Assembly: GCA_963827135.1 (NCBI GenBank)
Contig: CAWGZX010000003.1
Location: forward strand, 1,784-65,783
DNA from: Methanomassiliicoccaceae archaeon
GTDB taxonomy: Archaea; Thermoplasmatota; Thermoplasmata; Methanomassiliicoccales; UBA472
DNA length: 64,000 nt
Direction: 5' to 3'
Each line of letters begins with the position of its first letter. Within the stretch, counting starts at the first letter, position 1. This document shows positions 1-64,000 of the stretch, piece after piece. The position numbers were made by a program, and so were the translations under genes. Under the pieces are notes generated by a model, which was not told the origin of the DNA, ran no database searches, and worked only from the letters and a program-made list of their open reading frames with translations.

Positions 1-449
1 AGCTGGTGATGGAGACCCTGCGCCTGGGGACGCTGGCGCCGTCGGCGGGCAACCTTCAGGCCCGCGATTTCGTGGTCGTCCGGGACGCGGACACCAAGGC
101 CAGGCTCGCCAAGGCGGCCTTCGGCCAGGACTTCGTGGAGTACGTGCCGGTGGTGATAGTGTGCTGCGCCAACCTGGGGCGCATCCGCAACTATGGCATC
201 CGCGGCACGGACCTCTATTGCCTGCAGGATGTGGCCGCCAGCGTGGAGAACATGATGCTCCATGTCGCTTCGCAGGGCTTCGGCTCATGCTGGGTAGGAG
301 CCTTCGACGAGAGCCAGGTAGTGAAGATTCTCGGCCTGCCAGAGAACGTCAGGCCTGTCGTGCTGCTACCGATCGGCGTTCCTAAGGACACTTCGAGGAG
401 GACGCCTCGGATGAAGCTAGACGCTGTGGTTCATAAGGAGAAGTGGTGA
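1..449 (+). CDS. Nitroreductase-family FMN oxidoreductase, 5' end outside window
   Basis: ORF is open to the left edge; stop TGA at 447-449. Motifs SAGNLQARDFVVV, VVIVCCAN, GFGSCWVGAFDE and VLLPIGVP are typical of the nitroreductase fold. Confidence 0.75.
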   Translation, partial: LVMETLRLGTLAPSAGNLQARDFVVVRDADTKARLAKAAFGQDFVEYVPVVIVCCANLGRIRNYGIRGTDLYCLQDVAASVENMMLHVASQGFGSCWVGAFDESQVVKILGLPENVRPVVLLPIGVPKDTSRRTPRMKLDAVVHKEKW

Positions 450-453
450 GGAG

Positions 454-526
454 TAGCCCCGGGCAGATTCGAACTGCCGTCGCCGGCTCCAAAGGCCAGC
501 ATGATTGACCACTACACCACGGGGCT
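454..526 (-). tRNA. tRNA-Gln (anticodon UUG)
   Basis: The reverse complement AGCCCCGTGGTGTAGTGGTCAATCATGCTGGCCTTTGGAGCCGGCGACGGCAGTTCGAATCTGCCCGGGGCTA folds as a 73-nt cloverleaf. Acceptor AGCCCCG/CGGGGCT; anticodon stem CTGGC/GCCGG with loop CT-TTG-GA; T-arm GGCAG-TTCGAAT-CTGCC. No encoded CCA. Confidence 0.9.
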
Positions 527-550
527 CTGTCCCCCTCGATTGGCCTTCGG

Positions 551-558
551 ATATTAAA
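551..558 (-). promoter_or_regulatory. TATA-like box upstream of tRNA-Gln
   Basis: Minus-strand TTTAATAT is centred about 28 nt upstream of the tRNA 5' end, the classical archaeal TATA distance. Confidence 0.4.
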
Positions 559-616
559 GATTAGGTGAGAGGATTCAGCGCTCAGGTTAATTATCGCGCA
601 TTCCCTCCAGGTCAGG

Positions 617-1789
617 ATGGCGGACCTCAGAAGGGTGCTGATATATGCCTGCGCCTTCATCGGCACCTTCACATCCAACGCCGTCCTGGCGCTGATACCG
701 GAGCTCCGCGGCTACTTCCAGGCGTCGACGGCCGAGGTGCTCCTGTCCATCAGCTTCTATATGGTCTTCTTCGCCTTCTTCTCCCTCTTCACCGGCTCGA
801 TCTCCGACCTCATCGGCAGGAAGAAGATCCTGGTGATCGGCCTGGTCGTGTACTCGGCCGGCTGCGCCATGACCGCGCTCTCCACCGGGCTCCCGCTGTT
901 CTACGCCAGCCGAGCGGTGCAGGGACTGGGCTTCGCCTTCGTCCAGCCGGTCATGGTGGCGGTCCTGGGGGATGTAGTGAGCCCTGGTGAGAAAGGAAGG
1001 ACCATGGGCTGGCTCACGGCCGCGACCACCGGCGGGGTGATGCTCGGTCCGCTGATCGCCGGGTTCGCGGCGGAGGTGGACTGGCGCCTGGCCTTCATTA
1101 TGATAGGCATATTCTCCATCACCCTCGCCCTGCTGATCCAAGCCCTGCTCCACCTACCCAGGACCTCAGACCAGGGGACAAGCCCTGGCTCGCTCAGGTC
1201 CAACATGGCCATGGCGGCGCGGAGGCTGGGGGTGGTTATGCTCGCCGCCACCGGCTTCCTGCACATGCTGGTCTGGATAGCGACCCAGGCCTTCGCCTCG
1301 GACAGCCTGGGACAGGAGTTCTCCGCCTCCTCGCAGGTCATCGGCGAGGTACTGGCCTTCGCCGGGCTCTGCAGCATCGCCGCCTCGCGCCTCGGTGGAG
1401 GGATGGCGGACCGCTTCGGGAGGTACATCCCCGTGGTCATCGGCACCTCCGTCATGGTCCTCTCCCTCGTGGCCATGTTCCTGTGGATCCCCAGCATCGT
1501 GGTCTACGCGATCTACCTGGCCATATTCGCGGCCGGGTCGGCGATATCCTGGGCGTCGCTGCTTACCTTGACGGTGGAGCTTCTGCCAGGTCTAAGGGGC
1601 ACGGTGTCATCCATGTTCACGAGCGCGGGTTTCATCGGAGGGGCCCTTGCGGCCATAGTCCTCGCCCCGGTCCAGACCTATTGGGGCACGTCCGCTGTAC
1701 ATTTGGCGAGCGCTGCGCTTTGCTCGCTCATCTTCGTCACTATAGCCTTCGTGAGGAGGGACGTCAGAGCCCATGCTCAATCTGGATGA
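617..1789 (+). CDS. MFS transporter
   Basis: 390-aa ORF with about 12 hydrophobic segments. The loop motif GSISDLIGRKK resembles the MFS D-R/K-x-G-R-R/K signature. TTAATTAT lies 23-30 nt upstream of the ATG. Confidence 0.8.
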   Translation: MADLRRVLIYACAFIGTFTSNAVLALIPELRGYFQASTAEVLLSISFYMVFFAFFSLFTGSISDLIGRKKILVIGLVVYSAGCAMTALSTGLPLFYASRAVQGLGFAFVQPVMVAVLGDVVSPGEKGRTMGWLTAATTGGVMLGPLIAGFAAEVDWRLAFIMIGIFSITLALLIQALLHLPRTSDQGTSPGSLRSNMAMAARRLGVVMLAATGFLHMLVWIATQAFASDSLGQEFSASSQVIGEVLAFAGLCSIAASRLGGGMADRFGRYIPVVIGTSVMVLSLVAMFLWIPSIVVYAIYLAIFAAGSAISWASLLTLTVELLPGLRGTVSSMFTSAGFIGGALAAIVLAPVQTYWGTSAVHLASAALCSLIFVTIAFVRRDVRAHAQSG

Positions 1790-1794
1790 TCATA

Positions 1795-3042
1795 CTAAAG
1801 GTCCTCGACCTTGGCCAGCAGGTGCGTGGCCGTCGAGCCTGTGATCGTGAGCCGGAGCCTGTCGCCCATATGTTGCGGGCCCTGGACGACGATCGGGACG
1901 TATCCATCGTCGCGGCAGATGACCGTGGAGCCCTTGCCTGGTTCGGTGACGAGCGCGTCGACCGCCTCCCCCTTTCGGGCGGCGTTGATTTCCGCGGCTA
2001 TCTCGAAGCGCAGCCTGGCCATCTCTCGGGATCGATCCTTGGCGATCCTGCTGACCACCTGTCCCTTCATGTCCGCCGCCTCGGTGCCTGGTCTCGAGGA
2101 GAACCTGGTCACGTTGAGTATGCTCGGCCTGATCCTCTTGATGAGGTCGATGGTCGACCTGTGGTCCTCATCCCTCTCTCCGGGGAAGCCGATGATGACG
2201 TCGCTGGACAGGGTCAGGTTCGGATGCTCGTGCCGGAAGCTCTGCACCTGCCCTTCGAACTCTCTCGTCGAATAGCCTCGGCCCATGCCCTCCAGGATCC
2301 GGTCGCTCCCGGTCTGGACCGGCAGATGCAGGAACTTGTAGACCTTGGGCGAGCGGTACTGCTCGATCAGCGAACCTAGGATGTCGCGCAGGCTGTCTGG
2401 GTTCATCATTCCCACGCGGACGCGGAAGTCCCCAGGGACCATCGCTACCTCCTGCAATAGATGAGGGAGGTCGGTCCCGATGTCGAAGCCATAGCATCCA
2501 GTGTCCTGAGCGGTCAGCAGCACCTCCTTGCTCCCGCTCCCTACGACCTTCCTCACGGAGGAGACGATCCTCTCCGGAGGATAGCTGGCCAAAGTCCCCC
2601 TGGCCAGCCTGGTAATGCAGTAGGAGCAAGAGCCAAGACAGCCCTGGGCGATGGGGACGACCGCGGTCACTCCCCATCCAGGCTCGGGGAAGAACAGGCC
2701 GCGCCCGGTCCCGAACCTCATTCGCATCTCCTCCTCGAAGCGGTCGTAGTCTAAGGGGGCGAGGACCAGCGCCTTTGGGAACGTGTCCAGGACCTCGTCT
2801 CGCATGACGGACGCCATGCAGCCGGTGACGACCAGGTCCTTGCCCTGCTCGCGCAGGTGCCTCATCCTCTTCAGGATCTTGAGCTCGGTGGCCTTGATGA
2901 CCGCGCAGGTGTTGATGACCGCGACGTCCGCCTCCTCGCAGGTCTCAACCAGCTTGTAGCCCAGCTTGAAAAGCGTCTGCTCCAACAGCAGGCCCTCTCC
3001 CTGGTTCATGGTGCAGCCGTAGGTCTCCACGCAGACGCGCAC
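1795..3042 (-). CDS. Radical-SAM methylthiotransferase, archaeal MiaB/MtaB (CDKAL1-like) type
   Basis: N-terminal MRVCVETYGCTMNQ (UPF0004 domain), radical-SAM CSYCITRLARG, and a C-terminal TRAM-like region. 415 aa. Confidence 0.85.
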   Translation of the reverse strand: MRVCVETYGCTMNQGEGLLLEQTLFKLGYKLVETCEEADVAVINTCAVIKATELKILKRMRHLREQGKDLVVTGCMASVMRDEVLDTFPKALVLAPLDYDRFEEEMRMRFGTGRGLFFPEPGWGVTAVVPIAQGCLGSCSYCITRLARGTLASYPPERIVSSVRKVVGSGSKEVLLTAQDTGCYGFDIGTDLPHLLQEVAMVPGDFRVRVGMMNPDSLRDILGSLIEQYRSPKVYKFLHLPVQTGSDRILEGMGRGYSTREFEGQVQSFRHEHPNLTLSSDVIIGFPGERDEDHRSTIDLIKRIRPSILNVTRFSSRPGTEAADMKGQVVSRIAKDRSREMARLRFEIAAEINAARKGEAVDALVTEPGKGSTVICRDDGYVPIVVQGPQHMGDRLRLTITGSTATHLLAKVEDL

Positions 3043-3159
3043 GCCTCTCCCTATCCCGCTCCGGATATATCACTGTCGAGGGGCAGCGTCCCTTCTCCTC
3101 GACCCGTCTTCGATAGATTTATTCCGCATCAGCTCTTCCTCGCAACCAGGGTCGAGCAC

Positions 3160-3642
3160 ATGAAAGGTATCGTCGCGTACGACAGCGTGCACGGATCGAC
3201 CAAGGCGGCCGCGGAGGCCATCGCCGAGGAGATCAGGTCCGAAGGGCACGAGGCTCAGATCATTTATGTTAAGGAATGGTCCAAGGGACCCTTGACCGGG
3301 GACTTCCTCCTCATCGGCTCCCCGACCAGGGGAGGCAAGATGACCAAGGAGGCCAAGGAGTTCATCGACTCCCTGGACCCAGGGTATTGGAAGGGCAAGA
3401 AGGTCGTCACCTTCGATACGGTGGGACCGTTATCCAAGGACGCGGAGAAGCGCAGGCAGACCCTAGCCTCGCTGAACGACAAGAACGCGGCCGGTAAGAT
3501 GAAGGAAGCTTTGGAGTCGCGAGGGGTCCGCGTCGAGAGGATGATGCACTTCGCCGTCGTGGGCATGTGGGGGCCCTTGGCGCCTGACGGCCCGGAGATG
3601 GCCAAGGAGCAGACCAGGGGGTTCCTGGCAGGGCTTCGTTGA
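3160..3642 (+). CDS. Flavodoxin-family protein
   Basis: Starts MKGIVAYDSVHGSTKAAAEAIAEEI (flavodoxin FMN-phosphate loop) and contains LLIGSPTRGGKM. Start trimmed from track ORF 2857 to the ATG at 3160. Confidence 0.75.
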   Translation: MKGIVAYDSVHGSTKAAAEAIAEEIRSEGHEAQIIYVKEWSKGPLTGDFLLIGSPTRGGKMTKEAKEFIDSLDPGYWKGKKVVTFDTVGPLSKDAEKRRQTLASLNDKNAAGKMKEALESRGVRVERMMHFAVVGMWGPLAPDGPEMAKEQTRGFLAGLR

Positions 3643-3759
3643 CCGCCGTCATTGGACATGATGCATCGAGCAGTTATCTACGGACATTTGGGCACGGTCA
3701 TGACTTGATGGCCGTGTTTCAAATACCGGAAGCCGCTTAGCAATCAGCTGGTAATCTAG

Positions 3760-5343
3760 ATGCCCTTCGTACACGAAAGCACCTGGAGCAATCTCTCATC
3801 GAAGCATGGCGAGCCAGAGCCGAACGCCCGCTACGAGAAGGCCGTGGAGAAGCTCGTTTCCGATCTATCTGGTGGAGCGAAGGCTCATTCCAACTTCATT
3901 TCGGGCAAGGAGCGCCTGGCCTCGGCATATTTCACTACAACTAGTCCGGTCGACTCGACCATCGCAATCGGGAGCTTCCCCAAAGGCAGTGCCGATGACG
4001 CCTCGGACGCGGTGGAGGCGGCCTCCGATGCCTTCGATGATTGGCGACGAACGGACCTGAGCGAGCGCCTCAGGGTCCTTAGGAGGGCAGCGGATGTCAT
4101 CCGTACCGAGAAGTTCGACCTGGCGGCCTTGCTCACACTGACCAACGGCAAGGTCCGGAGGGAGGCTATAGGCGAGGTGGACATGGCGATTGACTACCTC
4201 GAATATTACGCCGCCGAGATGGAGAGGAACGATGGCTTCGACCGTGAGATGCCGCCGATATCCGCTCAGGAGCGGGCGAGAAATGTCTTCCTGCCTTACG
4301 GGCCATGGGCGGTGGTCTGCCCGTTCAATTTCCCCTTCGGCATCACCATGGGCATGTTGGCTGGTGTATTGGTAACCGGCAACACCGCGGTTCTGAAACC
4401 GGCATCGCCATCCCCCGCGCCGGTCTACGCCATCTATGATGCCATGACTCGGGCTGGTCTGCCTCCCGGCGTCCTGAACTTGGTCTCTGGCTCGGGGCAG
4501 GAGGTGGGCGAGGCGCTGGTCAAGCACCCCAAGGTCGAAGGGGTGATCTTCACAGGTTCCAAGGAGGTCGGCCAATCCATTCTCAGGCACAACATCTACC
4601 GCAGGTATCCCATCCCGACAATCCTCGAGCTCGGTGGCAAGAACGCAGCCATTGTGAGCGAGAAGGCCGACCTCGGTCGAGCGGTCCGAGGGGTCGTTTC
4701 CTCGGCCTTCGGATACAGCGGACAGAAGTGCGTTGCCTGCTCGCGGGTTTACGTCCACAAGGGCGTCTCCGAGGTTTTCCTTGACATGCTGGTCAATGAA
4801 ACACGAGCGTTCAAGGTCGCGGACCCCCGGTCGGCCGAGGCTCGCACCGGCCCTGTGATCCACGAGGGAGCGGTGAAGAGCTATGAGAGAGCGGCATCGA
4901 TCGCCATGAGGGAGGGACGGATCATCACCGGAGGCAGGAGGCTGACCGACGGCGTAATGTCCAAGGGCTGCTACGTTGCTCCCACGGTCGTCACCGGTCT
5001 CCCGGACGGCCATGAGCTGGTCAGCAACGAGCTCTTCCTTCCATTCCTTTGCGTCCTTACCTACGATGACCTGGGGGACGCGATGGCCCGGGCCAATGGC
5101 GTGGATTACGGCCTCACCGCCGGCATCTACACCGGGGACCAGAAGGAGATCGATCGCTTCCTGGTTGGGATCCAGGCGGGCATGGTCTATGTGAACGGTG
5201 CAAGGGGAGCGACCAATGGCGCGATCACCGGCTCGCACTCCTTCGGAGGCTGGAAGGGCAGTGGGTCGACGGGCAGGGGGTCGGGGGACATCTACTACCT
5301 ATTGCAGTTCATGAGGCAGCAGGGAAGAGCCTTGATCAGGTAG
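3760..5343 (+). CDS. NAD(P)-dependent aldehyde dehydrogenase, 1-pyrroline-5-carboxylate dehydrogenase-like
   Basis: ALDH motifs FTGSKEVG, ELGGKNAAIV and catalytic GQKCVACSR. The 527-aa length and motif spelling resemble RocA/PutC-type P5C dehydrogenases. Substrate is not proven. Confidence 0.8.
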   Translation: MPFVHESTWSNLSSKHGEPEPNARYEKAVEKLVSDLSGGAKAHSNFISGKERLASAYFTTTSPVDSTIAIGSFPKGSADDASDAVEAASDAFDDWRRTDLSERLRVLRRAADVIRTEKFDLAALLTLTNGKVRREAIGEVDMAIDYLEYYAAEMERNDGFDREMPPISAQERARNVFLPYGPWAVVCPFNFPFGITMGMLAGVLVTGNTAVLKPASPSPAPVYAIYDAMTRAGLPPGVLNLVSGSGQEVGEALVKHPKVEGVIFTGSKEVGQSILRHNIYRRYPIPTILELGGKNAAIVSEKADLGRAVRGVVSSAFGYSGQKCVACSRVYVHKGVSEVFLDMLVNETRAFKVADPRSAEARTGPVIHEGAVKSYERAASIAMREGRIITGGRRLTDGVMSKGCYVAPTVVTGLPDGHELVSNELFLPFLCVLTYDDLGDAMARANGVDYGLTAGIYTGDQKEIDRFLVGIQAGMVYVNGARGATNGAITGSHSFGGWKGSGSTGRGSGDIYYLLQFMRQQGRALIR

Positions 5344-5947
5344 CCTGGGCATTGATCGTTTCGATAGGAACGACGTCCACATCCATCCCCATCAACCTCG
5401 CCAGGACCTTGTTCTCCATCCTTATCTCCATGGGATCGAAGAGCAGGACATCTATCGGTCGCCAGAGGGCGATCCAACCGACGATGTAGAAACCCTCGCT
5501 GATGGCGAGCGCCAATATCGGGCTCATCTCGACGAAGAACTCCATGCCGAACACCACGCCGAGGGCTATGAAGAAGAACAGGACTATCAGGGCATAAGGC
5601 AGCTGGCGCCTCCCCCTCTTCTGGATTTGTATTATGCGATTGTTGTTGTCCTCGATCATCCGAGTCCCAAACTTGGAGATCAATGCCTTTGCTTGGGAGG
5701 CGGTCTCCGGGGAAACCTTATCGGTCGGCATCCTCAGGATGAGGCGGTATCTCTTCCCCTTCCTGGTCTTGAGGGGCTTATGTATCTTGATCATCCTTTC
5801 CACGGCGGATTCGCCCAGGTATTCCATCGGCCTGTCGGAGAAAGGGTCCTGCTCAGGTGCGGTCACCAGATGGCGAATATCGTCGATCTCGATCTCGAAA
5901 ACCGCCTCTGCCTCGGTCTCTGTAAATCTCTCGTTGAAGCCTGACAT
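5336..5947 (-). CDS. Hypothetical membrane protein (soluble N-terminal half, 2 C-terminal TM helices)
   Basis: Long ORF. Start set at MSGFNERF (ATG 5947). TM segments LPYALIVLFFFIALGVVFG and ILALAISEGFYIVGWIALW. No family recognised. Confidence 0.5.
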   Translation of the reverse strand: MSGFNERFTETEAEAVFEIEIDDIRHLVTAPEQDPFSDRPMEYLGESAVERMIKIHKPLKTRKGKRYRLILRMPTDKVSPETASQAKALISKFGTRMIEDNNNRIIQIQKRGRRQLPYALIVLFFFIALGVVFGMEFFVEMSPILALAISEGFYIVGWIALWRPIDVLLFDPMEIRMENKVLARLMGMDVDVVPIETINAQAT

Positions 5948-6099
5948 GACGCTCCTCCGCCATGACGCGGATTGGAGACCGCATATGGGCTTACGCTCAT
6001 TTGATGGTTTGTAGGTCCTCGAGATCCTGATGGATGGCAAGTGTTATTACTGCTAGGCTTCATGGTCAGTACCGTGGCCGACCTCGAGGGATTAATTTG

Positions 6100-6393
6100 G
6101 TGAAGTGCAGCCGGTGCGGCAAGGACAACCAGCCCGAGGCGGTCTACTGCGACAATTGTGGAATTCCCGTCCACAAGGAACAAGCTGAGTCTCTCGGGAC
6201 GGGCTACCAGTCGAGGCTGATGTTCATCGGTGGTATAATAGTGGGCTTCCTGTTGGTGGGTGTGGGGATCGTGCTCAGCCTCTACGCCGCGAACTTCGGG
6301 ATGTCCGGGAGCGAGATCGTGGGGTACGTGATGCTGGTGGGAGGCATCATCGTTCTAGGTGTAGCATTCCTCATGTTCGGGCGGAATAAATAG
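6100..6393 (+). CDS. Zinc-ribbon membrane protein
   Basis: CSRCG-x12-CDNCG ribbon followed by two hydrophobic helices. Start uncertain (GTG 6100, or ATG 6034 in the track). Confidence 0.5.
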   Translation: MKCSRCGKDNQPEAVYCDNCGIPVHKEQAESLGTGYQSRLMFIGGIIVGFLLVGVGIVLSLYAANFGMSGSEIVGYVMLVGGIIVLGVAFLMFGRNK

Positions 6394-6459
6394 CGACGAT
6401 CATGAAACGCCAATGCGGTATCGGTCGGCTGAAGCCTGCCAACGAAGGATGCCATAGCC

Positions 6460-8970
6460 TTAATTCCTTCTAGGGAGCACGAAATACTCAGCGACCTTTC
6501 TGACCTCTATCACCAGGAAGGTGGAAACGGCCACCAATAGTACGTAGTACCATTGTTCGAGGTCCATCGGCACGGTGGAGAACCAATCCGTGAGCAGGTA
6601 TATGGCCGCCAATTGCAGCAGCAGGCCGACCGCCACGCCCGCGTACACATAGGGATTGATGGTGAAGCTCCTCCTGATGTTCACGCAGAAAGGCTCCTTC
6701 TCCTTCTGCGCTTGGATGCCGTTGACCCACTGCGCCACCACCACGCAGGTGAATATTATAGTGCCAGCGACCTCCTGAGGGTAGCGATCCAGGAGAAAGA
6801 TATAGAGAAGGAACATCACCACTCCCATGGTGACCGCGAAGAACAGTATGCGCAATAACTGACCGCGGTCGAAGAACTGTTTGCCAGGGTCCTTTGGGCG
6901 GCGCGACATCACATCTCCCTCTTCCTTGGCGAAGGGGAAGGTCTTGTCCTGCACTCCATCGGTGACAAGGTTGATCCATAGGATCTGGATGGCGAGAAGG
7001 GGGATGGGCAAGAAGGCTAGGAGCGAAAGACCGATCAGGACCAGCTGGTTGACGTTCGTGGATAGGAGGTAATAGATGACCTTGCGGATGTTATCGGCGA
7101 TCACCCGGCCGGTGCGGATCGCCTCCACGATGATTCCGAGGTCGTTGTCTGTGATGACCATCTTGGATGCTGACTTGGCGGCCTCGGTCCCTGAGCCCAT
7201 GGCGATCCCCAGGTCCGCCGCTCGCAGGGCCGGGACGTCGTTGACCCCATCCCCGGTGACGGTCACGATCTCCCCGCAGGCCTGGAGCGTCTTCACCAGG
7301 CGATACTTGTGCTCTGGCAGCACCCGGGCCATCACCGTAACGTTCTTCATCATGCACAGGTCGTCGTCGCTCATGGACTCGACCTGCTCGCCAGTAATGA
7401 TGCCATCTCCCTCCTGCCAGATACCTACCTGGGCGGCGATGGCCTTGGCCGTCTTCGGATAGTCGCCGGTGATCATCACCACGCGCATCCCAGCCTTCTT
7501 GGCGGTCTCGACCGCGCCCTTCACGCTGGCCTTGGGAGGGTCGACGAACCCGAGCAATCCGACGATCTGGACGCGCCAGGTGGAAGGATCCTCCGAGCCG
7601 CTCCCGACCCCGAATGCCAAAACCCTCATCCCATCCTCCGCCTGGTGGTCGAGCTCCTTCTCCAGCTGCGGCATGGCATCCGCGTTCTGAGCGATGCCTT
7701 TCAAGGACTCGAAGGCGCCCTTGACGAAGAGCCTCTCACCCTCGGACATCCGATTGAACGAGGCCATCATCCTAAGCTTGGTGTCGAAGGGATGCGACCA
7801 GAGGCGAGGATTCTCTGCGCGGGTGCTTTCGAAGTCCTCTCCGCACCAGGAGGCAATGGCCACATCCACTCCGTCGCCCTTTCCATCCTTAGAATCGTTG
7901 CAGAGGGCAGCGCAGAGGCGCAAGGAACCTTCCTCCAAAGCGAAGCTCTCCGACACCACCAGCTTGCCCTCGGTGATGGTCCCCGTCTTGTCCGTGGCGA
8001 TGACCGTGGCGCTGCCAAGCGTCTCGACCGCGGGAAGGTACCTGGTCAGGGTCTTGCGCTTGCTCAAGGCCATGGCCCCGATCACCGTGACCAAGGTGAT
8101 GACCAGGGGCAGCCCCTCCGGAACGGCGGAGACCAGTTGAGCGACGAGGAGATAGGCGACGTCTATGGGGTCCCGCTCCTGCAACAGAGCGATCGCTCCG
8201 AGCAAGGCTATGGAGATGACGACCACGATCATGTAACGGCGAGAGAAGGCGGCCAACGCCCTGGTCAGGGGGCTCTCTGGGCTGGCCTCCTCTGCCCTTT
8301 CCGCGATCGATGCGATGTAAGTGTCATTGCCTGTGGCGGTGACCAGCGCCTTGGCGTTGCCGCGGGTGACGACGGTCCCAGCTATCAGACAATTGGCGAG
8401 CTCGTAAGGAAGGGCATTGCTGGCCAGGACCAAATCAGAGTCCTTCGCCACCGGCAGCGACTCCCCGGTTATCGAGGACTCGTCGACGGTCAGGCCAACA
8501 TCCTCCAATATGCGGAGGTCAGCGGTGACCAGGTCGCCCTCGAAGAACTGCACCACGTCCCCGGGGACCAGCTCCTTCGAGGAAAGGCTGATGACTTGGC
8601 CATCCCTCAGGACGTTGTTCTTGGTCTCGGTGAGCTTCTTTAAGGCCTGGATCGAAGCCTCTGCCTTGACCTCTTGCCAGAAGCCGATGACGCTGTTGAC
8701 GACCAGAAGCAAGAGGATGATGGCGAAGTCCTTCACATCGCCGATCAGCAGGGTGATGATGGCCGCGGCGATGAGGATGTAGACGAGGATGCTCTTGAAC
8801 TGGCGGAGGAGTATGAGAAGCTTCGACGGCCTCTTCTCCTCCAGCTCGTTGAGGCCGTATTTCGCCAGACGTGATTTGGCATCCTCCGCGCTCAACCCCT
8901 GCAGGCTCGATGAGAACGCCCTGAGAGCGTCCTCCTGCCTCATCGCCTGAGGTGCGCCTTTGAGGGGCAT
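6460..8970 (-). CDS. P-type cation-transporting ATPase (P2, Ca2+/Mg2+-like)
   Basis: DKTGTIT phosphorylation site, PEGLP in TM4, MITGDYPKTA, and the TGDGVNDVPAL hinge. 836 aa. Confidence 0.9.
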   Translation of the reverse strand: MPLKGAPQAMRQEDALRAFSSSLQGLSAEDAKSRLAKYGLNELEEKRPSKLLILLRQFKSILVYILIAAAIITLLIGDVKDFAIILLLLVVNSVIGFWQEVKAEASIQALKKLTETKNNVLRDGQVISLSSKELVPGDVVQFFEGDLVTADLRILEDVGLTVDESSITGESLPVAKDSDLVLASNALPYELANCLIAGTVVTRGNAKALVTATGNDTYIASIAERAEEASPESPLTRALAAFSRRYMIVVVISIALLGAIALLQERDPIDVAYLLVAQLVSAVPEGLPLVITLVTVIGAMALSKRKTLTRYLPAVETLGSATVIATDKTGTITEGKLVVSESFALEEGSLRLCAALCNDSKDGKGDGVDVAIASWCGEDFESTRAENPRLWSHPFDTKLRMMASFNRMSEGERLFVKGAFESLKGIAQNADAMPQLEKELDHQAEDGMRVLAFGVGSGSEDPSTWRVQIVGLLGFVDPPKASVKGAVETAKKAGMRVVMITGDYPKTAKAIAAQVGIWQEGDGIITGEQVESMSDDDLCMMKNVTVMARVLPEHKYRLVKTLQACGEIVTVTGDGVNDVPALRAADLGIAMGSGTEAAKSASKMVITDNDLGIIVEAIRTGRVIADNIRKVIYYLLSTNVNQLVLIGLSLLAFLPIPLLAIQILWINLVTDGVQDKTFPFAKEEGDVMSRRPKDPGKQFFDRGQLLRILFFAVTMGVVMFLLYIFLLDRYPQEVAGTIIFTCVVVAQWVNGIQAQKEKEPFCVNIRRSFTINPYVYAGVAVGLLLQLAAIYLLTDWFSTVPMDLEQWYYVLLVAVSTFLVIEVRKVAEYFVLPRRN

Positions 8971-9033
8971 CCAGTCAGCTAGGCAGCACGTGATAGATAA
9001 TCCTTGTCGCGGATCGCTTCGCCATCGCGCCGC

Positions 9034-9267
9034 TCAAAATGCCTTCTTCTCCGCCCCTTGCATGCAGAAATATTCGTGCCTCAGGGAATACATCTCATGC
9101 ACCTTGCAGCTGGTGCAGACGCAGCCCCGCATGGTCACCTGGCAGGGCGCCTTTCCCCGGAGACAGAACACAAGGAGACCTTTATCTGGCGCGCATTCAG
9201 GGTACGAGCTACATCGCCCGCATTTGCAGTACTTGTCCTCGGTGGATGGCAAATCTCCAATCTCCAT
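9034..9267 (-). CDS. Cysteine-rich small protein (DUF2769-like by recollection)
   Basis: 77 aa with the pattern CKCGRCSSYPEC...FCLRGKAPC...GCVCTSCKV...YFC. Family name is from memory, not searched. Confidence 0.55.
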   Translation of the reverse strand: MEIGDLPSTEDKYCKCGRCSSYPECAPDKGLLVFCLRGKAPCQVTMRGCVCTSCKVHEMYSLRHEYFCMQGAEKKAF

Positions 9268-9342
9268 ATTCTGCTGGGAATGACGACTAGATTAATTTGC
9301 CGATGAGGAAAGGTCCCGACCCTGCCCGTGGACGAACTTCTT

Positions 9343-10476
9343 CTATCTCTGCTCTATCGGGACGAACGGCCTCCCGAACTCACCGACGTACTTGGACGAA
9401 GGGCGCAGCAGCACGGCGTCCTCGTACTGCTCGATCACGTGCGAGACCCAACCGGATATCCTGCTGCAGCAGAAGAAGGGCGTGAAGAACTCCTGCGGAA
9501 CCCCAAGGGCGTCCATGGCCACCGCGGCGTAGAAGTCCAGGTTGGGGTAGATGCTCTTCCGGTCATGGACGATCTTTTCGATCTTGGTGCATTTGTTATA
9601 CAGGGTCATCGTCCTCTGGCGATGGCACAGGTTCTCCACGATGCCCCGTAGATGCTTGGTCCTCGGGTCCTCGGCCCTATAGACGCGGTGCCCGAACCCC
9701 ATGATCTTCTTGTCCTCATCCAGAAGACCTTTGATGTACTCCTCGACGTGCTCCTCGAGCCCAATGTCGTCGAGCATCTCCATGACCTTCTCGCTCGCCC
9801 CGCCATGCAGCGGCCCCTTCAGGGTGCCGATGGCCGACGTGACCGCCGAATACATGTCCGAGTTCGTGCTGGCCGTCACGCGGGCGGCGAACGTCGAGGC
9901 GTTGAAACCGTGGTCCGCGTGCAAGATCATCAGCCGGTGCAGGACGTTGGTCTCGTCCTTCTCCGGTAGCGTCCCCTTGAACATGTAGAGGAAGTTCTCG
10001 ATGAACGTGTAATCATCCTTAGGGCGGGGGACAGGCTGATCCAATCGGCTCCTGTGCAAGGTGGCGACGATGGTGGGCACCTGCGCTATCAGCCGGATCG
10101 CCCTCCGGGTGTTCGCGTTCCTGGACATGCTGCTTCCCTCTGGATCGAACTCTCCCAGATGAGAGACCTCGGTGCGCAGCACATCCATGGGGTGGCAGCT
10201 CTTGGGCGTGGAGCTGATGCTGTCCACGACCTCCTTGGGCAGCCTCATCTCGGCGACCAGGTCGGAGCTGAACTTGTCCAGCTCTCTCTGGTTGGGCAGC
10301 CTCCTGTACATGAAGAGGTAGGCCACCTCAGCGTAGTAGATCCGTCCCACCAGGTCGTCGATGTTGTATCCCACGTAGTAAAGGGAACCGGTGGGGTTGA
10401 CATAGCTGATCCTGGTCTCGGCGGCGGCCACATCCTTCAACCCGCGGACAACGTCTCTCTCCGACTCTCCAGCCAT
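9343..10476 (-). CDS. gltA: Citrate synthase (Si-type)
   Basis: 377 aa with LMILHADHGFNAST and MGFGHRVYRAEDPR, the active-site signatures of citrate synthase. Confidence 0.9.
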   Translation of the reverse strand: MAGESERDVVRGLKDVAAAETRISYVNPTGSLYYVGYNIDDLVGRIYYAEVAYLFMYRRLPNQRELDKFSSDLVAEMRLPKEVVDSISSTPKSCHPMDVLRTEVSHLGEFDPEGSSMSRNANTRRAIRLIAQVPTIVATLHRSRLDQPVPRPKDDYTFIENFLYMFKGTLPEKDETNVLHRLMILHADHGFNASTFAARVTASTNSDMYSAVTSAIGTLKGPLHGGASEKVMEMLDDIGLEEHVEEYIKGLLDEDKKIMGFGHRVYRAEDPRTKHLRGIVENLCHRQRTMTLYNKCTKIEKIVHDRKSIYPNLDFYAAVAMDALGVPQEFFTPFFCCSRISGWVSHVIEQYEDAVLLRPSSKYVGEFGRPFVPIEQR

Positions 10477-10768
10477 TCTACCTCATCATCCCGTGCCCCC
10501 GATATAGCATTCCCTCTCATGATTCTTTAGGTGCGAGCGAATCCACCAAGGATGTCGAGACAGGGAGCTAACGAGGAGACTGCCTCAACACCAATCTATC
10601 TCGCGCGGAAAAGCCAATTAGAGCCAGGACATGCTGGCGGGCTTCAACCTGGCTGGATTCCGACTTCATGATGGATGTGAAGAGGAACGGGAGGGCGAGC
10701 AAGGAGACCGGCACGGCGCTCCACGAGATCGTCATGTTCCATTCGGCCGAGTGAGGATTCCTTGCGCC

Positions 10769-11266
10769 TCATTGAACGATCTGGGAGATCGCCCTGACGC
10801 TGAGGCAGTCGAATATCTCCTCTGCGAAGCGCACCAGGTCCTCCCTCGAGGCGGCGACGGCGTCTTTGACAAGGTAAGGCGAGAGGTCCTTGTCCAGCGC
10901 GCCGATGTAGGTGGCGAGCACGCAGCAGGTGGCGCTCAGCCCTGCCAGCAGCACGGTGTCGCAGTCACGCTCTCTGAGCAGGCTCTCCAGGTCGGTCCTG
11001 TTGAAGGCGTTGGGGTAGTTCTTGATCACCTTTGAATCCCGAGGCTCGATCTTAATGCCAGGATGAAACTCGAAGGCCTTGGTTCCAAGTTCCGGCCCGA
11101 CCCCTTTGTCCGTATGGTAGATCACGATGATGGGCAGGTTCTTCGCTCGGAAGATGGCGATGGCCTGGTTTATCTCATCGATGCGGGTCTCCAGCGACTT
11201 CTTCAAGCCCTCGGATCTGTCTAACCAAGCGTTCTGGACGTCTATCACTAGCAGCGCCGGTCTCAT
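10769..11266 (-). CDS. Isochorismatase-family cysteine hydrolase
   Basis: MRPALLVIDVQNAW start, and LLAGLSATCCVLAT containing the catalytic Cys region. 165 aa. Confidence 0.8.
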   Translation of the reverse strand: MRPALLVIDVQNAWLDRSEGLKKSLETRIDEINQAIAIFRAKNLPIIVIYHTDKGVGPELGTKAFEFHPGIKIEPRDSKVIKNYPNAFNRTDLESLLRERDCDTVLLAGLSATCCVLATYIGALDKDLSPYLVKDAVAASREDLVRFAEEIFDCLSVRAISQIVQ

Positions 11267-11396
11267 TTCAAACCCAAGCTTTCATCGCAACCTAGGCTAT
11301 TAAATTATGAGCCTCTAGAGCGGCCACCTCTATATATGGAACGAGAGAAATAAAGATTAAAGAGGCCAAGGTGCCCCTTGGCCGTTACACGCTCGA

Positions 11397-13760
11397 TCAC
11401 GGCGGCGAAGCTGTTATGGAAATGGTCGCACCAGAAAGGCCTGCCTCCTCGCTCAGGACCTCCACATGCACTCCATAGGACGGCAATTCCAAACCGATGA
11501 AGCGGTAGCTGCCCTTGAGCTTCTGGATTTGGAAGAAGACGTTGCTGTCATCGAAGCCTGTGGCCGCGGGCAAAGCAGGAAACTCGGTGTCCACGCCGAC
11601 CAAGTTTATGGTGTTAGGGACGGTGGGCCTGAGGCCGAAGGTCGCGTCCATCAGCTGGATGCGCTCCCTGACGAAGTAGCCATTGGCCATGTACAATGGC
11701 TCAGGATGAGCGTCAACTAGACCGATTGCCGCTTGCCCCGGGTGCATACCATAGTCATTGTCCGCCACCGACATATCGCGGTACCAGATCGCCAATCCCG
11801 GATTGTAGGAGAAGTACTCCACGTACGCGCCCACGAACTGGTAGCAGCCCGAGAGCGCGGAGTCGAACCCGACGAAGTTCCTCCATTCCATGATGTAGTA
11901 GTGGCGGAAGCTCCCTCCCACGCCGGAGCCGGCGATGGACCACCCAGAACCTAGGTCGTCCGAGGCGCTCACGGTCCACTTGGACGCGGAATTCTGGTCC
12001 ACCAGGTCTTGGAATGCTACGGTTCCGTCTGAGCCGACCACCGTGATGTCGTCCAAGGTCCACCCTAATCCGAACGTTGCTTCGTCTTGGTAAAGGACAA
12101 ACCTCAGCATAAGGTCGGTGACCCCGACGTAAGCGGACATGTCCATCTCCTCAAGGACCATTTTCTTCTTGCCCGTGCCAGTCAAGCCATTGCCAGGGTT
12201 GCCGCCGATGGGATCGGCTGTGGTGGTGTGCTTACCAGGCAAAGATGTCCATGTCGCTCCGCCATCCGCAGATACCTGCACGCTGCCCCAGTCGTAGTAG
12301 GTCTCGATGTCCCACCACTCGTAGAATGACAGCCTAGCCCCGATCGGGACGCTAGGTATATTGGCCGTCATCATGTATGAAGAGCCGGACATGATCAGCT
12401 TGTCCGTCACATCGGGCTTATACCCCGAATACCACTGGTAGGTGCCGGTCCTCGGATCGGGCAAGGTAAGGGTCACCTGCTTGGCAGGCAGCTCTATCCT
12501 GACCGCACGGATGCCCGCGTTCCCTTCGACCTGGGACATGTCCACCGTGGCGGATACCGGTTCCATTTCGGAATAATCGAAATAGGCGGTGGCCCCGTTC
12601 TCCCACCCCAGCACGTACTTGGCCCAGACGTTCATATGAGCCGGCAGCACGCCCAGGGCGCTCCTTCCGTCAGGTGTCGGCCCAGGGTTCCACATGCCAG
12701 TGGACATTAAGCTCCAGAAGCCCACCGGCTCTTCGGCCAGGTAGGTCCTGTCGTACTCGTCCGGAAGCCCGAGCTGGTGCGCGTACTCGTGCGCGAACAA
12801 GCCCATGGGGCCGTCCTCCGATTCGCAGGTGTACGGCCCGACCTTGAGGCCAGGGACGATCTCGTACCCGTCAGGACCATTGGCGAACCAGCTATGCCCC
12901 CAGATATGCCATGAAGGTCCTGGGTCCTGCTCCTGACCCCCTCGTATCACCATCAGGCTGTCGATGAACCCATCTCCGTTCGCGTCGAAGTCGTACCAGG
13001 GGATGTCCATGCCATATTCGGCATAGGCGGCCTCGGCGGCATCGATGGCGATGCGCCAGACCGGCCCGTTAAGGTCATCGGAACCGGCGCCACCGGCCCG
13101 ACTGTCCGCCCCATAGTACCATTGCGAGTGGTCCGTGATCTGGACCCAATCGGTGACGTAGCCGTCGACGGTGTATAGGCCTCCGGACTGCTCCTCGAAG
13201 TAGGTGGCGAGCGAGCCCTCGCCTTCCCCGAACAACAGCTCCTGGTAATGGGCCGGGGTGAAGTCCTCCATCCAGTAGTCGACGTTGTTTTCCGAGGATG
13301 GTTGCGGAATCTGGTTGTGCATTGGGCCGGTGTAGGTGACGCCCTTGTAGGTGTCAGAGCCGGTGAACTCCACCAGGATCACCAGTATCCTGCCGGTGCC
13401 TGAGACCACTTGAGGTTCGCTAGCGCTTCCAGCAGCGGCCTCCGCCTTGGCCACGGCCTTGGCGGCGAGCGGGTTGACGTAAGACTGCTTCGCCCTCTCG
13501 CTCAGTCCCGCCACCCTGTTAACCAGCCACTCCTTCACCTGGGCGTTGGTAGAGCTCTCCGATAGCTCTCCCCTCTCGATCGCTCCGTTCACAGATCTCT
13601 GCCATTGCAGCGGCACCTCGGACAATAAGTCCGACCGGGAGCGCTGCTGGACGTTGCTCACTGCCATGAATGCCGTCGCGAGCATCAAGCCCACAACGAA
13701 TAGGGCAAGCAGAGCGCGGAGCGCTCGCCTACCTCCGATTGTAGCACTATCGCTTGTCAT
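11397..13760 (-). CDS. M6 (immune inhibitor A-like) zinc metalloprotease, N-terminally membrane-anchored
   Basis: HEYAHQLGLPDEYD matches HExxHxxGxxDxY of the M6 family. N-terminal hydrophobic helix ALLALFVVGLMLATAFMAV. 787 aa. Confidence 0.75.
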   Translation of the reverse strand: MTSDSATIGGRRALRALLALFVVGLMLATAFMAVSNVQQRSRSDLLSEVPLQWQRSVNGAIERGELSESSTNAQVKEWLVNRVAGLSERAKQSYVNPLAAKAVAKAEAAAGSASEPQVVSGTGRILVILVEFTGSDTYKGVTYTGPMHNQIPQPSSENNVDYWMEDFTPAHYQELLFGEGEGSLATYFEEQSGGLYTVDGYVTDWVQITDHSQWYYGADSRAGGAGSDDLNGPVWRIAIDAAEAAYAEYGMDIPWYDFDANGDGFIDSLMVIRGGQEQDPGPSWHIWGHSWFANGPDGYEIVPGLKVGPYTCESEDGPMGLFAHEYAHQLGLPDEYDRTYLAEEPVGFWSLMSTGMWNPGPTPDGRSALGVLPAHMNVWAKYVLGWENGATAYFDYSEMEPVSATVDMSQVEGNAGIRAVRIELPAKQVTLTLPDPRTGTYQWYSGYKPDVTDKLIMSGSSYMMTANIPSVPIGARLSFYEWWDIETYYDWGSVQVSADGGATWTSLPGKHTTTADPIGGNPGNGLTGTGKKKMVLEEMDMSAYVGVTDLMLRFVLYQDEATFGLGWTLDDITVVGSDGTVAFQDLVDQNSASKWTVSASDDLGSGWSIAGSGVGGSFRHYYIMEWRNFVGFDSALSGCYQFVGAYVEYFSYNPGLAIWYRDMSVADNDYGMHPGQAAIGLVDAHPEPLYMANGYFVRERIQLMDATFGLRPTVPNTINLVGVDTEFPALPAATGFDDSNVFFQIQKLKGSYRFIGLELPSYGVHVEVLSEEAGLSGATISITASPP

Positions 13761-13952
13761 CGCATTCCCCCCATTTACTAAGTTAAGAATTTTCTTATCA
13801 AGTAGAAAAAGGCGACGTTTGACGAGCCTTTAGCTCATTCATCATTATCGTTTTGGATAACACTTAGACCGCACCATAGCTCATGAACTTGGTACGACCA
13901 TAGCCGAATTGTTTAACTCCTTGGTTCGACCTATTTCCTTAACGGTGACCTG

Positions 13953-14183
13953 ATGGAATCCGAGAAGACTACGTATGCGCATTGCCAGAAGTGCGGTAGA
14001 TGGTTCAAGATCGGAATCCGTATCCTGAGCGCCGAGGCGTTCGAGAACGCCAAGATCAAAAGGACGACCAAAGTGTGCCCGTACTGCAAGAGATCCACTT
14101 TGGTCTCGAAGCAGTCCATCCGGTTCGATGAGATCAGGATCGACGGGAGGATCACCCACACCGAAGGGAAGTACTTCCTGTAA
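13953..14183 (+). CDS. Small zinc-ribbon protein
   Basis: 76 aa with CQKCGRW and CPYCKR pairs. Lies in the lower-GC stretch. The overlapping minus-strand ORFs have no features. Confidence 0.5.
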   Translation: MESEKTTYAHCQKCGRWFKIGIRILSAEAFENAKIKRTTKVCPYCKRSTLVSKQSIRFDEIRIDGRITHTEGKYFL

Positions 14184-14295
14184 GATTCGAGAGGGCATGG
14201 AAGGATCGTTCGGATCCAATTGTTCTTCCTTTTACCAATCTTTAAGCCCAAGGAGCTCTGATGATTTGTGGGGGAATCGCCCCGGAGGTGAAAGA

Positions 14296-14568
14296 ATGAG
14301 ATTCATATCACTTGTGAAATGGAAAAAGAAGATTACGAATGAAAGCATCGCCCAGAACCTCAAGTGCATGAAGTTAGAAGCAGCGAAGGAAGGCATTAAA
14401 ATGATCGATATTTACTGGACGCTAGGCCGCTACGACGCAATCGTCATAATGGAAGCACCCGACGAAAAGGCGGCCATGAGGATGTCAGTCCGGAGAGGGG
14501 AGTGCATGGCGATAGAGACACTGGTAGCAATTCCCGCCGAAGAGGCCAGAAAGCTCGTTAAGAAGTGA
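14296..14568 (+). CDS. GYD-domain protein
   Basis: 90 aa. WTLGRYDAIVIMEAPDEKAAM matches the GxYD core of the GYD family. GGAGGTG Shine-Dalgarno 5 nt upstream of ATG 14296. Confidence 0.7.
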   Translation: MRFISLVKWKKKITNESIAQNLKCMKLEAAKEGIKMIDIYWTLGRYDAIVIMEAPDEKAAMRMSVRRGECMAIETLVAIPAEEARKLVKK

Positions 14569-15154
14569 ATTAATTGCCTTCGCAAATCTTTTTTTCTTTG
14601 ATGCCTGAGAGGGTCTTTTCGAAGTTACCTCGTTGTATGGGATGCCGTGATGTTCGGGCTACTTATTGGTGGGTTCTTTGGCATCCAGAGCTTTCATCCT
14701 TAAGATAGCATCTGATCAATAACGGAAAGGGTGATTATGGGAGGTCATGAACAAGAGGCGCATCATTATAGAAGTTCCAGATTTACAAATGGTCAAAGGA
14801 TGTCGATAGTGAATCAATTCGAAAAAGCCAGACTTATAAAGAACTGGAAAGGGTCTAAAAATATGACCCAATCTATATATTAATATTTTTAGTCCTTCTT
14901 CTCTTCTTTCTTGTCCCTTCTATTCTTGATGACAGCTGCCTTGGCAATCGCACCCATTTTTTTCCTCCCTTTGATGCTCCCTCATATGAGGGACTAGATG
15001 GTAATGGATAACCTGGTTCTTTAACATTATTACGAGCTTACGAGCAATATTACGGTCGATTGATCAAGCTATATCAGGGAACTTGGATGGCTACGGCAAA
15101 GGTTTATTAAACGAAGGCTCTCTTCTTGAGCTTACTCTTTAACGGGGGTTTGTC

Positions 15155-15610
15155 ATGTCAGAAAGGAAAACCGAAAAGGTAATGGGACCAGTAGATTACA
15201 CTGTAATTCTGTTCCCGGGGAACAAGTTCAGCGGAAAGATCGCACCAGAGCTTGAAAAATTGCAGCTGAATGGGATCATCAGGATAATCGATTTGGTTTT
15301 CATCTTAAAGGATAAGAGCGGCAGAGCGATTTTCACAGAGGCGAGGAACCTAGGTGGCAAAGAGGGCGAGGCGTTCAAGTCTTTCACGACTCATCTGGGT
15401 GAGTGGCTTTCCGAGGATGACATCGAGGACATAGGGGCATTGATTCCCAACAACAGTGCAGCCGCGGCATTGCTGTTCGAGAACACCTGGGCTGTGAATT
15501 TCAAGAAAGCCTTGCTCGATGCCGATGCTCAATTGATTACTCAGGCTCGCATACCCCATGAGCAGGTAGTTAAGGTCATGAAGGAAAGGATCGTACCAGG
15601 AGGCGCTTAA
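15155..15610 (+). CDS. Conserved uncharacterised protein (DUF6325-like by recollection)
   Basis: 151 aa. GPVDYTVILFPGNKFSGKIAPEL...IIRIIDLVFILKD resembles a family I recall mainly from Actinobacteria. The stop abuts the next ATG. Confidence 0.6.
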   Translation: MSERKTEKVMGPVDYTVILFPGNKFSGKIAPELEKLQLNGIIRIIDLVFILKDKSGRAIFTEARNLGGKEGEAFKSFTTHLGEWLSEDDIEDIGALIPNNSAAAALLFENTWAVNFKKALLDADAQLITQARIPHEQVVKVMKERIVPGGA

Positions 15611-15853
15611 ATGAGAGGAAGAGGAGCAGCATTATTGATCGGTATGAAGGCAGGAGAAAGGAGGGCGGAAGCGGCTCAGGCACAACAACAGCAACAGGCA
15701 GCACCGCCGCCGGCAGCGGCACCAGCGCCCGCGGCACCTGCACCATCGGGCGGGGACATGAGCGCCCAGTTGCAGAATCTTGCCAACATGCATTCGTCGG
15801 GCCAACTATCCGATGAGGAATATGCGGCGGCCAAGAAGAAGCTACTTGGTTGA
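15611..15853 (+). CDS. SHOCT-domain small protein
   Basis: 80 aa. Q/A/P-rich linker, then SGQLSDEEYAAAKKKLLG, the SHOCT C-terminal motif. TAA-ATG junction with the upstream gene. Confidence 0.65.
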   Translation: MRGRGAALLIGMKAGERRAEAAQAQQQQQAAPPPAAAPAPAAPAPSGGDMSAQLQNLANMHSSGQLSDEEYAAAKKKLLG

Positions 15854-15875
15854 GATTTTAAATTACCAAACCAAA

Positions 15876-15920
15876 GGCCAGGATGATCCCATCCTGGCCA
15901 CTAAGTTTATTTTATTTAAG
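15876..15920 (+). terminator. Hairpin plus T-rich tract after the SHOCT gene
   Basis: Perfect 10-bp stem GGCCAGGATG / CATCCTGGCC (15876-15885 / 15890-15899) with loop ATCC, followed by ACTAAGTTTATTTTATTT. Confidence 0.5.
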
Positions 15921-16009
15921 GCATTTAGAATGTTGCTTCGAGAAGAATGAATTCCATATACACCCATTTTTTCGAGGTCCCTTCGATCAGTTCGTACTCC
16001 ACAAATTGA

Positions 16010-16762
16010 ATGAGGTTAAATATACTGCCCGTCGAAATACCCTCTGGCCCCATTGGATGGTTGAGAACCATGAGATTGCGGGAAAACAGGGTGTTCGGGT
16101 ACCAATTACGCTACATGTCCTATGGTTCTTGGCTAGCTGAATGGATGTATGGATTCATCATGGTGGCCGTCGTGACCGGCATGATAAATGGTTATGGTCA
16201 GCTCGCCCTCTCCCTCTTCCGCTGGGAGATAACTGTATGGTTGATAGTTGTCACATTCGGTGTCAACATCGCATGGGGTTTGATCGATGGGCTGACTGTC
16301 ATCTACGGAAGCTTGACGGACAAGGCGGACCAGGAAAAGCTCATCAGTGAGGCTAAAAAGGATAGGAATAACCCGGAACTGAGGAAGGGCATACTGGCAC
16401 TTCTGGATGATTCGGTCGTCGAATCTCTCACCGATGAGAAGAAGGAGAAGTTGATCGACGACGTCATCGACCATGGGGCAGAGTTCAAGAAGAGATATAA
16501 GCTGACAAAAGGGGATAGGAAAATCCTCATCGCCACTGCTTCATGCGACATATTGGCAGTCATTCCAGTCATCCTGCCCTTCATCGTCCTAGGATTCACG
16601 GGCGCTGCGCTTACGCTATCTAGAATCATTGCAGCCACCGCCATTGGTTGGATTGTCTTCAAGTACGCGGAGCACACCGGGCGCAGGAAGTATATCGCGG
16701 CGGCGGTGTTCTTCTTCCTCACCCTGGTCATGATGGCCGTCACGTGGTATTATGGATGGTAA
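16010..16762 (+). CDS. Five-TM membrane protein, VIT1/CCC1-like topology (tentative)
   Basis: Two TM helices (one containing GLIDG), an acidic helical insert of about 70 aa, then three TM helices. Start uncertain (ATG 16010 or 16070). Overlaps the next gene by 11 nt. Confidence 0.4.
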   Translation: MRLNILPVEIPSGPIGWLRTMRLRENRVFGYQLRYMSYGSWLAEWMYGFIMVAVVTGMINGYGQLALSLFRWEITVWLIVVTFGVNIAWGLIDGLTVIYGSLTDKADQEKLISEAKKDRNNPELRKGILALLDDSVVESLTDEKKEKLIDDVIDHGAEFKKRYKLTKGDRKILIATASCDILAVIPVILPFIVLGFTGAALTLSRIIAATAIGWIVFKYAEHTGRRKYIAAAVFFFLTLVMMAVTWYYGW

Positions 16763-17990
16763 GCAAAGGCAGGAGTCATCTGATAGCCAGCTGTCCAGTG
16801 GAAATAAGACTCATGGGGAAGTTCCCACAGCCTTCCACATATTAGCCAAGCCAAGGGGAGCGATATGCAATCTCGCATGCAAATACTGCTTCTACACCAA
16901 GAAAGCCGAATTATATCCCGAGGGTTCGTTCCGCATGTCCGACGAGGTGTTGGAGAGCTACCTGCGGCAGATCATCCACGGTCACGAAGCTCCCGAAGTG
17001 ACGATAGCCTGGCAGGGAGGGGAGCCTACCCTGATGGGATTGGATTTCTTCAGAAAGTCCATCGAATTGGAGCACAAGTACGCTCGACCAGGTCAGAAGA
17101 TGATCAACACCATCCAGACGAATGGAACGACCTTGTCCGATGAATGGTGCACCTTCCTCAAAGAGAATGATTTCTTGGTCGGGATCTCCATCGATGGCCC
17201 TGAGGACCTGCACGATCAATATAGGATCGACAAAGGCGGCGGGCCGACCTTCGAGAAGGTGATGAAAGGCCTCCGCTTGTTACAGAAGCACCACGTGGAG
17301 CACAATGCCCTCGTTACCATTAACGCGGTCAACGTCAACGACCATCTGAAGGTGTATAGATTCCTGCGTGATGAGGCTGATATCCGATTCATCCAGCTCA
17401 TACCCATCGTTGAGAAGGAGTCCGTTTCTGATACCTCAGGTTCAATGAAAGCAACGAAGGAATCGGTCCCCCCGGGAAAATTCGGCAGGTTCATGATCGG
17501 GGTGTTCGACGAGTGGGTTCACAGGGACGTAGGGGAGGTCTTCGTCCAAGCCTTCGATGTGGCCCTGGCCAACTGGCATGGAGAGCCTCCTAGCATATGT
17601 GTGAATGCTCCGATATGTGGGACGGCTTTGGCGCTTGAGCACACGGGAGACCTATACTCTTGCGACCATTTCGTCGATGTGGAGCACCGCTTGGGAAACA
17701 TCCTAGTGACTCCGATGGTGGACCTAGTTTCGAGCGAGCGACAACGTGGCTTCGGGTCAAGGAAAGCACTTTTACCTCGATATTGTCTGGAATGTGATGT
17801 GCGATTTGCCTGCCACGGAGGCTGTCCGAAGGACCGTTTCATCCTTACTCCAGATGGCGAGCGGGGCTTGAATTATCTGTGCTCCGGATATAAGTCATTC
17901 TACCACCACATCGATCGACCGATGCGGATCATGAGCGGACTTCTAAGGCAGGGCAGGGCTCCATCCGAGATCACGGGTGCGCGGTATTGA
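16752..17990 (+). CDS. Radical SAM/SPASM maturase, anaerobic sulfatase-maturating enzyme (anSME/AslB)-like
   Basis: CNLACKYCFY (CxxxCxxC). C-terminal SPASM cysteines CVNAPICG...YSCDHF...CLECDVRFACHGGCPKDR. 412 aa. Confidence 0.8.
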   Translation: MDGKQRQESSDSQLSSGNKTHGEVPTAFHILAKPRGAICNLACKYCFYTKKAELYPEGSFRMSDEVLESYLRQIIHGHEAPEVTIAWQGGEPTLMGLDFFRKSIELEHKYARPGQKMINTIQTNGTTLSDEWCTFLKENDFLVGISIDGPEDLHDQYRIDKGGGPTFEKVMKGLRLLQKHHVEHNALVTINAVNVNDHLKVYRFLRDEADIRFIQLIPIVEKESVSDTSGSMKATKESVPPGKFGRFMIGVFDEWVHRDVGEVFVQAFDVALANWHGEPPSICVNAPICGTALALEHTGDLYSCDHFVDVEHRLGNILVTPMVDLVSSERQRGFGSRKALLPRYCLECDVRFACHGGCPKDRFILTPDGERGLNYLCSGYKSFYHHIDRPMRIMSGLLRQGRAPSEITGARY

Positions 17991-18158
17991 TGGGCCAACA
18001 ATGACAGTGACCTGAAAAAAAGGTTGGAAGTCGCATCTGATTTAAATCCATAAGCTGATACGAATTCCATAACTCGTAAGGGGAGTCGTCTCACGAATCC
18101 GTTTCGTCGCCTTGGAAGATTTATCAACCTCCGAAGAAAATGGATTATTCTCGCATGG

Positions 18159-21100
18159 GTGCTTGTGCTCGCTGTCTCCATACCTGTGGCGCCGATGGTC
18201 ATGGATGCCGTGGATTACACCATGAGCACTGGAGGGACAGAGAATCTTCCCTCTGTCGAAGCGCAAGCTTACATCAACCAGAATTTCGGAGGATCGACCA
18301 CAGGCTCATCTGGAAGCATCATCCTCATCAATGCTGAGCCAGGCCGCATCTTCGATGATGAGATCAAATCCACGATCATGGACCTGACCGATCAACTCAA
18401 ACAGGAATCTATTGAGGGGGTCTTTGATGCTGATATCACCGTGACCACCATCTACACGGCTCTTTACGATTACACGGTTGTCTACATCGAGGTCATGGCC
18501 CCTTTGTATGCCCTTGGTTCAAATCTTTCGATCGCCATCCCCAATTACCTCTTCCAAGTTCCCTTAAGCTACTGGGACTCCTTCAACAATACGCAGGACG
18601 CCCTCCTCATGGAATATGGTATCCCTGAGTTGTATTACGGAAATTGGTTGATTGAGAATGAGAGCGGGGGCACGGTAACCGAGATCGACTCCCGCGCATA
18701 CGAAGATACATCTGAGGATGTCCGGACGTTGATTTCCGAGCGGCCGGGCCTCAATGCCACCGAAGTCACTTGCCTTTGGCTATACTTTGAATACTTCAGC
18801 GGCTCGTGGAACTCCACTGCCTCGAACCCATTCTATTCACAGCATCCATCAGGTCGCCTCCACAAGGCTATTATGGACGGGTATGCGGGCTTTATCGTCG
18901 ATCCTTTCATCATGGCCCAGGGCGATTTGTTCCGCCTCTACCTAACCGTTGTCCATGAGGGCTTTGACCTTACCAATTATCAGGATTTCCATCGCATCTC
19001 GCGGTTCAACGATTTGATATATCGAGGGATCCTGGATCGGATCCTTTCCCTATTGCCTGATGAGATCAACGAGGATTGTATCCTCTATTACACGACGTTC
19101 TACTCGCAATGGAACTCCTCAGATTCCGTTCCAACCTTCACAGAGTTCCATGGCTATGCTGATAATGCTGCCAATACGGTCATCAACGCAGCGGATGAGA
19201 TGGCAGCCGATCTCGTCCAGATCTATTACTTCGAACTTGGTTGGGAAAATAGAGATGACCAGGCCGCCATCAATCAGCTGACCGTGGAATATCTGGCCAC
19301 TGGAACAGAGACCGATCCATGGCTGGTGCAGACTATAATCGATCTGGGCGCTCGCCCGACGAGCTCTGAGGCATCGACACTTGCATCTGAGGTCGTGGCT
19401 AACTCGACCGTTGCCGATTATCCCATCGTAGTTCTTCCTCTCATCCCCATAGTCCTGGTAGGAGGCGAGAACGAATCCACCCTGATGATGGTGAGCTTTA
19501 GCCAGGATGGCAGGACCGTCTCGGGCGTGCAGTACGTGCAGACAATCAGGGACATGACGCAAGATGCGTTCTCGGGTCTCAATCAGGTCACCTGCTACGT
19601 CACCGGAGTGGACCCGATGACCTACGACGCAGAAGTGGCCATGGAAGAGGACCTGGCGATCATCGATCCGGTCGCGATTATTCTGATATTGGTCCTGGTG
19701 GGTCTCTACTTCAGGTCGCTCCTGGCCGCTGGCCTCCCGCCCGCGGCCATCGGCATCGCCTTGGGCATAAGTTTTGCCATCCTGTTCTTCGTTGCCGCCT
19801 ATCTCTTTAGCGTCAATTATCTGGTCATCACGCTGATGATCACGGCCACCTTAGGCGCGGGCTGTGATTACTGTATCTTCATCCTCAGCCGCTATCGGGA
19901 GGAGCGACGTAACGGCAAATCGAAGGAGGAGGCCGTCGAGGAGGCGGTCACTTGGGCAGGAGAGACCGTTACCACCAGTGCCGCTACTGTAATGATAGGC
20001 TTCGGAGCCTTGTTCTTCGCCAGTCTTGAGATCGTAATGTCGTTCGGGACGTTGGTGATCGGCATAATCATAGCTCTGTTGATCGCCCTGACCTTGATAC
20101 CCTCCCTACTCAGCATTTTCGGGGACAAGGTGTTCTGGCCATCTAAGCATACTCCTAAGCCCTCGAAGATAGGCATTCGTTACTTCACACATGCCGCGGA
20201 GTTCTCCATCAAGCATGCCAAGGTGCTCCTCGTGGTCGCGATCGTAATCTCGGTTCCAGCGATTTATCTTGTAGTGACGACGCCGACCTCTTATGATTTC
20301 ATTGAGACCTTGCCCGATTGCGAGTCCAAGCAAGGAATCGAATCCATGGAGGACACCTTCGGGGCGGGCATGATCTCCCCGACCATGGTAGCCTTGGACA
20401 TGTCTGGGTCGGTCTATATCGAAGGCCGGCAGTTCAACATCACCATGCTTGATGCCATCGAGAACATGTGCCATGACCTCGACTCCGTTCCCGGGGTCCA
20501 GCAGATGTTCAGCCCTACTCGGCCCTATGGCGTGTTAATCGATTATGCTAACATCAGTGAGCAGCACACCGTGGAGGCGGCAGAGAGCCTGGCCGTTATG
20601 CATGCCATGGTCGGAAAGGGGAACGACAGCGTCCTGATCAATATCATTTTTCTTGAGAACCCCTACAGCGATCAGGCAATGGGTAACATCGAGGAGATAA
20701 GGGGCATCGCCTCGGACATTAGCCAGGAGGGGTCAGAGATCGACGTCGCATATGTCGGCGGGGGCACAGCCATGATGTATGACTTCGCCTCCGCCATGAC
20801 CGATGATTTCCTGTTGATAATAGGGGTGGCGATAGTCCTTATCTACATCGTACTGATGATCGTGCTCGGCTCGGTGCTGAACCCTCTGCGCTCGATCCTG
20901 ACTATCCTCCTCTCCATCTTCTGGACGCTTGCCATCACCAGCCTTGTGTTCCAATGGAGCATGGACATGTACCTGAACTTCGAGGTGCCCTTGATCCTGA
21001 TGGTGGTCTGCCTCGGCCTCGGAATGGACTATGACATCCTGCTCTCCACCCGCATACGCGAGGAGGTGCACAAGGGCATGTCCACCAACGATGCCATAAA

Positions 21101-21350
21101 GCACAGCATGCTCCAGACCGGGGGCATCATCACCACCTGCGGAGTGGTCATGGCCTCAGCCTTCGGCTCCCTGATAATCACAGGCAACCCCATGCTCATG
21201 CAGTTCGGGATGGCCTTGATGGTGGCGATCCTGCTGGATGCCACGATCGTGCGGACCTACCTCGTGCCAGCGATAATGTCGCTGCTTGGAAAGTGGAACT
21301 GGTGGGCGCCTAGGTGGATCCAAAGGAAGGGGGAGGAGAAGAGGCTATAA
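18159..21350 (+). CDS. MMPL-family (RND superfamily) transporter
   Basis: 1063 aa. Two 6-TM bundles, each followed by a large soluble loop. GAGCDYCIFILSRYREE and GLGMDYDILLSTRIREE are the duplicated MMPL motifs. First canonical start is GTG 18159, but the conserved N-terminus appears to begin upstream (see findings). Confidence 0.85.
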   Translation: MLVLAVSIPVAPMVMDAVDYTMSTGGTENLPSVEAQAYINQNFGGSTTGSSGSIILINAEPGRIFDDEIKSTIMDLTDQLKQESIEGVFDADITVTTIYTALYDYTVVYIEVMAPLYALGSNLSIAIPNYLFQVPLSYWDSFNNTQDALLMEYGIPELYYGNWLIENESGGTVTEIDSRAYEDTSEDVRTLISERPGLNATEVTCLWLYFEYFSGSWNSTASNPFYSQHPSGRLHKAIMDGYAGFIVDPFIMAQGDLFRLYLTVVHEGFDLTNYQDFHRISRFNDLIYRGILDRILSLLPDEINEDCILYYTTFYSQWNSSDSVPTFTEFHGYADNAANTVINAADEMAADLVQIYYFELGWENRDDQAAINQLTVEYLATGTETDPWLVQTIIDLGARPTSSEASTLASEVVANSTVADYPIVVLPLIPIVLVGGENESTLMMVSFSQDGRTVSGVQYVQTIRDMTQDAFSGLNQVTCYVTGVDPMTYDAEVAMEEDLAIIDPVAIILILVLVGLYFRSLLAAGLPPAAIGIALGISFAILFFVAAYLFSVNYLVITLMITATLGAGCDYCIFILSRYREERRNGKSKEEAVEEAVTWAGETVTTSAATVMIGFGALFFASLEIVMSFGTLVIGIIIALLIALTLIPSLLSIFGDKVFWPSKHTPKPSKIGIRYFTHAAEFSIKHAKVLLVVAIVISVPAIYLVVTTPTSYDFIETLPDCESKQGIESMEDTFGAGMISPTMVALDMSGSVYIEGRQFNITMLDAIENMCHDLDSVPGVQQMFSPTRPYGVLIDYANISEQHTVEAAESLAVMHAMVGKGNDSVLINIIFLENPYSDQAMGNIEEIRGIASDISQEGSEIDVAYVGGGTAMMYDFASAMTDDFLLIIGVAIVLIYIVLMIVLGSVLNPLRSILTILLSIFWTLAITSLVFQWSMDMYLNFEVPLILMVVCLGLGMDYDILLSTRIREEVHKGMSTNDAIKHSMLQTGGIITTCGVVMASAFGSLIITGNPMLMQFGMALMVAILLDATIVRTYLVPAIMSLLGKWNWWAPRWIQRKGEEKRL

Positions 21351-21459
21351 CTGGCAGGACTGTAGCTAGGCTCTCATTTCCATTAGAATGAGGATTCGTC
21401 TTGGAATCCATTAAACGTTCTGCAAACGCATAATTAACATCATCGCATTCGCCCCCAGG

Positions 21460-21738
21460 ATGTCGGCTATCCTGATATTCCTGATCATATTGGTGCTGTT
21501 CATTCTTAACCTATCAGTCATGCTCCTCTACCGCCACGATAAGATCAGAGCGAGGAAAGGAGGAAGGCGCATTCCAGAGAGCACTCTACTTTGGGCGGCG
21601 CTGATTGCCCCCTTCGGCGCAGCGTATGGCATGCGCATCTTCCACCACAAGACCCGCCACCGGAAATTCCTTCTAGTGTACGTCTTCATGGTCCTGCATC
21701 TCGCCATAATCGTTTACCTCGTCTATGCCATGATCTGA
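21460..21738 (+). CDS. DUF1294-family membrane protein
   Basis: 92 aa. YRHDKIRARKGGRRIPESTLL...GMRIFHHKTRHRKF matches the DUF1294 pattern as I recall it. Confidence 0.65.
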   Translation: MSAILIFLIILVLFILNLSVMLLYRHDKIRARKGGRRIPESTLLWAALIAPFGAAYGMRIFHHKTRHRKFLLVYVFMVLHLAIIVYLVYAMI

Positions 21739-21808
21739 GCTCTTTCCATCGCATTACTCAGAAACCGATTTATGCCTCGAAGCGCTCTACCCGACGAGGG
21801 GATAGCAA

Positions 21809-22195
21809 GTGCAATGCAGCAATTGTGGGGCAGCCATCCAAGAAGGTAAGGAAGCCTGTCCGTCATGTGGCTCGTCTGTCAGCCATTTCCGGCTCGAGGA
21901 CCTGGACCTAATCCGTCGGTTCAAGGTCGGGGAGAAGGTATCCGGAGGTTTCGGCATAGTGGCTAAGTTCGTCGATGATGTGATGAAGTCCTTCAACTCC
22001 CACCTGATCGCACCCTACATCAAGTACCGTATGAGGGCTCTGCAGACGGTGATGGCGGTCATCTTGGTCGTGGTCCTGGTTTCTGCCGTACTGGCCTACC
22101 TCGAGGTCATCACCGGAGAGGCGTTCGTGTTCCTTGTGGGCATCGTATTGGGCTTTGTCCTGGCCAGCCTGAGCCGGATGTTCAGCGCTTTCTAA
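21809..22195 (+). CDS. Zinc-ribbon membrane protein
   Basis: GTG start. CSNCG-x10-CPSCG, then two hydrophobic helices. 128 aa. Confidence 0.5.
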   Translation: MQCSNCGAAIQEGKEACPSCGSSVSHFRLEDLDLIRRFKVGEKVSGGFGIVAKFVDDVMKSFNSHLIAPYIKYRMRALQTVMAVILVVVLVSAVLAYLEVITGEAFVFLVGIVLGFVLASLSRMFSAF

Positions 22196-22767
22196 TCCTT
22201 TACTTTCTTCCGATATTCCTTTCCTACCTTGTAGGCGTCCGCCACCTTCTCGCCTAGGGAGAGATAAGGTCCCTCTGGCATCCAAAGGAGCAAGGGGTCG
22301 ATCTTCGACGGGTCGGTTTTGCCTTTTGTCATCCTTCCCTCTTCCACATGGACCTCTTCAATTTCTCCGAGGACCAGGTCGACACCCTCCATCTCGATCA
22401 CTTTGACCATCCGACATTCGATCGAGATCGGGCAGTCGTCGATCATAGGCGCCGTGGCCAACTTGCCATAGCTAACCTGGAAGATCTCGGACTTATCAAC
22501 GGAACGGCCAGACCTAAGGCCGCAATAATCGGTCTTCATAGCCAGTTCCCGGCCAGGGATGTTGACGCTGAAAGTCCCGTTCTCTATGATACCGTCCTTG
22601 GTCCTCCGTTTCTTGCCCATGACCAGGCCGATGGTCGGAGGCTCGTCGTCGATCATGGTGAACCAGGCCACAGTACAGAAGTTAGGGCGCCCTTCCACGG
22701 TCGATCCGACCAAGCACACAGGCAGAGCCAATGGTGGCAAGCACTTTCCTAGATCCTTCTTCGCCAT
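22192..22767 (-). CDS. Flavin reductase-like FMN-binding domain protein
   Basis: PVCLVGSTVEGRPNFCTVAWFTMI and the overall size are typical of the flavin reductase-like domain. Start trimmed to MAKKDL (ATG 22767). Confidence 0.7.
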   Translation of the reverse strand: MAKKDLGKCLPPLALPVCLVGSTVEGRPNFCTVAWFTMIDDEPPTIGLVMGKKRRTKDGIIENGTFSVNIPGRELAMKTDYCGLRSGRSVDKSEIFQVSYGKLATAPMIDDCPISIECRMVKVIEMEGVDLVLGEIEEVHVEEGRMTKGKTDPSKIDPLLLWMPEGPYLSLGEKVADAYKVGKEYRKKVKD

Positions 22768-22876
22768 GTGAATCGATGTATGAATGCCATAGAGTATCTT
22801 AGATTTCGTTATTGATAGCAAGGAGTAAAAATCCGGAGGAAAAGGTTTCATCGATATGGGCCATGCCCCAACTCCC

Positions 22877-23458
22877 CTAGCTGTAAATCGCGGTTATGTT
22901 GGTATTGGTGAGGATGATGGCCCCTTGCGGGTCGACATCCGAGGTCGTCCTCTGCAGGAGATAGAATCCGCCTCTTGTCCAGATGTCCACTGTGTAGGTG
23001 TTACCTATGCTTTCATAACTGTACTGGTAGTGATGGGCGCTTACCTCTCCCCACTCAGTGTCCACGGTGTCCGTTCCTAGGTCGGTCACAGTGTAGGTTA
23101 TATCGTCCACCATGCTGGAAGCATAGGCGAATCCCGTAGAATTCGCTGGCCAATGCATCGTCTGCGTCATAAGTTCAATCCTGGCGGGATTGAGATAGCT
23201 GGCCTCTACCGTTATCCATTCGTCATCGATGTCGGTTATGGTGTACCTAACGTAGCCGGATGGGTCCCCAGGGTCATACCCTGTATAATAGTAGAAGGTC
23301 CCGTATTCTACGAAATCCCCTTCATGGAAAGTCTCCTCGCCTCCCCCATTCCCCCCGTCACCTGAGAGATAGAAGAAAACGACCACAGCGATCAGAGCCA
23401 CACTGATCACCGCCACGATTGCCACTATCATCGCTTTGGATAAACCTACGTTCGCCAT
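22877..23458 (-). CDS. Hypothetical N-terminally anchored extracellular protein
   Basis: 193 aa. TM helix AMIVAIVAVISVALIAVVVFFYL, a Gly-rich linker, then a Tyr/Thr/Asp-rich beta-like domain. No family recognised. Confidence 0.55.
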   Translation of the reverse strand: MANVGLSKAMIVAIVAVISVALIAVVVFFYLSGDGGNGGGEETFHEGDFVEYGTFYYYTGYDPGDPSGYVRYTITDIDDEWITVEASYLNPARIELMTQTMHWPANSTGFAYASSMVDDITYTVTDLGTDTVDTEWGEVSAHHYQYSYESIGNTYTVDIWTRGGFYLLQRTTSDVDPQGAIILTNTNITAIYS

Positions 23459-23626
23459 TGATCTCAGACCCCCCTCCCATCCAATACAGGGTTGGAGCAG
23501 TCAGGACATAATTGTATCGATGATGATGTGGATTCGATGGATGCACAATTCCGATGCAAATGACAGATGTGTTCTTGAAAGTTTAATAAAGAGAAGATTG
23601 AAAAAATAAAAGATTAGAGGAGGTAC

Positions 23627-23815
23627 CTAGTACCTGTCTCTCTTCGGCTTGTGCTTCGCGTAGCAATCCCTGCAGTAAACCGGCCTGCCCTCGGTCGGCT
23701 TGAATGGAACCTGGCACTGCTGTCCGCAGTCGGAACAAGTCACATCGTGCATCTCGCGCGGGCCGTCGTCTCGCCTTCCGCCTCTGTATCCACCGCTTCT
23801 CGGTTTTCCGTACAT
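23627..23815 (-). CDS. CxxC-x17-CxxC zinc-ribbon small protein with RGG-like N-terminus
   Basis: 62 aa. GGYRGGRRDDG, then CSDCG-x17-CRDC and a basic tail. AGGAGG-like sequence upstream. Confidence 0.65.
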   Translation of the reverse strand: MYGKPRSGGYRGGRRDDGPREMHDVTCSDCGQQCQVPFKPTEGRPVYCRDCYAKHKPKRDRY

Positions 23816-24075
23816 TACTAATCTACCTATGTTGGCTATATGCCCTCAACCATCTCGTTATCGAAGAAGGATTGCTCCTCCAGTGCACTGGGATGGGTGC
23901 GAACGGGTTGTCATATCAACTGATGGTATTTAATATCTTGCAGAAAAGTCTCCATACGTATCGAGACTCAATCCCAAACAACGTGCTCCGGGCCAGCATC
24001 GTGCGTTAAAAGCCCAGGGTCCGTGCTAGCACCTTGCACAAAAAAGGGATGACGGCCTAAGCGCATATTATCGCG

Positions 24076-25248
24076 ATGGTTTCGAGAAGAGCCTCCTCCG
24101 TACAATATTCCGCCATAAGGGAAATCTTTGACAAGGCTCCCAAAGGAGCTCTCAATATGGGGATAGGGGAGCCGGACTTCGGCCCTCCTGCTAGCCTACT
24201 GGAGGGGATGCGCCTAGCCCTGGACAAAGGCATGGACGGCTATGGTCCTACCAAAGGCCTGCCCGAGCTTCGCACCGGCATCGCCGAGATGCTTCAAAGG
24301 CATAACTCGAGCATCACCGAGGACAACGTCATGATTACCTGTGGAGCCACCCAGGGGATCATGAGCGCCTACCAGACCCTCTTCGATCCTGCGGGTGAGG
24401 TGTTGACACCCGACCCAGGGTTCGTGCTCTATTCGCCCGACGCCTTGCTTGTCGACGCCGAGCCAGTACCTTACTACATTTGGGAAGAGGATGGCTTCGA
24501 GCCCAACCCAGAGATGCTGAAGAGCCTGATCAATCCCAGGACCGAGGGCATAGTGGTGAACAGCCCAGGCAATCCCACTGGAGGAACTCTGTCGAAGGCC
24601 ACGGTCAAGGCCATTGCCGACTTGGCTCAGGACAACGGGCTATACATCATCTCCGATGAGGTCTACGACCGTTTCGTCTACGAGGGTGAGCATCACTCTT
24701 TCCTCCCCTACCTGGAGAACTCCATCGTCGTCAACTCCTTCTCCAAGTGCCTGGGGATTCCCGGTTGGAGGGTCGGGTACGTTGTGGCTGAGAAAAGCAT
24801 CATAGACCAGCTGGCTAAGATCAACTACTATGCCATCGCGTGCCCTGTCACCCCGGTCCAGTTCGCCGTGGCCAATGCTTTGAAGGACATAGAACCCTTC
24901 ATGGCCTCGCATCTTAGAGATTACGATGAACGGAGGAGGCTGGTTGTCTCCCTTATCAACGACATACCTGGCTTCCAATGTCCCCTGCCCAAGGGCGCCT
25001 TCTACGCCTTCCCCTCGTACGATCATGATATCACCTGCCTGGAGCTCGTGGACAAGGTCCTTGGTTCCGGTGTGGTATGCATCCCGGGTTGCGCCTTCGG
25101 GGACGCTGGGGATGGCCATCTGAGGTTCTCCTACGCCACATCCACAGAGACAATCAAAGCAGGTTTGGAGAAGGTCGAGGAGGTCATGGACGGGATACAG
25201 CGGCTCCCCAGGTCGGTCTGCTCGTTGAAGAAGGGGAGGCCGTGCTGA
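24076..25248 (+). CDS. Class I/II (aspartate-type) PLP aminotransferase
   Basis: 390 aa. NSFSKCLGIPGWRVGY holds the PLP lysine. GEPDF and NPTG motifs present. The C-terminal 19 aa look like non-native read-through. Confidence 0.85.
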   Translation: MVSRRASSVQYSAIREIFDKAPKGALNMGIGEPDFGPPASLLEGMRLALDKGMDGYGPTKGLPELRTGIAEMLQRHNSSITEDNVMITCGATQGIMSAYQTLFDPAGEVLTPDPGFVLYSPDALLVDAEPVPYYIWEEDGFEPNPEMLKSLINPRTEGIVVNSPGNPTGGTLSKATVKAIADLAQDNGLYIISDEVYDRFVYEGEHHSFLPYLENSIVVNSFSKCLGIPGWRVGYVVAEKSIIDQLAKINYYAIACPVTPVQFAVANALKDIEPFMASHLRDYDERRRLVVSLINDIPGFQCPLPKGAFYAFPSYDHDITCLELVDKVLGSGVVCIPGCAFGDAGDGHLRFSYATSTETIKAGLEKVEEVMDGIQRLPRSVCSLKKGRPC

Positions 25249-25303
25249 ACCGGTACGATGTCATAAGCGTCCGCTCCATGCTCCTTGTGAGCGAGGGCAT
25301 CGT

Positions 25304-25732
25304 GTGCTGCATGTCTCCCAGGTGCTGGAGGACGCCATGGCCTCCGGCCGCCTGCGCCTCAAGACGGTCCCCGAGAACCAGGTGGCGATAACCTATCATG
25401 ACCCTTGCCACCTCGGACGGGTCGGGGGCATCTACGAGCCGCCTAGGCGGGTGCTAAGCGCGGTGCCTGGCATAAGGTTGAGGGAGCTGTCGCGCAACCG
25501 GGAGAACAGCGCCTGGTGCGGCTCAGGGGCAGGGGTGAAGACGGCCAGGCACAACCTGGTGGCCTCCATAGGGGCTAGGTGCTTGGACATGGTCAGAGAG
25601 ACCAACGCTCAAGAGGTGGTATCCTGTTGTCCCTGGTGCGAGCAGAACTTCGAGGACAGCATCAAGTCCACTGGGTCGCGGGCATGGAAGGTCAGGGATC
25701 TGGTGGACATCGTCAGCGCTGCCCTCGAGTGA
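25304..25732 (+). pseudogene. HdrD/GlcF-like Fe-S protein remnant (single C-terminal CCG domain only)
   Basis: 142 aa. ITYHDPCHLGR ... AWCGSGAG ... SCCPWCEQ is one cysteine-rich CCG repeat, with CCG degraded to WCG. No ferredoxin or first CCG domain lies upstream in any frame. Confidence 0.5.
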
Positions 25733-25736
25733 GACC

Positions 25737-26468
25737 ATGACCAAGAACCACGAAAGCAGCGACCCGAGGATCGAGCAGGTGCGCTTCGAGAACGAGATCA
25801 AGCGGGTCGAGAGCGCCCTGATGGAGGACCTGGGTCTGTCGTTCGGCCGAAAGGAGCGCCTCCATCAAGCCTTCCAGCACCGTTCCTACCTGCGTGAAGA
25901 TGAATGGACCAAGTCCTACGAGAGGTTGGAGTTCTTGGGGGACAGGGTGCTGGAGCTGTGCGTAGGCGCATGGCTTTTCAAGACGCGGACCGATGGGGAC
26001 GAGGGGGAGCTCTCCCAAGAGATCGCCTGGAGGGTCGACGAGGCCAACCTCGCCCTGGTGGAGGAGAGCTTGCACATCAAGAGGGCGATGCGCCTGGGCC
26101 ATAGCCTGACCTTGGAGGACATATCGGACAGGATGGTGGCGGACGTGGTCGAGGCCATCATAGGGGCGATCTACCTGGAGTTCGATCTGGATGCCGCCTG
26201 GCGCTTCATCGAGACCTACGTACCATTGAACGGGGATCCCCCGGAGAGCTTCCATGCCACCAACCAGCTCCTGGAGCGGTGCAGGGAGCTGAGGCTCGAG
26301 CCGCCCCAGTTCATCGAGGTCAAGGAAGGCCCGGAGAACCAGGCGGTATGGAAGGTGGAATGCGTGATAGGCGACAGGCGGACCCTCGGGGAGGCCAAGC
26401 AGAAGCGGGAAGCGAGGAAGAGGGCATGTCAAGTCATGCTCCCCTTACTGTCTGGCAAGAGCGTTTGA
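25737..26468 (+). CDS. rnc: Ribonuclease III (bacterial type, with dsRBD)
   Basis: ERLEFLGDRVLEL signature, DVVEAIIGAIYLE, and a C-terminal dsRNA-binding-like region ending GEAKQKREARKRACQ. 243 aa. Confidence 0.85.
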   Translation: MTKNHESSDPRIEQVRFENEIKRVESALMEDLGLSFGRKERLHQAFQHRSYLREDEWTKSYERLEFLGDRVLELCVGAWLFKTRTDGDEGELSQEIAWRVDEANLALVEESLHIKRAMRLGHSLTLEDISDRMVADVVEAIIGAIYLEFDLDAAWRFIETYVPLNGDPPESFHATNQLLERCRELRLEPPQFIEVKEGPENQAVWKVECVIGDRRTLGEAKQKREARKRACQVMLPLLSGKSV

Positions 26469-26529
26469 TGCCCATTTTAAATAGCAGGAATCCCTCTCCG
26501 TGATAATCTAATAATGAGAGGATTTCACC

Positions 26530-27093
26530 ATGGCACCGAAGAAGTCATCCAAGTCCAGCCCTAAGCCGAAGCAGAAGCAGCCCGCACCAAAGAAGAAGCC
26601 GGCGGCCGAGGAGGAGCACGTCCACGACGAGAGCTGTTGCTGCGTGACCGCCGCACAGGAGCTCTTCGGCAAGAACGCGGAGCGGTCATACGCCCTACGG
26701 GACCTATGGCTCGAGCCGCTGGCCGCATCGGTGGACCAGCAGGTGGCCCCGGAGTCCAATAAGCGCGAGATGCTCTTCCTGACCCTCAGCAACTCCATCC
26801 TGGATATGATGATGGACATCCTCCCGGAGGAGGTGGCCATTGTCCTAGCCGAGAACATCGATGACTATCTGGCCGTGACCCTGATCAACAAGAAGTATGA
26901 CGTCGACCTGCTAAAGGCCTTCCAGGAGGAGTTCATCGCCAAGAAGGGCACCGAATTCGACACCGAAGAGAAGCTGGCCGATGCTCTGGCCGCTTTCGAG
27001 GACGAGTTCTGGAACGGCCCCCGAAAGGACCTCAAGGGCAAGTCCCCCAATCAGGTGGTCGAAGCCGCCCTGAAGCACTACGACCTGATCTGA
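26530..27093 (+). CDS. Hypothetical protein with Lys/Pro-rich N-terminal tail
   Basis: 187 aa. KKSSKSSPKPKQKQPAPKKKP, then a CCC triplet and an acidic helical body. No family recognised. Confidence 0.5.
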   Translation: MAPKKSSKSSPKPKQKQPAPKKKPAAEEEHVHDESCCCVTAAQELFGKNAERSYALRDLWLEPLAASVDQQVAPESNKREMLFLTLSNSILDMMMDILPEEVAIVLAENIDDYLAVTLINKKYDVDLLKAFQEEFIAKKGTEFDTEEKLADALAAFEDEFWNGPRKDLKGKSPNQVVEAALKHYDLI

Positions 27094-27156
27094 GCCAAGA
27101 AGAACGCCCGGTGGCCGAGCAAACCGTTTAATGCGGACAAGTGCATCGAGCCAGCG

Positions 27157-28092
27157 ATGGTAATAGCCTCCGCCCCGGGCAAGGTCATCCTACTAGGGGA
27201 ACATGCCGTGGTCTTCGGGCAGCCAGCCATCGCTGTGGCAGTGGACTTGAGGTTGAGGTGCCATCTGCATCGCCACGACACCAATACCATGAACGGCGCC
27301 CCTTTGTCGGAGAAGATGCACCCCTACGTCCACGGCGCCATCCAGAGGCATTGGGGAGGAGAGCCGTTGGCCGTGGTGACCCATTCCGATATACCATCTG
27401 GTTCGGGGATGGGGTCGTCCGCGGCAGTTACTTCCTCGCTCCTGGCCGCCCTCACCGCCTTGAAGGGCGAGAGGATTAACGAAGAGGAACTGGCCAGGCA
27501 AGCCTTCGACATCGAATCCGTAGTGCAGGGGAGGGCAAGCCCCACCGACACCTCCGTGAGCTGTCACGGTAAAGGCGTCTTCGTGGACTCCAGGGCGGGA
27601 GAGAACCTCCTCTGGCACATAGAGAGGGATGTCAGGGAGTGGTACATCCACGATTGCGCCGCCCCGAAGATGGCCTTGGTCGTCGGATACACGGGCATCC
27701 ACGCGGCCACAGGACCTTTGGTGGCCAAGGTCAAGCGCTATGCCGACCGCACCGTTTTTGCCCGGGATGTGATCGATGAGATCGGCGGCATCGTGAGGGA
27801 GGGCATGATCTGCCTCAAAGCCAACGACCAGGTCGGCCTGGGCCGGCTCATGACCAGAGACCATAAGCTCCTGGCGATATTGGGCGTCTCGCATCCTGCC
27901 TTGGATAAGCTGGTGCGCGCCACCCTCCCTTATTCCTATGGGGCCAAGCTGACGGGCGCGGGTGGAGGGGGGAGCATGATCGCCCTCACCGATCGACCGG
28001 ATGAGGTGGCAGAGGCGATCCGGCTCAAGGGGGGAATGCCCATCAAGGTGAACACTGGGGAAGAGGGAGTCCGCCTGGAGAGCATGAAATAG
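27157..28092 (+). CDS. mvk: Mevalonate kinase
   Basis: APGKVILLGEHAVV N-terminus, and the GHMP ATP loop PSGSGMGSSAAV. 311 aa. Confidence 0.9.
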   Translation: MVIASAPGKVILLGEHAVVFGQPAIAVAVDLRLRCHLHRHDTNTMNGAPLSEKMHPYVHGAIQRHWGGEPLAVVTHSDIPSGSGMGSSAAVTSSLLAALTALKGERINEEELARQAFDIESVVQGRASPTDTSVSCHGKGVFVDSRAGENLLWHIERDVREWYIHDCAAPKMALVVGYTGIHAATGPLVAKVKRYADRTVFARDVIDEIGGIVREGMICLKANDQVGLGRLMTRDHKLLAILGVSHPALDKLVRATLPYSYGAKLTGAGGGGSMIALTDRPDEVAEAIRLKGGMPIKVNTGEEGVRLESMK

Positions 28093-28134
28093 GAATTTAA
28101 AATAAATAAAAAAATATTTTTAGGAGCCGAGGGC
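28093..28134. terminator. AT-rich convergent intergenic spacer with oligo-T/A runs on both strands
   Basis: GGAATTTAAAATAAATAAAAAAATATTTTTAGG lies between convergent mvk and the geranylgeranyl reductase gene. Archaeal termination uses oligo-T tracts. Confidence 0.35.
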
Positions 28135-29322
28135 TCAGATGAACTCCTCGAACTCCTTGACCAGGTCGGGCATCTTCTGCTTCAGCGCCGCCAAGATGTT
28201 ATAGACATTCATCTCGCGGATGTCGCATCCGGCCAGGATCTCGATTACCCCGTCCAACTGGGCGTCGGTCAGGGTGGTCATCTTCTCCTTGGCCATCCAA
28301 TTGCGGTACAGCTTGTTCTCCAGCTCGTCGCGCCATAGCTTCTCGTACGGCTTCAGTGCCGCCTCGGAGAAGTCCTTGGCCTGGACGCAGTCGCCGAGCA
28401 CCTCGCCCGCGATCTTGCCTTGGATGCAACCATTGGCTATCCCGCCCCCGGTGATGGGGTCGATGACCCGGGCCGCATCCCCGACCAGCAGAATGCCGTC
28501 AGCGATGCTCTTCTCTACAGGTGGCGAGACCGAGACCGCGGCTCCCACAGCCTCCAATGGCTGGGCGCAGGAGAGCCTCGGGTCCTTCTTGATCCACCTG
28601 TCGATGTACATCTTGACGTCGCCAGGCTTCTTCAGCATGGAAGCCAGCACGCCCATGCCCACGTTGGCGGTGTCTCCCCCTTTAGGAAAGATCCAGGCAT
28701 AGCCGCCCGGTGCGACCGTACCAAGGACGAACTCGCAGTAATCAGGTTCGGTCTTGAGCCCCGTCAACCGGTACTGGAAGCAGGATGTGATGTCGCTCAT
28801 CTTCAACACGGTGTCCAAGCCGGCCCATCTCCCCACCTGGGATTCGAAGCCATCTGCCGCAACCACGCATCCAGCCGTGAGCTTGAAAGGCACTCCGAAG
28901 CTGTGCCCGGTGATGCCTATGACCTTGCCGCCCTCCTTGAGGACCCCGGTGGCTGAGGTCTTGAGCCTGATCTCCGTACCGGATTTCGCAGCCCTCTCGG
29001 CCAGATACTTATCGAAGCGGTGGCGCTCCAGGACCAGGCCGACCTCGTCTCCGGCCTGGGACTCGTCGATGCGGAATATCGAACCGTTGGGGGATACGAG
29101 CTTCGCCCCTTTCATCTCGGCCGAGACCCATCTCTTGTCCACGGGTATCTTCGCTTTGTCAAGCCCTTTCTTGGAGATGCCCTCGGCGCACCTCAACGGC
29201 GAGCCTATCTCCTGGCGCTTCTCGATCATGAGGACCCTGGCGCCCTTCTTGGACGCATGGTGGGCGGTCATGCTGCCAGCAGGTCCTGCGCCGACCACTA
29301 TGATGTCGTAATCGGTCCTCAT
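28135..29322 (-). CDS. Geranylgeranyl reductase family (digeranylgeranylglycerophospholipid reductase)
   Basis: YDIIVVGAGPAGS FAD fold, LRCAEGIS, GDAARVIDPITGGG. Start trimmed to MRTDYD (ATG 29322), giving an ATGA overlap with the ferredoxin stop. Confidence 0.85.
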   Translation of the reverse strand: MRTDYDIIVVGAGPAGSMTAHHASKKGARVLMIEKRQEIGSPLRCAEGISKKGLDKAKIPVDKRWVSAEMKGAKLVSPNGSIFRIDESQAGDEVGLVLERHRFDKYLAERAAKSGTEIRLKTSATGVLKEGGKVIGITGHSFGVPFKLTAGCVVAADGFESQVGRWAGLDTVLKMSDITSCFQYRLTGLKTEPDYCEFVLGTVAPGGYAWIFPKGGDTANVGMGVLASMLKKPGDVKMYIDRWIKKDPRLSCAQPLEAVGAAVSVSPPVEKSIADGILLVGDAARVIDPITGGGIANGCIQGKIAGEVLGDCVQAKDFSEAALKPYEKLWRDELENKLYRNWMAKEKMTTLTDAQLDGVIEILAGCDIREMNVYNILAALKQKMPDLVKEFEEFI

Positions 29323-29537
29323 TTCTTTTTCGCCTCCATGGTTATCGCCCCGACAGGGCAGAGCTTCACGCAGCGGCCGCATCGGACGCAGGATTCGTTG
29401 AACACCGGCATGACCTCACGCAGGTAGATGGCGTTCTCCGGACAGGTGCCCGCGCACGCGCCGCAGTGCATGCATCTCTCGACCTCGACATGCATCCAGT
29501 CATTCAAGTATACTCCTCCCCGTGCTTCTTCCTCCAT
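29319..29537 (-). CDS. 2x[4Fe-4S] ferredoxin
   Basis: CMHCGACAGTCP and CVRCGRCVKLCP motifs. Alternative start MHVEV at 29495 would remove the 34-nt overlap with the upstream gene. Confidence 0.8.
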   Translation of the reverse strand: MEEEARGGVYLNDWMHVEVERCMHCGACAGTCPENAIYLREVMPVFNESCVRCGRCVKLCPVGAITMEAKKK

Positions 29538-31069
29538 TCGGCTATGGGGATCGAGAACTTCTTCTCGATCTCGGTCCTATAGGTCGGGCCGCCGTTGTAG
29601 GCGCAGAACGGGATGATCCTGCCGTCCGGGGTGGTGTAGTGGATGGCGCAGCGCTTGACCCTCTCCACGTCGTAATTGTAGTTGTCCTGGAAGTGCATGC
29701 CCCCGATGAACATCATGTTCCAGGAGAACTTGGCTATTCCCTCCTTAGAGGAATCGCTGAACACGGCCCCCATCATCTGCAGGAACTTGGTGGTCGATAG
29801 GCCATCAGGGACCTTCTCCTTGATTATGTGCTTCCTCAGGATGTTGAGCGCCTTCACTTTGGAGGGCAGCTTCACATCGGACTTGTCCGCCTTGACGCTG
29901 AGCTCGTACAGTTCCTTGAAGAGGGGCTCGATCTCCACGAACCGCGTCAGGGGCACCACATTGTTCTCGTCCTTGACGAATAGGTAGGTGGCCAGGCCGC
30001 AATGGGGGTGCGTGGTGAAGGAGACCTTGCTCTGCTCCAACAGGGCCGAGGCGAGAGTGGATATCGGCACCACGGTAGGCACGGGGTAGAAGTCGGTCAC
30101 TTTGACCTGCCCGTTGGACTGCTTCTCCAGATCCTTCACCAGGTCTGGCAAGGTGTAGCGATGCTTGCTCCTCTCCTCCTGGTCGATCCTGCCGGTGAAG
30201 GCTACCGGTTGGAAGTTGATCCCACGCACAACATCGATGTTCTTGACTGCGAACTTGTAGATCTCCCCCACCTGGTCGTTGTTCATGTTCTTGACCACGG
30301 TCGGAACCAGGACGATGGATGGAGGTTTCTCCAAATTGCGCACGTTCTCGATGACCTTCAGCTTCGTCTCCAGCAGAGGGGTTCCACGAGATTCCATGTA
30401 AATGTCATCGCGCAACCCGTCGAACTGCAGGTAGATGGTGTTCATACCTGCCCGGGTGGCCGCCTCCAGGAACTTCGGGTCCTTGGCGAACTTGATCCCG
30501 TTGGTGGCGACCTGGATCTGAGCGAAGCCCATCTCCTTGGCCTTGGCTAAGACCTCGATGAACTTGGGGTAGATGGTGGGCTCGCCGCCGGAGAACTGGA
30601 CCGCCGGAGTGGGCACAGGCTTCTGGTCCCTCAGCATCTGGAGCATCTTCACGATCTGCTCGAAGCTGGGCTCGTAGACATAGCCAGCCTGATTGGCGTT
30701 GGCGAAGCAGATCGGGCATTTCAGATTGCAGCGATTGGTCAGGTCCACGTTGGCCAGGCAAGTGTGTGTTAGGTGAAGCTGGCATAGCCCGCACTCGTTG
30801 GGGCAGACCTTGGCATTGGGGATAAATGGGTTCTCGACCCCGGTGCCGTCATAGGCGAAATTCTCCGCTCTAAGGTAAAGGTCCTTGTCCGACCAGTAGA
30901 TGTCCACGATATTGCCGTGGTCCGGGCAATCCTTCTCCATCATCACTTTGCCGTCTTGTTCGAAGATCCTGGCAGGGACGACTCTCTTGCACTCTGGGCA
31001 TAAGGACTCAGTGCTCTTTGGGAGCCCTCTCTTAAGAGCGCTCGGCTTTGCTATCATTGGTGATTGCAC
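29504..31069 (-). CDS. tes: Radical SAM protein, tetraether lipid synthase (Tes / GDGT-MAS)-like
   Basis: 521 aa. N-terminal rubredoxin-like CPEC...CPDHG and radical-SAM CNLKCPICFA. It sits directly upstream of ferredoxin and geranylgeranyl reductase, the same trio I recall around Methanosarcina acetivorans Tes. Confidence 0.65.
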   Translation of the reverse strand: MQSPMIAKPSALKRGLPKSTESLCPECKRVVPARIFEQDGKVMMEKDCPDHGNIVDIYWSDKDLYLRAENFAYDGTGVENPFIPNAKVCPNECGLCQLHLTHTCLANVDLTNRCNLKCPICFANANQAGYVYEPSFEQIVKMLQMLRDQKPVPTPAVQFSGGEPTIYPKFIEVLAKAKEMGFAQIQVATNGIKFAKDPKFLEAATRAGMNTIYLQFDGLRDDIYMESRGTPLLETKLKVIENVRNLEKPPSIVLVPTVVKNMNNDQVGEIYKFAVKNIDVVRGINFQPVAFTGRIDQEERSKHRYTLPDLVKDLEKQSNGQVKVTDFYPVPTVVPISTLASALLEQSKVSFTTHPHCGLATYLFVKDENNVVPLTRFVEIEPLFKELYELSVKADKSDVKLPSKVKALNILRKHIIKEKVPDGLSTTKFLQMMGAVFSDSSKEGIAKFSWNMMFIGGMHFQDNYNYDVERVKRCAIHYTTPDGRIIPFCAYNGGPTYRTEIEKKFSIPIAEWRKKHGEEYT

Positions 31070-31106
31070 CTAGGGATGTAAAAAATGCGGGTAAATTTAA
31101 TACTTA

Positions 31107-31125
31107 TGTAGCTACATCAGCTACA
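31107..31125. promoter_or_regulatory. Perfect 7-5-7 inverted repeat, candidate operator in the divergent tes / trmB-like promoter region
   Basis: TGTAGCT-ACATC-AGCTACA lies between a TAAATTTAATA TATA-like element (31092-31102) and the ATG at 31135. Confidence 0.4.
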
Positions 31126-31134
31126 ATCGAATCT

Positions 31135-31884
31135 ATGAATCTAATTGACGTCTTGAAACTGGACCTAGGATCGCTCGAAGACGACTATCGGAAGATTGCG
31201 TCGGTTCTTGAAAAGATAGGCCTCTCCGATTACGAATCTAGGGCCCTCGTCGCCCTGATAATCAAGAACCAAGCCTCCGCCGACGAGGTCGCTGAGCTTT
31301 CCAGGATGCCGCGGACATCTGCATACAAGGCCCTGCAGACGCTCAAGGACAAGGAGTTCATCACCTCCGTGGAAGGTCGCCCCACCATATTCTATCCCGT
31401 TCCGCTTGAGGACGTCAGAGCCAGGGTAATGGGGGAGCTGGAGGAGGTCTTCGACAAGCTGGAGGCAATAAAGGGCCTCCTGAGCGAGAGGGGCACGCCG
31501 CAATTAGTGTACACGATCTCCAGCAAGAGAGGCGTGCTGAGCAAGATCGGCGAGATGCTTGATGCAACCAAGAAGAGCTTCGTCATCTCCACACCGGCAA
31601 TCCAAGAGGTCAGGTTGGAGCATATGCAGCGTTTCAAGGAGGCGATGGCGAGGGGCGTTGAGGTCACGATCATTACTGAACCGATGCTTAAGATCCCCCC
31701 CTGCACCCGTTCCTACCGGAAGAAGGATTTGCTAGCCACCGACGTCATCAGCGATGGCCAGAGCGCTATGATAGCCTCTCCAGACCTTTCGTTGTGCGGG
31801 TTCTCGGACAACCCCTTCATCTCCGCGCATTTGGATAATTTCATGCGCATGGTGATCGAGCGTCTGGACGCCACAACGGATTGA
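31135..31884 (+). CDS. TrmB-family transcriptional regulator
   Basis: The N-terminal winged helix EKIGLSDYESRALVALI...ADEVAELSRMPRTSAYKALQTLKDKEFI matches the TrmB HTH pattern. Start trimmed from TTG 31048 to ATG 31135. Confidence 0.75.
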   Translation: MNLIDVLKLDLGSLEDDYRKIASVLEKIGLSDYESRALVALIIKNQASADEVAELSRMPRTSAYKALQTLKDKEFITSVEGRPTIFYPVPLEDVRARVMGELEEVFDKLEAIKGLLSERGTPQLVYTISSKRGVLSKIGEMLDATKKSFVISTPAIQEVRLEHMQRFKEAMARGVEVTIITEPMLKIPPCTRSYRKKDLLATDVISDGQSAMIASPDLSLCGFSDNPFISAHLDNFMRMVIERLDATTD

Positions 31885-34800
31885 TACTGCGTGGTAGGCT
31901 ACGATTAGTGGGGTCTGAGATAAGTCGCCAGGCCATGGGCAGATGCATGCCCCGAGCCAACGCATCCCTCTCCTCCGTCCTGAAGAGAAGAAATCGCCTT
32001 CAAGGCGATTCCTATGCGCAGGTCTCCTTCTCGGTCGTGGCCGTTCTCCTGCTCACGTTGGCTGGGGCTAGTGCCTTCCTCGCTAGCCAGGCCGATCGAG
32101 AAGCGGATGATGCCATGGCAAGGAGGACCAGTCTAGAGGAACTGTTCCGCTACTCATCCATGGTCGCTCCAGAGGTGGAGGAGCTCGCGTATCGCTCCGG
32201 GCTGAAGGCGTGCGAAGAGCTTCGTTCCTTGAACGAAACGCACCTCGAAGCCAGGTTCCAGGAATTAATGCTTGGAGAGCTGGAAAAAGCCTTTCCTCGT
32301 GAGAAAGGGGGAATGAGGGCCGAGCTCCTGCATAACTCGCTGCATCTTGATTTCCTGCGGCTTTCTCAGGGCGAGCAGATAGTCTCCGCCAGGAATGACG
32401 GCGCGGTCCTCTGGCGGTTGGAGAGCTCCCCCGCATACTTCACAATCACCGGCAACTTCTCCATTTCAATAATGAAGGGGGAAAGTAAGCTTACAGTCGA
32501 CAAAGAGGTGACTAGGCACATATACTTCCCGTCCCCGCTTCTGCTGGATAGGCTCGAGTCCTTCGAAAGGAGCGTCACAGGGGGCAAGAACCGTCTTGAG
32601 AATCTGGTTCGCTACGAGCTCTCTTCTTTGGCGCAATGGCGCGCGCTATGCGGATGGGGCGCGAGCATGGCGTCGGGCGAAAAAACCACCTCCTTCCTTC
32701 TGACCGAGGACGATGCACGGAAGGCTCTGGAACTTGCGCTGATAACCGTCGAGATGGAATGCTTCGGGTCCTTCGACCAAGCCTCTGCGGACGAGGTCCT
32801 GGAGGGATTTCCCTGCCCCATGGACGCTGCCGAGCTCTCCTCCATTCTACAACGAGGGGAGAGGTATGACCCTGCAGACGTTTTTCTCGCGCTCAACGGG
32901 GCCATCGAGCTCGATGTCAGGAAGGTCCTGGCCCAAGCGCTCTACGCTTCGATCGACGTCATCGCCCTGAGGTGGCTGGATTACCTGCGGGTCATCGACC
33001 TATCGGAGCTCATGAAAGGATTGGCCATAGGCGCGTCGGTCGCCATGAACGACGCTCTTGCCACCGTCACGGGCGTGGACAATCTGCAAAGGGCATCGAT
33101 GGATTGGATCAACGGCCGCCTGGAGGAGTCCGAATATTCCGAGGAAGAATATCGCTGGGTCAACTACGCTTCAATGGATGCCATGGTGCTCTTACCGCAT
33201 CGAACCTACGTCTTCCGCAATTATGAGGGGAAGGAGATGACCGCCGACCTGGGAGGCTACCAAGGTCTGGATTTCCCGTCCCTGGATGTGCTATACCAGG
33301 ATTGCTGGAAGGATTTCATGGTCGAGTTTAGGGATGGCTCCTTCAGCACCGGGAACGTCATCCAAGAGTTCGTCGGGACCATCGCCGAGGCCATTGCCGA
33401 AGACTGGAAGGTCCAATCAAGCAGGATCGTCCTCGATCCGTTCGATGACCGCTCCATGATGGAAGAGGTGGAGCAGGCCGTACTGTCGTCTCTCATCTCG
33501 GCCGACGATTGGTTCCCTGATTGCCAAGCGCGAGCCTGGGAAGGATTACCTCAGAATGACCCTCTGGGCCAATCTCTCGTGGATTTCATCGATGCCGAAT
33601 GGCAGGAGGCTTTCCATATGGCAGAGGCTGTTGACGCGGCCGTCGATTCCCTCTCCGAGCGTCTGGTAAGGGAAGCCCTAACGACGAATGGCATCTTCGA
33701 AGAGGGATTGGCCCAAGGCTATGCTGAGATCGTCTCCCACGATATCAAGAATGATCCATCATGGGGTGCTGAGGACAAAGTGCAGGAAGCGTTCACCAGC
33801 AACTTGAGGGGGAGTCTGATCATCCTCACAGAGGTTTTCGGCAACATCACTCTCCCTCAGTCGAAGGTCCAGCTTCGCGATGCCTTGGTCGCTTTCTCAC
33901 AAGGGGCGATAGATGGCGTACCAGGCGTTAGTTGGGCAATTTCGGACGCGTGCTCCAAGATGCTGGAGGACGCCTCGCTCGCCTCCGGGCTGAGGGCGGA
34001 TCGCTATTGGGCCACCCCAGCTCCCGACATAATCGACCTTCAGCTTGCCGGAGGCAGGCATGCCATGGAGAAGCTTCAACCCGAGCTCCGATTGCCGTGG
34101 ACTCAGGACCCTGGCTCTCTTCAGATCGAGATCATCTCACCCCTCGAAGATTATGGCTCCGAGGGCCAAGCCAATACCCATCTGACCGAGCCTGGAAACG
34201 CCTCCTTCGCAGCCTACCAATCATCGTTCAAGGTCCTCCTCACAGGCACGGTGGGCGTTACTCTCGCCTGCTCAGGGGACCTCTCCAAGCTGATCGCTGT
34301 GGCCTCGAAGACAAGCGCCTCCTCCGAGATGCCGATCGCGCTAGGCACTTCCTTCACCTGCTCGTCAGCATGGCCGCTGCAAGGCGTCGACTACACCCCC
34401 ACCTTTACCTTGGATGGTGAGCTGGGAAGGACCTTCATGAGGCTGTGGAACGGGCTCACGGTCGCGCTCGGATGGCTGACCGGCACCGCCAGTGCCGTCT
34501 TCAATCTATTGCAGGAGCTAGTAACAGACCTTGTCTCCTATGCCGCCCAGACCGTTCAAGCGATATCCGATATCCTCGTTGCCATCGTCCAGGAGGTGCG
34601 GGACCTCATCGATGGCGCCATCGGCTCCCTCATCGGCTGGATGGCGGATGCCCTGGTGGACTTGATCGGGTCCCGAAGCATTAAGCTGGAATTCGCAGGG
34701 ATGACGATCGTCTTCGATCTGTCGGCCACGGACATCTTCCTCGGCCGCTCCAAGGAGTACGTCCGGGTGACGGCATCGACCTGCCTGCTGGGGGCGCAGC

Positions 34801-36212
34801 TGACCATCCAGGCCAGGTTCGTGGACATATACCGCCAGGGGCCGGACGTGATCACCAACATGTCCTTGTCAGGTAAGGATTGGAGGGCAGAATGCCTCCT
34901 CGATCCACGGATGATGGTGATGGACCACTTCGTCGAGATACGCGGGCGCTTCCAGGACCTTATGCTAGAGCTCAATATGCCCGAGGTCGTGGCATATGAC
35001 AAGCGCACCCTGCGGCTTTCGGACGTGCCTGGCCTAGGGCAGGCGCTGTCGCGCATCCCTCTGCCAATACCTGGGCTCCTCGCCTCTATAGACCTCGGAC
35101 TGGAGGTCAGGTACGACAGCCCAATCTCCAACCATATGGTGATCAACGAGGTCGAGCTGAACCCTCCGGGCTCCGACCAGGGAAGGGAATGGGTCGAGCT
35201 CTACAATCCTTCGAACCAACCCATCGACCTGATCGGATGGACATTGCGGACCGCGCATGGGGACCAAACCGTCTCCCAGATCGGCGATTCAACCCTCGAG
35301 CCCAAGTCGCACCTCATCGTTATGTTCTTAGGTCAGTCACTGGACAATGGTGGCGAGGCCGGCTACCCCTTGGGGGAGTCCATCGCTCTGATCAGCTCCG
35401 AGGGGAAAAAGGTGGATTCCGTCCCATACATCAGCGACCATTACAACGATGCCCGGACCTGGCAGAGGACCTTCGACGCCGCCGATCGCTGGGGATTCCA
35501 AGATTCCACGAGGGACGGCCCGAACGCTCTCCTTGCGGTCGACTATAACGACATCGAACAGCTGGAGAGGGCTCTCGCCGATGCTGTGGCCAGGGCATTC
35601 GCTATGTTGGGAGATGTCGAGCTGGACCTCGACTCATTGGCAGAGATGTTGCAAGCAGCGATCAACGAGGTCGTGGACACGATCATCGAGGTGATATCGC
35701 GCTCAATCGTCGAGATGTCCCTCTTCATCGAGGTGGGGCTACAGGACTACTCTCAGTCGTTCACCGGCACGATACGGCTCTCGCTGCTGATCACAGGGGA
35801 GGGTGTGAGGGACGTGCTCCTCTGGGTCGCTGATACGATAAGGACCGCCATCGCCGACCTGCTCAATCCGACCGCAGTGGTGCCGAGGGCTCATTCCATC
35901 GGTGAGGTGCTGGACGACGTATACCTGCGTCTCGGGGTCTTTGGCACCGCAGGCCTGCCCAAGCTCATATCCTCGGCCATCTCAGCGCAACGCTTCAATT
36001 TCGGAGCCAACATCGAGCTCAATCTAGCCTCCCTGCTCCCAAGCACGAAAGGAGGCGGCAATGGGACGATGGGCTTCGGAGTGCTTTTCGAGGGAGTGCC
36101 CGGAGGGCTGCTGCGCTCCACCTACCCTGTGGACGCGGACCAGCTTGTCGACGTCTGGCTGATCAGAGCCAGATTGCACCAGGTCCAGGAGGGGGCTCCT
36201 ATGTCGCCATGA
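31881..36212 (+). CDS. Giant (about 1430-1443 aa) orphan protein, N-terminal TM anchor plus one lamin-tail domain
   Basis: Uninterrupted 4.3-kb ORF. Start is ambiguous: TTG 31881 overlapping the trmB-like stop, or ATG 31935/31947. Hydrophobic segment VSFSVVAVLLLTLAGASAFLA. Only the lamin-tail domain is recognisable. Confidence 0.8.
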   Translation: MILRGRLRLVGSEISRQAMGRCMPRANASLSSVLKRRNRLQGDSYAQVSFSVVAVLLLTLAGASAFLASQADREADDAMARRTSLEELFRYSSMVAPEVEELAYRSGLKACEELRSLNETHLEARFQELMLGELEKAFPREKGGMRAELLHNSLHLDFLRLSQGEQIVSARNDGAVLWRLESSPAYFTITGNFSISIMKGESKLTVDKEVTRHIYFPSPLLLDRLESFERSVTGGKNRLENLVRYELSSLAQWRALCGWGASMASGEKTTSFLLTEDDARKALELALITVEMECFGSFDQASADEVLEGFPCPMDAAELSSILQRGERYDPADVFLALNGAIELDVRKVLAQALYASIDVIALRWLDYLRVIDLSELMKGLAIGASVAMNDALATVTGVDNLQRASMDWINGRLEESEYSEEEYRWVNYASMDAMVLLPHRTYVFRNYEGKEMTADLGGYQGLDFPSLDVLYQDCWKDFMVEFRDGSFSTGNVIQEFVGTIAEAIAEDWKVQSSRIVLDPFDDRSMMEEVEQAVLSSLISADDWFPDCQARAWEGLPQNDPLGQSLVDFIDAEWQEAFHMAEAVDAAVDSLSERLVREALTTNGIFEEGLAQGYAEIVSHDIKNDPSWGAEDKVQEAFTSNLRGSLIILTEVFGNITLPQSKVQLRDALVAFSQGAIDGVPGVSWAISDACSKMLEDASLASGLRADRYWATPAPDIIDLQLAGGRHAMEKLQPELRLPWTQDPGSLQIEIISPLEDYGSEGQANTHLTEPGNASFAAYQSSFKVLLTGTVGVTLACSGDLSKLIAVASKTSASSEMPIALGTSFTCSSAWPLQGVDYTPTFTLDGELGRTFMRLWNGLTVALGWLTGTASAVFNLLQELVTDLVSYAAQTVQAISDILVAIVQEVRDLIDGAIGSLIGWMADALVDLIGSRSIKLEFAGMTIVFDLSATDIFLGRSKEYVRVTASTCLLGAQLTIQARFVDIYRQGPDVITNMSLSGKDWRAECLLDPRMMVMDHFVEIRGRFQDLMLELNMPEVVAYDKRTLRLSDVPGLGQALSRIPLPIPGLLASIDLGLEVRYDSPISNHMVINEVELNPPGSDQGREWVELYNPSNQPIDLIGWTLRTAHGDQTVSQIGDSTLEPKSHLIVMFLGQSLDNGGEAGYPLGESIALISSEGKKVDSVPYISDHYNDARTWQRTFDAADRWGFQDSTRDGPNALLAVDYNDIEQLERALADAVARAFAMLGDVELDLDSLAEMLQAAINEVVDTIIEVISRSIVEMSLFIEVGLQDYSQSFTGTIRLSLLITGEGVRDVLLWVADTIRTAIADLLNPTAVVPRAHSIGEVLDDVYLRLGVFGTAGLPKLISSAISAQRFNFGANIELNLASLLPSTKGGGNGTMGFGVLFEGVPGGLLRSTYPVDADQLVDVWLIRARLHQVQEGAPMSP
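35139..35470 (+). other. Lamin-tail domain (LTD) inside the giant ORF
   Basis: VINEVELNPPGSDQGREWVELYNPSNQPIDLIGWTL...LEPKSHLIV matches the INE-x-NP-x-G-x-EW/F-VELYN ... L-x-GW core of LTD modules. Confidence 0.7.
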
Positions 36213-36270
36213 ATTCCCTCCAAAGGTCGATGATATTGTTATTATATGCTGAGCAAATACCGCTGGTCAT

Positions 36271-37605
36271 ATGGTAGCAGGGCAATGGGCCTCGGCATTC
36301 GGGGCGGAAACATCCGAATGGCTCTCCACCTATGGTTGGCCCCTGCTGCTGCTCTTCATGCTGTTCGTCATCTGTCTCTACATCTGGTCCTATCTCAATA
36401 AGAACCTGGAGAGGATGAAGCGCATCGACTCCGATTACCTCGATTCCGATGTCGTCGAGTACCTGGGACGGATGACCAAGGCCATAATGATCATCGTTCT
36501 CCTCTTCGTACTGGCCTACGTTCTGACACTGATCTGGCCCGAGTTCAACGACCAGGTCTGGGAGCCCTACCTGGGCATCTTCATCCAGATCGTGATAATC
36601 ATCATGGTCCTGATCTTCGCTGGTCTGATCGTCAAGGTGCTTAGGCACTTCTCCCGGCGCTCTAGGATGACTGGTAAAGGTGGCAAGGCGAGGTCGGGGA
36701 GCACAGTGGAGTTCACCAGCCTGCTGCTCTCGTACGTGGTGTACATCGCCGCGGCGGTCGTGGTGGTAATCTTCCTCCTTGCCTTCTTCGCCGATGTTGA
36801 TGCGATAGACTGGCTTTCGGATTTCTGGAACAACGAGAATAATGCTGCTCGAATCGAGGCATTGGTGATATTCCTGGTCGCGGTCATTCTCGTGACTCGT
36901 CTATCCAACGCGATCTTCGAGGACTACAAGTTCCGGACCAAGAAGTTCAACCCTCAGGTAATCGACCTTTTCAAGTCGCTGGTTCGCAACGCGCTGTACC
37001 TGATCGCCATCCTGGTCTCGATCTTCATGCTTTTCGCGATCATGGGGCTGCAAGAGGTCGGCTTGGTGCTCGTTGTGATCATCGTCGTCTTCATCTGCCT
37101 GGTGATAGCCCTCTCCTATGCTACGGTCAAGAACATCATCGCCGGGCTGGCGATAATGAACGCGGACATCTTCAACGTCGGAGAGAAGATCAAGCTGGGC
37201 AAGGACCTGGTGTGCGAGGTGGTGGAGAAGAACCTCATATTCACCAAGGTGCGGACAGAGGATGGGGAGACGGTCAACGTTCCCAACAGCGAGATCATCT
37301 CCGAGAATGTCCTCAACTACAGCCGCTCGGTGGCGCATGGCATCTGGATCAGCTTCGACCTCCCGTCAAGGATACGACACGATGAGGTCGAGAGGCTGGT
37401 AAAGCGGGCGGTTGCCAAGGTCGACGGCCTGATGAAAGAGCCTGCCCCGGAGATATTCGCACGTGACCTGGTTGGGAGCAAGATGAGATACCAGGTGAAC
37501 GCCTATGTGCTGGACGCGCTCAAGGCCAAGCGGGTGCGCTCTGACCTCATCTTCAGCATACAGGAGGAGCTGGCAAGTGATGAGAAGATATCCTTCCTCG
37601 ATTGA
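36271..37605 (+). CDS. Mechanosensitive ion channel (MscS family)
   Basis: Multiple N-terminal TM helices, then NIIAGLAIM...FNVGEKIKLG...VVEKNLIFTKVRTEDGETVNVPNSEI, the MscS pore-helix/beta-domain signature. Confidence 0.85.
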   Translation: MVAGQWASAFGAETSEWLSTYGWPLLLLFMLFVICLYIWSYLNKNLERMKRIDSDYLDSDVVEYLGRMTKAIMIIVLLFVLAYVLTLIWPEFNDQVWEPYLGIFIQIVIIIMVLIFAGLIVKVLRHFSRRSRMTGKGGKARSGSTVEFTSLLLSYVVYIAAAVVVVIFLLAFFADVDAIDWLSDFWNNENNAARIEALVIFLVAVILVTRLSNAIFEDYKFRTKKFNPQVIDLFKSLVRNALYLIAILVSIFMLFAIMGLQEVGLVLVVIIVVFICLVIALSYATVKNIIAGLAIMNADIFNVGEKIKLGKDLVCEVVEKNLIFTKVRTEDGETVNVPNSEIISENVLNYSRSVAHGIWISFDLPSRIRHDEVERLVKRAVAKVDGLMKEPAPEIFARDLVGSKMRYQVNAYVLDALKAKRVRSDLIFSIQEELASDEKISFLD

Positions 37606-37611
37606 TCCCCC

Positions 37612-38874
37612 TCACTCGATGCTCTCCTGCCCCTGCATGTAGGGCCTGAGTATCTCGGGTATGGTGATGCTCCCGTCCTGGTTCTGATAGTTCTCCATTA
37701 TCCCGACCATGGTCCTGGGAAGGGCTACGCCCGAGCCGTTGAGGGTGTGCAGGAACTCGCTCTTGAGGTGCGGCTCGCGTCTGAACTTGACCCTCGCCCT
37801 CCGCGCCTGGAAATCGGTGAAGCAAGAGCATGATGAGCACTCCAGCCACATGTTGGTACCGGGCGCCTGCACCTCGATGTCGTAGGTCTTGGCACTGGCG
37901 AAACCCATGTCCCCTGTGCATAGAAGCAGGACATGATATGGAAGGCCCAGTAACCGGAAGACGTCCTCGGCGTCGTTGGTCAGCGATTCCAGCTCGGCAT
38001 AGGAGCCCTCCGGCGCCACGAACTTGACCAGCTCCACCTTATTGAACTCATGCACCCTGATGATCCCGCGCATCTCCGCATGCCGTCCCGCCTCCCTCCT
38101 GAAGGAAGGCAGGTAGGCGGTGAGGTAGACCGGGAGCTGGTCCATCTCCAGGATCTCGTCCTGGAGCAAGTTGGTCAAAGGCACCTCCGCCGTCGGGTTC
38201 AGCCAGAGGTCGTCCCTCTCGCACCAGTACATGTCGTCCTTCATCTTGGGATACTGGCCGGTGCCGATGACCGCCGCCCGGTTCACCACCACCGGAGGGA
38301 AGATCTCCAGGTAGCCCTGGTTCCGGTGCAGGTCGAGCATGAAGTTGATCATCGCCCTCTCCAAGCGTGCCCCGTCCCCCTTCAGCGCGTAGAAGCCGCT
38401 GCCAGCTACCTTGGCGCCGCGCTTGAAGTCAATGATGTCCAGCTCTTCGCCCAAGACGATATGGTCCTTGGGGATGAAGTCGAACTGGCGCAGGTCCCCT
38501 CCTTCCCTCATCAGGACGTTGTCCGCAGAGCTTGAGCCGACCGGTACCGTCGCATCAGGGATGTTGGGGATGTTGAGCACTATCTCGGTACGGGACTCCT
38601 CCAGGCTGGCCGCGCGAGCGTCGAGCTCGGAGATGCGGGTCGCGACCTCCTTCATCTCCGCGATCCTCTTCCTCTTCTCCTCGTCCTTGAGCTTGGGTAT
38701 CTGTTCCGCGACCTGGTTCCGGTGGCGCTTGAGCTGGTTAGAATCCTCGATGATCTTGCGCCATTCGCCGTCCACGGACAGGAACTGCTCCAGTATCTCA
38801 TCGGTATAGTTGCGGTTCCTGAGCATGGTCCTGATCTGCTCCGGGTTCTTGCGGATTACGTCCACGTCGAGCAT
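37612..38874 (-). CDS. serS: Seryl-tRNA synthetase
   Basis: 420 aa. N-terminal coiled-coil arm and class II core motifs (FRREAG, GSGVALPRTMVGIMENYQ). Confidence 0.9.
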   Translation of the reverse strand: MLDVDVIRKNPEQIRTMLRNRNYTDEILEQFLSVDGEWRKIIEDSNQLKRHRNQVAEQIPKLKDEEKRKRIAEMKEVATRISELDARAASLEESRTEIVLNIPNIPDATVPVGSSSADNVLMREGGDLRQFDFIPKDHIVLGEELDIIDFKRGAKVAGSGFYALKGDGARLERAMINFMLDLHRNQGYLEIFPPVVVNRAAVIGTGQYPKMKDDMYWCERDDLWLNPTAEVPLTNLLQDEILEMDQLPVYLTAYLPSFRREAGRHAEMRGIIRVHEFNKVELVKFVAPEGSYAELESLTNDAEDVFRLLGLPYHVLLLCTGDMGFASAKTYDIEVQAPGTNMWLECSSCSCFTDFQARRARVKFRREPHLKSEFLHTLNGSGVALPRTMVGIMENYQNQDGSITIPEILRPYMQGQESIE

Positions 38875-38985
38875 GGCTCTCCAACCAATTCAGCAAGAAC
38901 CGCCTTTCCCACCATAAATCCTTTGGTCATCGACATGCTGGCCCACCCGGAAGCCATGGCGCGCAATAGCGGAGAACTGGCCAGA

Positions 38986-39285
38986 CTATTTCGCGACCAT
39001 CCTGCGGTCGCATAGAAGGATGGTATTGCCCCGGATCTCGATCAGCTCCGCCCCCGCCCTGGTGGCGAGCTCCTCGGCCATCTCCTTCTTCTTTTCCGAT
39101 GACGAAGCGAGCACCTTGACCTTCACCAGGCGATGCACTTTCATCTGGATCATAAGCTCCTCGACAAGGCCATCGGTCACTCCCTCCTTTCCGATGTGCA
39201 TGGTGGCCTTAAGTTCGGTGCCCTTCCCCTTCAGTTCCTTCTTTGTCAGCTTTTTCTCCATTTCTCTCACCCTTGTTTCTGACAT
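38986..39285 (-). CDS. YhbY/CRS1-type RNA-binding protein
   Basis: LTKKELKGKGTELKATMHIGKEGVTDGLVEEL...HRLVKVKV fits the CRM/YhbY domain pattern. Confidence 0.7.
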   Translation of the reverse strand: MSETRVREMEKKLTKKELKGKGTELKATMHIGKEGVTDGLVEELMIQMKVHRLVKVKVLASSSEKKKEMAEELATRAGAELIEIRGNTILLCDRRMVAK

Positions 39286-39583
39286 AGGGGCGGCGCCTTA
39301 TAGAATCACAGGCGAGGCAATGCACCACCACCTTGCCATTGCGCAATCGCACCCTGCAGTTCCGACCCGGGAGGAGGAGCATCTGACAGCCATGGCAGTA
39401 CAACGTGCCTTCTGGTAGAGCGGTGTTGGTGCGCATGCTCACTGCCCGAGCGAGCTGGAAATACCGCTTGCTCCTCTCCATATTGCCTGACATGCCCTCC
39501 GCCCTCGCTAGATTGAGCAGTACCGATATCCGTGCCTCGGCTATGTCCTTCATCTCCCGGTTGGATATCCTGCGCTTGGCCAA
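39209..39583 (-). CDS. rnp4: RNase P protein component 4 (Rpp21/Rnp4)
   Basis: IAEARISVLLNLA helix, then zinc ribbon CHGCQ...CLACD. TTG start. The 3' tail overlaps the YhbY-like ORF in another frame. Confidence 0.75.
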   Translation of the reverse strand: MAKRRISNREMKDIAEARISVLLNLARAEGMSGNMERSKRYFQLARAVSMRTNTALPEGTLYCHGCQMLLLPGRNCRVRLRNGKVVVHCLACDSIRRRPYVRNKGERNGEKADKEGTEGEGHRT

Positions 39584-40104
39584 CTCTGCCCTTCCTCAGC
39601 TTACCCGAACAAGTGGTATGTTAAAACCCTTCCTCCATCAGGGGAAGAAGAACCAGGCTTGGCATACGCTCTCGCCAGTGGGCTCATAATAAATCGTCAG
39701 GATGCACTGGGTGCCTAACGGGACGTTCGGGAATTGGATGGTGCACTAGTCTCCAGCCTCGATAACGTCATTCATTCCTTGGTCTATGAGGTGGACCCAC
39801 GCTCAATAATCAGGGGAAGAAATGTAATGGGTCTGGCCACCAAAAGCGTCCTCCAACGAGGAGGTCCACCACTCGATTGTCAGTGATAAAACCGCAATCC
39901 TCATATCTTGTCTCAGGATAGAAGTCCGCAGTTCCTGCAATGGGGCATGTCCAAGCTTCCCTGTTGCCTGTATTGACTTGTTTCGCTGATAGAAGTTGGC
40001 TAGGTCTTTAGGGCGCGATCGTCGAATTCTCTGCCGCAAGGTTCATAAACCCCTTTTCTTGTGGGTGGTCAAGGATAGGGCGTTCGATTGAGGGCTCTGG
40101 GGTC

Positions 40105-40120
40105 GCTAACGGTTATATAC
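40105..40120 (+). promoter_or_regulatory. TATA box (TTATATA) for rpl10e
   Basis: CGCTAACGGTTATATAC sits 54-60 nt upstream of ATG 40173. AGGTGA Shine-Dalgarno at 40160-40165. Confidence 0.4.
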
Positions 40121-40172
40121 CCCAATCCTAATCTAGGCACCCTCTCAGTCACACTGAACAGGTGATAAAGAT

Positions 40173-40691
40173 ATGACACGCAAGCCGGCCAGGATGTACA
40201 CGCAGATTAGGGGACAGGCCTACACTCGCAAGGAGTATATGGGAGGCGTCCCGGCGCCGCGCATCACCCAATTCGTTCTCGGCAACCCCAACGCCGACTT
40301 CCCCGTCGAGTTCACGCTCTGCGTCAAGGAGCTTTGCCAGATTCGCCACACCGCTCTGGAGGCAGCCCGTATCACGGCCAACCGCCTATTGACCAAGAAG
40401 GCTGGGGCGAACAACTACTACCTCAAGATCCGGACATATCCGCACAACGTGCTGAGGGAGAACAAGCTAGCGACGGGCGCCGGCGCAGACCGTGTCTCCA
40501 GCGGTATGAGGGCAGCCTTCGGCAAGGCGATCGGCACCGCGGCCAGGGTCCAACCAGGGCAGCCAATAATCACCGTCCGCGTGCCGGCGAGCGCAGCCGC
40601 AGCGGCCAAGGAAGCGCTCTGGTCCGCTTCCCTGAAGCTCCCCACCCCCTGCTTCATCCGTGTGGAGAAGGGAAAAGAGCTCATGGTGTAA
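40173..40691 (+). CDS. rpl10e: 50S ribosomal protein L10e (uL16)
   Basis: MTRKPARMYTQIRGQAYTRKEYMGGVP is the canonical L10e N-terminus. 172 aa. Confidence 0.9.
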   Translation: MTRKPARMYTQIRGQAYTRKEYMGGVPAPRITQFVLGNPNADFPVEFTLCVKELCQIRHTALEAARITANRLLTKKAGANNYYLKIRTYPHNVLRENKLATGAGADRVSSGMRAAFGKAIGTAARVQPGQPIITVRVPASAAAAAKEALWSASLKLPTPCFIRVEKGKELMV

Positions 40692-40728
40692 GAAAACCCT
40701 TTAATCGTATCCCCTTCTTCTCATCCCG

Positions 40729-41727
40729 ATGATAGATTTCCATATCGCCGAGGTCGTCTCCTTCATCCAACGAAGGGAGGCCGACCTGGTCGCCCTCCAG
40801 TTCCCAGAGGGGCTCAAGGTCCACGCCATGGGCTTGGCCGAAGAGCTGGAACGGAGGACAGGATGCAAGTGCATCATACTGGGCGACCCTTGCTATGGCG
40901 CTTGCGACGTCAGCGTCAGCTACCGCGATGTTGCCGATGCCCTTGTCCACTTCGGCCATACTCCAATGCCAGACCTGGACGTCGGGGAGGACGTGTTCTT
41001 CGTCGAGGTCAGGCTGGAATATGGCATCGAGGACTTGCTGCCCCTCGCCCTCCCACGGATGAAGAAGCGGGTGGGCCTGGTGACCACACCTCAGCACCTG
41101 CAATGGCTGCCCAGGGTCCAAGCGTGGCTGCGGTCGAAGGACATCGATGGACTGATCGGGGAGGGGGATGCGAGGCTCAAGCACCCCGGGCAGGTCCTGG
41201 GCTGCAACGTCACCTCCGCCTCTTCGATAGCCAAGGATGTGGACCAGTTCCTATTCATCGGCTCTGGTGACTTCCATCCGTTGGCGGTGGCGATCGAGAC
41301 GGGCAAGGAGGTTATCGTCCTCGACCCCTTGATGAGGGAGGTGCGAGATGTGGGCGAGCTCAAGGACCGAGTGCTCAGGCAAAGGTATGCCTCGATAGCA
41401 TTGGCCCAGGAGGCGGGCAGCTTCGGCATCCTCATCTCCACCAAGCCCGGACAGCGGCGGCGCGTGCTGGCCATGCGACTGAGGTCCTTGATCGAGGAGA
41501 AGGGGAGGAGGGCTTCCATCATCGCCATGGACAACGTGGCTCCCGATCAGCTCCTGGCGTTCAAGGTCGACGCCTTCGTCTCCACCGCGTGCCCGCGGAT
41601 AGCCATCGATGACGCTTTGCGCTACAAGAGGCCGATGCTCACACCCATCGAGCTCGAGGTGGCGCTCGGTCTCAGAGCGTGGGAGGACTACGCGTTCGAC
41701 AGCATCCTCGCCGGCTCAGAAAAGTAG
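40729..41727 (+). CDS. dph2: Diphthamide biosynthesis enzyme Dph2 (2-(3-amino-3-carboxypropyl)histidine synthase)
   Basis: 332 aa. Archaeal Dph2 pattern ALQFPEGL ... GDPCYGACD ... FVSTACPRIAIDD. Confidence 0.8.
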   Translation: MIDFHIAEVVSFIQRREADLVALQFPEGLKVHAMGLAEELERRTGCKCIILGDPCYGACDVSVSYRDVADALVHFGHTPMPDLDVGEDVFFVEVRLEYGIEDLLPLALPRMKKRVGLVTTPQHLQWLPRVQAWLRSKDIDGLIGEGDARLKHPGQVLGCNVTSASSIAKDVDQFLFIGSGDFHPLAVAIETGKEVIVLDPLMREVRDVGELKDRVLRQRYASIALAQEAGSFGILISTKPGQRRRVLAMRLRSLIEEKGRRASIIAMDNVAPDQLLAFKVDAFVSTACPRIAIDDALRYKRPMLTPIELEVALGLRAWEDYAFDSILAGSEK

Positions 41728-42516
41728 ATGTCTCTGCCGTCTGATTCGGTGGCAATGCTTGGCCCGGAGTTCATTCTCTCGAAGGCGAGGAACCCTGAAC
41801 GGCGCATCGGGATCGGTGCGGCAGAGGACTTGGACAGGGTGCAGGCGAGCGTTTCCATCTCCAACTCCTCCGGATATGGCAGGAGCAAGGTTTACCGCGA
41901 CCCGCTGGAAATGATAAGGGATCTGAGGAAGGGGGAGCTGGATGCTGCGGTGCGCGGGAGCCTCGACTCCACTCAGATACTCAGGTCGATAAAGAGCGAG
42001 TTCTCGCTGGCCTCGGTACAGCGCATGGCCTTGCTGCAGCCTCGGAATGGCCGCATGTTCTTCTTCGCTCCGGTGGGCGTGGACGAGGGCTGGACCTACG
42101 AGCAGAAGCTCGACCTGGTCAAGAATGGTGCAAGGCTCATGAGGCAGATGGGGGTCGAGCCAAAGGTCGCATTCCTGTCCGGGGGAAGGAAGGGCGACGA
42201 AGGACGGCACCCCATCGTCGATCGGACCATGAAGGACGCCGCCAGGTTGGCAGAGGATTGCACGAGGCTCGGGATAGAGGCATCCGACAGGCAGATCCTC
42301 ATAGAGGACGCGGCCAAGGACTGCAACCTGATCGTCGCCCCAGATGGAATTTCCGGGAATCTGATCTTCCGCACCCTTCACTTCCTAGGCGACGGCCGGG
42401 CGATGGGCGCGGTCGTGCTCAACATCGATAAGGTGTTCGTGGACACCTCGAGGGCGAAGGAGAGCTATCTGGACTCCATCGCCATGGCCTCAGCCATGGT
42501 CGGCACGAGGAAATAG
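41728..42516 (+). CDS. PTA/PTB-fold protein, MtxX / methanogen-marker-like (tentative)
   Basis: 262 aa. APDGISGNLIFRTLHFLG resembles the phosphate acetyl/butyryl-transferase fold proteins annotated as MtxX in methanogens. The ATG directly follows the dph2 stop. Confidence 0.45.
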   Translation: MSLPSDSVAMLGPEFILSKARNPERRIGIGAAEDLDRVQASVSISNSSGYGRSKVYRDPLEMIRDLRKGELDAAVRGSLDSTQILRSIKSEFSLASVQRMALLQPRNGRMFFFAPVGVDEGWTYEQKLDLVKNGARLMRQMGVEPKVAFLSGGRKGDEGRHPIVDRTMKDAARLAEDCTRLGIEASDRQILIEDAAKDCNLIVAPDGISGNLIFRTLHFLGDGRAMGAVVLNIDKVFVDTSRAKESYLDSIAMASAMVGTRK

Positions 42517-42547
42517 GCTTGGGAGCCTGAGCACGCAAAAATCTAAT

Positions 42548-43048
42548 ATGCCACCTCTCCTGCGTCCTAGCATGAGGCTCGAGATCGACGGACGCGAAGC
42601 CGGCATCAAGTTCTCCGCCTGCCACTTCATACCCGGTCACGACAAATGCGGGAGATTGCACGGGCATGCCTACATCCTTCGCCTGGTGCTCCATGGGGAT
42701 AAGGGCGAGCGCGCCATGGTCATGGACTTCGTCCCTTTGAAGAGAGCCCTCCGCGGGATCGCGGACGAGCTCGACCATCACATCCTGCTCCCTGGCAACT
42801 GCCCTTACATGGAGATGCAGCTGGGGGAGGAGGTCGTGGTCAAGGTCAAAGGCAAGAGGTACGTCTTCCCGGCTGAGGACGTCATCATACTGGACGCGGA
42901 GGAGTCCAGCGCCGAGGAGATCGCCCGTGTCATAATGGAGATGCTGATGCAGAAGGTCGAGTTCCCCAAGAACGTGACCCTGGTGGAGGTGGGCGTGGAC
43001 GAGGAGCTGGGCCAGAGCGCATGGGTCTCTCGTGATCTGAGGTGCTGA
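42548..43048 (+). CDS. queD: 6-carboxy-5,6,7,8-tetrahydropterin synthase
   Basis: FSACHFIPGHDKCGRLHGHAY is the PTPS/QueD zinc and catalytic motif. Confidence 0.85.
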   Translation: MPPLLRPSMRLEIDGREAGIKFSACHFIPGHDKCGRLHGHAYILRLVLHGDKGERAMVMDFVPLKRALRGIADELDHHILLPGNCPYMEMQLGEEVVVKVKGKRYVFPAEDVIILDAEESSAEEIARVIMEMLMQKVEFPKNVTLVEVGVDEELGQSAWVSRDLRC

Positions 43049-43737
43049 GGATGCCGTTGGCCGTGGTCCTCCTCTCCGGAGGGCTCGATTCCACCGTCTC
43101 GATGGCCTACGCGCTTTCGAAGGGACACGAGGTGGTTCCCTTGAGCTTCCGTTATGGCCAGAGGCACTCCAAGGAGCTGGAGGCGGCCAAGGCCGTGGTG
43201 GCGTTCTATGGGATCAAGAGGCACGTCATCGTCGACCTGGACCTCAGCTCCTTCGAGGCCAGCGCCCTCACCTCAACCAAGGTCGACGTCCCCCAGGGCA
43301 GGACCATGGAGCAGATGGGAGCCGATATACCTGTCACCTATGTTCCAGCAAGGAACATCATCTTCCTCAGCGTGGCCGCAGGCCTTTGCGAGACCGTCGG
43401 CGCCTCTGCCATCTTCATTGGCGCCAATGCCGTCGACTACTCGGGATATCCAGATTGCAGGCCAGAGTTCTTCAAGGCCTTCGAGAAGGTATTGCAGGTC
43501 GGCACCAAGGCCGGGGTCGAGGGGCGTCCGATCCGGGTCGAAGCCCCGATACTCCGCATGAGCAAGGCGGAGATCGTCAACCTTGGCAAGGCGCTCAAAG
43601 CTCCGCTGCATCTCACCTGGTCCTGCTATCAGGGAAGGGAAAGGGCCTGTGGTCGCTGCGACTCCTGCCTCCTCCGGCTCAAAGGATTTAAGGAGGCGGG
43701 GCATCAGGACGAGATACCGTACGAGGTGGAAAGATGA
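43042..43737 (+). CDS. queC: 7-cyano-7-deazaguanine synthase
   Basis: VVLLSGGLDSTV PP-loop and C-terminal zinc cysteines CYQGRERACGRCDSC. Confidence 0.9.
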   Translation: MLRMPLAVVLLSGGLDSTVSMAYALSKGHEVVPLSFRYGQRHSKELEAAKAVVAFYGIKRHVIVDLDLSSFEASALTSTKVDVPQGRTMEQMGADIPVTYVPARNIIFLSVAAGLCETVGASAIFIGANAVDYSGYPDCRPEFFKAFEKVLQVGTKAGVEGRPIRVEAPILRMSKAEIVNLGKALKAPLHLTWSCYQGRERACGRCDSCLLRLKGFKEAGHQDEIPYEVER

Positions 43738-44363
43738 AAGTCATCGAGATCTTCCGCTCGCTCCAAGGAGAGGGGGTGTTCATCGGCACGCCCACAGTGT
43801 TCATCAGGCTGCAGGGATGCAACCTCCATTGCGAATGGTGCGACACCGATTACGCCAAGGAGGGAGGAAAGGAGATGTCCATCGAGCAGATCCTTCATGA
43901 GGTGGAGGCGCAGAAGACGCAGTTCATCTGCCTTACAGGTGGGGAGCCCTTGCTCCAGAAGGACAGCATCAGGTTGATGAACAAGCTATTGGAGAAGCTT
44001 TATCATATCACCTTGGAGACCAATGGCTCCTTCAGCCTGGAGGACGTGCCCTGCGCCGAGAACATGCTGATCTCCATGGACGTCAAGTGCCCATCCTCCG
44101 GTATGCAGGATAAGATGATGTTCGAGAACATCGAGCTTCTTTCGCCGGCGGACCAGCTCAAGTTCATCGTAGCGGACACGGAAGACCTGAAATATGCGGA
44201 AAATATTATTAAAAAATACGATATCAAATCCACCATAATCTTCACCCCGGTCGGGGGGATGGACCTGGAGCCGGTGGCAAGGTTCGTCCTGAGCAAGAAG
44301 CTCAACGCCCGCGTCCTGCCTCAGCTCCATAAGCTCATCTGGGGCGAGAGCAAGGGCGTTTGA
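43734..44363 (+). CDS. queE: 7-carboxy-7-deazaguanine synthase (radical SAM)
   Basis: SLQGEG, FIRLQGCNLHCEWCDT (CxxxCxxC). ATGA overlap with queC. Confidence 0.85.
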   Translation: MKVIEIFRSLQGEGVFIGTPTVFIRLQGCNLHCEWCDTDYAKEGGKEMSIEQILHEVEAQKTQFICLTGGEPLLQKDSIRLMNKLLEKLYHITLETNGSFSLEDVPCAENMLISMDVKCPSSGMQDKMMFENIELLSPADQLKFIVADTEDLKYAENIIKKYDIKSTIIFTPVGGMDLEPVARFVLSKKLNARVLPQLHKLIWGESKGV

Positions 44364-44566
44364 GCCTCTGGCATCTGGACGTCGAATGACACCAGTTAGC
44401 AAGGGTTAAATATCATCATTTCACTACTCAGCAACACCGATTGAGGATAGCGATGAGCGCCCGTGGCAACATCCAGAATATGCTTTTGCGCTTGCTTCTA
44501 GGTTCATTGCTATAGACTCACCGGTCGACCTGGGCTTGACGTCCGTGTCGGACTGAGGTGAATGGA

Positions 44567-46168
44567 ATGTCAGAAAACCATGAGAGTTGGACCGAGAGAA
44601 GTGGCATATACACCAGCCACTTCAATGCGCTAGTGGACATGAGCTCGGTCCCGGAGCATGTCGAGATACTCGACACGACGCTGAGGGACGGGGAGCAGAC
44701 GCCAGGGATCGCTCTGTCCATTGAGGACAAAGTGAAGATCGCTGAGGCCCTCAACGACTTGGGAGTCGATGTCATCGAGGCGGGCTTCGCCATCACCTCC
44801 GCCGGCGAGAGGGAGGCGGTCAAGAAGGTGGCCAGGCTCGGCCTTGATTCCAGGGTGTGCTCCCTGGCTCGCTGTCGCAAGGAGGACATCGATGCGGTCA
44901 TCGATTGCGGCGTCGACTACATCCACTTGTTCATCGCCACCTCAGAGATCCACCTGAAGCATAAGCTCAAGATGACGGCACCGGAGGTCAAGGCGCGCGC
45001 TGTGGACGCGGTGGAATATGCCAAGTCGCATGGCCTCACCGTTGAGTTCAGCTGCGAGGATGCCACCCGTACCAAGCTGGACTTCCTCAAGGAGATGCAC
45101 ATCGCCGTCCAAGCCGCCAAGGTGGACAAGATCAACATGCCCGATACCGTGGGCACGATGTCCCCGCCGGCCATGGAGTACCTGGTGAAGGAAGTGATGA
45201 AGGTCACCAAGGTCCCCCTCTCCATGCACAACCACAACGACTTCGGGCTGGCGGTCGCCAACTCGCTGGCCGGCGTGCGCTATGGTGCCAGGCAGGTCCA
45301 CGTCTGCGTGAACGGCCTGGGAGAGAGGGCGGGCAACGCCCCGCTGGAGGAGGTCATACTCGGCCTCATAGCATTCTTTGGGGTCAAGACCAACGTCGAC
45401 ACCAGGAAGATCGGCCCGATATCCAAGCTGGTCTCCAGGATGACCGACTTCCCCATCCCGGACAACAAGGCGGTCGTGGGCAACAACGCCTTCGCCCATG
45501 AGTCGGGCATCCACGTCCACGGAGTGCTCCGCGACCCCAGCACCTACGAGGCGTACTCGCCTGAGCTGGTCGGGGTGCAGAGGCACATCATCATGGGTAA
45601 GCACACCGGAGCCCATTCCGTGAGAGAGAAGCTCAAGGAATATGACATTCAGATCACCGAGGACCAGCTGGCCCGCGTCGTGGAGCAGATCAAGAAGCTG
45701 GCCGAGGGCGGGAAGCAGGTGGACGACGCCGAGCTCGTGGCCCTGGCCTCGCACGTGGCGGGGATGGAGGAGGACGATGCGCGCAGAATAAAGCTTAAGG
45801 AGTTCGCGGTCTTCACTGGCGTGAACGTCACTCCCACCGCGGTGGTGGCGCTGGAGATCGAGGGCCAGGTGCACCGAGGCTCGCAGATCGGCGTCGGCCC
45901 GGTGGACGCCGCGCTCCATGCTATAAGGTCCGTCCTCAAGGACAAGGTATCCTTGGAGGAGTATCGGCTCAGCGCCATTACCGGAGGCAGCGACGCGCTG
46001 TGCGAGGTGAGCGTCAAGATGAAGCTGGACGACGACGGCAAGGTGATGTCGGTCGGCAAGAGCGTTGGCTCTGACATCGTGAACACCAGCGTGGACGCCA
46101 CCATCGAGGCCATCGACCGCCTCTACCTGCGCAAGCGCAACCTGGGCAAGGAGAACATCGGCAAGTGA
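44567..46168 (+). CDS. 2-isopropylmalate synthase / (R)-citramalate synthase family
   Basis: ILDTTLRDGEQTPG, HNHNDFGLAVANS, and a C-terminal LeuA-dimer regulatory domain. ATG 44567 follows GAGGTG. Substrate (pyruvate vs 2-oxoisovalerate) is not decidable by eye. Confidence 0.85.
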   Translation: MSENHESWTERSGIYTSHFNALVDMSSVPEHVEILDTTLRDGEQTPGIALSIEDKVKIAEALNDLGVDVIEAGFAITSAGEREAVKKVARLGLDSRVCSLARCRKEDIDAVIDCGVDYIHLFIATSEIHLKHKLKMTAPEVKARAVDAVEYAKSHGLTVEFSCEDATRTKLDFLKEMHIAVQAAKVDKINMPDTVGTMSPPAMEYLVKEVMKVTKVPLSMHNHNDFGLAVANSLAGVRYGARQVHVCVNGLGERAGNAPLEEVILGLIAFFGVKTNVDTRKIGPISKLVSRMTDFPIPDNKAVVGNNAFAHESGIHVHGVLRDPSTYEAYSPELVGVQRHIIMGKHTGAHSVREKLKEYDIQITEDQLARVVEQIKKLAEGGKQVDDAELVALASHVAGMEEDDARRIKLKEFAVFTGVNVTPTAVVALEIEGQVHRGSQIGVGPVDAALHAIRSVLKDKVSLEEYRLSAITGGSDALCEVSVKMKLDDDGKVMSVGKSVGSDIVNTSVDATIEAIDRLYLRKRNLGKENIGK

Positions 46169-46261
46169 GGTGCCCCAACATGCCAGCAAAGAAAGGTAAG
46201 ACCATATCGGAGAAGATACTGTCCAACAAGTCTGAAGCTCGATGCCTTTGCCGGGGACATA

Positions 46262-47446
46262 GTGGACGCTGAGGTCGACTATGTCATGGTCAACGACGTC
46301 ACAGGGCCGATAGCCTTCAAGGAGTTCGAGGGGCTGGGATGCGAGCTGCACCGGCAGAAGGTGGTGCTCGTGCCCGACCATTACGTCCCGAACAAGGACG
46401 TCGCGTCCGCGGAGCAGGCGGCGGAGATGCGGCGCTTCGCCAAGAAATGGAAGGTCGAGAACTACTTCGAGGTCGGGCGCGGGGGCATCTGCCATCAGGT
46501 CATGATCGACGAGGGGTTCGTGGCCCCAGGGAGGCTAATCGTCGGAGCCGACTCCCATACCTGCACCTACGGCGCGCTCAACGCCTTCGCCACCGGCGTC
46601 GGCTCGAGCGAGGCCGCAGCCGTCTTCGCAGAGGGCAAGCTGTGGTTCAAGGTGCCGGAGAGCATCAAGGTTAGCCTGTTCGGGAAGATGCACCGCTATG
46701 TGATGGGCAAGGACCTGGCCATCAAGATCATCACGGACATCGGGGTCGATGGAGCGAACTACAAGGCCTTCGAGTTCGGGGGCAGGGGCTTGGCCAATCT
46801 CCCCGTCGCCGACCGTCTCAGCATCAGCAACATGGCCATCGAGGCCGGGGGCAAGGCGGGGGTATTCCCGGCGGACCAGGCCTGCCTGGACTTCGTCAAC
46901 AAGCTCGCAAAGGGCAAGTTCGAACCTGTAGCCCCGGACGAGGACGCGCATTACATCCGCGACCTGGAATACGACCTGACCCAGCTTGTGCCGATGGTGG
47001 CCCTCCCGCATCTGCCGGAGAACGGTAAGCCGGTGTCAGAGGTCGACGTAGAGATCGACCAGGCGTTCCTTGGCTCATGCACCAACGGGCGCATCGAGGA
47101 CCTTAGGGTCGCGGTCGAGATCCTGCGCGGAAGGCACGTCGCGCCCGGGGTGCGCATGATCGTCGTGCCGGCGAGCACCCGCATCTACCAGCAGGCCATC
47201 AAGGAGGGCTTGGTGGAGGAGTTCATTAGGGCCGGGGCTTTCGTCTCCGGTCCCACCTGCGCCGCGTGCCTGGGCGGCCACATGGGCGTCCTTGCCAAAG
47301 GGGAGAGGTGCGTATCGACCACCAACCGCAACTTCATCGGCCGCATGGGCCACAAGGACTCCGAGGTCTACCTCGCATCCCCGGCGGTGGTGGCGGCGAG
47401 CGCCATCGCGGGCAGGATCGTCGCACCAGTCACCATGGGGGAATAG
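46262..47446 (+). CDS. leuC: 3-isopropylmalate/citramalate dehydratase large subunit (aconitase family), 5' end frameshifted
   Basis: [18 protein letters not shown] and the CAACLGG cluster ligands. The conserved N-terminus MPAKKGKTISEKILSNKS is encoded from ATG 46180 in a different frame (see finding). Confidence 0.8.
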
Positions 47447-47449
47447 GCC

Positions 47450-47947
47450 ATGAAGGAATTACTGAAAGGAAAGGTGTGGCGCTTCGGGGACCACGTGGAC
47501 ACGGACCAGATCATTCCAGCGGAGAGGCTGCTCTCCGAGCTGAACGACAGGTTGGGGGAGTTCGCCTTCGAGAAGGTCAGGCCAGGCATGGCCGCCGATG
47601 TGGCGAAGGGAGACATCATCGTCGCAGGGCGCAACTTCGGATGCGGATCGAGCAGGGAGCACGCGCCGAGGGCGTTGCTGCAGGCGGGATTCTCCTGCGT
47701 GGTGGCGGAGAGCTACGCGCGAATATTCTATAGGAACTGTATCAATGTCGGGCTGCTGCCCATCGAGTGCAGGATCGAGGCCGATGAGGGGGACGCGCTC
47801 ACCATCGACCTCAAGGACGGGATGATCCGCAATGAGACCAAGGGCAAGGAATGGCCCTTCGCGCCCTTCCCGGCGTTCGTCAAGGAGCTAATCGACAAGG
47901 GTGGACTGATGGCTAAGATCAAGGAGGCCAAGAGATGTACAAAGTAG
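47450..47947 (+). CDS. leuD: 3-isopropylmalate dehydratase small subunit
   Basis: 165 aa. [26 protein letters not shown]. Confidence 0.9.
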
Positions 47948-49047
47948 CGGTATTGCCCGGCGACGGGATCGGGCCAGAAGTGGTGACCGAGGGGCTGAAG
48001 GTACTTAAGACCCTCCAGGCGCAATATGGCCTGGATTTCGATTTCCAGGAGATGGGGATCAATGCCGAGAGGTACCTGAGCACGGGCAAGCTCCTCACCG
48101 ATGAGGACATAGAGCAGCTAAAGGCCTTCGATGTCATCTTCCTAGGGGCGATCGGTGACGACCGCGTGCCACCTGGAATCCTAGAGAAAGGGATCCTGCT
48201 CAAGGCCAGGTTCGCCTTCGACCAGTACATCAACCACCGTCCGGCGCAGCTGTGGAAGCCGTTCGGACGATTGAAGCGAGAGGTGGACTTCAAGATCGAC
48301 GTTTATCGGGAGAACACCGAGGACTTCTATATCGGTGCCGGCGGGCGCATCAAGGAGGGCGCGTGCGAGCTCACCCTGGACATAGAGCGCGAGCTCTACG
48401 ACCTGAGCATCGACATCGAGGCCAACGCCTCCAACACCGACGATTACGCGTTCGAGATCGGCATAATGTCGAAGAAGAACATCGAGAGGTTCGCCGACTA
48501 CGTCATCGAGCAGACCAAGATGGTGGGCGAGAGGCGCATCACCGTGGTGGACAAGGCGAACGTGCTCTCCAACATATACCATCTGTGGCGCGAGGTATGG
48601 AACGAGAAGGGAAAGCAAGCCGGGATCGAGGTCCAATACATGCTTGTGGACGCGATGTCCATGGCCTTGGTCAAGAACCCGGACAAGTTCAGGATCGTCG
48701 CCATCCCCAACATGTTCGGCGATATTCTCACCGACATGCTGGCAGAGGTCACGGGAGGCCTTGGCCTAGCACCTGGTGGCAACATCAACCCCAAGGGGCT
48801 GAGCATGTACGAGCCCGTCCATGGAAGCGCCCCGAAGTACAAGGGCATGAACACCATCAATCCCACCGCGACCATCCTGGCCGCTAAGATGCTAGTGGAC
48901 AACATGGGGCGGAGGGACCTGGGCTCCAAGATCGAGGACGCGGTTCGGCGGACCTTCGACAAGGGCATCTACACCCAGGACCTCGGCGGCAAGGCCAAGA
49001 CCAGCGAGTTCGGGGACGCGGTGGTGGCCGAGCTAAGGAAGATGTGA
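47935..49047 (+). CDS. leuB: 3-isopropylmalate dehydrogenase family
   Basis: [41 protein letters not shown]. Confidence 0.9.
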   Translation: MYKVAVLPGDGIGPEVVTEGLKVLKTLQAQYGLDFDFQEMGINAERYLSTGKLLTDEDIEQLKAFDVIFLGAIGDDRVPPGILEKGILLKARFAFDQYINHRPAQLWKPFGRLKREVDFKIDVYRENTEDFYIGAGGRIKEGACELTLDIERELYDLSIDIEANASNTDDYAFEIGIMSKKNIERFADYVIEQTKMVGERRITVVDKANVLSNIYHLWREVWNEKGKQAGIEVQYMLVDAMSMALVKNPDKFRIVAIPNMFGDILTDMLAEVTGGLGLAPGGNINPKGLSMYEPVHGSAPKYKGMNTINPTATILAAKMLVDNMGRRDLGSKIEDAVRRTFDKGIYTQDLGGKAKTSEFGDAVVAELRKM

Positions 49048-49105
49048 AACACTTTCCCCCATCCTATTCTTCTTTCCTTGCTTACTACTGCTCGAGCTGG
49101 GCCTG

Positions 49106-50422
49106 TCAGCCCATCTTGTTCTCGATCCCCGCGCTACCCTTCCGCTTGGCCATCGCCTTTTTGAGCGTCGCGCCCATGAGCATGGATGTGACCGTCGCCA
49201 CCACAATTAAGGCGAGAAGATAGGGGGTTATCTGACCGGCCTCGGCCACGATAGTCACCAGGAGGATGGCCGATAGGGGGGCTCCTAGGACGAGCGCGAT
49301 CGCGGCCGCCTCTAGGCAGAGGACCGCGACGATCAACGGAACGCTGGGGAAGGCCATGTTCAATGCGAGGCCGATCATTGTGCAGCCGAAGAGCACCGGG
49401 AAGATGGGGCCGCCGAGGTAACCGCTCTTGAACGAGAGCGCCAGTAACACCAGCTTCAGAACACCGAAGAGCAGCAGCATTGCGACGCCGTACTTCGCCG
49501 GGTTGTTAAGGACGTCATGTATCTGGTCCTCGCCGGAGAACATCAGTTCGGGCAGGAAGTACGCTACCGCGGCGATGATCAGGCTGGCCAGGAATATGCG
49601 TAGCACTACCCTGTTGTCGAAGCGGGCCATTACCTTGCCGAAGAACTTGAAGCATGCGCCCATAAATAGCGCCAGGAAGCCCCCCAGGACGCCGAGGACG
49701 ATGGCCTCGACGATGTAATAGAGCTCCTTTCCTTCGAGCGGGGGCATAGGCACCTGGCCCAGGAAGGCGACGAACCCTAGGCCAGCATAGACAAGGAAGC
49801 CGATGACACCGGCCATCAGGGTCCAAGCCATCAATTCCAGGGCGTTCTTCTTGTTAGGGAGGAGCTCGACGGCGAAGACGGAGGTGAACAGCGGCTGTCC
49901 GATGATTCCGTTGTAGGCAGAAGCTAGCGCGGCCACGCTCAAAGCCAGGCTCCCTTCCTTGCTCTTGACTTTAAGCAGTTTCAGGAACCAGCTGGTAATC
50001 TGTCGGATAAGCGCTCCCAGGGCGCCTTCGGGACCGATGCTCGCTCCCGAAATTAACGACAGGTAGGCGGACGCCAAAGAACCAGGGAATTTCTTATATT
50101 CTGTCTCCGCCGCCCCGCTCTCCACCGACTCCGAGATATTGCCGTGGATGGCCGTCTCCGCTTTCAGGTACTTGACGCAGAGGCCGACCAGGACCGAGAA
50201 TAGGATCACCAGAACCGGCACTACCCAATGGTTGCTGGTGACGAATTCGCTGTCCCATATCAAGGCCGTTAGGTCGATCCAGACGACGAGGAACGGTATG
50301 GTGAATAGAATGGCCACCAGGGCGATGAAGAAGATCATCCAGAACTTCGGCCTCGGCCCGTTCGATGGCTGCCCGTCAGCAGATTTTTCCTCCCCGGTTG
50401 CTTCCCCACCAGACTGCGACAT
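49106..50422 (-). CDS. ClC-family voltage-gated chloride channel-like protein
   Basis: 438 aa, about 10-11 TM segments. GASIGPEGALG and GYLGGPIFP resemble the ClC selectivity motifs GxEGP / GxFxP. The assignment is moderate. Confidence 0.6.
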   Translation of the reverse strand: MSQSGGEATGEEKSADGQPSNGPRPKFWMIFFIALVAILFTIPFLVVWIDLTALIWDSEFVTSNHWVVPVLVILFSVLVGLCVKYLKAETAIHGNISESVESGAAETEYKKFPGSLASAYLSLISGASIGPEGALGALIRQITSWFLKLLKVKSKEGSLALSVAALASAYNGIIGQPLFTSVFAVELLPNKKNALELMAWTLMAGVIGFLVYAGLGFVAFLGQVPMPPLEGKELYYIVEAIVLGVLGGFLALFMGACFKFFGKVMARFDNRVVLRIFLASLIIAAVAYFLPELMFSGEDQIHDVLNNPAKYGVAMLLLFGVLKLVLLALSFKSGYLGGPIFPVLFGCTMIGLALNMAFPSVPLIVAVLCLEAAAIALVLGAPLSAILLVTIVAEAGQITPYLLALIVVATVTSMLMGATLKKAMAKRKGSAGIENKMG

Positions 50423-50534
50423 CTCTTACAGAATCCTAGGATTGTATCGGTTTGCGAACATAAGGCTTTGGCGGACGCTCGAGGCCGTCCCCGGAACATG
50501 ATCGAAGCGTCCTCGGTCGCTGATCAGATCTCCT

Positions 50535-51350
50535 TCAAGACCAGGCCAGGTAGCGTCCGTCGACCTTACGCAATCTCACCGGGACCTCGAACAGGGCGCT
50601 GAGGTTTTCATCGTTCATGGAGGTGATGTCCGAGTCCAGGAAGATGCGTCCGTGCTTCATCATCACCACTCTCTCCGCCTCAGGTGGTATATCGGAGGGG
50701 TCGTGGGTAACGAGGACCAGCGCCCTCCCACCCATGACCAGCTTTCTCATCGCCTTCATCACCAAGGACTTGCCGATGAGGTCCAGGGAGGTCATCGGCT
50801 CATCGAGGATGAGAGCCATCGGGTCGTTAATCAGTGCCCTGGCCATTAGCACCCTCCTTGCCTCGCCATTGGAGAGCGATGCCATTTCGCGGGTGGCTAG
50901 GTGAGAGGAGCCCACCGCCCTCAAAGCCTCCTCAGCCCTTAACTTGTGGTCCTCGCCCACCGCCTGTGACCTGTTGGTGCCAATAGAGCCGAAGGCGCCC
51001 GATATCACCGTCTCCAGGGCATCCATGTCCCTCCTGAGCTCCTGCTGGAGCTCGCTCGACACGAGGCCGAAGGCACGTCGCACATCGAAAAGGTCCCATT
51101 TCTCGCCTCCTAATATCCTTACCTGGCTCCCAGGCATGGAGGTGTCATGCCACCACTCCCCGGTCATGACCTTAATCAACGATGATTTGCCGGAGCCGTT
51201 GGGGCCGATAATGACCAACCTCTCCCCAGAATCGATGCGAAGGTCGACCTGATGAAGTATCTCCACCTTGCCCTTGCTCACGGCGACGTTCCTCAACTCG
51301 ATAATCGGAGTCCGATCCACGACCCGGTAGAAGTCACCCGATATTACCAA
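50535..51350 (-). CDS. Orphan ABC-type ATPase (ModF-like)
   Basis: Walker A GPNGSGKSS, signature LSNGEARR, Walker B LILDEP. WDLFDVRRAFGLVSSELQ recalls ModF-type proteins. No permease is adjacent. Confidence 0.75.
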   Translation of the reverse strand: MVISGDFYRVVDRTPIIELRNVAVSKGKVEILHQVDLRIDSGERLVIIGPNGSGKSSLIKVMTGEWWHDTSMPGSQVRILGGEKWDLFDVRRAFGLVSSELQQELRRDMDALETVISGAFGSIGTNRSQAVGEDHKLRAEEALRAVGSSHLATREMASLSNGEARRVLMARALINDPMALILDEPMTSLDLIGKSLVMKAMRKLVMGGRALVLVTHDPSDIPPEAERVVMMKHGRIFLDSDITSMNDENLSALFEVPVRLRKVDGRYLAWS

Positions 51351-51506
51351 TTTGAGGTCTGCTTGTTGCTCAGAAGCGTAACTTGAAGGCTAAACGATAG
51401 CCGGATGGTGGTCTCAGGGTGATTTCTTCGAAATCTCTCAGGCTTTGCGTATTCTAGGAAGGAAACGTATTAAGTCCCTCGCTTCGGTGCCAATAACACT
51501 TTCCAG

Positions 51507-52448
51507 GTGATCGATTTGGGGATTTACACCTCGAGGAACAAACTGATGACATTGGAGGCCGCCGCCGCCTTGGTAAAGGACGGAGATAAGGTGGCGATCG
51601 GTGGTGGGCTATGTTTACGTGAGCCAATCGCCATGTTGCGCGAGCTCACTCGCCAAGGTAAGAAGAACCTGCATTTCTGTGGGACGGCGCATGGTTTCGA
51701 CGTGGACTTCTCCTGCGGCGCGGGGATCGTTGGCACCGCGGAGGAGACGCACGTGTCCTTCGAACAGGACTTCGGCCTGGCGCTCAACTATAGGCGCGCC
51801 TGCGAGTCTGGCCAGGTGAAGATCCACGAGAACTGCTGCAACTCAATCATCCAGCAGTTCCGAGCGGCCGCCTATGGGATCCCTTTCATGCCCATCATGA
51901 GCGCCAAGGGCAGCGAAGAGACTTTGCTGCATCCTGAGTTCAAGCACATTATCTGCCCGTTCACTGGTAACGACCTGATACTCGTACCAGCCCTGATCCC
52001 GGACGTGGCGATCGTCCATGCCCAGAAGGCGGACATCCATGGCAACCTCAGGATCGAGCAGCCATACGTCGCGGACCTGCTCATGATCAGGGCTTCGAAG
52101 AACGTCATCGTGACCGCCGAGGAGATCATCCCCGAGGAGGAGATGATCAAGCTCGGGCCGAACGTCCCCTACTACGAGGTGGCGCATGTTGTGCACGTTC
52201 CCTGGGGAGCGCACCCGACCAGCTGCTATCCGTACTATGCGTACGACCGGGAGCACATATCCCAATACTATAAGATCACGCAGGAAGGCCCGGAAGCCTT
52301 CAAGTCAAAGTACCTTGACAAATACGTGTTTGGCGTGAAGAGCCAGGCTGAGTACATCGAGCTGATGGGCGGGAGCGAGAGACAGAAGAGGCTTGCCTCT
52401 TGGAAGAATGGCCGCGAAGCATGGATGGAGTTGTATAACTATGAGTGA
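51507..52448 (+). CDS. CoA-transferase subunit A (glutaconate CoA-transferase GctA-like)
   Basis: LEAAAALVKDGDKVAIGGG N-terminus typical of family I CoA-transferase alpha subunits. GTG start is uncertain. Confidence 0.7.
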   Translation: MIDLGIYTSRNKLMTLEAAAALVKDGDKVAIGGGLCLREPIAMLRELTRQGKKNLHFCGTAHGFDVDFSCGAGIVGTAEETHVSFEQDFGLALNYRRACESGQVKIHENCCNSIIQQFRAAAYGIPFMPIMSAKGSEETLLHPEFKHIICPFTGNDLILVPALIPDVAIVHAQKADIHGNLRIEQPYVADLLMIRASKNVIVTAEEIIPEEEMIKLGPNVPYYEVAHVVHVPWGAHPTSCYPYYAYDREHISQYYKITQEGPEAFKSKYLDKYVFGVKSQAEYIELMGGSERQKRLASWKNGREAWMELYNYE

Positions 52449-53283
52449 GAAATTCAAGGCAACCGTCGACGAGCTGTTCGTCTATAATGTGGCTAGGACG
52501 ATCAAAGACAGCACCTTAGCGTTCCACGGTGTATCATCGCCTATACCGATGGTGGCCATGTACTTCGCCAAGCTGACGCACGCCAAGGACATGGTTTACG
52601 TGGGAGGCGTTACGAGCGCCATCGACCCCAACCCGCCTTTCTTCCCGACCACCACCAATGACTGGACCATGATGCAGAATCGGACGGCGATGATCACCAT
52701 CGACAAGCTGTTCGACATGGCCCAGAAAGGTGAGCTCCATCGATCCTTCTTCAGCGGAGCCCAGGTCGACAAGTTTGGCAACCAGAACGTAACCATGATC
52801 GGGCGGCCAGGAAAGGTCAAGATCAAGCTGCCAGGGGGCGCGGGCGGATGCAACCTGTCAGGCGACTGCATCAATTACACCATCTGGACCTCCAGGCACC
52901 GAGCGCCGGCGAAAGGCGACAAGAGGATCTTCACCCTCGTGGACAAGTGCGACTTCGTGACCAACGTCGGCCACGTGACACCGTTCGGCACCAGGGAGCA
53001 GCTGAGGTTAGTGGGGAAGGGACCTGATTGGCTAGTGACCGAGCTGGGAGTGTTCGACTTCGACCCAGAGAGCAAGATCCTAAGGCTCAGGTACCTCTAC
53101 CCCGACATCACCGTCGACGAGATCCTCGTGAACACGCAGTTCAAGCCGGTGATCCATCCCGAGGTAAAAGTGATGGACATGCCGACGAAGGAGGACGTGG
53201 AGCTCATGAGGAAGATCGATCCCCTGAACGTCAGGAAGAACGAGTTCCCGCCCAAGGAGCTGGAGAGGCAGTTCTTCATCTAA
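52441..53283 (+). CDS. CoA-transferase subunit B (GctB-like)
   Basis: Start MSEKFKATVDELF at ATG 52441, overlapping the subunit A stop by 8 nt. Size and LPGGAGG region are consistent with a beta subunit. Confidence 0.65.
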   Translation: MSEKFKATVDELFVYNVARTIKDSTLAFHGVSSPIPMVAMYFAKLTHAKDMVYVGGVTSAIDPNPPFFPTTTNDWTMMQNRTAMITIDKLFDMAQKGELHRSFFSGAQVDKFGNQNVTMIGRPGKVKIKLPGGAGGCNLSGDCINYTIWTSRHRAPAKGDKRIFTLVDKCDFVTNVGHVTPFGTREQLRLVGKGPDWLVTELGVFDFDPESKILRLRYLYPDITVDEILVNTQFKPVIHPEVKVMDMPTKEDVELMRKIDPLNVRKNEFPPKELERQFFI

Positions 53284-53292
53284 GGGGGACTG

Positions 53293-54705
53293 ATGGTTGA
53301 TCCGCGGATAGACGCCATATTCAACCCCAAGACCGTCGCATTGGTCGGCGCCTCGGGCGAGGAGGGGAAGATGGGGCACATCTTCGCCAAGAACCTCCTC
53401 TCGGGATATCAGGGCAAGGTGTACCTGATAAATCCTAAGGGAGGTAAGATCCTCGCTCACGACGCTTACCAATCCATCAAGGACTTGCCAGAGGCGATCG
53501 ATCTAGCTGTGATCACAATTCCGGCCAAAGCCGTTCCCGCGGCCATGAAGGAGCTGGCGGAGAAGGGGACCAAGTCTGCAGTGGTGATTACCGCGGGCTT
53601 CAGCGAGGCCGGGCCAGAAGGAAAGGCGCTGGAGCAGGCGATGATGGAAGAGGCCAACAAAGGCCACATCAAGGTCGTCGGCCCCAACTGCTTCGGCGTC
53701 TACAACTGCAACATCGGCCTGAACGCGTCCATGGGAATAGGCACCCCGGACCCAGGCGGGGATATCTCCCTGCTCACCCAGTCGGGTGCATATGGCATGG
53801 CCATCTTTACCTTCGCCACAGACAATCAGATGAGATTCGCCAAGGTCATGGCCCATGGCAACAAAGCAGGGATCGAGGACTATGAGGTCCTCAGGTACCT
53901 GGGCCATGATGCGGAGACCAAGGTCATATGCCTATTCCTAGAGTCAGTGGACAAAGGGAGGGAGTTCTTCGAGGAAGCGAAACTGGTCGCCTTGAGGAAA
54001 CCCATCATCGCCACCAAGACCGGCCGAACCGCTAGTGCCGCTCGGGCCGCGGCCTCGCACACCGCCGCCATTGCTGGTTCATTCACCGCATATGAAGCAG
54101 CTTTCAAGCAATCGGGGATCATCTTCGCTCGGAATGGTATGGACCTGGTTAACATCGCTAAGGGGGTGGATTGGCAGCCCCTCCCGAAAGGAAAGAGGGT
54201 GGGCATAATCACCAATTCAGGTGGGACTGGAGTGGAGCTGGCTGACCTTTGCGAGGAGAATGGCCTAGAGGTCCCGGAGTTCTCGAAGGGTCTGAGGGAG
54301 AACATCGAGAGCCTGATACCTGCGTACGCGAGCGCCAGGAACCCAGTGGACATGACCCCTATTTGGCCGAAGTACTCCGAGCTATATTCCAAGATCACGA
54401 GGATCTTACATGAGAGTGACGAGGTCGACATCATAGCCCCCATCGTCCTTCAAAGGGCAGCCCTGATGCCCGAAGTGTGTGCCGGATTGGCGGAAGCGGT
54501 CAATGACTGCCTATCGTCGGGATCCAAGAAGCCGACCTATGTCTGCTGGGTGTCCACCCGGGACGGTCTCAAGAACATGGACATACTCCAAAGGAAGCGT
54601 GTACCTTGCTACGACTGGCCAGAGCGAACCGCAAGAGCTGTGGGGGCTATCTCCCACTACTGCGAATTTCTGAGGTCTAGAGGTATGAAGCCTGATAGGA
54701 TGTGA
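53293..54705 (+). CDS. ADP-forming acyl-CoA synthetase, alpha subunit (CoA-binding + ligase-CoA domains)
   Basis: FNPKTVALVGASGEEGKMGH, VVITAGFSE, and the phospho-His region AASHTAAIAG. 470 aa, as in archaeal ACD alpha subunits. Confidence 0.8.
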   Translation: MVDPRIDAIFNPKTVALVGASGEEGKMGHIFAKNLLSGYQGKVYLINPKGGKILAHDAYQSIKDLPEAIDLAVITIPAKAVPAAMKELAEKGTKSAVVITAGFSEAGPEGKALEQAMMEEANKGHIKVVGPNCFGVYNCNIGLNASMGIGTPDPGGDISLLTQSGAYGMAIFTFATDNQMRFAKVMAHGNKAGIEDYEVLRYLGHDAETKVICLFLESVDKGREFFEEAKLVALRKPIIATKTGRTASAARAAASHTAAIAGSFTAYEAAFKQSGIIFARNGMDLVNIAKGVDWQPLPKGKRVGIITNSGGTGVELADLCEENGLEVPEFSKGLRENIESLIPAYASARNPVDMTPIWPKYSELYSKITRILHESDEVDIIAPIVLQRAALMPEVCAGLAEAVNDCLSSGSKKPTYVCWVSTRDGLKNMDILQRKRVPCYDWPERTARAVGAISHYCEFLRSRGMKPDRM

Positions 54706-54709
54706 GACA

Positions 54710-55399
54710 ATGAGGCCCAAGGCGTCAGAAGTGATCGAGAGAGCCCGGGCGGAAGGGAGGAGATACATCTTGGAGCCTGAGGCCAAGAAGATCCTTAGCG
54801 CCTACGACGTCCCCGTGACCAACGAGGCGATGTGCACCTCGCCCGAGGAGGCTTTGATCGTGGCGGAGAGGATAGGATATCCAGTGGCGATGAAGGTGGT
54901 ATCGCCTCAGGTGGTGCACAAGACCGAGTTCAAAGCTGTCTGCCTGAACGTACGTAACGAGAAGGACGTCTCGGAGATTTATCGTTCCTTCGAGCAAGAG
55001 TCGATGCGGGCGAACTTCGACCTCACTGGCGTGCTGGTCTCAGAGATGGCCCATGGCCAGGAGATGATCATCGGCTCGACCAAGGACCCACAGTTCGGGC
55101 ATTTGATCATGCTTGGGATGGGCGGGATATCGGTGGAGGTCTACAAGGACGTATCCTATCGTCTGGTGCCATTGAACGAACAGGACGTGAAGGATATGCT
55201 CTCCGAGATCAAGGGAGCGAAGCTACTATATGGCTTCCGAGGGAGAGAGAGGGCTAACATCCATTCCCTCACCAATGCGCTTATCAAGGTCTCCAACATG
55301 CTCATGGAGATCGCAGAGATCGCGGAAATGGACCTGAACCCCATTTTCGTTAGCCACGAGGGAGTAAAAGTAGCTGACGCTAGATTGCTTCTTTCCTGA
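54710..55399 (+). CDS. ADP-forming acyl-CoA synthetase, beta subunit (ATP-grasp)
   Basis: 229 aa. EPEAKKILSAYDVPV, GYPVAMKVVSPQVVHKTE, DLNPIF. Confidence 0.8.
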   Translation: MRPKASEVIERARAEGRRYILEPEAKKILSAYDVPVTNEAMCTSPEEALIVAERIGYPVAMKVVSPQVVHKTEFKAVCLNVRNEKDVSEIYRSFEQESMRANFDLTGVLVSEMAHGQEMIIGSTKDPQFGHLIMLGMGGISVEVYKDVSYRLVPLNEQDVKDMLSEIKGAKLLYGFRGRERANIHSLTNALIKVSNMLMEIAEIAEMDLNPIFVSHEGVKVADARLLLS

Positions 55400-55547
55400 A
55401 GGCTGCTGGGCGTTGGTTTTAATTTCATTTTCTTTGTGAAAGAATGTAGTTACAGAAACGGACTCCTTCTAGTTTACATACAAAAGTCGTGATAATTATT
55501 GAGATTTGCGATGGAAAGTGTTATAAGTACAGCACACCCAAGGGACT

Positions 55548-55580
55548 CCAGAACGACATCATTTTTTAGGTTCGTTCTGG
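55548..55580 (+). promoter_or_regulatory. 9-bp perfect inverted repeat abutting the Shine-Dalgarno of the first methyltransferase gene
   Basis: CCAGAACGA (55548-55556) / TCGTTCTGG (55572-55580) with a 15-nt T-rich spacer. The right arm runs into GGGGAGAG, 8 nt before ATG 55594. TTATAAGT lies about 25 nt upstream of the left arm. Confidence 0.35.
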
Positions 55581-55593
55581 GGAGAGAACACAT

Positions 55594-56646
55594 ATGAAAG
55601 AAATGACATCGATGGAGCGGTGGGATGCCGCTGCAAACCACGAGACTCCGGACTACGTGCCCTATTCTCTTTTTGGAGGCATATTCGAAGTGCACGGTGT
55701 TCCAGGATTGGATGTAGTAAACTACGGGGCAAGCGGCTTGAACATGGCAAAGGCCCATAAGGCCTTCTATGAAGCGGTTAAACCCGATTCAGCCTATTGC
55801 CTTTCTGATATGGGCCTGATCGTTCAGGGCTGGGGGGTTAGAATGAAGCTTCCTGACGCCCCCAACATCTGGATGGCATTAGGCAAATTCCCGGTACAAG
55901 AGCCAGGTGACTGGGAGAAGCTCGAAGTCCTTGATCCGAGGATTGATGGAAGAATGCGCCTCTATCTTGACGCGTGCAAGCTTTGGACCGACTGGTATGG
56001 CGACAAGGTTCCGATAGGAGTGTCGCTGGCCAGCCCAATCACCACGGCCACGCACGTATGCCCAATGGAAACGGTCATGATCCACATGATGACCGAGCCC
56101 GACGCTTTGAAGAAAGGTCTCAAGACCATTGAGCAAACCATAGCGGACTTCATCAACCAGTGCGAAAAGAGTGGTGCTCACTATGCTGGCTATCTAGTCA
56201 CAAGGGCCTCGAAAGAGATCACCACTGAGCAGCAGTATCGCGAGTTTGGTGCTCCCTCTGATGAATATGTCTTCAGGCACACCACATTGCAGAACTGGCC
56301 TCATATTTGCGGTGTGGAGCCGATGTTCGACCTCGTGAACGAGTGGTCGAGGAAGTACAAGCATGTCAAGGGAATATCCTGGTGGAGCGAAGGAGCTAAG
56401 CCGAATCTCAAGGAAGCCAAGGAGGGCTGGGGCAAGCAGCTATGCTTGATGTCCGGTATCGACCATACCAACACCCTCGTTAGTGGGCCTGCCAGTGCTA
56501 TCGAAGCAGAAATCGAGAGATCCTGCAAGACAGCCATGCACGGAAGCGGCCTTATCTTGGCCCCTGGCTGCGAGATTGCACCTCAAACTCCAATCGAGCA
56601 CATGAAGGTTGGACTGAGGGCTGCAAGGAAGTATGGAAAGTACTGA
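55594..56646 (+). CDS. MtaA/MtbA/MtsA-type (uroporphyrinogen decarboxylase family) corrinoid methyltransferase, copy a
   Basis: 350 aa. Zinc motif H-x-C (WPHICGVEP) plus distal Cys (LAPGCEIAP). URO-D family architecture. Confidence 0.8.
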   Translation: MKEMTSMERWDAAANHETPDYVPYSLFGGIFEVHGVPGLDVVNYGASGLNMAKAHKAFYEAVKPDSAYCLSDMGLIVQGWGVRMKLPDAPNIWMALGKFPVQEPGDWEKLEVLDPRIDGRMRLYLDACKLWTDWYGDKVPIGVSLASPITTATHVCPMETVMIHMMTEPDALKKGLKTIEQTIADFINQCEKSGAHYAGYLVTRASKEITTEQQYREFGAPSDEYVFRHTTLQNWPHICGVEPMFDLVNEWSRKYKHVKGISWWSEGAKPNLKEAKEGWGKQLCLMSGIDHTNTLVSGPASAIEAEIERSCKTAMHGSGLILAPGCEIAPQTPIEHMKVGLRAARKYGKY

Positions 56647-56700
56647 GGTGTAAAAGCACCACAAACCCTTTTTTTTACTTTCATAAAGGTGGTTCAGACT

Positions 56701-58326
56701 ATGAAGGCAGGCAGCGTCGCATACGATTTGGCAATCATAAATGCCAATGTAATAACGTTGAATAAGAAGGCACCCAAAGCTCAGGCCGTAGGCGTAATAG
56801 GGGAAAAGATAGCGTCCATTGGTACGGACGCAGAGGTCAACGCCGGCGTCGGACCTAACACCAAGGTCATTGACGCCAAGGGCAAGACGGTACTACCTGG
56901 CTTCCACGATTCACACATGCACCCACTATTAGTGGGGCATTTTGCCAATGGCGTCATTCTAAATGATGTTAAGAATGTAAAAGAGTTCCTTGTGAAAATA
57001 AAGGAGAAGGCAGATAAGACCCCCAAGGGCAAAATGATCTTAGGATCCGGTTGGAACCAGGAGCTGTGGGAGGAGCGCCGTTACCCGACCCGATGGGAAG
57101 TCGACTCCGTAGCCCCGGACAACCCTGTTTTCCTTATCCACTGGAACGCTCACATTTACTTGTGCAATAGCGTGTTGATGCGCCAGAAGGGCATCGACCG
57201 AAACACCCCCTCCCCAGATGGAGGAACCATTGAGAAAGATGCAAAAGGCGAGCCAACAGGAATCCTGCTTGAAAACGCGATCAATCTGGTAGCTCCAGGA
57301 TTCTTGGAGACCGGTGCAGGTCTGTTCTCATATGAAGAGACGAAGGAAGCGCTGCACTATTGCGCCAAGAAGGCGGCAGAATGGGGCTTGACCTCGATCG
57401 TCGACATATTGGCGGGTGATGCTCAGGTCAAGGCCTACCAGGAACTTGAAGCAGAGGGAAAGCTTCCGGTTCGCGTCAACTTCTTCCTGGGATACCAGCT
57501 ACTCGACTCGGTCATCAACCTGGGCATGATGAGCGGCTTCGGGAACAAGAAGATCCGCTTCGCCGGGATGAAGATGATTACCGATGGGTCGCTCAGCTCC
57601 CACACCGCCGCGCTCAACAAGCCATATGTGGACAAGCCTGAGACCACCGGGGTCATGAGGCTGAGCGAGGCGGAGATCAGAGATTTCGTGTTGAAGGCCA
57701 CGGCCAATGGCATCCGTGTCGACGTGCATGCATTGGGGGACAGGGCCATACACAGCCTGATCAAGATATTCCGTGAGGCCAGGGACAAGTACAAGCCCAA
57801 GGACCCGCGCTTCAAGGTATCCCACTGCATCATCATGGACAAGGAACTGGTAAAGGCGTTCGCCGAATTGAACGTCGTGGCCAACGTACAGCCCACCTTC
57901 CTGATGGCCGGACAACAGTGGATCCCCCGGCAGGTAGGCCCGGATAGGTGCAAGATGGCACACGCCTATTGCTCGTTGAAGGATGCAGGCGTGCACATGA
58001 GCTCTGGCACGGACGCCCCCATCGGCCACATGAACCCCTTGATCAACGTCTACGCATCCTCCGTGAGGAAGGATCTGAAGGGATTCCCTGAGGGATGCTG
58101 GCACCCGGAGCAGAAGATTACCGTGGACGATGCGCTGCGCATGGGGACCATCGAAGGGGCGTATGCGACCGGCGAGGAGAATGAAAAGGGAACCCTCGAG
58201 GTCGGGAAGCTCGCGGACATGGTTCTAATGTCCGGGGATCCGTTGGCCGTCAAACCCGAGACTATATTAGATATCAAGAATAATATGACGATAGTAGGTG
58301 GAAAGGTGGTCTATGTCGCGCCCTGA
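56701..58326 (+). CDS. YtcJ-like metal-dependent amidohydrolase (Amidohydro_3)
   Basis: DLAIINANVITL...VLPGFHDSHMHP (HxH metal site), and a C-terminal MSGDPL...GGKVVY typical of the family. ATG 56701 follows AAAGGTGG. Confidence 0.75.
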   Translation: MKAGSVAYDLAIINANVITLNKKAPKAQAVGVIGEKIASIGTDAEVNAGVGPNTKVIDAKGKTVLPGFHDSHMHPLLVGHFANGVILNDVKNVKEFLVKIKEKADKTPKGKMILGSGWNQELWEERRYPTRWEVDSVAPDNPVFLIHWNAHIYLCNSVLMRQKGIDRNTPSPDGGTIEKDAKGEPTGILLENAINLVAPGFLETGAGLFSYEETKEALHYCAKKAAEWGLTSIVDILAGDAQVKAYQELEAEGKLPVRVNFFLGYQLLDSVINLGMMSGFGNKKIRFAGMKMITDGSLSSHTAALNKPYVDKPETTGVMRLSEAEIRDFVLKATANGIRVDVHALGDRAIHSLIKIFREARDKYKPKDPRFKVSHCIIMDKELVKAFAELNVVANVQPTFLMAGQQWIPRQVGPDRCKMAHAYCSLKDAGVHMSSGTDAPIGHMNPLINVYASSVRKDLKGFPEGCWHPEQKITVDDALRMGTIEGAYATGEENEKGTLEVGKLADMVLMSGDPLAVKPETILDIKNNMTIVGGKVVYVAP

Positions 58327-58431
58327 AGCTCCTCCTCAGTGTCGAAACATGGACCATCACCCCATTATTATTCTCCTCTCTTCACCGAAACAATGCGGAG
58401 GGAGGAGATGACATAACAGGAGGAAAGAAAA

Positions 58432-58971
58432 ATGGCAATGGGACCTGGAGAAATCACATTGGGGCTTGTCGGGCTTTACATAGCTGGCGTCCTGATGGTC
58501 AATCTCCTCGCCTTTCAGGGGAAAGCTGATCTCAAGGACGCTGCGATATTCAACTTTTTAGTTGGCTTCCTTGCGATCTCCGTGGCCTTCTATAACTGGC
58601 TAGTGGGTGGAAGTCCTCTAGCGGCAGCGCAAGCCTTGCTGTTCGCATTCACCTACTTGTGGCTCGGTTGGGACTTTATTAAGGGGGCCAAGGACCAGAG
58701 GGCGGTGGGTTGGTACTGCTTGTTTGTGGCCATAAACGTGATTCCGTTCGCGATATACACGTTCAAGGCAGAGCTGTGGATCCTGGGCTTCAACTGGATC
58801 TTGTGGGGCTTGGCATGGTTCATGTTCTACGTGCTCCTTGCGGCTCAGAAGAACCAGTACTTCAAGCTGATGCTCGGCGTGACCTGGGTCGCGACCATAG
58901 TCCTATGGTTCTGCTCCCTAGGATGGCTCATCGGCTGGATGGACTTCGCGCAGTTCTATGGCTTCTGGTGA
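58432..58971 (+). CDS. AmiS/UreI-family amide/urea channel
   Basis: 179 aa, 6 TM. GLVGLYIAGVLMVN, NFLVGFL, LLFAFTYLW and YCLFVAINVIPFAI align by eye with H. pylori UreI as I remember it (GLVLLYVGIVLISN, NFFVGGL, LLFGFTYLY, YSLFVAINTIPAAI). AGGAGG Shine-Dalgarno. Confidence 0.75.
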   Translation: MAMGPGEITLGLVGLYIAGVLMVNLLAFQGKADLKDAAIFNFLVGFLAISVAFYNWLVGGSPLAAAQALLFAFTYLWLGWDFIKGAKDQRAVGWYCLFVAINVIPFAIYTFKAELWILGFNWILWGLAWFMFYVLLAAQKNQYFKLMLGVTWVATIVLWFCSLGWLIGWMDFAQFYGFW

Positions 58972-59063
58972 AGGCAACCCTTAAACCATTTACATTAATT
59001 CCTTTTTATAATTATAATATGGCGAAGGGCATGGGAACATCTAGCCATTCAATAAAGATAAAT

Positions 59064-59297
59064 TTATTCTGGATACTTTATATATAAATACATGCCCAGG
59101 ATAAATGAGATGACCCCCAGTATCGTCGCTCCTGATATGAGCAGCATCGAGTCCTGTAAAAACTCCTCTCCTTTTGAATAGGCATCATAGTACATTATTC
59201 CCGCCGCGGCTAGACCAAAAAGTCCAGAAGCCATCACGACGATTCCAGCATAATTCTTTCCTCGTTCCCGATCCTGTCCAGGAGAGCTTTCGTCCAC
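59064..59297 (-). CDS. Small 2-TM hypothetical protein
   Basis: 77 aa with two hydrophobic helices. It is the only opposite-strand ORF inside the methyltransferase block. Weak support. Confidence 0.35.
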   Translation of the reverse strand: MDESSPGQDRERGKNYAGIVVMASGLFGLAAAGIMYYDAYSKGEEFLQDSMLLISGATILGVISFILGMYLYIKYPE

Positions 59298-59579
59298 GGT
59301 ACTAGAATGAATCGCGCTTCTTTAAAAGTACGCGTATCGCATGGTTCATTTCAAAGGGGAGCATGAAAGCCTTAACATTCTTTTCTATAGTTAAGCCGTC
59401 AAAATACGAAATTTTACGCTGTTTTGGGTCATTCGGTCGGCTTTTTCGAAATCTCTAACCACAAATTGGCTATTTTCTTCCATAAAACCCAGATAAACGC
59501 GTAGGAAATGAAGATAGCATATTTAATGGGCGTTGAGGTTGTATTGCCACCAATAATTGTGAGGGGGCCAGGGGTAAGC

Positions 59580-60647
59580 ATGAAGCAGATGACAAGTACG
59601 CAACGGTTTGAGGCGGCTTTAAAGCACGAGACACCGGATATGGTTCCCATATCCTACTTCGCTGGAATACTTCAGCTGCATTGGGTTAAGGAGAACCTGA
59701 CTTGGAAGGACACCGTGGAATATGGAAGGAACGGCCTTAGGATGGCTCAGGTGACCAGCCACTTCCTGGATGAGGTGGGTGGCGATACTGCCTATGTGCT
59801 GTCCGATGTTGGGGAGATAGTCCAAGGCTGGGGAGTGCGGATGAAGCTACCGGACGCTCCTGATATCCACATGGCTCTAGGGAAGTTCGGTGTAAACGAG
59901 CCCGGAGACTGGGAGAAGCTGGATGTTCTGGACCCATTGATCGATGGCAGGATGCCTACCTACCTTGATGCCTGCAAGTGGCTCAAGGAGAAGTACCATG
60001 ACCGCGTGCCAATCGGGGTCGACGTACCCTCAGCGCTGACGACATCCACCCACGTAGCGCCAATGGAGACGGTGTTGATCCATATGCTCACCGAACCGGA
60101 CGCGCTCAAGAAGGGGCTTAGGACGATTGCGACGACCGTCGCTGACTTCCTAAATGCATGCGCCGACGAAGGTGCCTTCTATTCCGCATATCTGACGACA
60201 CGTGCCTCGAAGGAGATCACCACAGAGGACCAATACCGCGAATTCGGGGTCCCGTGGGATATGGAGATATTCAAGAAGACTGAGCGGCTGTACCACATAT
60301 GCCATGTTTGCGGGGTCGAGCCAATGTTCGACATCATCGCCGAGTATGCGAGGTCCACCAAGAACACAAAGGGAATTTCCTGGTGGGACAAGGGTGCCAA
60401 GCCTAACCTCAAGGAAGCGAAGGATGGCTGGGGAAAGGACCTATGCCTCATGTCTGGGATAGACCACACCAACACTCTGACCGATGGCACGCCTGAGACC
60501 ATTGACAAGGAGATTGAAGAAGCCTGCAAGATCGCCATGCCTGGCAGCGGGTTTATACTCGCGGCCGGATGCGACATCTCGCCCAAGACACCAAAGGAGA
60601 ACATGAAGGCCTACATCAAGGCCGCCCGCAAGCATGGGAAGTATTAA
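59580..60647 (+). CDS. MtaA/MtbA/MtsA-type corrinoid methyltransferase, copy b (paralog of copy a)
   Basis: Start MKQMTSTQRF parallels MKEMTSMERW of copy a. HVCGVEP and AAGCDISP zinc motif. One 54-aa block is 46/54 identical to copy a. Confidence 0.8.
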   Translation: MKQMTSTQRFEAALKHETPDMVPISYFAGILQLHWVKENLTWKDTVEYGRNGLRMAQVTSHFLDEVGGDTAYVLSDVGEIVQGWGVRMKLPDAPDIHMALGKFGVNEPGDWEKLDVLDPLIDGRMPTYLDACKWLKEKYHDRVPIGVDVPSALTTSTHVAPMETVLIHMLTEPDALKKGLRTIATTVADFLNACADEGAFYSAYLTTRASKEITTEDQYREFGVPWDMEIFKKTERLYHICHVCGVEPMFDIIAEYARSTKNTKGISWWDKGAKPNLKEAKDGWGKDLCLMSGIDHTNTLTDGTPETIDKEIEEACKIAMPGSGFILAAGCDISPKTPKENMKAYIKAARKHGKY

Positions 60648-60690
60648 TCATAAGAAAGTACGAATTACAAAAGCCGTGATTGAAGGTGAA

Positions 60691-61353
60691 ATGATGAATG
60701 ACGAACAGTACAAGAAGATATACGATTGCGTTGTGAACGGCAAGGCAGCGGAAGCCCAGAAGATCGGGGAGGAAATGAAGGCAGCTGGCATTGACAGCAA
60801 GGAGATCGGCAAGGTGCTGATCGACGCCATGAACTTGGTCGGGCATAGGTACAGGGAAAGGGAGATCGCCCTACCTCAGCTAATCCTCGCCACGCACTGC
60901 TTCAAGAAGATACTATTGCCCTACGCAGCCGACGCTAAGGGCAAGGAGGGCGTCGTGGTCATGGGAACGGTCAAGAACGACATCCACGACATCGGCAAGA
61001 ACCTGGTATGCTCGATGCTCCAGGTTTACAACTACACGGTAGTCGATCTCGGGAAGGATGTTCCCTTGGAGAAGTTCGTGAGCGAGGCGAAGAAGGTCAA
61101 CGCCAACATAATCGGCGCAGGGACCTTGCTTACTGCCACAATGCCAGAGCTCCAGGAGATCATCAACATGATGAAGGAGGCCGGCATCCGTGACAAGGTG
61201 AAATTCGCCGTCGGAGGCGCGCCCTTGACCACCACCTACGCCAAGCACATCGGGGCAGACGGTTACGCTGCCGATGCGATCCTGTCCGTGGAGATGGCCA
61301 ACCACCTGATGAAGGGAGAACAGCACTATCTGTCCGCAAGGCAGGACAAGTAG
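60691..61353 (+). CDS. B12-binding corrinoid protein (MtaC/MtbC/MtsB-like)
   Basis: N-terminal helical cap, then a Rossmann domain with DxHxxG (NDIHDIGKN), TLLTATM and VGGAPL. Start is ATG 60691 or 60694, after GAAGGTGA. Confidence 0.85.
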   Translation: MMNDEQYKKIYDCVVNGKAAEAQKIGEEMKAAGIDSKEIGKVLIDAMNLVGHRYREREIALPQLILATHCFKKILLPYAADAKGKEGVVVMGTVKNDIHDIGKNLVCSMLQVYNYTVVDLGKDVPLEKFVSEAKKVNANIIGAGTLLTATMPELQEIINMMKEAGIRDKVKFAVGGAPLTTTYAKHIGADGYAADAILSVEMANHLMKGEQHYLSARQDK

Positions 61354-61371
61354 ACTGGCGTGTGTGATTCG

Positions 61372-62418
61372 ATGAGCAAGAACTCTCAGCAAAGGGTGCA
61401 TGACGCCATCAAGCACAACCCCGTTGACCGCGTCCCGGTCAGCGGAATGGCCTGGTTCATCGGGGCCAGGGCGGGCGGCTTCGGCACCAAGGAATACGCC
61501 ACCAACGGCGAGAAGATGGCCAAGGGCCAATTGGCCTTCCATGAAAAGACGGGCGTAGATATATTGCATCCCATGTCCGACGTAGGCCAGATGTCCTCTG
61601 GGTGGGGCACAGTAATGCGCTACACCGAGGGCCTCGCCCCGATGATGGATGACTTCGCCGTCCGGGAACCGGAGGATTGGGAGAAGATGGAGGTGCTCGA
61701 CCCGAAGAAGGATGGAAGGATGCACGTCCCCATCGATGCCATATCATTGATGCGCAAGAAGGTCGGCGAGACCGTGTCGATGATGCCTTACATCCCAAGC
61801 CCGCTCACAAGCACCACCCACGTGCGGGCAATGGAAAACGTTCTCATGGACATTATCCTCAACCCAGAAGCCCTGAAGAAAGGTTTGAAGATAATTACCG
61901 AGACCACCATCCTCTACGCCGACCAGATATTCGATGCCGGGGCGGACGGGCTGTTGTATGCGCCAACCCGCGCTTCCGCCGAAATCGTCACCATCGATCA
62001 GTACGAAGAGTTCGGCGCAATCTACGATCGAAGGGTGCTCGGGGGATTGAAGAACCAGGATGGCTACAATATCCTCCATGTCTGCGGCGTCGAGCCCTTC
62101 TTCGAGCTCCTCTCTAACTACCCCAACACCGGAGGTATAAATTGGTGGGACAGGGGAAGCAACTTGAAAGTATCCGAAGCAAAAGCCAAGTGGGGGAAGA
62201 CGGTCTGCCTGGTAGCGGGAATGGACCAGACTACCACATTGATGATCGGCAAGATGGAGGACATCAGCAACGAGGTCAAGGACACCATCAATCAGGGATT
62301 CGGTGACGGCACCGGATTAATCATCGCGCCTGGTTGCGAGATATCCCCCAACACTGATTTCCAGAAGATCAAGGAAATGGTGAGAGCCGCCGAGAAATAC
62401 GGACGGAAGTTTATTTGA
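61372..62418 (+). CDS. MtaA/MtbA/MtsA-type corrinoid methyltransferase, copy c (divergent)
   Basis: 348 aa. HVCGVEP and APGCEISP zinc motif. Clearly more distant from copies a/b than they are from each other. Alternative GTG start at 61360. Confidence 0.8.
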   Translation: MSKNSQQRVHDAIKHNPVDRVPVSGMAWFIGARAGGFGTKEYATNGEKMAKGQLAFHEKTGVDILHPMSDVGQMSSGWGTVMRYTEGLAPMMDDFAVREPEDWEKMEVLDPKKDGRMHVPIDAISLMRKKVGETVSMMPYIPSPLTSTTHVRAMENVLMDIILNPEALKKGLKIITETTILYADQIFDAGADGLLYAPTRASAEIVTIDQYEEFGAIYDRRVLGGLKNQDGYNILHVCGVEPFFELLSNYPNTGGINWWDRGSNLKVSEAKAKWGKTVCLVAGMDQTTTLMIGKMEDISNEVKDTINQGFGDGTGLIIAPGCEISPNTDFQKIKEMVRAAEKYGRKFI

Positions 62419-62431
62419 AAGGAGGAAGTGA

Positions 62432-63793
62432 ATGAGCGATCTGAAAGGAATCTCAATGAAGTGCGAGCCCCCGGGACCGGAGGCTCAGAAGATAATGGAT
62501 CGGGACAAGCGCTTCATGGCCACAATGAACAAGGTCATGCCCGTGGTCGCCAAGCGCGGCAAGGGAATGTACGTCGAGGACGTGGACGGCAACGTCTACC
62601 TGGACTTCCAGTCCGGTATAGCCGTCAACAACCTGGGTCACTGCCCGCCCACCGTCGTCAAGGCGGCGCAGCAACAGCTTGAGACCCTCATCCACTTCCC
62701 TGGCATCCTGCTCTCACAGAACATGGAGGGCGCGCTGGCCGAGGAGTTGAGCGAGCTCGTCCCTGGCAACTTCGTGAAGAAGACCTACTTCTCATGCACC
62801 GGCTGCAACACCATCGACACGGCCATCAAGGTGGCAAGGTGGAGCACTGGACGGCCTAGGAACCTAGCCTTCTTCGGTTGCTTCCACGGGAAGTCCATCG
62901 GTGCCATGTCCCTCACGGCATCCAGGACCAACTACCGCAAGGGGTTCATGCCAGAGATGCCGGGCGTCATTCATGCACCATACGCCTACTGCTACCGCTG
63001 CCCCTACAAGATGGAATACCCCTCTTGCGACGTCTATTGCGCCAAGTTCATCGAGGAGGAGATCCTGACCAAGTTCATCCCGCCTGAGGAGGTCGCCGCA
63101 TTCTTCATCGAGGCGATCCAGGGGGAAGGTGGGTATATCGTCCCGCCTAAGGCCTGGCACAAGGAGATCCGCAAGATGACCGAGAAGTACGGCATCCTGT
63201 GGGTCGCGGACGAGGTCCAGAGCGGCATCGGGAGGACGGGCAAGTGGTTCGGCGTCGAGAACTTCGATGTGGTGCCGGACATCACCTGCATCGCCAAGGG
63301 CATCGCCTCTGGCCTGCCGATGAGCGCCTGCGTCTTCAACGAGAAGTACGACATCAAGCAGCCCGGAGCTCACGCCACGACCTTCGCTGGCAACCCAGTG
63401 ACGACTGCGGCCGCGCTTGCCACCTTGAAGACCATCAAGGAGGAGAAGCTGCTCGACAACGCAACCAAGATGGGCAACTACCTCCTGAAGAGGGAGGATG
63501 AGCTCAAGGACAAGTACGAGATCATCGGCGATGTGAGAGGCATTGGCCTGATGACTGCGGTGGAGATCGTCAAGGACAAGAAGTCCAAGAAGATGGACAT
63601 GGACACCAGGAACAAGATCGTCAACAGCTGCCTGAAGAAGGGCTTATTGATATTGTTCTGCGGGCCATCCTCGATAAGAATCATCCCCGCGCTCAACTGC
63701 AACCAGGAGCACATAGACAAAGCCATGGAGATCTTCGAGGCCGAGGTCAAGAGGGTCCAGGCCGAGTGCAAGGCTGCCTGCGGAACGGTTTAA
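62432..63793 (+). CDS. Class-III (omega/GABA-type) PLP aminotransferase
   Basis: 453 aa. ADEVQSGIGRTGKWF, DITCIAKGIASGLP (PLP Lys), ATTFAGNPV. AGGAGG Shine-Dalgarno 7 nt upstream. Confidence 0.85.
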   Translation: MSDLKGISMKCEPPGPEAQKIMDRDKRFMATMNKVMPVVAKRGKGMYVEDVDGNVYLDFQSGIAVNNLGHCPPTVVKAAQQQLETLIHFPGILLSQNMEGALAEELSELVPGNFVKKTYFSCTGCNTIDTAIKVARWSTGRPRNLAFFGCFHGKSIGAMSLTASRTNYRKGFMPEMPGVIHAPYAYCYRCPYKMEYPSCDVYCAKFIEEEILTKFIPPEEVAAFFIEAIQGEGGYIVPPKAWHKEIRKMTEKYGILWVADEVQSGIGRTGKWFGVENFDVVPDITCIAKGIASGLPMSACVFNEKYDIKQPGAHATTFAGNPVTTAAALATLKTIKEEKLLDNATKMGNYLLKREDELKDKYEIIGDVRGIGLMTAVEIVKDKKSKKMDMDTRNKIVNSCLKKGLLILFCGPSSIRIIPALNCNQEHIDKAMEIFEAEVKRVQAECKAACGTV

Positions 63794-63854
63794 GGACCGA
63801 AACCATCCTTAAAAAACCCTTTAAAATTTTCAATTTTTATTGCCGTGTCCACGG

Positions 63855-64000
63855 TCAATCATCGCAACTAGGATCGACCTCATGTCGCTCGACCTGCTTC
63901 GGCTTCTCATCGGTCAAGCCCTTGAGCGCCCAGCGTAGCAGGGACGGTGTCACCAGGGCAGTAGCTAGTCCAATGAAGACGGCCATAGAGTAGATGTCCT
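63855..64000 (-). CDS. 3' end of an unidentified membrane-protein gene running in from the right edge
   Basis: The reverse complement reads ...DIYSMAVFIGLATALVTPSLLRWALKGLTDEKPKQVERHEVDPSCDD-stop (TGA = 63855-63857). It is too short to name. Confidence 0.3.
   Translation of the reverse strand, partial: DIYSMAVFIGLATALVTPSLLRWALKGLTDEKPKQVERHEVDPSCDD

Follow-up and report, generated by a model that had tools for sequence, protein, structure and literature searches.

A 4.3-kb gene of a Methanomassiliicoccaceae archaeon encodes a protein of 1,425 residues (hereafter the giant) that carries a lone lamin-tail domain (LTD), and the locus raises the question of what such a protein does and which genes it works with. 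Methanomassiliicoccales, whose cell surface is almost unstudied, include the methyl-reducing methanogens found in the guts of humans and animals. A preliminary description had taken the product for an orphan and suggested a cell-envelope, adhesion or sensing component whose expression is controlled by an adjacent TrmB-like regulator. We found that the giant is inherited together with one particular secretion ATPase, a platform gene and two small pilin-like genes, which lie on a different contig. We therefore propose, with moderate confidence and from sequence comparisons, that the giant is a modular pilin-like surface protein dedicated to an apparatus of the type IV filament (T4F) type, the genes of which are scattered. 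A hypothetical LTD protein would thereby become part of a testable apparatus of five to six genes, comprising the giant, two small pilins, a Cys-domain/ATPase, a platform, and a peptidase.

Gene organization and general protein properties

The window is the whole stretch of DNA analysed, 64,000 nucleotides in length. Its features relevant to the giant are listed below, with residues numbered according to the 1425-aa form, in which the LTD at 1066-1166 corresponds to 1084-1184 of the 1443-aa form.

29504..31069 (-): radical-SAM gene with HMPTM zinc ribbon (tetraether-lipid locus), divergent from the TrmB-like gene; PF04055 and PF23545
31135..31884 (+): TrmB-like regulator, PF01978; likely start ATG 31135, open frame from TTG 31048
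31885..31934 (+): 50-nt spacer from the TrmB stop to the likely start of the giant; read from the sequence
31935..36212 (+): giant gene, 1,425 aa; homologue N-termini, full-length homologues at 27-90% identity; alternative start ATG 31947
31935..32018 (+): residues 1-28, basic N-region (KRRNR) up to the predicted class III signal-peptidase site SYA/QVSF (slash, predicted cut); family consensus
31986..32819 (+): residues 18-295, module homologous to the DUF7286 N-terminal part; hhalign
32019..32093 (+): residues 29-53, sole hydrophobic helix of the protein, QVSFSVVAVLLLTLAGASAFLASQA, a candidate pilin-like N-terminal helix; hydropathy
32820..35129 (+): residues 296-1065, helical then beta-rich body; without match in Pfam or solved structures
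35130..35432 (+): residues 1066-1166, LTD; PF00932 and Foldseek
35502..36209 (+): residues 1190-1425, C-terminal mixed alpha/beta region without transmembrane segment; AlphaFold model
36271..37605 (+): MscS-type mechanosensitive channel, a frequent downstream neighbour; PF00924, 53.5 bits

The frame at 31881-36212 (+) is unbroken, as originally described, and spans 1443 codons from a TTG that overlaps the TGA of the upstream TrmB-like gene. The likely start is ATG 31935, or the in-frame ATG 31947, where homologue N-termini align. Starting at ATG 31935 gives the 1,425-aa product and a 50-nt gap behind the TrmB-like gene, such that both arrangements first given, an overlapping stop and start or a gap of at most 50 nt, agree with the sequence according to the start chosen. 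No AT-rich box was obvious by eye in the spacer at 31885..31934. The single N-terminal hydrophobic helix, acidic character, and low cysteine content noted earlier were all borne out: the sole hydrophobic stretch by Kyte-Doolittle lies at about residues 26-53, and the protein has a pI of 4.49, 12 Cys, and 202 D+E against 112 K+R. Six N-x-S/T sites are conserved in position along the chain.

Homologues and domain composition

Of 41 related Methanomassiliicoccales genomes, 36 contain a full-length relative of the giant, and the family comprises 462 matching cluster representatives worldwide; the protein is thus no orphan. The LTD was found close to where it had been placed (aa 1087-1197), at 1084-1184 in the 1443-aa numbering. 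It is the sole Pfam match in the giant (PF00932, 49.5 bits against a cut-off of 34.3), is matched in all 25 homologues searched, and resembles the Ig-like domain of lamin A/C in fold (Foldseek probability 1.00, E 6e-4). The giant thus shares with prokaryotic LTD proteins a bona fide LTD by both sequence and fold; however, the domain makes up only ~7% of the chain, and the other LTD proteins retrieved (P0029-P0033) are otherwise unlike it.

Searches of the giant and 25 homologues against Pfam and NCBIfam returned nothing beyond the LTD and weak N-terminal DUF7286 matches, and a PDB sequence profile search with the giant body gave 0 hits. The AlphaFold2 model of residues 1-1050, of moderate quality (pLDDT 63.7, pTM 0.40), had no Foldseek match in the PDB (best E 0.28), and that of residues 980-1425 (pLDDT 76.8, pTM 0.69) matched the lamin Ig-fold only. 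In the models, one long helix (32-95) is followed by a beta-sheet (122-196), and the region behind the LTD, previously described as helical, is a mixture of helix and beta-sheet. Across Pfam, NCBIfam, PDB profiles, and Foldseek, no curated S-layer or adhesin domain was detected in the giant, and these sensitive profile and structure searches assigned the body to no known S-layer or adhesin family.

The N-terminal module is related to DUF7286 (PF23957), which together with DUF7285 (PF23956) and DUF7284 (PF23955) forms a set of uncharacterised archaeal pilin-like Pfam families. Residues 18-295 align with true DUF7286 members over 263 columns (hhalign probability 96.4%, E 1.3e-9). The giant itself has no hit to the Pfam model at E<=1 (gathering cut-off 27 bits), and a six-frame search of its own genome found no DUF7286. 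Sub-threshold matches occur in 5 of 25 homologues (best whole-protein E 9.2e-5) and cover, in the case examined, the N-terminal ~55 profile positions. The C-terminal block that is strongest in true members (profile ~894-1000) was not aligned in the giant, where the hhalign match covers the N-terminal module only. Of the roughly 1050 residues first reported to lack a recognisable domain, the first ~300 therefore have a relative in DUF7286, and residues 296-1065 indeed match nothing in Pfam or the PDB. The two types share homology over the N-terminal ~280 residues and the style of the head, in which [GA]-[RQ]-[IVM]-[PS]-F-[SA] precedes a hydrophobic helix. They differ in that the giant scores below threshold, lacks the C-terminal block, is ~400 aa longer, has an LTD, and has dispersed partner genes, whereas the DUF7286 genes form a coupled trio. 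Literature searches on DUF7286, and on LTD or pili in Methanomassiliicoccales, returned nothing specific.

Two profile regions, the N-terminal ~390 positions and positions ~740-1040, are conserved across the phylum, and the inserted module varies. The second region is also kept in distant relatives of 1,500-2,000 aa, and distant relatives carry PKD or Big_5 modules where the giant has its LTD.

The TrmB-like regulator and the gene neighbourhood

The upstream neighbour contains a TrmB winged-helix (PF01978, 65.8 bits against a cut-off of 25.6); Pfam detected no sugar-binding domain in it, only a weak PLD-like match. One explanation of the locus is that regulator, giant, and MscS channel constitute a TrmB-controlled module that senses or adjusts the envelope and is tied to the tetraether-lipid genes. 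The gene order mvk, GGR, radical-SAM / TrmB, giant, MscS is kept in most families of the order, and the 50-nt gap is compatible with co-transcription of TrmB and giant, which is possible in the window genome. However, synteny within the order is generally rigid, as it is at the ATPase locus described below, and the adjacency therefore carries little weight. The TrmB-like gene is always next to the divergent radical-SAM gene, whether or not a genome has the giant; five genomes have lost the giant and yet retain an intact TrmB-like gene abutting the radical-SAM gene. Furthermore, an opposite-strand transporter gene lies between TrmB and giant in families f2 and f3, and no TrmB was present beside the giant at the three loci examined in family f7, which has the giant in all 36 genomes. 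Because the regulator remains intact after loss of the giant and is missing at the loci examined in one giant-bearing family, it is not dedicated to the giant. The pairing thus stands as adjacency in most of the order and is broken in f2, f3, and the f7 loci examined; the reading of this neighbour as the dedicated partner and controller of the giant is corrected here, and a TrmB-controlled envelope module appears very improbable. The MscS gene adjoins the giant in most, not all, families and is lost with it in deletions. As a functional partner it was rejected as unsupported, given that it is absent beside the giant in several genomes and that co-deletion is explained by contiguity.

A pilin-type N-terminus and a candidate peptidase

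The N-terminus of the giant carries a conserved signal of archaeal class III (type IV pilin-like) type, as judged from the family alignment, and is predicted to be cleaved. The head consensus, [KR][GA]/Q[VM][SP]F[SA] followed by ~20 hydrophobic residues, is kept down to 25% identity and fits the features of a class III signal (a short basic N-region, a [KR][GA] site, and a hydrophobic run); F32 and A36 are invariant in 25 sequences. The residue at -2 before the predicted cut in the window's own copy is Tyr, as opposed to Arg or Lys in the family, and in true DUF7286 proteins position +1 is occupied by Arg, an atypical residue for a cleavage site. A genome-wide regular-expression scan for further proteins with a 'GQxSF' head found the giant alone.

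A candidate A24-like peptidase is encoded on contig C5 as a 293-aa membrane ORF with the Asp motifs 'SYSDW' and 'GGADAK'. It scores 20.7 bits against PF01478, below the cut-off of 26.5, and its orthologues in other genomes exceed the cut-off when neighbouring stretches are summed. Orthologues occur in family f7 and are absent from the four genomes without any T4F ATPase, a distribution that would fit a role as the cognate peptidase.

Partner genes, co-inheritance, and co-loss

The genes whose distribution follows that of the giant are located on contig C4:

Contig C4: ATPase3 operon, comprising a small Cys-rich protein, the secretion ATPase 'ATPase3', and a single T2SSF-type platform
Contig C4, ~2 kb from the ATPase3 operon: two small pilin-like genes, one DUF7285-like

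The Cys-rich ORF (184 aa) overlaps the start of ATPase3 by 8 nt, and the same domain is fused to ATPase3 in genome L057 and in family f7 (ORFs of 720-803 aa). Identity of the platform is indicated by T2SSF matches in 2 of 8 orthologues (best E 5.4e-7). In the first of the two small-protein families, 4 of 10 members match DUF7285; against PDB sequence profiles this family gave chance-level matches only, among them an archaeal flagellin (E 0.25). Both small proteins have heads, 'GG/FxE[AS]' and '[KG][AG]/[MQ]AxLFDAxxFL', that resemble that of the giant. Two tandem T4F ATPases on C5 were also considered as the motor of the giant and were rejected, as they persist in genomes that lost it.

Giant and ATPase3 are distributed almost identically. 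In family f6 the two are concordant in every genome (24/24), occurring together in 15 and both missing from the other 9. The set of 41 relatives is concordant in all but one (40/41): 36 carry the pair and 4 lack both, and the one discordant relative is an 82%-complete genome with an ATPase3 fragment at a contig end. Other T4F ATPases are retained in genomes without the giant. Both losses are clean and took place at different loci: the giant is deleted between TrmB and SerRS or MscS, whereas the FmdE-U32 and U32-apgM intervals have lost the ATPase operon together with the two small genes. In genome G040 all that is left there is a remnant of the platform gene. The U32 tree forces at least three independent losses. 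ATPase3 orthologues were found in 35 of the 36 f7 genomes, and in the three of these genomes searched with a general ATPase model ATPase3 was the only T4F ATPase found.

Across 301 Thermoplasmatota genomes, where 'giant' denotes either the window type or the DUF7286 type, 125 have a giant and an ATPase3 orthologue, 159 have neither, and 17, mostly incomplete genomes, have one only; giant and DUF7286 types alike co-occur with orthologues of this one ATPase. Two further Thermoplasmatota families have the giant, small pilin-like genes, Cys-domain-ATPase3, and the platform in a single cluster, and in 12 of 14 distant giants examined ATPase3 is not within ~10 kb. As genomes of the same clade are not independent, these large counts overstate the statistics, and the real weight lies in approximately three co-loss events, the family-level pattern, and the two clustered loci.

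Proposed function and alternative explanations

Judged by its sequence and company, the giant probably serves a dispersed type IV filament system, either as one of its subunits or as an adhesin; for it we infer the signal cleavage, the assembly into a filament, the place in that filament, and the ligand. On insertion, its basic N-region would stay in the cytoplasm and the remainder would lie outside, a peptidase would cut ahead of Gln29, and the ATPase/platform pair would pull the hydrophobic N-terminal helix out of the membrane. This helix may pack with the helices of the two small pilins to give a short filament or pseudopilus, with the 150-kDa body mounted at the tip or along the side. Set in a beta-rich domain, the LTD would be an exposed binding head; in other lineages PKD, Big_5, or peptidase-like modules stand where the giant has its LTD. 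A role in attachment or recognition at the archaeal surface is likely. The initial suggestion of an envelope, adhesion, or sensing component thus holds as far as a membrane-anchored and probably extracellular protein is concerned, given the single anchor, the conserved sequons, and the PKD and Big_5 modules of relatives; TrmB control is not supported as first put.

A static coat protein or adhesin, held by an uncleaved signal anchor and independent of T4F machinery, would equally have one N-terminal anchor and conserved sequons, and both the atypical -2 residue of the window copy and the location of most giants away from the ATPase would suit it. Co-loss would then reflect a shared lifestyle such as surface attachment. 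However, genomes that lost the giant kept their other T4F systems and lost in addition only the ATPase3 type and the two small pilin-like genes; together with the near-perfect concordance throughout the phylum, the physical clustering in two lineages, and a polar-then-hydrophobic head in the style of small pilins that exceeds what a generic anchor needs, this makes a static coat unlikely in our judgement. Alternatively, the giant may be a part of the machine (a base, sheath, or envelope-spanning scaffold) needed to assemble a filament of the small pilins, a possibility we likewise rate as unlikely. Co-inheritance and clustering speak for such a part as much as for a filament-borne protein, the phylum-wide conservation of the N-terminal ~390 and ~740-1040 regions around a variable insert would be in keeping with it, and some large T4F-linked proteins have been suggested to prepare the envelope for the filament (PMC13705601). 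Binding-type modules that vary between lineages (LTD, PKD, Big_5) suit an exposed head better, and the giant has no second membrane segment; nevertheless, the present data do not discriminate firmly between a scaffold and a filament-borne surface protein.

Extending the latter, one may speculate, with little confidence, that the ATPase and platform are no ordinary pilus machine and instead serve as a dedicated display machine that raises a 150-kDa pilin-headed protein from the membrane on a two-pilin stub. In that case, the reduced, gut-associated family f7 would have in it its chief or sole surface apparatus, and it would be a determinant, via the LTD, of attachment to hosts or partners.

Comparison with known systems

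Bacterial modular type IV pilins and tip adhesins (Streptococcus sanguinis PilB/PilC and PilY1-type proteins) combine a pilin helix with a grafted binding module on a filament. They are several-fold smaller than the giant and show no sequence or fold match to it, and we know of no described precedent for a 1,400-aa subunit in an archaeal filament. Among archaeal systems, T4F subclade 4F (Makarova, Koonin & Albers 2016, PMC4858521; Sivabalasarma & Albers 2026, PMC13705601) resembles the present genes in having an ATPase with an extra N-terminal cysteine-rich domain (here the separate 184-aa ORF), a single platform gene, several pilin-like proteins, and a large 'adhesin-like' protein, the likeness being one of gene features; in contrast, no cetZ2, CBS, or SMC neighbour was seen here. 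In the Sulfolobales bindosome, proteins with class III signals are encoded apart from the BasEF assembly machinery (PMC13705601). As in the bindosome, the proposed apparatus would have large proteins other than pilins that bear pilin-type N-termini, have their genes at a distance from the ATPase/platform locus, and are assembled at the surface with a few small pilin-like proteins. The cargo here, however, is a protein of 1,425 aa with an LTD, not a solute-binding protein, and has no ABC transporter neighbour; the comparison is offered as an analogy.

A 2016 survey listed Methanomassiliicoccus as lacking secretion ATPases (PMC4858521), which in our genomes holds for genus g13 only. Since the apparatus genes are scattered, they would be missed by locus-based surveys. 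The pairing of the ATPase3 type with DUF7286-type giants across Thermoplasmatota provides a first functional context for the three uncharacterised Pfam families.

Identity and relatives of the giant protein

The window (G+C ~58%, archaeal) carries genes for mevalonate kinase, geranylgeranyl reductase, a radical-SAM enzyme with an HMPTM zinc ribbon, seryl-tRNA synthetase (SerRS) and an MscS channel, together with the following pair:

31135-31884, TrmB-family regulator (Pfam assignment), directly upstream of the giant gene
31881-36212, + strand, giant open reading frame, 1443 open codons beginning at a TTG, which overlaps the upstream gene's stop

Aligned homologues place the giant's start at an in-frame ATG at 31935, or at 31947, giving a product of ~1,425 aa and a 50-nt gap after the upstream gene. 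The protein (pI 4.49; 12 Cys) has a single hydrophobic segment (residues ~26-53) and a single Pfam match, the lamin-tail domain (LTD) at residues 1066-1166 (49.5 bits). ORF reading, Pfam and hydropathy thereby bore out the reading frame, hydrophobic helix, LTD and adjoining TrmB-like gene of the preliminary description. Its designation as an orphan has to be abandoned, given 26 full-length relatives in a word-indexed search (identity 27-90%), a nearly always single-copy gene in 36 of 41 related genomes and 16 of the order's 17 genera (six-frame search), and 462 cluster representatives in an exhaustive search with the pre-LTD body profile (E<=1e-30 in 225). Distant relatives (1,500-2,100 aa) have profile positions ~7-390 and 740-1040 in common with the giant, and in them a PKD, Big_5 or C39-like peptidase module replaces, or stands alongside, the LTD. 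These extracellular-type modules, the basic residues preceding the anchor and six N-x-S/T sites (spanning residues 100 to 1376, each kept in place in 11-23 of the 25 homologues) suggest that the giant is located outside the cell.

All relatives have the head motif [KR][GA]-Q-[VM]-[SP]-F-[SA]-x-[VI]-A-V-x-L-L right behind a short basic stretch. Archaeal class III signal peptides are laid out in this way, and cleavage is predicted here. In the window copy the predicted cut site is SYA|QVSFSVVAVLLL, where Tyr replaces Arg/Lys at -2, a caveat for the class III reading; this Tyr has the codon TAT, within window 32013-32018, and Arg/Lys is found in an 86%-identical relative and most others. The Pfam model of DUF7286, an uncharacterised family of archaeal pilin-like proteins, gave a sub-threshold match confined to the giant family's N-terminal head. 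True DUF7286 proteins were gathered from other Thermoplasmatota and nine were aligned for profile-profile comparison, in which the giant profile matched theirs with a probability of 96.4% (E 1.3e-9, 263 columns, residues 18-295). In its N-terminal module the giant is thus a distant relative of DUF7286; by the Pfam threshold it is a non-member.

The AlphaFold2 model of the N-terminal part (pLDDT 63.7, moderate) comprises a long helix (32-95), a beta-sheet (122-196) and then a helical region. In the proposed structure search on segmented AlphaFold models, residues 980-1425 (pLDDT 76.8) matched the lamin Ig-fold, the only match obtained. The body had been described as free of recognisable domains; this gives way at residues 18-295 to the DUF7286 homology, and survives in that neither the N-terminal/body model nor the sequence profile matched a solved structure.

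Genomic partners of the giant

The new finding is that the LTD-bearing giant of Methanomassiliicoccales shares its inheritance and its losses with one specific set of ATPase, platform and small-pilin genes to which it is not linked. The genome containing the window has three T2SSE-type ATPases, two in tandem on contig C5 and a third (ATPase3) on contig C4. The relevant features are:

C4:2276-9307 (locus L047), outside the window, dispersed type IV filament (T4F) gene set: platform, ATPase3, Cys-rich ORF, two small pilin-like ORFs
C4:4024-5736, ATPase3, T2SSE-type, 570 aa, with a Cys-rich ORF before and a 577-aa membrane protein (platform) after
C4, Cys-rich ORF, 184 aa, overlapping the ATPase3 start by 8 nt; fused to the ATPase in other genomes
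C4, behind the U32 peptidase gene, two small pilin-like ORFs, 148 and 190 aa
C5, A24-like peptidase, 293 aa, both Asp motifs present

The platform has T2SSF matches in 2 of 8 orthologues (best E 5.4e-7). The small ORFs, found behind U32 in all giant-bearing genomes examined, have the heads 'GG|FxE[AS]' and '[KG][AG]|[MQ]AxLFDAxxFL', and 4 of 10 members of the first family match DUF7285, another uncharacterised pilin-like family.

The phyletic profiling proposed in the preliminary description shows that the giant's pattern tracks ATPase3. Within family f6 (24 genomes), 15 genomes have both and the other 9 have neither. Among the 41 relatives both occur in 36 and neither in 4; the sole discordant assembly, 82% complete, has a fragment of ATPase3 where a contig ends. 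Across the phylum (301 genomes), 125 genomes have both an orthologue of ATPase3 and a giant (window or DUF7286 type), 159 have neither, and 17, mostly incomplete, have one of the two. The pattern also holds at family level, with 0/18, 0/21 and 0/9 in three families that lack both, against 10/11 and 23-24 of 24 in two that have both. Two other families, represented by loci L057 and L062, have the giant clustered with small pilin-like genes and a fusion of the Cys domain to ATPase3; the L057 cluster includes the platform as well, whereas at L062 the contig ends just after the ATPase. The tandem ATPases persist in six giant-less genomes, so the giant's link is specific to ATPase3.

The tandem-ATPase T4F locus (C5:655219-669144), which survives in genomes without the giant, has two TadC-like genes and a pilin with the head 'ERG|VASTVG'; a protein of 2,336 aa bearing a Sec-type signal is encoded next to it.

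The preliminary description had coupled the giant to the TrmB-like regulator. Adjacency is indeed widespread among loci, and in the window's genome the giant may be co-transcribed from the TrmB promoter. The pairing is nevertheless broken in families f2 and f3 (loci L013, L014, L015), where an opposite-strand gene for a 452-480-aa membrane protein, which looks like a cation/H+ antiporter, lies between the two; in family f7, where 36/36 genomes have the giant and the three loci inspected showed no TrmB; and in five giant-less genomes, where an intact TrmB still abuts the divergent radical-SAM gene. Since TrmB outlives the giant beside that gene, its constant partner is the lipid operon, and TrmB is no dedicated partner of the giant, a point not made before. 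Rather than TrmB, the giant's true partner is probably the pilus-type motor encoded elsewhere in the genome.

Deletions at separate loci

ATPase3 lies in a rigidly conserved context, with FmdE, platform, ATPase3 and Cys-rich ORF on one side and U32 peptidase, the two small ORFs, p119 and apgM on the other. The absences of giant and motor are real deletions. At the giant locus, three giant-less genomes have the order radical-SAM, TrmB, SerRS, and G040 has TrmB and then an MscS remnant. At the motor locus, FmdE and U32 are 117-170 nt apart in G336 and G339, with p119 or apgM directly behind U32; in two genomes of genus g13 apgM abuts U32, with neither an ATPase operon nor small-pilin genes in the vicinity. 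This collapsed order shows that deletion removed the ATPase operon along with the two small genes. In a maximum-likelihood tree of the U32 peptidase, the well-supported branches require three or more independent losses.

G040 has lost both giant and ATPase3. Of its platform gene only residues 416-556 are left (C25, locus L100, 1244-1681), and an MscS fragment covers residues 15-98 (C35, locus L083, 292-543); both look like scars of recent deletions.

A candidate surface apparatus

The best-supported reading is a dispersed T4F-type apparatus in which the giant is a large modular pilin-like subunit. A peptidase would cut off the basic leader, the ATPase/platform pair would pull the N-terminal helix out of the membrane, and this helix would assemble with the two small pilins, displaying the body outside the cell with the LTD as a variable, putatively ligand-binding head. 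The head motif, DUF7286 homology, co-inheritance and gene clusters are demonstrated, and the leader cleavage, the assembly, the giant's place in the filament and its ligand are predictions from them. The A24-like peptidase is a candidate for the first step: orthologues are present in f7, a family in which ATPase3 was the sole T4F ATPase found, and were not found in four genomes without any T4F ATPase. In the near-complete genomes of genus g13 (G029, G033, G037, G342), a T2SSE-type ATPase above the cut-off, an A24-like peptidase and the giant are all missing. A 2016 survey reported Methanomassiliicoccus to be without secretion ATPases (PMC4858521); in the genomes analysed here that remark holds for g13 only, an exception within the order.

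Archaeal T4F systems are already known to include large adhesin-like proteins with pilin-type heads, and the giant is a variant of these. The Sulfolobales bindosome, in which the genes for class III-signal proteins lie apart from those for their assembly, is a precedent for the dispersed layout (PMC13705601), the giant's own class III processing being predicted. Descriptions of the archaeal T4F subclade 4F include a Cys-rich extension of the ATPase, one platform gene and a large 'adhesin-like' protein (PMC4858521; PMC13705601), and in these features the present system fits that description. The outcome is a concrete, testable candidate surface apparatus for gut methanogens, with a predicted function.

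In G335 (genus g152) the giant is apparently split in two, as ORFs of 558 aa and 940 aa (C1:23977-26963), and ATPase3 likewise into two overlapping matches (C2:52562-54236, locus L102), which may reflect ongoing decay or assembly error; its close relatives have lost both. The giant of G351 is also broken, into three pieces.

Follow-up and report, generated by a model that had tools for sequence, protein, structure and literature searches.

In Methanosarcina, the MtsA/MtsB and MtpC/MtpA systems act on S-methyl substrates, and the methyl group ends on coenzyme M (CoM). Their methyltransferases have the URO-D fold, bind zinc through a His-Cys-Cys site and operate with a corrinoid partner. The gene cluster studied here has the same elements, and we propose the same use for it. 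A comparable set of first methyltransferase (MT1), corrinoid protein, second methyltransferase (MT2) and RACE-type activase is found in the O-demethylases, i.e., the Odm and Vdm systems of Acetobacterium dehalogenans, Dhaf_4610-4612, and MtoABCD of Methermicoccus and Archaeoglobus. Type 1 mlp clusters, described in a preprint by Kountz and Balskus (PMC10418091), also resemble our cluster. They contain several MtaA-like URO-D proteins with the His-Cys-Cys triad, together with a corrinoid protein, RACE, and accessory sulfur and amino-acid genes, and a folate methyltransferase is absent from both; a role in methyl-sulfur or methyl-selenium metabolism has been proposed for them.

The cluster lies on the plus strand of a 64,000-nucleotide stretch of DNA (the window). 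Seven genes placed there by the original prediction are all present with the domains and motifs proposed, as judged by Pfam. In order, these encode the methyltransferase MT-a (55594-56646; URO-D, E = 6e-36), an amidohydrolase (56689-58326; Amidohydro_3, E = 6e-108), an AmiS/UreI channel (58432-58971; AmiS_UreI, E = 2e-29), a second methyltransferase MT-b (59580-60647, with an alternative upstream ATG at 59508; URO-D, E = 2e-41), a corrinoid protein (60634-61353; B12-binding and B12-binding_2, with the motif DIHDIG), a third methyltransferase MT-c (61360-62418, start probably 61372; URO-D, E = 2e-52) and a class-III, omega-type aminotransferase (62432-63793; Aminotran_3, E = 2e-110). The unit is larger than these seven genes. 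Four co-oriented genes lie upstream (51507-55399), encoding a pair of CoA-transferase-like (CoAT-like) subunits and a two-subunit ADP-forming acyl-CoA synthetase. The plus-strand cluster ends at a convergent Na+/H+ exchanger gene on the minus strand (63855-64000; Na_H_Exchanger in the gene call of L003), which is truncated by the window end. The lower GC content noted before (28/60 at 59641-59700) was reproduced, and the shift is small, the cluster having a value of 0.545 and the remainder of the window 0.577.

The gene set recurs in about 20 species of uncultured Methanomassiliicoccales, and it is also conserved in Bathyarchaeia and in a single divergent metagenomic cluster (L040). It occurs in three layouts: a compact order CoAT-ACD-MT1-CP-MT2-AH-AT; a split order in which CoAT-ACD-MTb-CP-MTc-AT is accompanied by a separate MTa-AH-AmiS; and the divergent order of L040. 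The amidohydrolase and aminotransferase are beside the methyltransferases in all three and AmiS in two, being absent from the compact operons. In the split clusters MT-a always adjoins the amidohydrolase, and the amidohydrolase module is present in six of the six genomes of this type from which both parts were recovered. More generally, MT-a-type genes travel with the amidohydrolase and AmiS, the channel gene having the amidohydrolase and an MT1 gene as neighbors in L010, L013, L026, L030, L040 and L041. The arrangement in the window is a lineage-specific insertion of the MT-a/amidohydrolase/AmiS module into an older operon, and the AT-rich spacer between AmiS and MT-b (58972-59579, neither strand, GC 0.41) is the junction. 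A minus-strand ORF within this spacer (59064-59297) has no Pfam match and is conserved in L010. The gap of 537-610 bp containing this antisense ORF, and another of 195 bp ahead of MT-a, make several transcripts likely in the window. In addition, a T8 tract on the plus strand (56669-56676), downstream of the MT-a stop codon and ahead of the start of the amidohydrolase gene, may, from its sequence, act weakly as an archaeal terminator or attenuator. Such gaps might be expected if a generic methyl-CoM system happened to lie next to unrelated housekeeping genes. We strongly disfavor this, since the linkage outlasts three rearranged layouts, spans two archaeal phyla and persists where protein identity has dropped to about 40-60% (L040), and the compact operons have internal gaps of just 0-140 bp. 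The suggestion that the amidohydrolase, channel and aminotransferase are functionally linked to the methyltransferases is thus borne out by the gene orders.

All three methyltransferases have an H-x-C...C zinc site, as had been predicted. It aligns with H237/C239/C316 of MtaA (being H237, C239 and C326 in MT-a), and is the same in every orthologue examined. MT-c aligns to the MtaA structure 4ay7 (1.4e-24) with the motif kept. In the phylogenetic tree the three enzymes form a novel, rare clade with 100% bootstrap, and none falls inside the clade of MtaA, MtbA, MtsA and MtpA, to which they are 19-27% identical (19-21% for MtsA). MT-b is an MT1-group paralogue 64% identical to MT-a, in a distinct subclade (100% bootstrap), and MT-c belongs to a separate sister group, the MT2 group (94% bootstrap). 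Of the three, MT-c scores highest on the MtaA, MtbA and TIGR01463 profiles. From this, and from the association of MT-a with the amidohydrolase and channel, we propose that MT-a, an MT1-group member of the URO-D superfamily, is a substrate:corrinoid S-demethylase and that MT-c is a methyl-corrinoid:thiol (CoM) methyltransferase. The triad is present in MtaA, MtbA, MtsA and MtpA and absent from OdmB, Dhaf_4610, VdmB and MtvB. A rule tying it to thiol-type substrates has been stated (PMC10418091) and is founded on few characterized enzymes. The presence of the triad in all three enzymes makes an S-methyl (methylthio) substrate more likely than a methoxy or N-methyl one, which narrows the substrate classes that the original prediction left side by side.

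The corrinoid protein is of the short, bacterial or MtbC-like type. Its best NCBIfam matches are MtgC and MtbC, both under cut-off, and the veratrol O-demethylase protein VdmA shares 41-42% identity with the fen_33 and fen_65 orthologues (PMC10805028 supplement). Relatives carry a corrinoid activase with Fer2 and RACo domains, of RACo/AcsV type and not RamA, just past the position matching the window end. In the close relative L019, the genes after the exchanger encode another exchanger, an MtaA-like URO-D protein, an APC permease and RACo. Both the corrinoid protein and the activase most closely resemble bacterial O-demethylase components, and the cluster-bearing lineages inhabit wetland and lignin-rich peat and soil. 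We therefore considered whether a methoxylated amide or amine might be O-demethylated in a bacterial or Mto-type four-component scheme, with the methyl group passing to CoM. This seems to us improbable. One or both cysteines of the triad have been lost in the characterized URO-D O-demethylases, and the methyltransferases of the cluster, which keep both, stand outside the O-demethylase clade in the tree and have 15-18% identity to OdmB. Moreover, aromatic compounds would not get through a UreI/AmiS-type pore of this size.

The enzymes adjoining the methyltransferases are of types that handle nitrogen compounds. The amidohydrolase is a YtcJ-like, metal-dependent protein whose ligands (HxH, K, H, H, D) are kept in 11 orthologues; the nearest structures are the uncharacterized Pyrococcus hydrolases 3icj and 3igh. 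The channel is of the short-loop type (103.5 bits in Pfam, where the cut-off is 25) and is homologous to the Helicobacter pylori urea channel 3ux4 (1.5e-7). The aminotransferase scores 543 bits on PRK05769 against a cut-off of 552, and among structures it matches the P. horikoshii protein 7vno best. It keeps K268, E211 and R398 of GabT, while R141 is replaced by lysine, so that the substrate might be an omega-amino acid and not a simple amine. An aldehyde:ferredoxin oxidoreductase (AOR) gene adjoins that of the aminotransferase in L005, L015, L039 and the Bathyarchaeia locus L036, and is missing from about half of the loci. These activities, and the AsnC/Lrp-type regulators near the cluster in relatives, would also suit an N-methyl substrate, e.g., a short amide or an amino acid methylated on nitrogen. 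We consider N-demethylation very improbable. The known N-demethylases are of MttB, MtmB or MtbB type, and we know of no URO-D-superfamily enzyme that demethylates nitrogen. When the remaining ORFs of the window with ≥200 amino acids were all scanned with Pfam, no MttB, MtmB or MtbB domain was found, nor MtaB or RamA, in agreement with the original prediction, and the soft His-Cys-Cys zinc site suits sulfur or selenium ligands.

The four upstream genes bear on the fate of the carbon skeleton. CoAT-like alpha (51507-52448, plus strand; Pfam CoA_trans) resembles subunit A of the glutaconate-CoA-transferase family, with GctA 1poi, AibA 5mzw and IpdA 6coj as its best solved relatives, and is syntenic in at least 12 loci. 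CoAT-like beta (52393-53283, start probably near 52408) lacks the family-I catalytic glutamate. At the position of the glutamate in the SENG motif of AtoA, which is the residue mutated in AibB entries, it has glycine within the conserved motif VY[VF]GGV, and its best solved relative is AibB (2e-22), ahead of GctB (1.5e-16). Synthetase alpha (53293-54705; CoA_binding, Succ_CoA_lig, Ligase_CoA_2) scores 426 bits on TIGR02717 against a cut-off of 567, conserves the SHTAA histidine motif and is 53% identical to a fused bacterial enzyme in L046. Synthetase beta (54710-55399; ATP-grasp_5 in the gene call of L001) matches NCBIfam models of ADP-forming CoA ligases in their ATP-grasp portion. The pair and the synthetase are 43-57% identical (54-57% for CoAT-like alpha) to homologues in bacterial coenzyme-M epoxyethane clusters, which also hold EaCoMT-type Meth_synt_2, SDR, ALDH, DSOR and CoM-biosynthesis genes. 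In Methylohalobius, ethylene raises both CoA-transferase subunits, and these genes and that of the NDP-forming synthetase are predicted to finish epoxyethane oxidation to acetyl-CoA (PMC11507031); in bacteria as well, the step performed by the pair and synthetase is thus a predicted one.

If the bacterial homologues act in a pathway yielding thiol and acetyl-CoA, as predicted, the C-S bond might be cut before demethylation. The CoAT-like pair, an enzyme of disulfide-reductase type, or both would cleave a methylthio-acyl-CoA formed from an amide or amine to acetyl- or acryloyl-CoA and methanethiol, and the methyltransferases would act like MtsA on free methanethiol or DMS. The thiol-type zinc site, like that of MtsA, the lack of the transferase glutamate in a subunit nearest to the lyase-type AibB, and a CoA-disulfide-reductase-like (DSOR) gene inside the L040 cluster are consistent with this. 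We regard such release of methanethiol as unlikely. The DSOR gene is present in that cluster type only, the methyltransferases lie outside the MtsA clade at the low identity given above, and the specific tie of an MT1 paralogue to the amidohydrolase and AmiS is left unexplained.

The DSOR-like gene of L040 and the SsuA-family sulfonate-binding protein that flanks the Bathyarchaeia version argue for sulfur-type chemistry. Bathyarchaeia have the MT1/CP/MT2/AT/AOR core and usually lack MCR, so the acceptor of MT2 need not be CoM. Methyl groups might then be shuttled between thiols, for instance to form or salvage methionine, CoM or another sulfur cofactor or to detoxify thiols, with methane not the purpose. 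The paralogy of MT1 and MT2, both with thiol-type sites, and the SsuA-type transporter nearby are in keeping with such salvage, as is the methyl-sulfur or methyl-selenium role proposed for similar multi-URO-D/CP/RACE mlp clusters of non-methylotrophs (PMC10418091). We give it little credence, as the synthetase, AOR, aminotransferase and amidohydrolase have a catabolic character, and the hosts, being obligate methyl-reducing methanogens, depend on a methyl donor as their energy substrate; MCR is carried by the UBA472/FEN-33 lineage (PMC6147122, PMC10805028).

Our preferred reading, with a probability of about 0.45, is that the region belongs to a conserved cluster with a catabolic role in uncultured Methanomassiliicoccales that have MCR, in which a new corrinoid methyltransferase system is joined to enzymes processing small organosulfur compounds. 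The methyl groups probably come from a small amide or amine that contains sulfur, and B12 proteins would remove them. Whereas the domains, linkage, clade and zinc site are evident from the sequences, the chemical steps and the substrate are inferred, as follows. A small neutral methylthio-amide would enter through AmiS and be hydrolyzed by the Amidohydro_3 enzyme to a methylthio-carboxylic acid and ammonia. In parallel, a methylthio-amine would be transaminated to the aldehyde, which AOR would oxidize to the same acid with reduction of ferredoxin; this route is suggested by the adjoining aminotransferase and AOR genes. MT-a and MT-b would bind the thioether sulfur at their zinc and methylate the corrinoid protein in its Co(I) state; MT-c would move the methyl group from this protein to CoM for reduction to methane, the RACo-type activase encoded nearby holding the cobalt reduced. 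The remaining thiol or thioether acid could be taken through a CoA thioester by the synthetase and CoAT-like pair, ending at acetyl- or propionyl-CoA by analogy with the bacterial CoM-dependent epoxyethane pathways. Candidate substrates are 2-(methylthio)acetamide or S-methylcysteamine, or 3-(methylthio)propionamide or 3-(methylthio)propylamine. The 3-methylthiopropionamide suggested originally is thus one candidate among several, and the C2 skeleton fits the bacterial CoM-thioether link at least as well. Against our reading, the proposed substrates are not known as abundant in peat. Overall the earlier interpretation stands in part: the linkage is upheld and the methyltransferases lie outside the characterized clade, and the CoA genes, RACo activase, AOR and inserted layout had been overlooked. 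If our reading is correct, methane-forming archaea of wetlands and soils have a further food source that current surveys overlook.

As anticipated, no operon of this composition, and no account of the cluster itself, turned up in searches of the literature. It differs from Mts and Mtp in sequence (19-22% identity to MtsA and MtpA, and a separate, strongly supported clade), in having two dedicated paralogous methyltransferase groups in place of one bifunctional enzyme, and in using a short bacterial-type corrinoid protein and RACo where those systems have MtsB/MtpC-type proteins and RamA/RamS. The conserved amidohydrolase, channel, aminotransferase, AOR and CoA genes are likewise lacking in Mts and Mtp. 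The O-demethylases share the corrinoid protein and Fer2-RACo activase, but the MT1 of the cluster keeps the thiol-type triad, and its MT2 is a URO-D thiol methyltransferase rather than a pterin-binding MtrH/MeTr-type protein; an aromatic-compound transporter is absent. Type 1 mlp clusters are reported from bacteria and, among methanogens, from three Methanococcales genera only, Methanomassiliicoccales not being mentioned (PMC10418091); the amidohydrolase/AmiS/aminotransferase/AOR/CoA set does not figure in that account.

The epoxyethane and alkene clusters (etn/xec) of Methylohalobius crimeensis, Mycolicibacterium rhodesiae JS60 and Xanthobacter Py2 share the CoA genes and a parallel logic, in which X-CH2-CH2-S-R is converted to aldehyde, acid and CoA ester. 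These bacteria employ an epoxyalkane:CoM transferase, SDRs, ALDH, a 2-KPCC-like reductase and CoM-biosynthesis genes, in whose place the archaeal cluster has corrinoid methyltransferases, aminotransferase, AOR and amidohydrolase. Lastly, a six-helix AmiS/UreI gene also lies beside that of an amide-consuming hydrolase in the ami operon of Pseudomonas aeruginosa and with ureI of H. pylori. There the hydrolase is a nitrilase-superfamily amidase or urease, whereas here it is a YtcJ-like Amidohydro_3 enzyme and, unlike in those operons, channel and hydrolase are tied to a methyltransferase.

The cluster consists of genes on the forward strand. Seven of these, from MT-a to the aminotransferase, follow in the order MT-a (55594-56646; Pfam URO-D), an amidohydrolase (56689-58326; Amidohydro_3), a channel (58432-58971; AmiS_UreI), MT-b (59508/59580-60647; URO-D), a corrinoid protein (60634-61353; B12-binding plus B12-binding_2, with the motif DIHDIG), MT-c (61360-62418; URO-D) and a class-III aminotransferase (62432-63793; Aminotran_3), where MT-a, MT-b and MT-c are methyltransferases. 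The open reading frames and Pfam matches agree exactly with the gene order, strand, domains and coordinates of the original prediction. This had also seen an H-x-C...C site in each methyltransferase, and the triad indeed aligns with the zinc ligands of MtaA in all three. Pfam scans of the other window ORFs of at least 200 aa gave no MtaB, MttB/MtmB/MtbB or RamA, as had been claimed, and revealed housekeeping genes (leu genes, seryl-tRNA synthetase, citrate synthase and transporters). The unit is, however, larger than the seven genes first noted. Four co-oriented CoA genes lie directly upstream: two CoA_trans-family subunits (51507-53283, +; the glutaconate-CoA-transferase-like, or CoAT-like, pair), followed by both subunits, alpha and beta, of an ADP-forming acyl-CoA synthetase (ACD; 53293-55399, +).

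A gap of 195 bp precedes MT-a in the window, a T8 tract (56669-56676) follows the stop codon of MT-a, ahead of the amidohydrolase, and the AmiS-MT-b spacer of 537-610 bp is AT-rich and contains a small antisense ORF that is conserved. These features make several transcripts likely in the window. The T8 tract may act as an archaeal terminator or attenuator within the module. On manual inspection TATA-like strings were found in the AmiS/MT-b spacer only. The antisense ORF (59064-59297, - strand) encodes 77 aa (56 aa in the gene call), has no Pfam match, and is kept at 4941-5174 in L010, a locus of the closest relative. An Rfam scan of the window found no riboswitch near the cluster, returning one tRNA only. 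Beyond the 3′ end of the aminotransferase gene the strand switches to a convergent Na+/H+ exchanger.

Other parts of the window gave some further observations. The region 14000-24000 has lower GC (0.47-0.54). It encodes an MMPL/RND-type transporter (18159-21350) and a radical SAM protein, along with an ORF without Pfam match. An ORF of 1443 aa (31881-36212, +), with a lamin-tail domain as its only Pfam match, is preceded by the gene for a TrmB-family regulator (31048-31884). A radical SAM protein with an HMPTM zinc-ribbon domain (29504-31069, -), linked to methanopterin methylation, is consistent with an archaeal host of methanogen lineage.

We scanned one genome per GTDB species with a pattern derived from the MT-a/b alignment, and obtained 32 loci. 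About 28 of these belong to some 20 uncultured species of Methanomassiliicoccales/Thermoplasmata, and one to the Bathyarchaeia. The Methanomassiliicoccales/Thermoplasmata carriers come from peat, fen, wetland, soil and the subsurface; all carriers are MAGs, with no cultured strain among the scan matches. Layouts were established from tblastn, ORF-family maps and look-ups of more distant homologues, and are of three types. The compact type 1 has the order CoAT-a, CoAT-b, ACD-a, ACD-b, MT1, corrinoid protein, MT2, amidohydrolase, aminotransferase, with gaps of 0-140 bp (L005, L006, L008, L011, L012, L015, L028 and L039); MT1 denotes the group of MT-a and MT-b, and MT2 that of MT-c. In the split type 2 the same operon lacks the amidohydrolase (L016, L020, L022, L023), and MT-a, amidohydrolase and AmiS form a module at a second site in the genome (L013, L014, L026, L030). 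All six genomes whose contigs permitted the comparison had the two parts. Type 2 also includes the window and a relative 93% identical to it (L010, L019); here the module has entered the operon between ACD-b and MT-b. The divergent type 3 (L040/L041) has 40-60% identity and a reshuffled gene order, with CoAT-like genes, ACD, three URO-D genes, corrinoid protein, aminotransferase, AmiS, amidohydrolase, the corrinoid activase RACo and a CoA-disulfide-reductase-like flavoprotein. The flavoprotein scores 478 bits against TIGR03385 (cut-off 579), and in L040 it lies with a DUF6951 protein between the aminotransferase and the second methyltransferase (6203-7977). AsnC/Lrp regulators flank many copies of the cluster.

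The Bathyarchaeia copy (L036) keeps MT1, an aldehyde:ferredoxin oxidoreductase (AOR) adjoining it, aminotransferase, corrinoid protein and MT2, and lacks the amidohydrolase and the CoAT-like pair; a partial ACD-beta-like gene some 4 kb away is its only ACD part. Two NMT1/SsuA-type ABC transporters flank this core (1902-5564 and 16248-18793), with a glutamate dehydrogenase gene nearby. One of them passes the SsuA_fam model: its binding protein reaches 164.3 bits, where the cut-off is 163.5.

The cluster genes thus stay linked across three layouts and about 20 species, far beyond chance. The original prediction had proposed a synteny search, and had counted accessory genes not syntenic elsewhere as evidence against itself; the linkage answers this point. 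With the synteny against it, chance adjacency of the accessory genes is the least credible explanation that we have considered. Leucine-biosynthesis-type genes (LeuA-like, aconitase-type and Iso_dh; 44558-49047) stand immediately upstream of the cluster in the window, and this neighbourhood is common to L016, which lacks the module insertion. The insertion of MT-a, amidohydrolase and AmiS is thereby dated to the lineage of the window. A low-GC spot had been pointed out earlier; the count of 28 in 60 is correct, but the shift is small, the cluster lying barely below the rest (0.545 versus 0.577). Given this small shift and the leu neighbourhood common to L016, a horizontal-transfer island is unsupported.

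The three methyltransferases have the URO-D fold (Pfam) with the zinc triad at MtaA H237/C239/C316, and MtaA (4ay7) is their sole solved relative. None reaches the cut-off of the MtaA model (NF040654, 400 bits; MT-a 86, MT-b 90, MT-c 118 bits) or the MtbA model (NF041608, 600 bits; 44, 57 and 92 bits respectively). MT-a and MT-b are 64% identical, and each is about 40% identical to MT-c. Identities are 19-27% to MtaA, MtbA, MtsA and MtpA, and 15-18% to OdmB. Reference sequences were taken from the supplement of Ellenbogen et al. (PMC10805028). A distance-based neighbor-joining tree (numpy, 200 bootstraps) was built with 13 references, a set without Mlp, CmuA and full-length MtsD/F/H. In this tree the cluster enzymes form a clade of their own (100% bootstrap), divided into an MT1 group (MT-a, MT-b and the Bathyarchaeia MT1; 99%) and an MT2 group (MT-c and the Bathyarchaeia MT2; 94%). 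MtaA, MtbA, MtsA and MtpA form a separate clade (89%) and the O-demethylases another (100%). The phylogeny proposed in the original prediction therefore places the methyltransferases outside the characterized MtaA/MtbA/MtsA/MtpA clade. The new clade is small, since among 1.84 billion cluster representatives an exhaustive phmmer search matched only 21 at E ≤1e-30.

The zinc positions read His-Cys-Cys in all of the cluster enzymes, as in thiol methyltransferases. The same positions are H-S-gap in OdmB and Dhaf_4610, H-C-N in VdmB and F/Y-E-G in MtvB. Kountz and Balskus (PMC10418091) have stated His-Cys-Cys as the rule that separates S/Se from O substrates in this superfamily. Removal of a methyl group from nitrogen has no known precedent in the URO-D fold, and we regard it as most improbable. 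MT-c has the highest scores of the three against the MtaA, MtbA and TIGR01463 profiles, and MT-a-type genes travel with the amidohydrolase; from these two observations we infer that MT-a and MT-b act on the substrate side, and MT-c on the thiol (CoM) side. The nearest outgroup methyltransferases (28-32% identity; L048 625-2691 and L049 6642-11020) adjoin an ornithine-cyclodeaminase/mu-crystallin gene, with an M20 peptidase nearby and, in L049, also an octopine dehydrogenase. No corrinoid protein was found near them, and their neighbors gave no clue to the substrate. The bathyarchaeial lignin O-demethylase 'MtgB' was rejected as a relative; it has about 300 aa and no homology to known MT1 enzymes (PMC10989822).

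The corrinoid protein is of the short type. Its best profiles are MtgC and MtbC, both under cut-off, and MtaC scores about 90 bits. In the tables of Ellenbogen et al. (PMC10805028), the corrinoid orthologues of fen_33 and fen_65 have VdmA as best match (41-42% identity), and a RACo gene is 35% identical to the activating enzyme of D. hafniense. A VdmA-like carrier and an O-demethylase-like activase are thus bacterial-style proteins paired with thiol-type methyltransferases. These two similarities speak for O-demethylation; the zinc triad and the tree, however, contradict it, and we consider it improbable. The 64 kb window holds no RACo-type activase. RACo (Fer2, RACo_linker, Raco_middle and RACo_C_ter) adjoins the cluster in L005, L012, L015, L016, L019, L022, L031, L039 and L040; it is convergent to the aminotransferase in nine loci and has AcsV as best NCBIfam match. 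Its gene in the closest relative is about 5.5 kb past the point where the window stops. From the relatives we infer that the organism of the window has both the activase and AOR. In L019, RACo is co-oriented with an amino-acid permease of the APC family and with a fourth methyltransferase of the URO-D type (7102-11208, -). This methyltransferase is MtaA-like (27% identity to MtaA; 189 bits against TIGR01463). The arrangement may point to an amino-acid-like substrate, or else to a separate system.

The amidohydrolase (Amidohydro_3, 362.8 bits) has an intact set of binuclear-metal motifs, with HxH, Lys, His, His and Asp kept in 11 orthologues. All orthologues of at least 56% identity occur within this cluster, and the closest structures are uncharacterized Pyrococcus proteins. 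D-aminoacylase, urease and triazine hydrolase gave weak partial matches only and were discarded as assignments. The next relatives (about 40% identity; L042) have an uninformative genomic context. The channel scores 103.5 bits against PF02293 (cut-off 25) and matches the UreI structure 3ux4 (E 1.5e-7); by its sequence it is a short-loop UreI homologue. The aminotransferase narrowly misses the cut-off of PRK05769 (543.1 versus 552 bits), and its best structural match is P. horikoshii 7vno (393 bits). It keeps GabT K268, the Schiff-base lysine, together with R398 and E211 of the 2-oxoglutarate switch, and has Lys in place of R141. AOR lies between the aminotransferase and RACo in L005, L015 and L039. 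Together the two enzymes read as a putative conversion of a primary amine via the aldehyde to the acid.

The CoA genes are the most informative lead. The CoAT-like beta subunit is nearer to AibB than to GctB, and AibB is a decarboxylase. The glutamate of the SENG motif of AtoA is replaced by Gly both in the window and in L039, and by Ser in L040; this position is the mutated one in AibB entries. Bacterial homologues have Ala, Gly or Glu there, the glutamate being absent from the beta subunit annotated as 'CoA-transferase' in most of the bacterial loci L045-L047. The alignment to AtoA is distant; the beta subunit probably lacks the family I catalytic glutamate, and the pair is probably not a classical transferase. 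The synthetase shows the features of NDP-forming acyl-CoA synthetases, namely the conserved histidine motif and the domains CoA_binding, Succ_CoA_lig and ATP-grasp_5, and does not reach the cut-off of TIGR02717 (426 versus 567 bits).

The CoAT-like alpha subunit has many bacterial homologues of 53-57% identity. Three bacterial contexts of the pair were analyzed, in Rhodocyclaceae, Thermodesulfobacteriota and Ktedonobacteraceae. A fused NDP-forming acyl-CoA synthetase accompanies the pair in two of the three, and the L046 enzyme shares 53% and 44% identity with its two counterparts in the window. The contexts carry Meth_synt_2 proteins, a family that includes the epoxyalkane:CoM transferases, SDRs (a pair in two contexts), an aldehyde dehydrogenase (in two of the three), a Pyr_redox_2 disulfide oxidoreductase (522 aa where complete), and ComA, Lyase_1 and PALP genes resembling those of bacterial CoM biosynthesis. 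This is the layout of a coenzyme-M epoxide pathway, and the CoA module of the archaeal cluster is homologous to that of such CoM-thioether pathways. The loci L045-L047 are bacterial MAGs with etn/xec-like CoM clusters, including an apparently anaerobic Thermodesulfobacteriota; no alkene monooxygenase was found within 7 kb of these clusters. [quoted passage not shown] The bacterial route runs from HO-CH2CH2-S-CoM through the aldehyde and the acid or CoA ester to acetyl-CoA and the thiol. The archaeal set parallels it, from H2N-CH2-...-S-R to the aldehyde (aminotransferase), the acid (AOR) and the CoA ester (ACD and CoAT-like pair).

Our preferred reading, to which we give a probability of about 45%, is that a small methylthio compound would be used as both amide and amine. 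The amide would enter through AmiS and be hydrolyzed, and the amine would be transaminated and its aldehyde oxidized, to yield the same methylthio-carboxylic acid. MT-a/b would transfer the methyl group of this acid to the Co(I) corrinoid protein, and MT-c would pass it to CoM for MCR, with RACo repairing oxidized cobalt. The remaining thiol acid would be activated and processed as its CoA thioester. C2 substrates (methylthio-acetamide, S-methylcysteamine) would fit by the parallel with the bacterial pathway, and C3 substrates (3-methylthiopropionamide, or 3-methylthiopropylamine leading to MMPA) by the known methanogen chemistry through MtpA. It is less likely, though the best placed of the alternatives, that C-S cleavage comes first and that the methyltransferases act on released methanethiol. 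Thiol methylation or salvage, to which the Bathyarchaeia copy and the analogy with the mlp clusters of Kountz and Balskus lend some weight, is in our view no more probable than O-demethylation. A more far-reaching proposal, which we hold to be very unlikely, is a self-contained methanogenic catabolism, maybe H2-independent, that would draw methyl groups, reducing power (from AOR and transamination) and acetyl-CoA from a small thioether amide or amine. There the homology with the epoxyethane pathway would make CoM-thioether acids such as carboxymethyl-CoM true intermediates, so that the zinc/corrinoid methyltransferases would move or accept an alkyl group other than methyl on its way to CoM, such as carbamoylmethyl or carboxymethyl from a halo- or thio-acetamide.

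The system is real, conserved and previously unanalyzed, a variation on the corrinoid methyltransferase theme whose accessory genes are unusual and informative. Full-text literature searches turned up no account of the cluster or its accessory genes, bearing out the claim that no operon of this kind had been described. The tables of Ellenbogen et al. (PMC10805028) include the methyltransferase, corrinoid protein and activase genes of the fen_33 and fen_65 copies, entered there only as low-identity (23-28%) MtaA- or MtsA-like BLAST hits. The environmental clades are described as methanol users by Speth and Orphan (PMC6147122) and in a 2024 Genome Biology survey (PMC10804542). Peat, fens, wetlands and soils harbor abundant environmental Methanomassiliicoccales, which are viewed as H2-dependent methanol specialists (PMC10804542, PMC6147122). 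If our preferred reading is true, they would have a dedicated, conserved system for another class of methyl donor, widening the substrates that feed wetland methane and tying methane formation to organosulfur turnover. The methyltransferase clade is invisible to surveys using mtaB, mttB or mtsA as markers. The cluster also offers a handle on the unexplained 'CoA-transferase/acyl-CoA synthetase' pair of the bacterial ethene and vinyl-chloride pathways, and a test case for predicting O- versus S-specificity of URO-D methyltransferases from their zinc ligands; its components are all small soluble proteins, fit for reconstitution.

Among known systems, the cluster shares the gene content of type 1 mlp clusters, with at least two MtaA-like URO-D proteins having His-Cys-Cys, a corrinoid protein, a RACE activase (here in relatives, outside the window) and no folate methyltransferase. 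Among methanogens, the mlp preprint includes only three genera of Methanococcales, and Methanomassiliicoccales are not covered (PMC10418091). O-demethylase systems feature a pterin-binding MT II partner, and no such domain was found in the window or the related loci. In their MT I components (OdmB, VdmB, Dhaf_4610 and MtvB/MtoB) zinc-ligand cysteines give way to carboxylate or non-coordinating residues, whereas the cluster enzymes keep the full His-Cys-Cys set.
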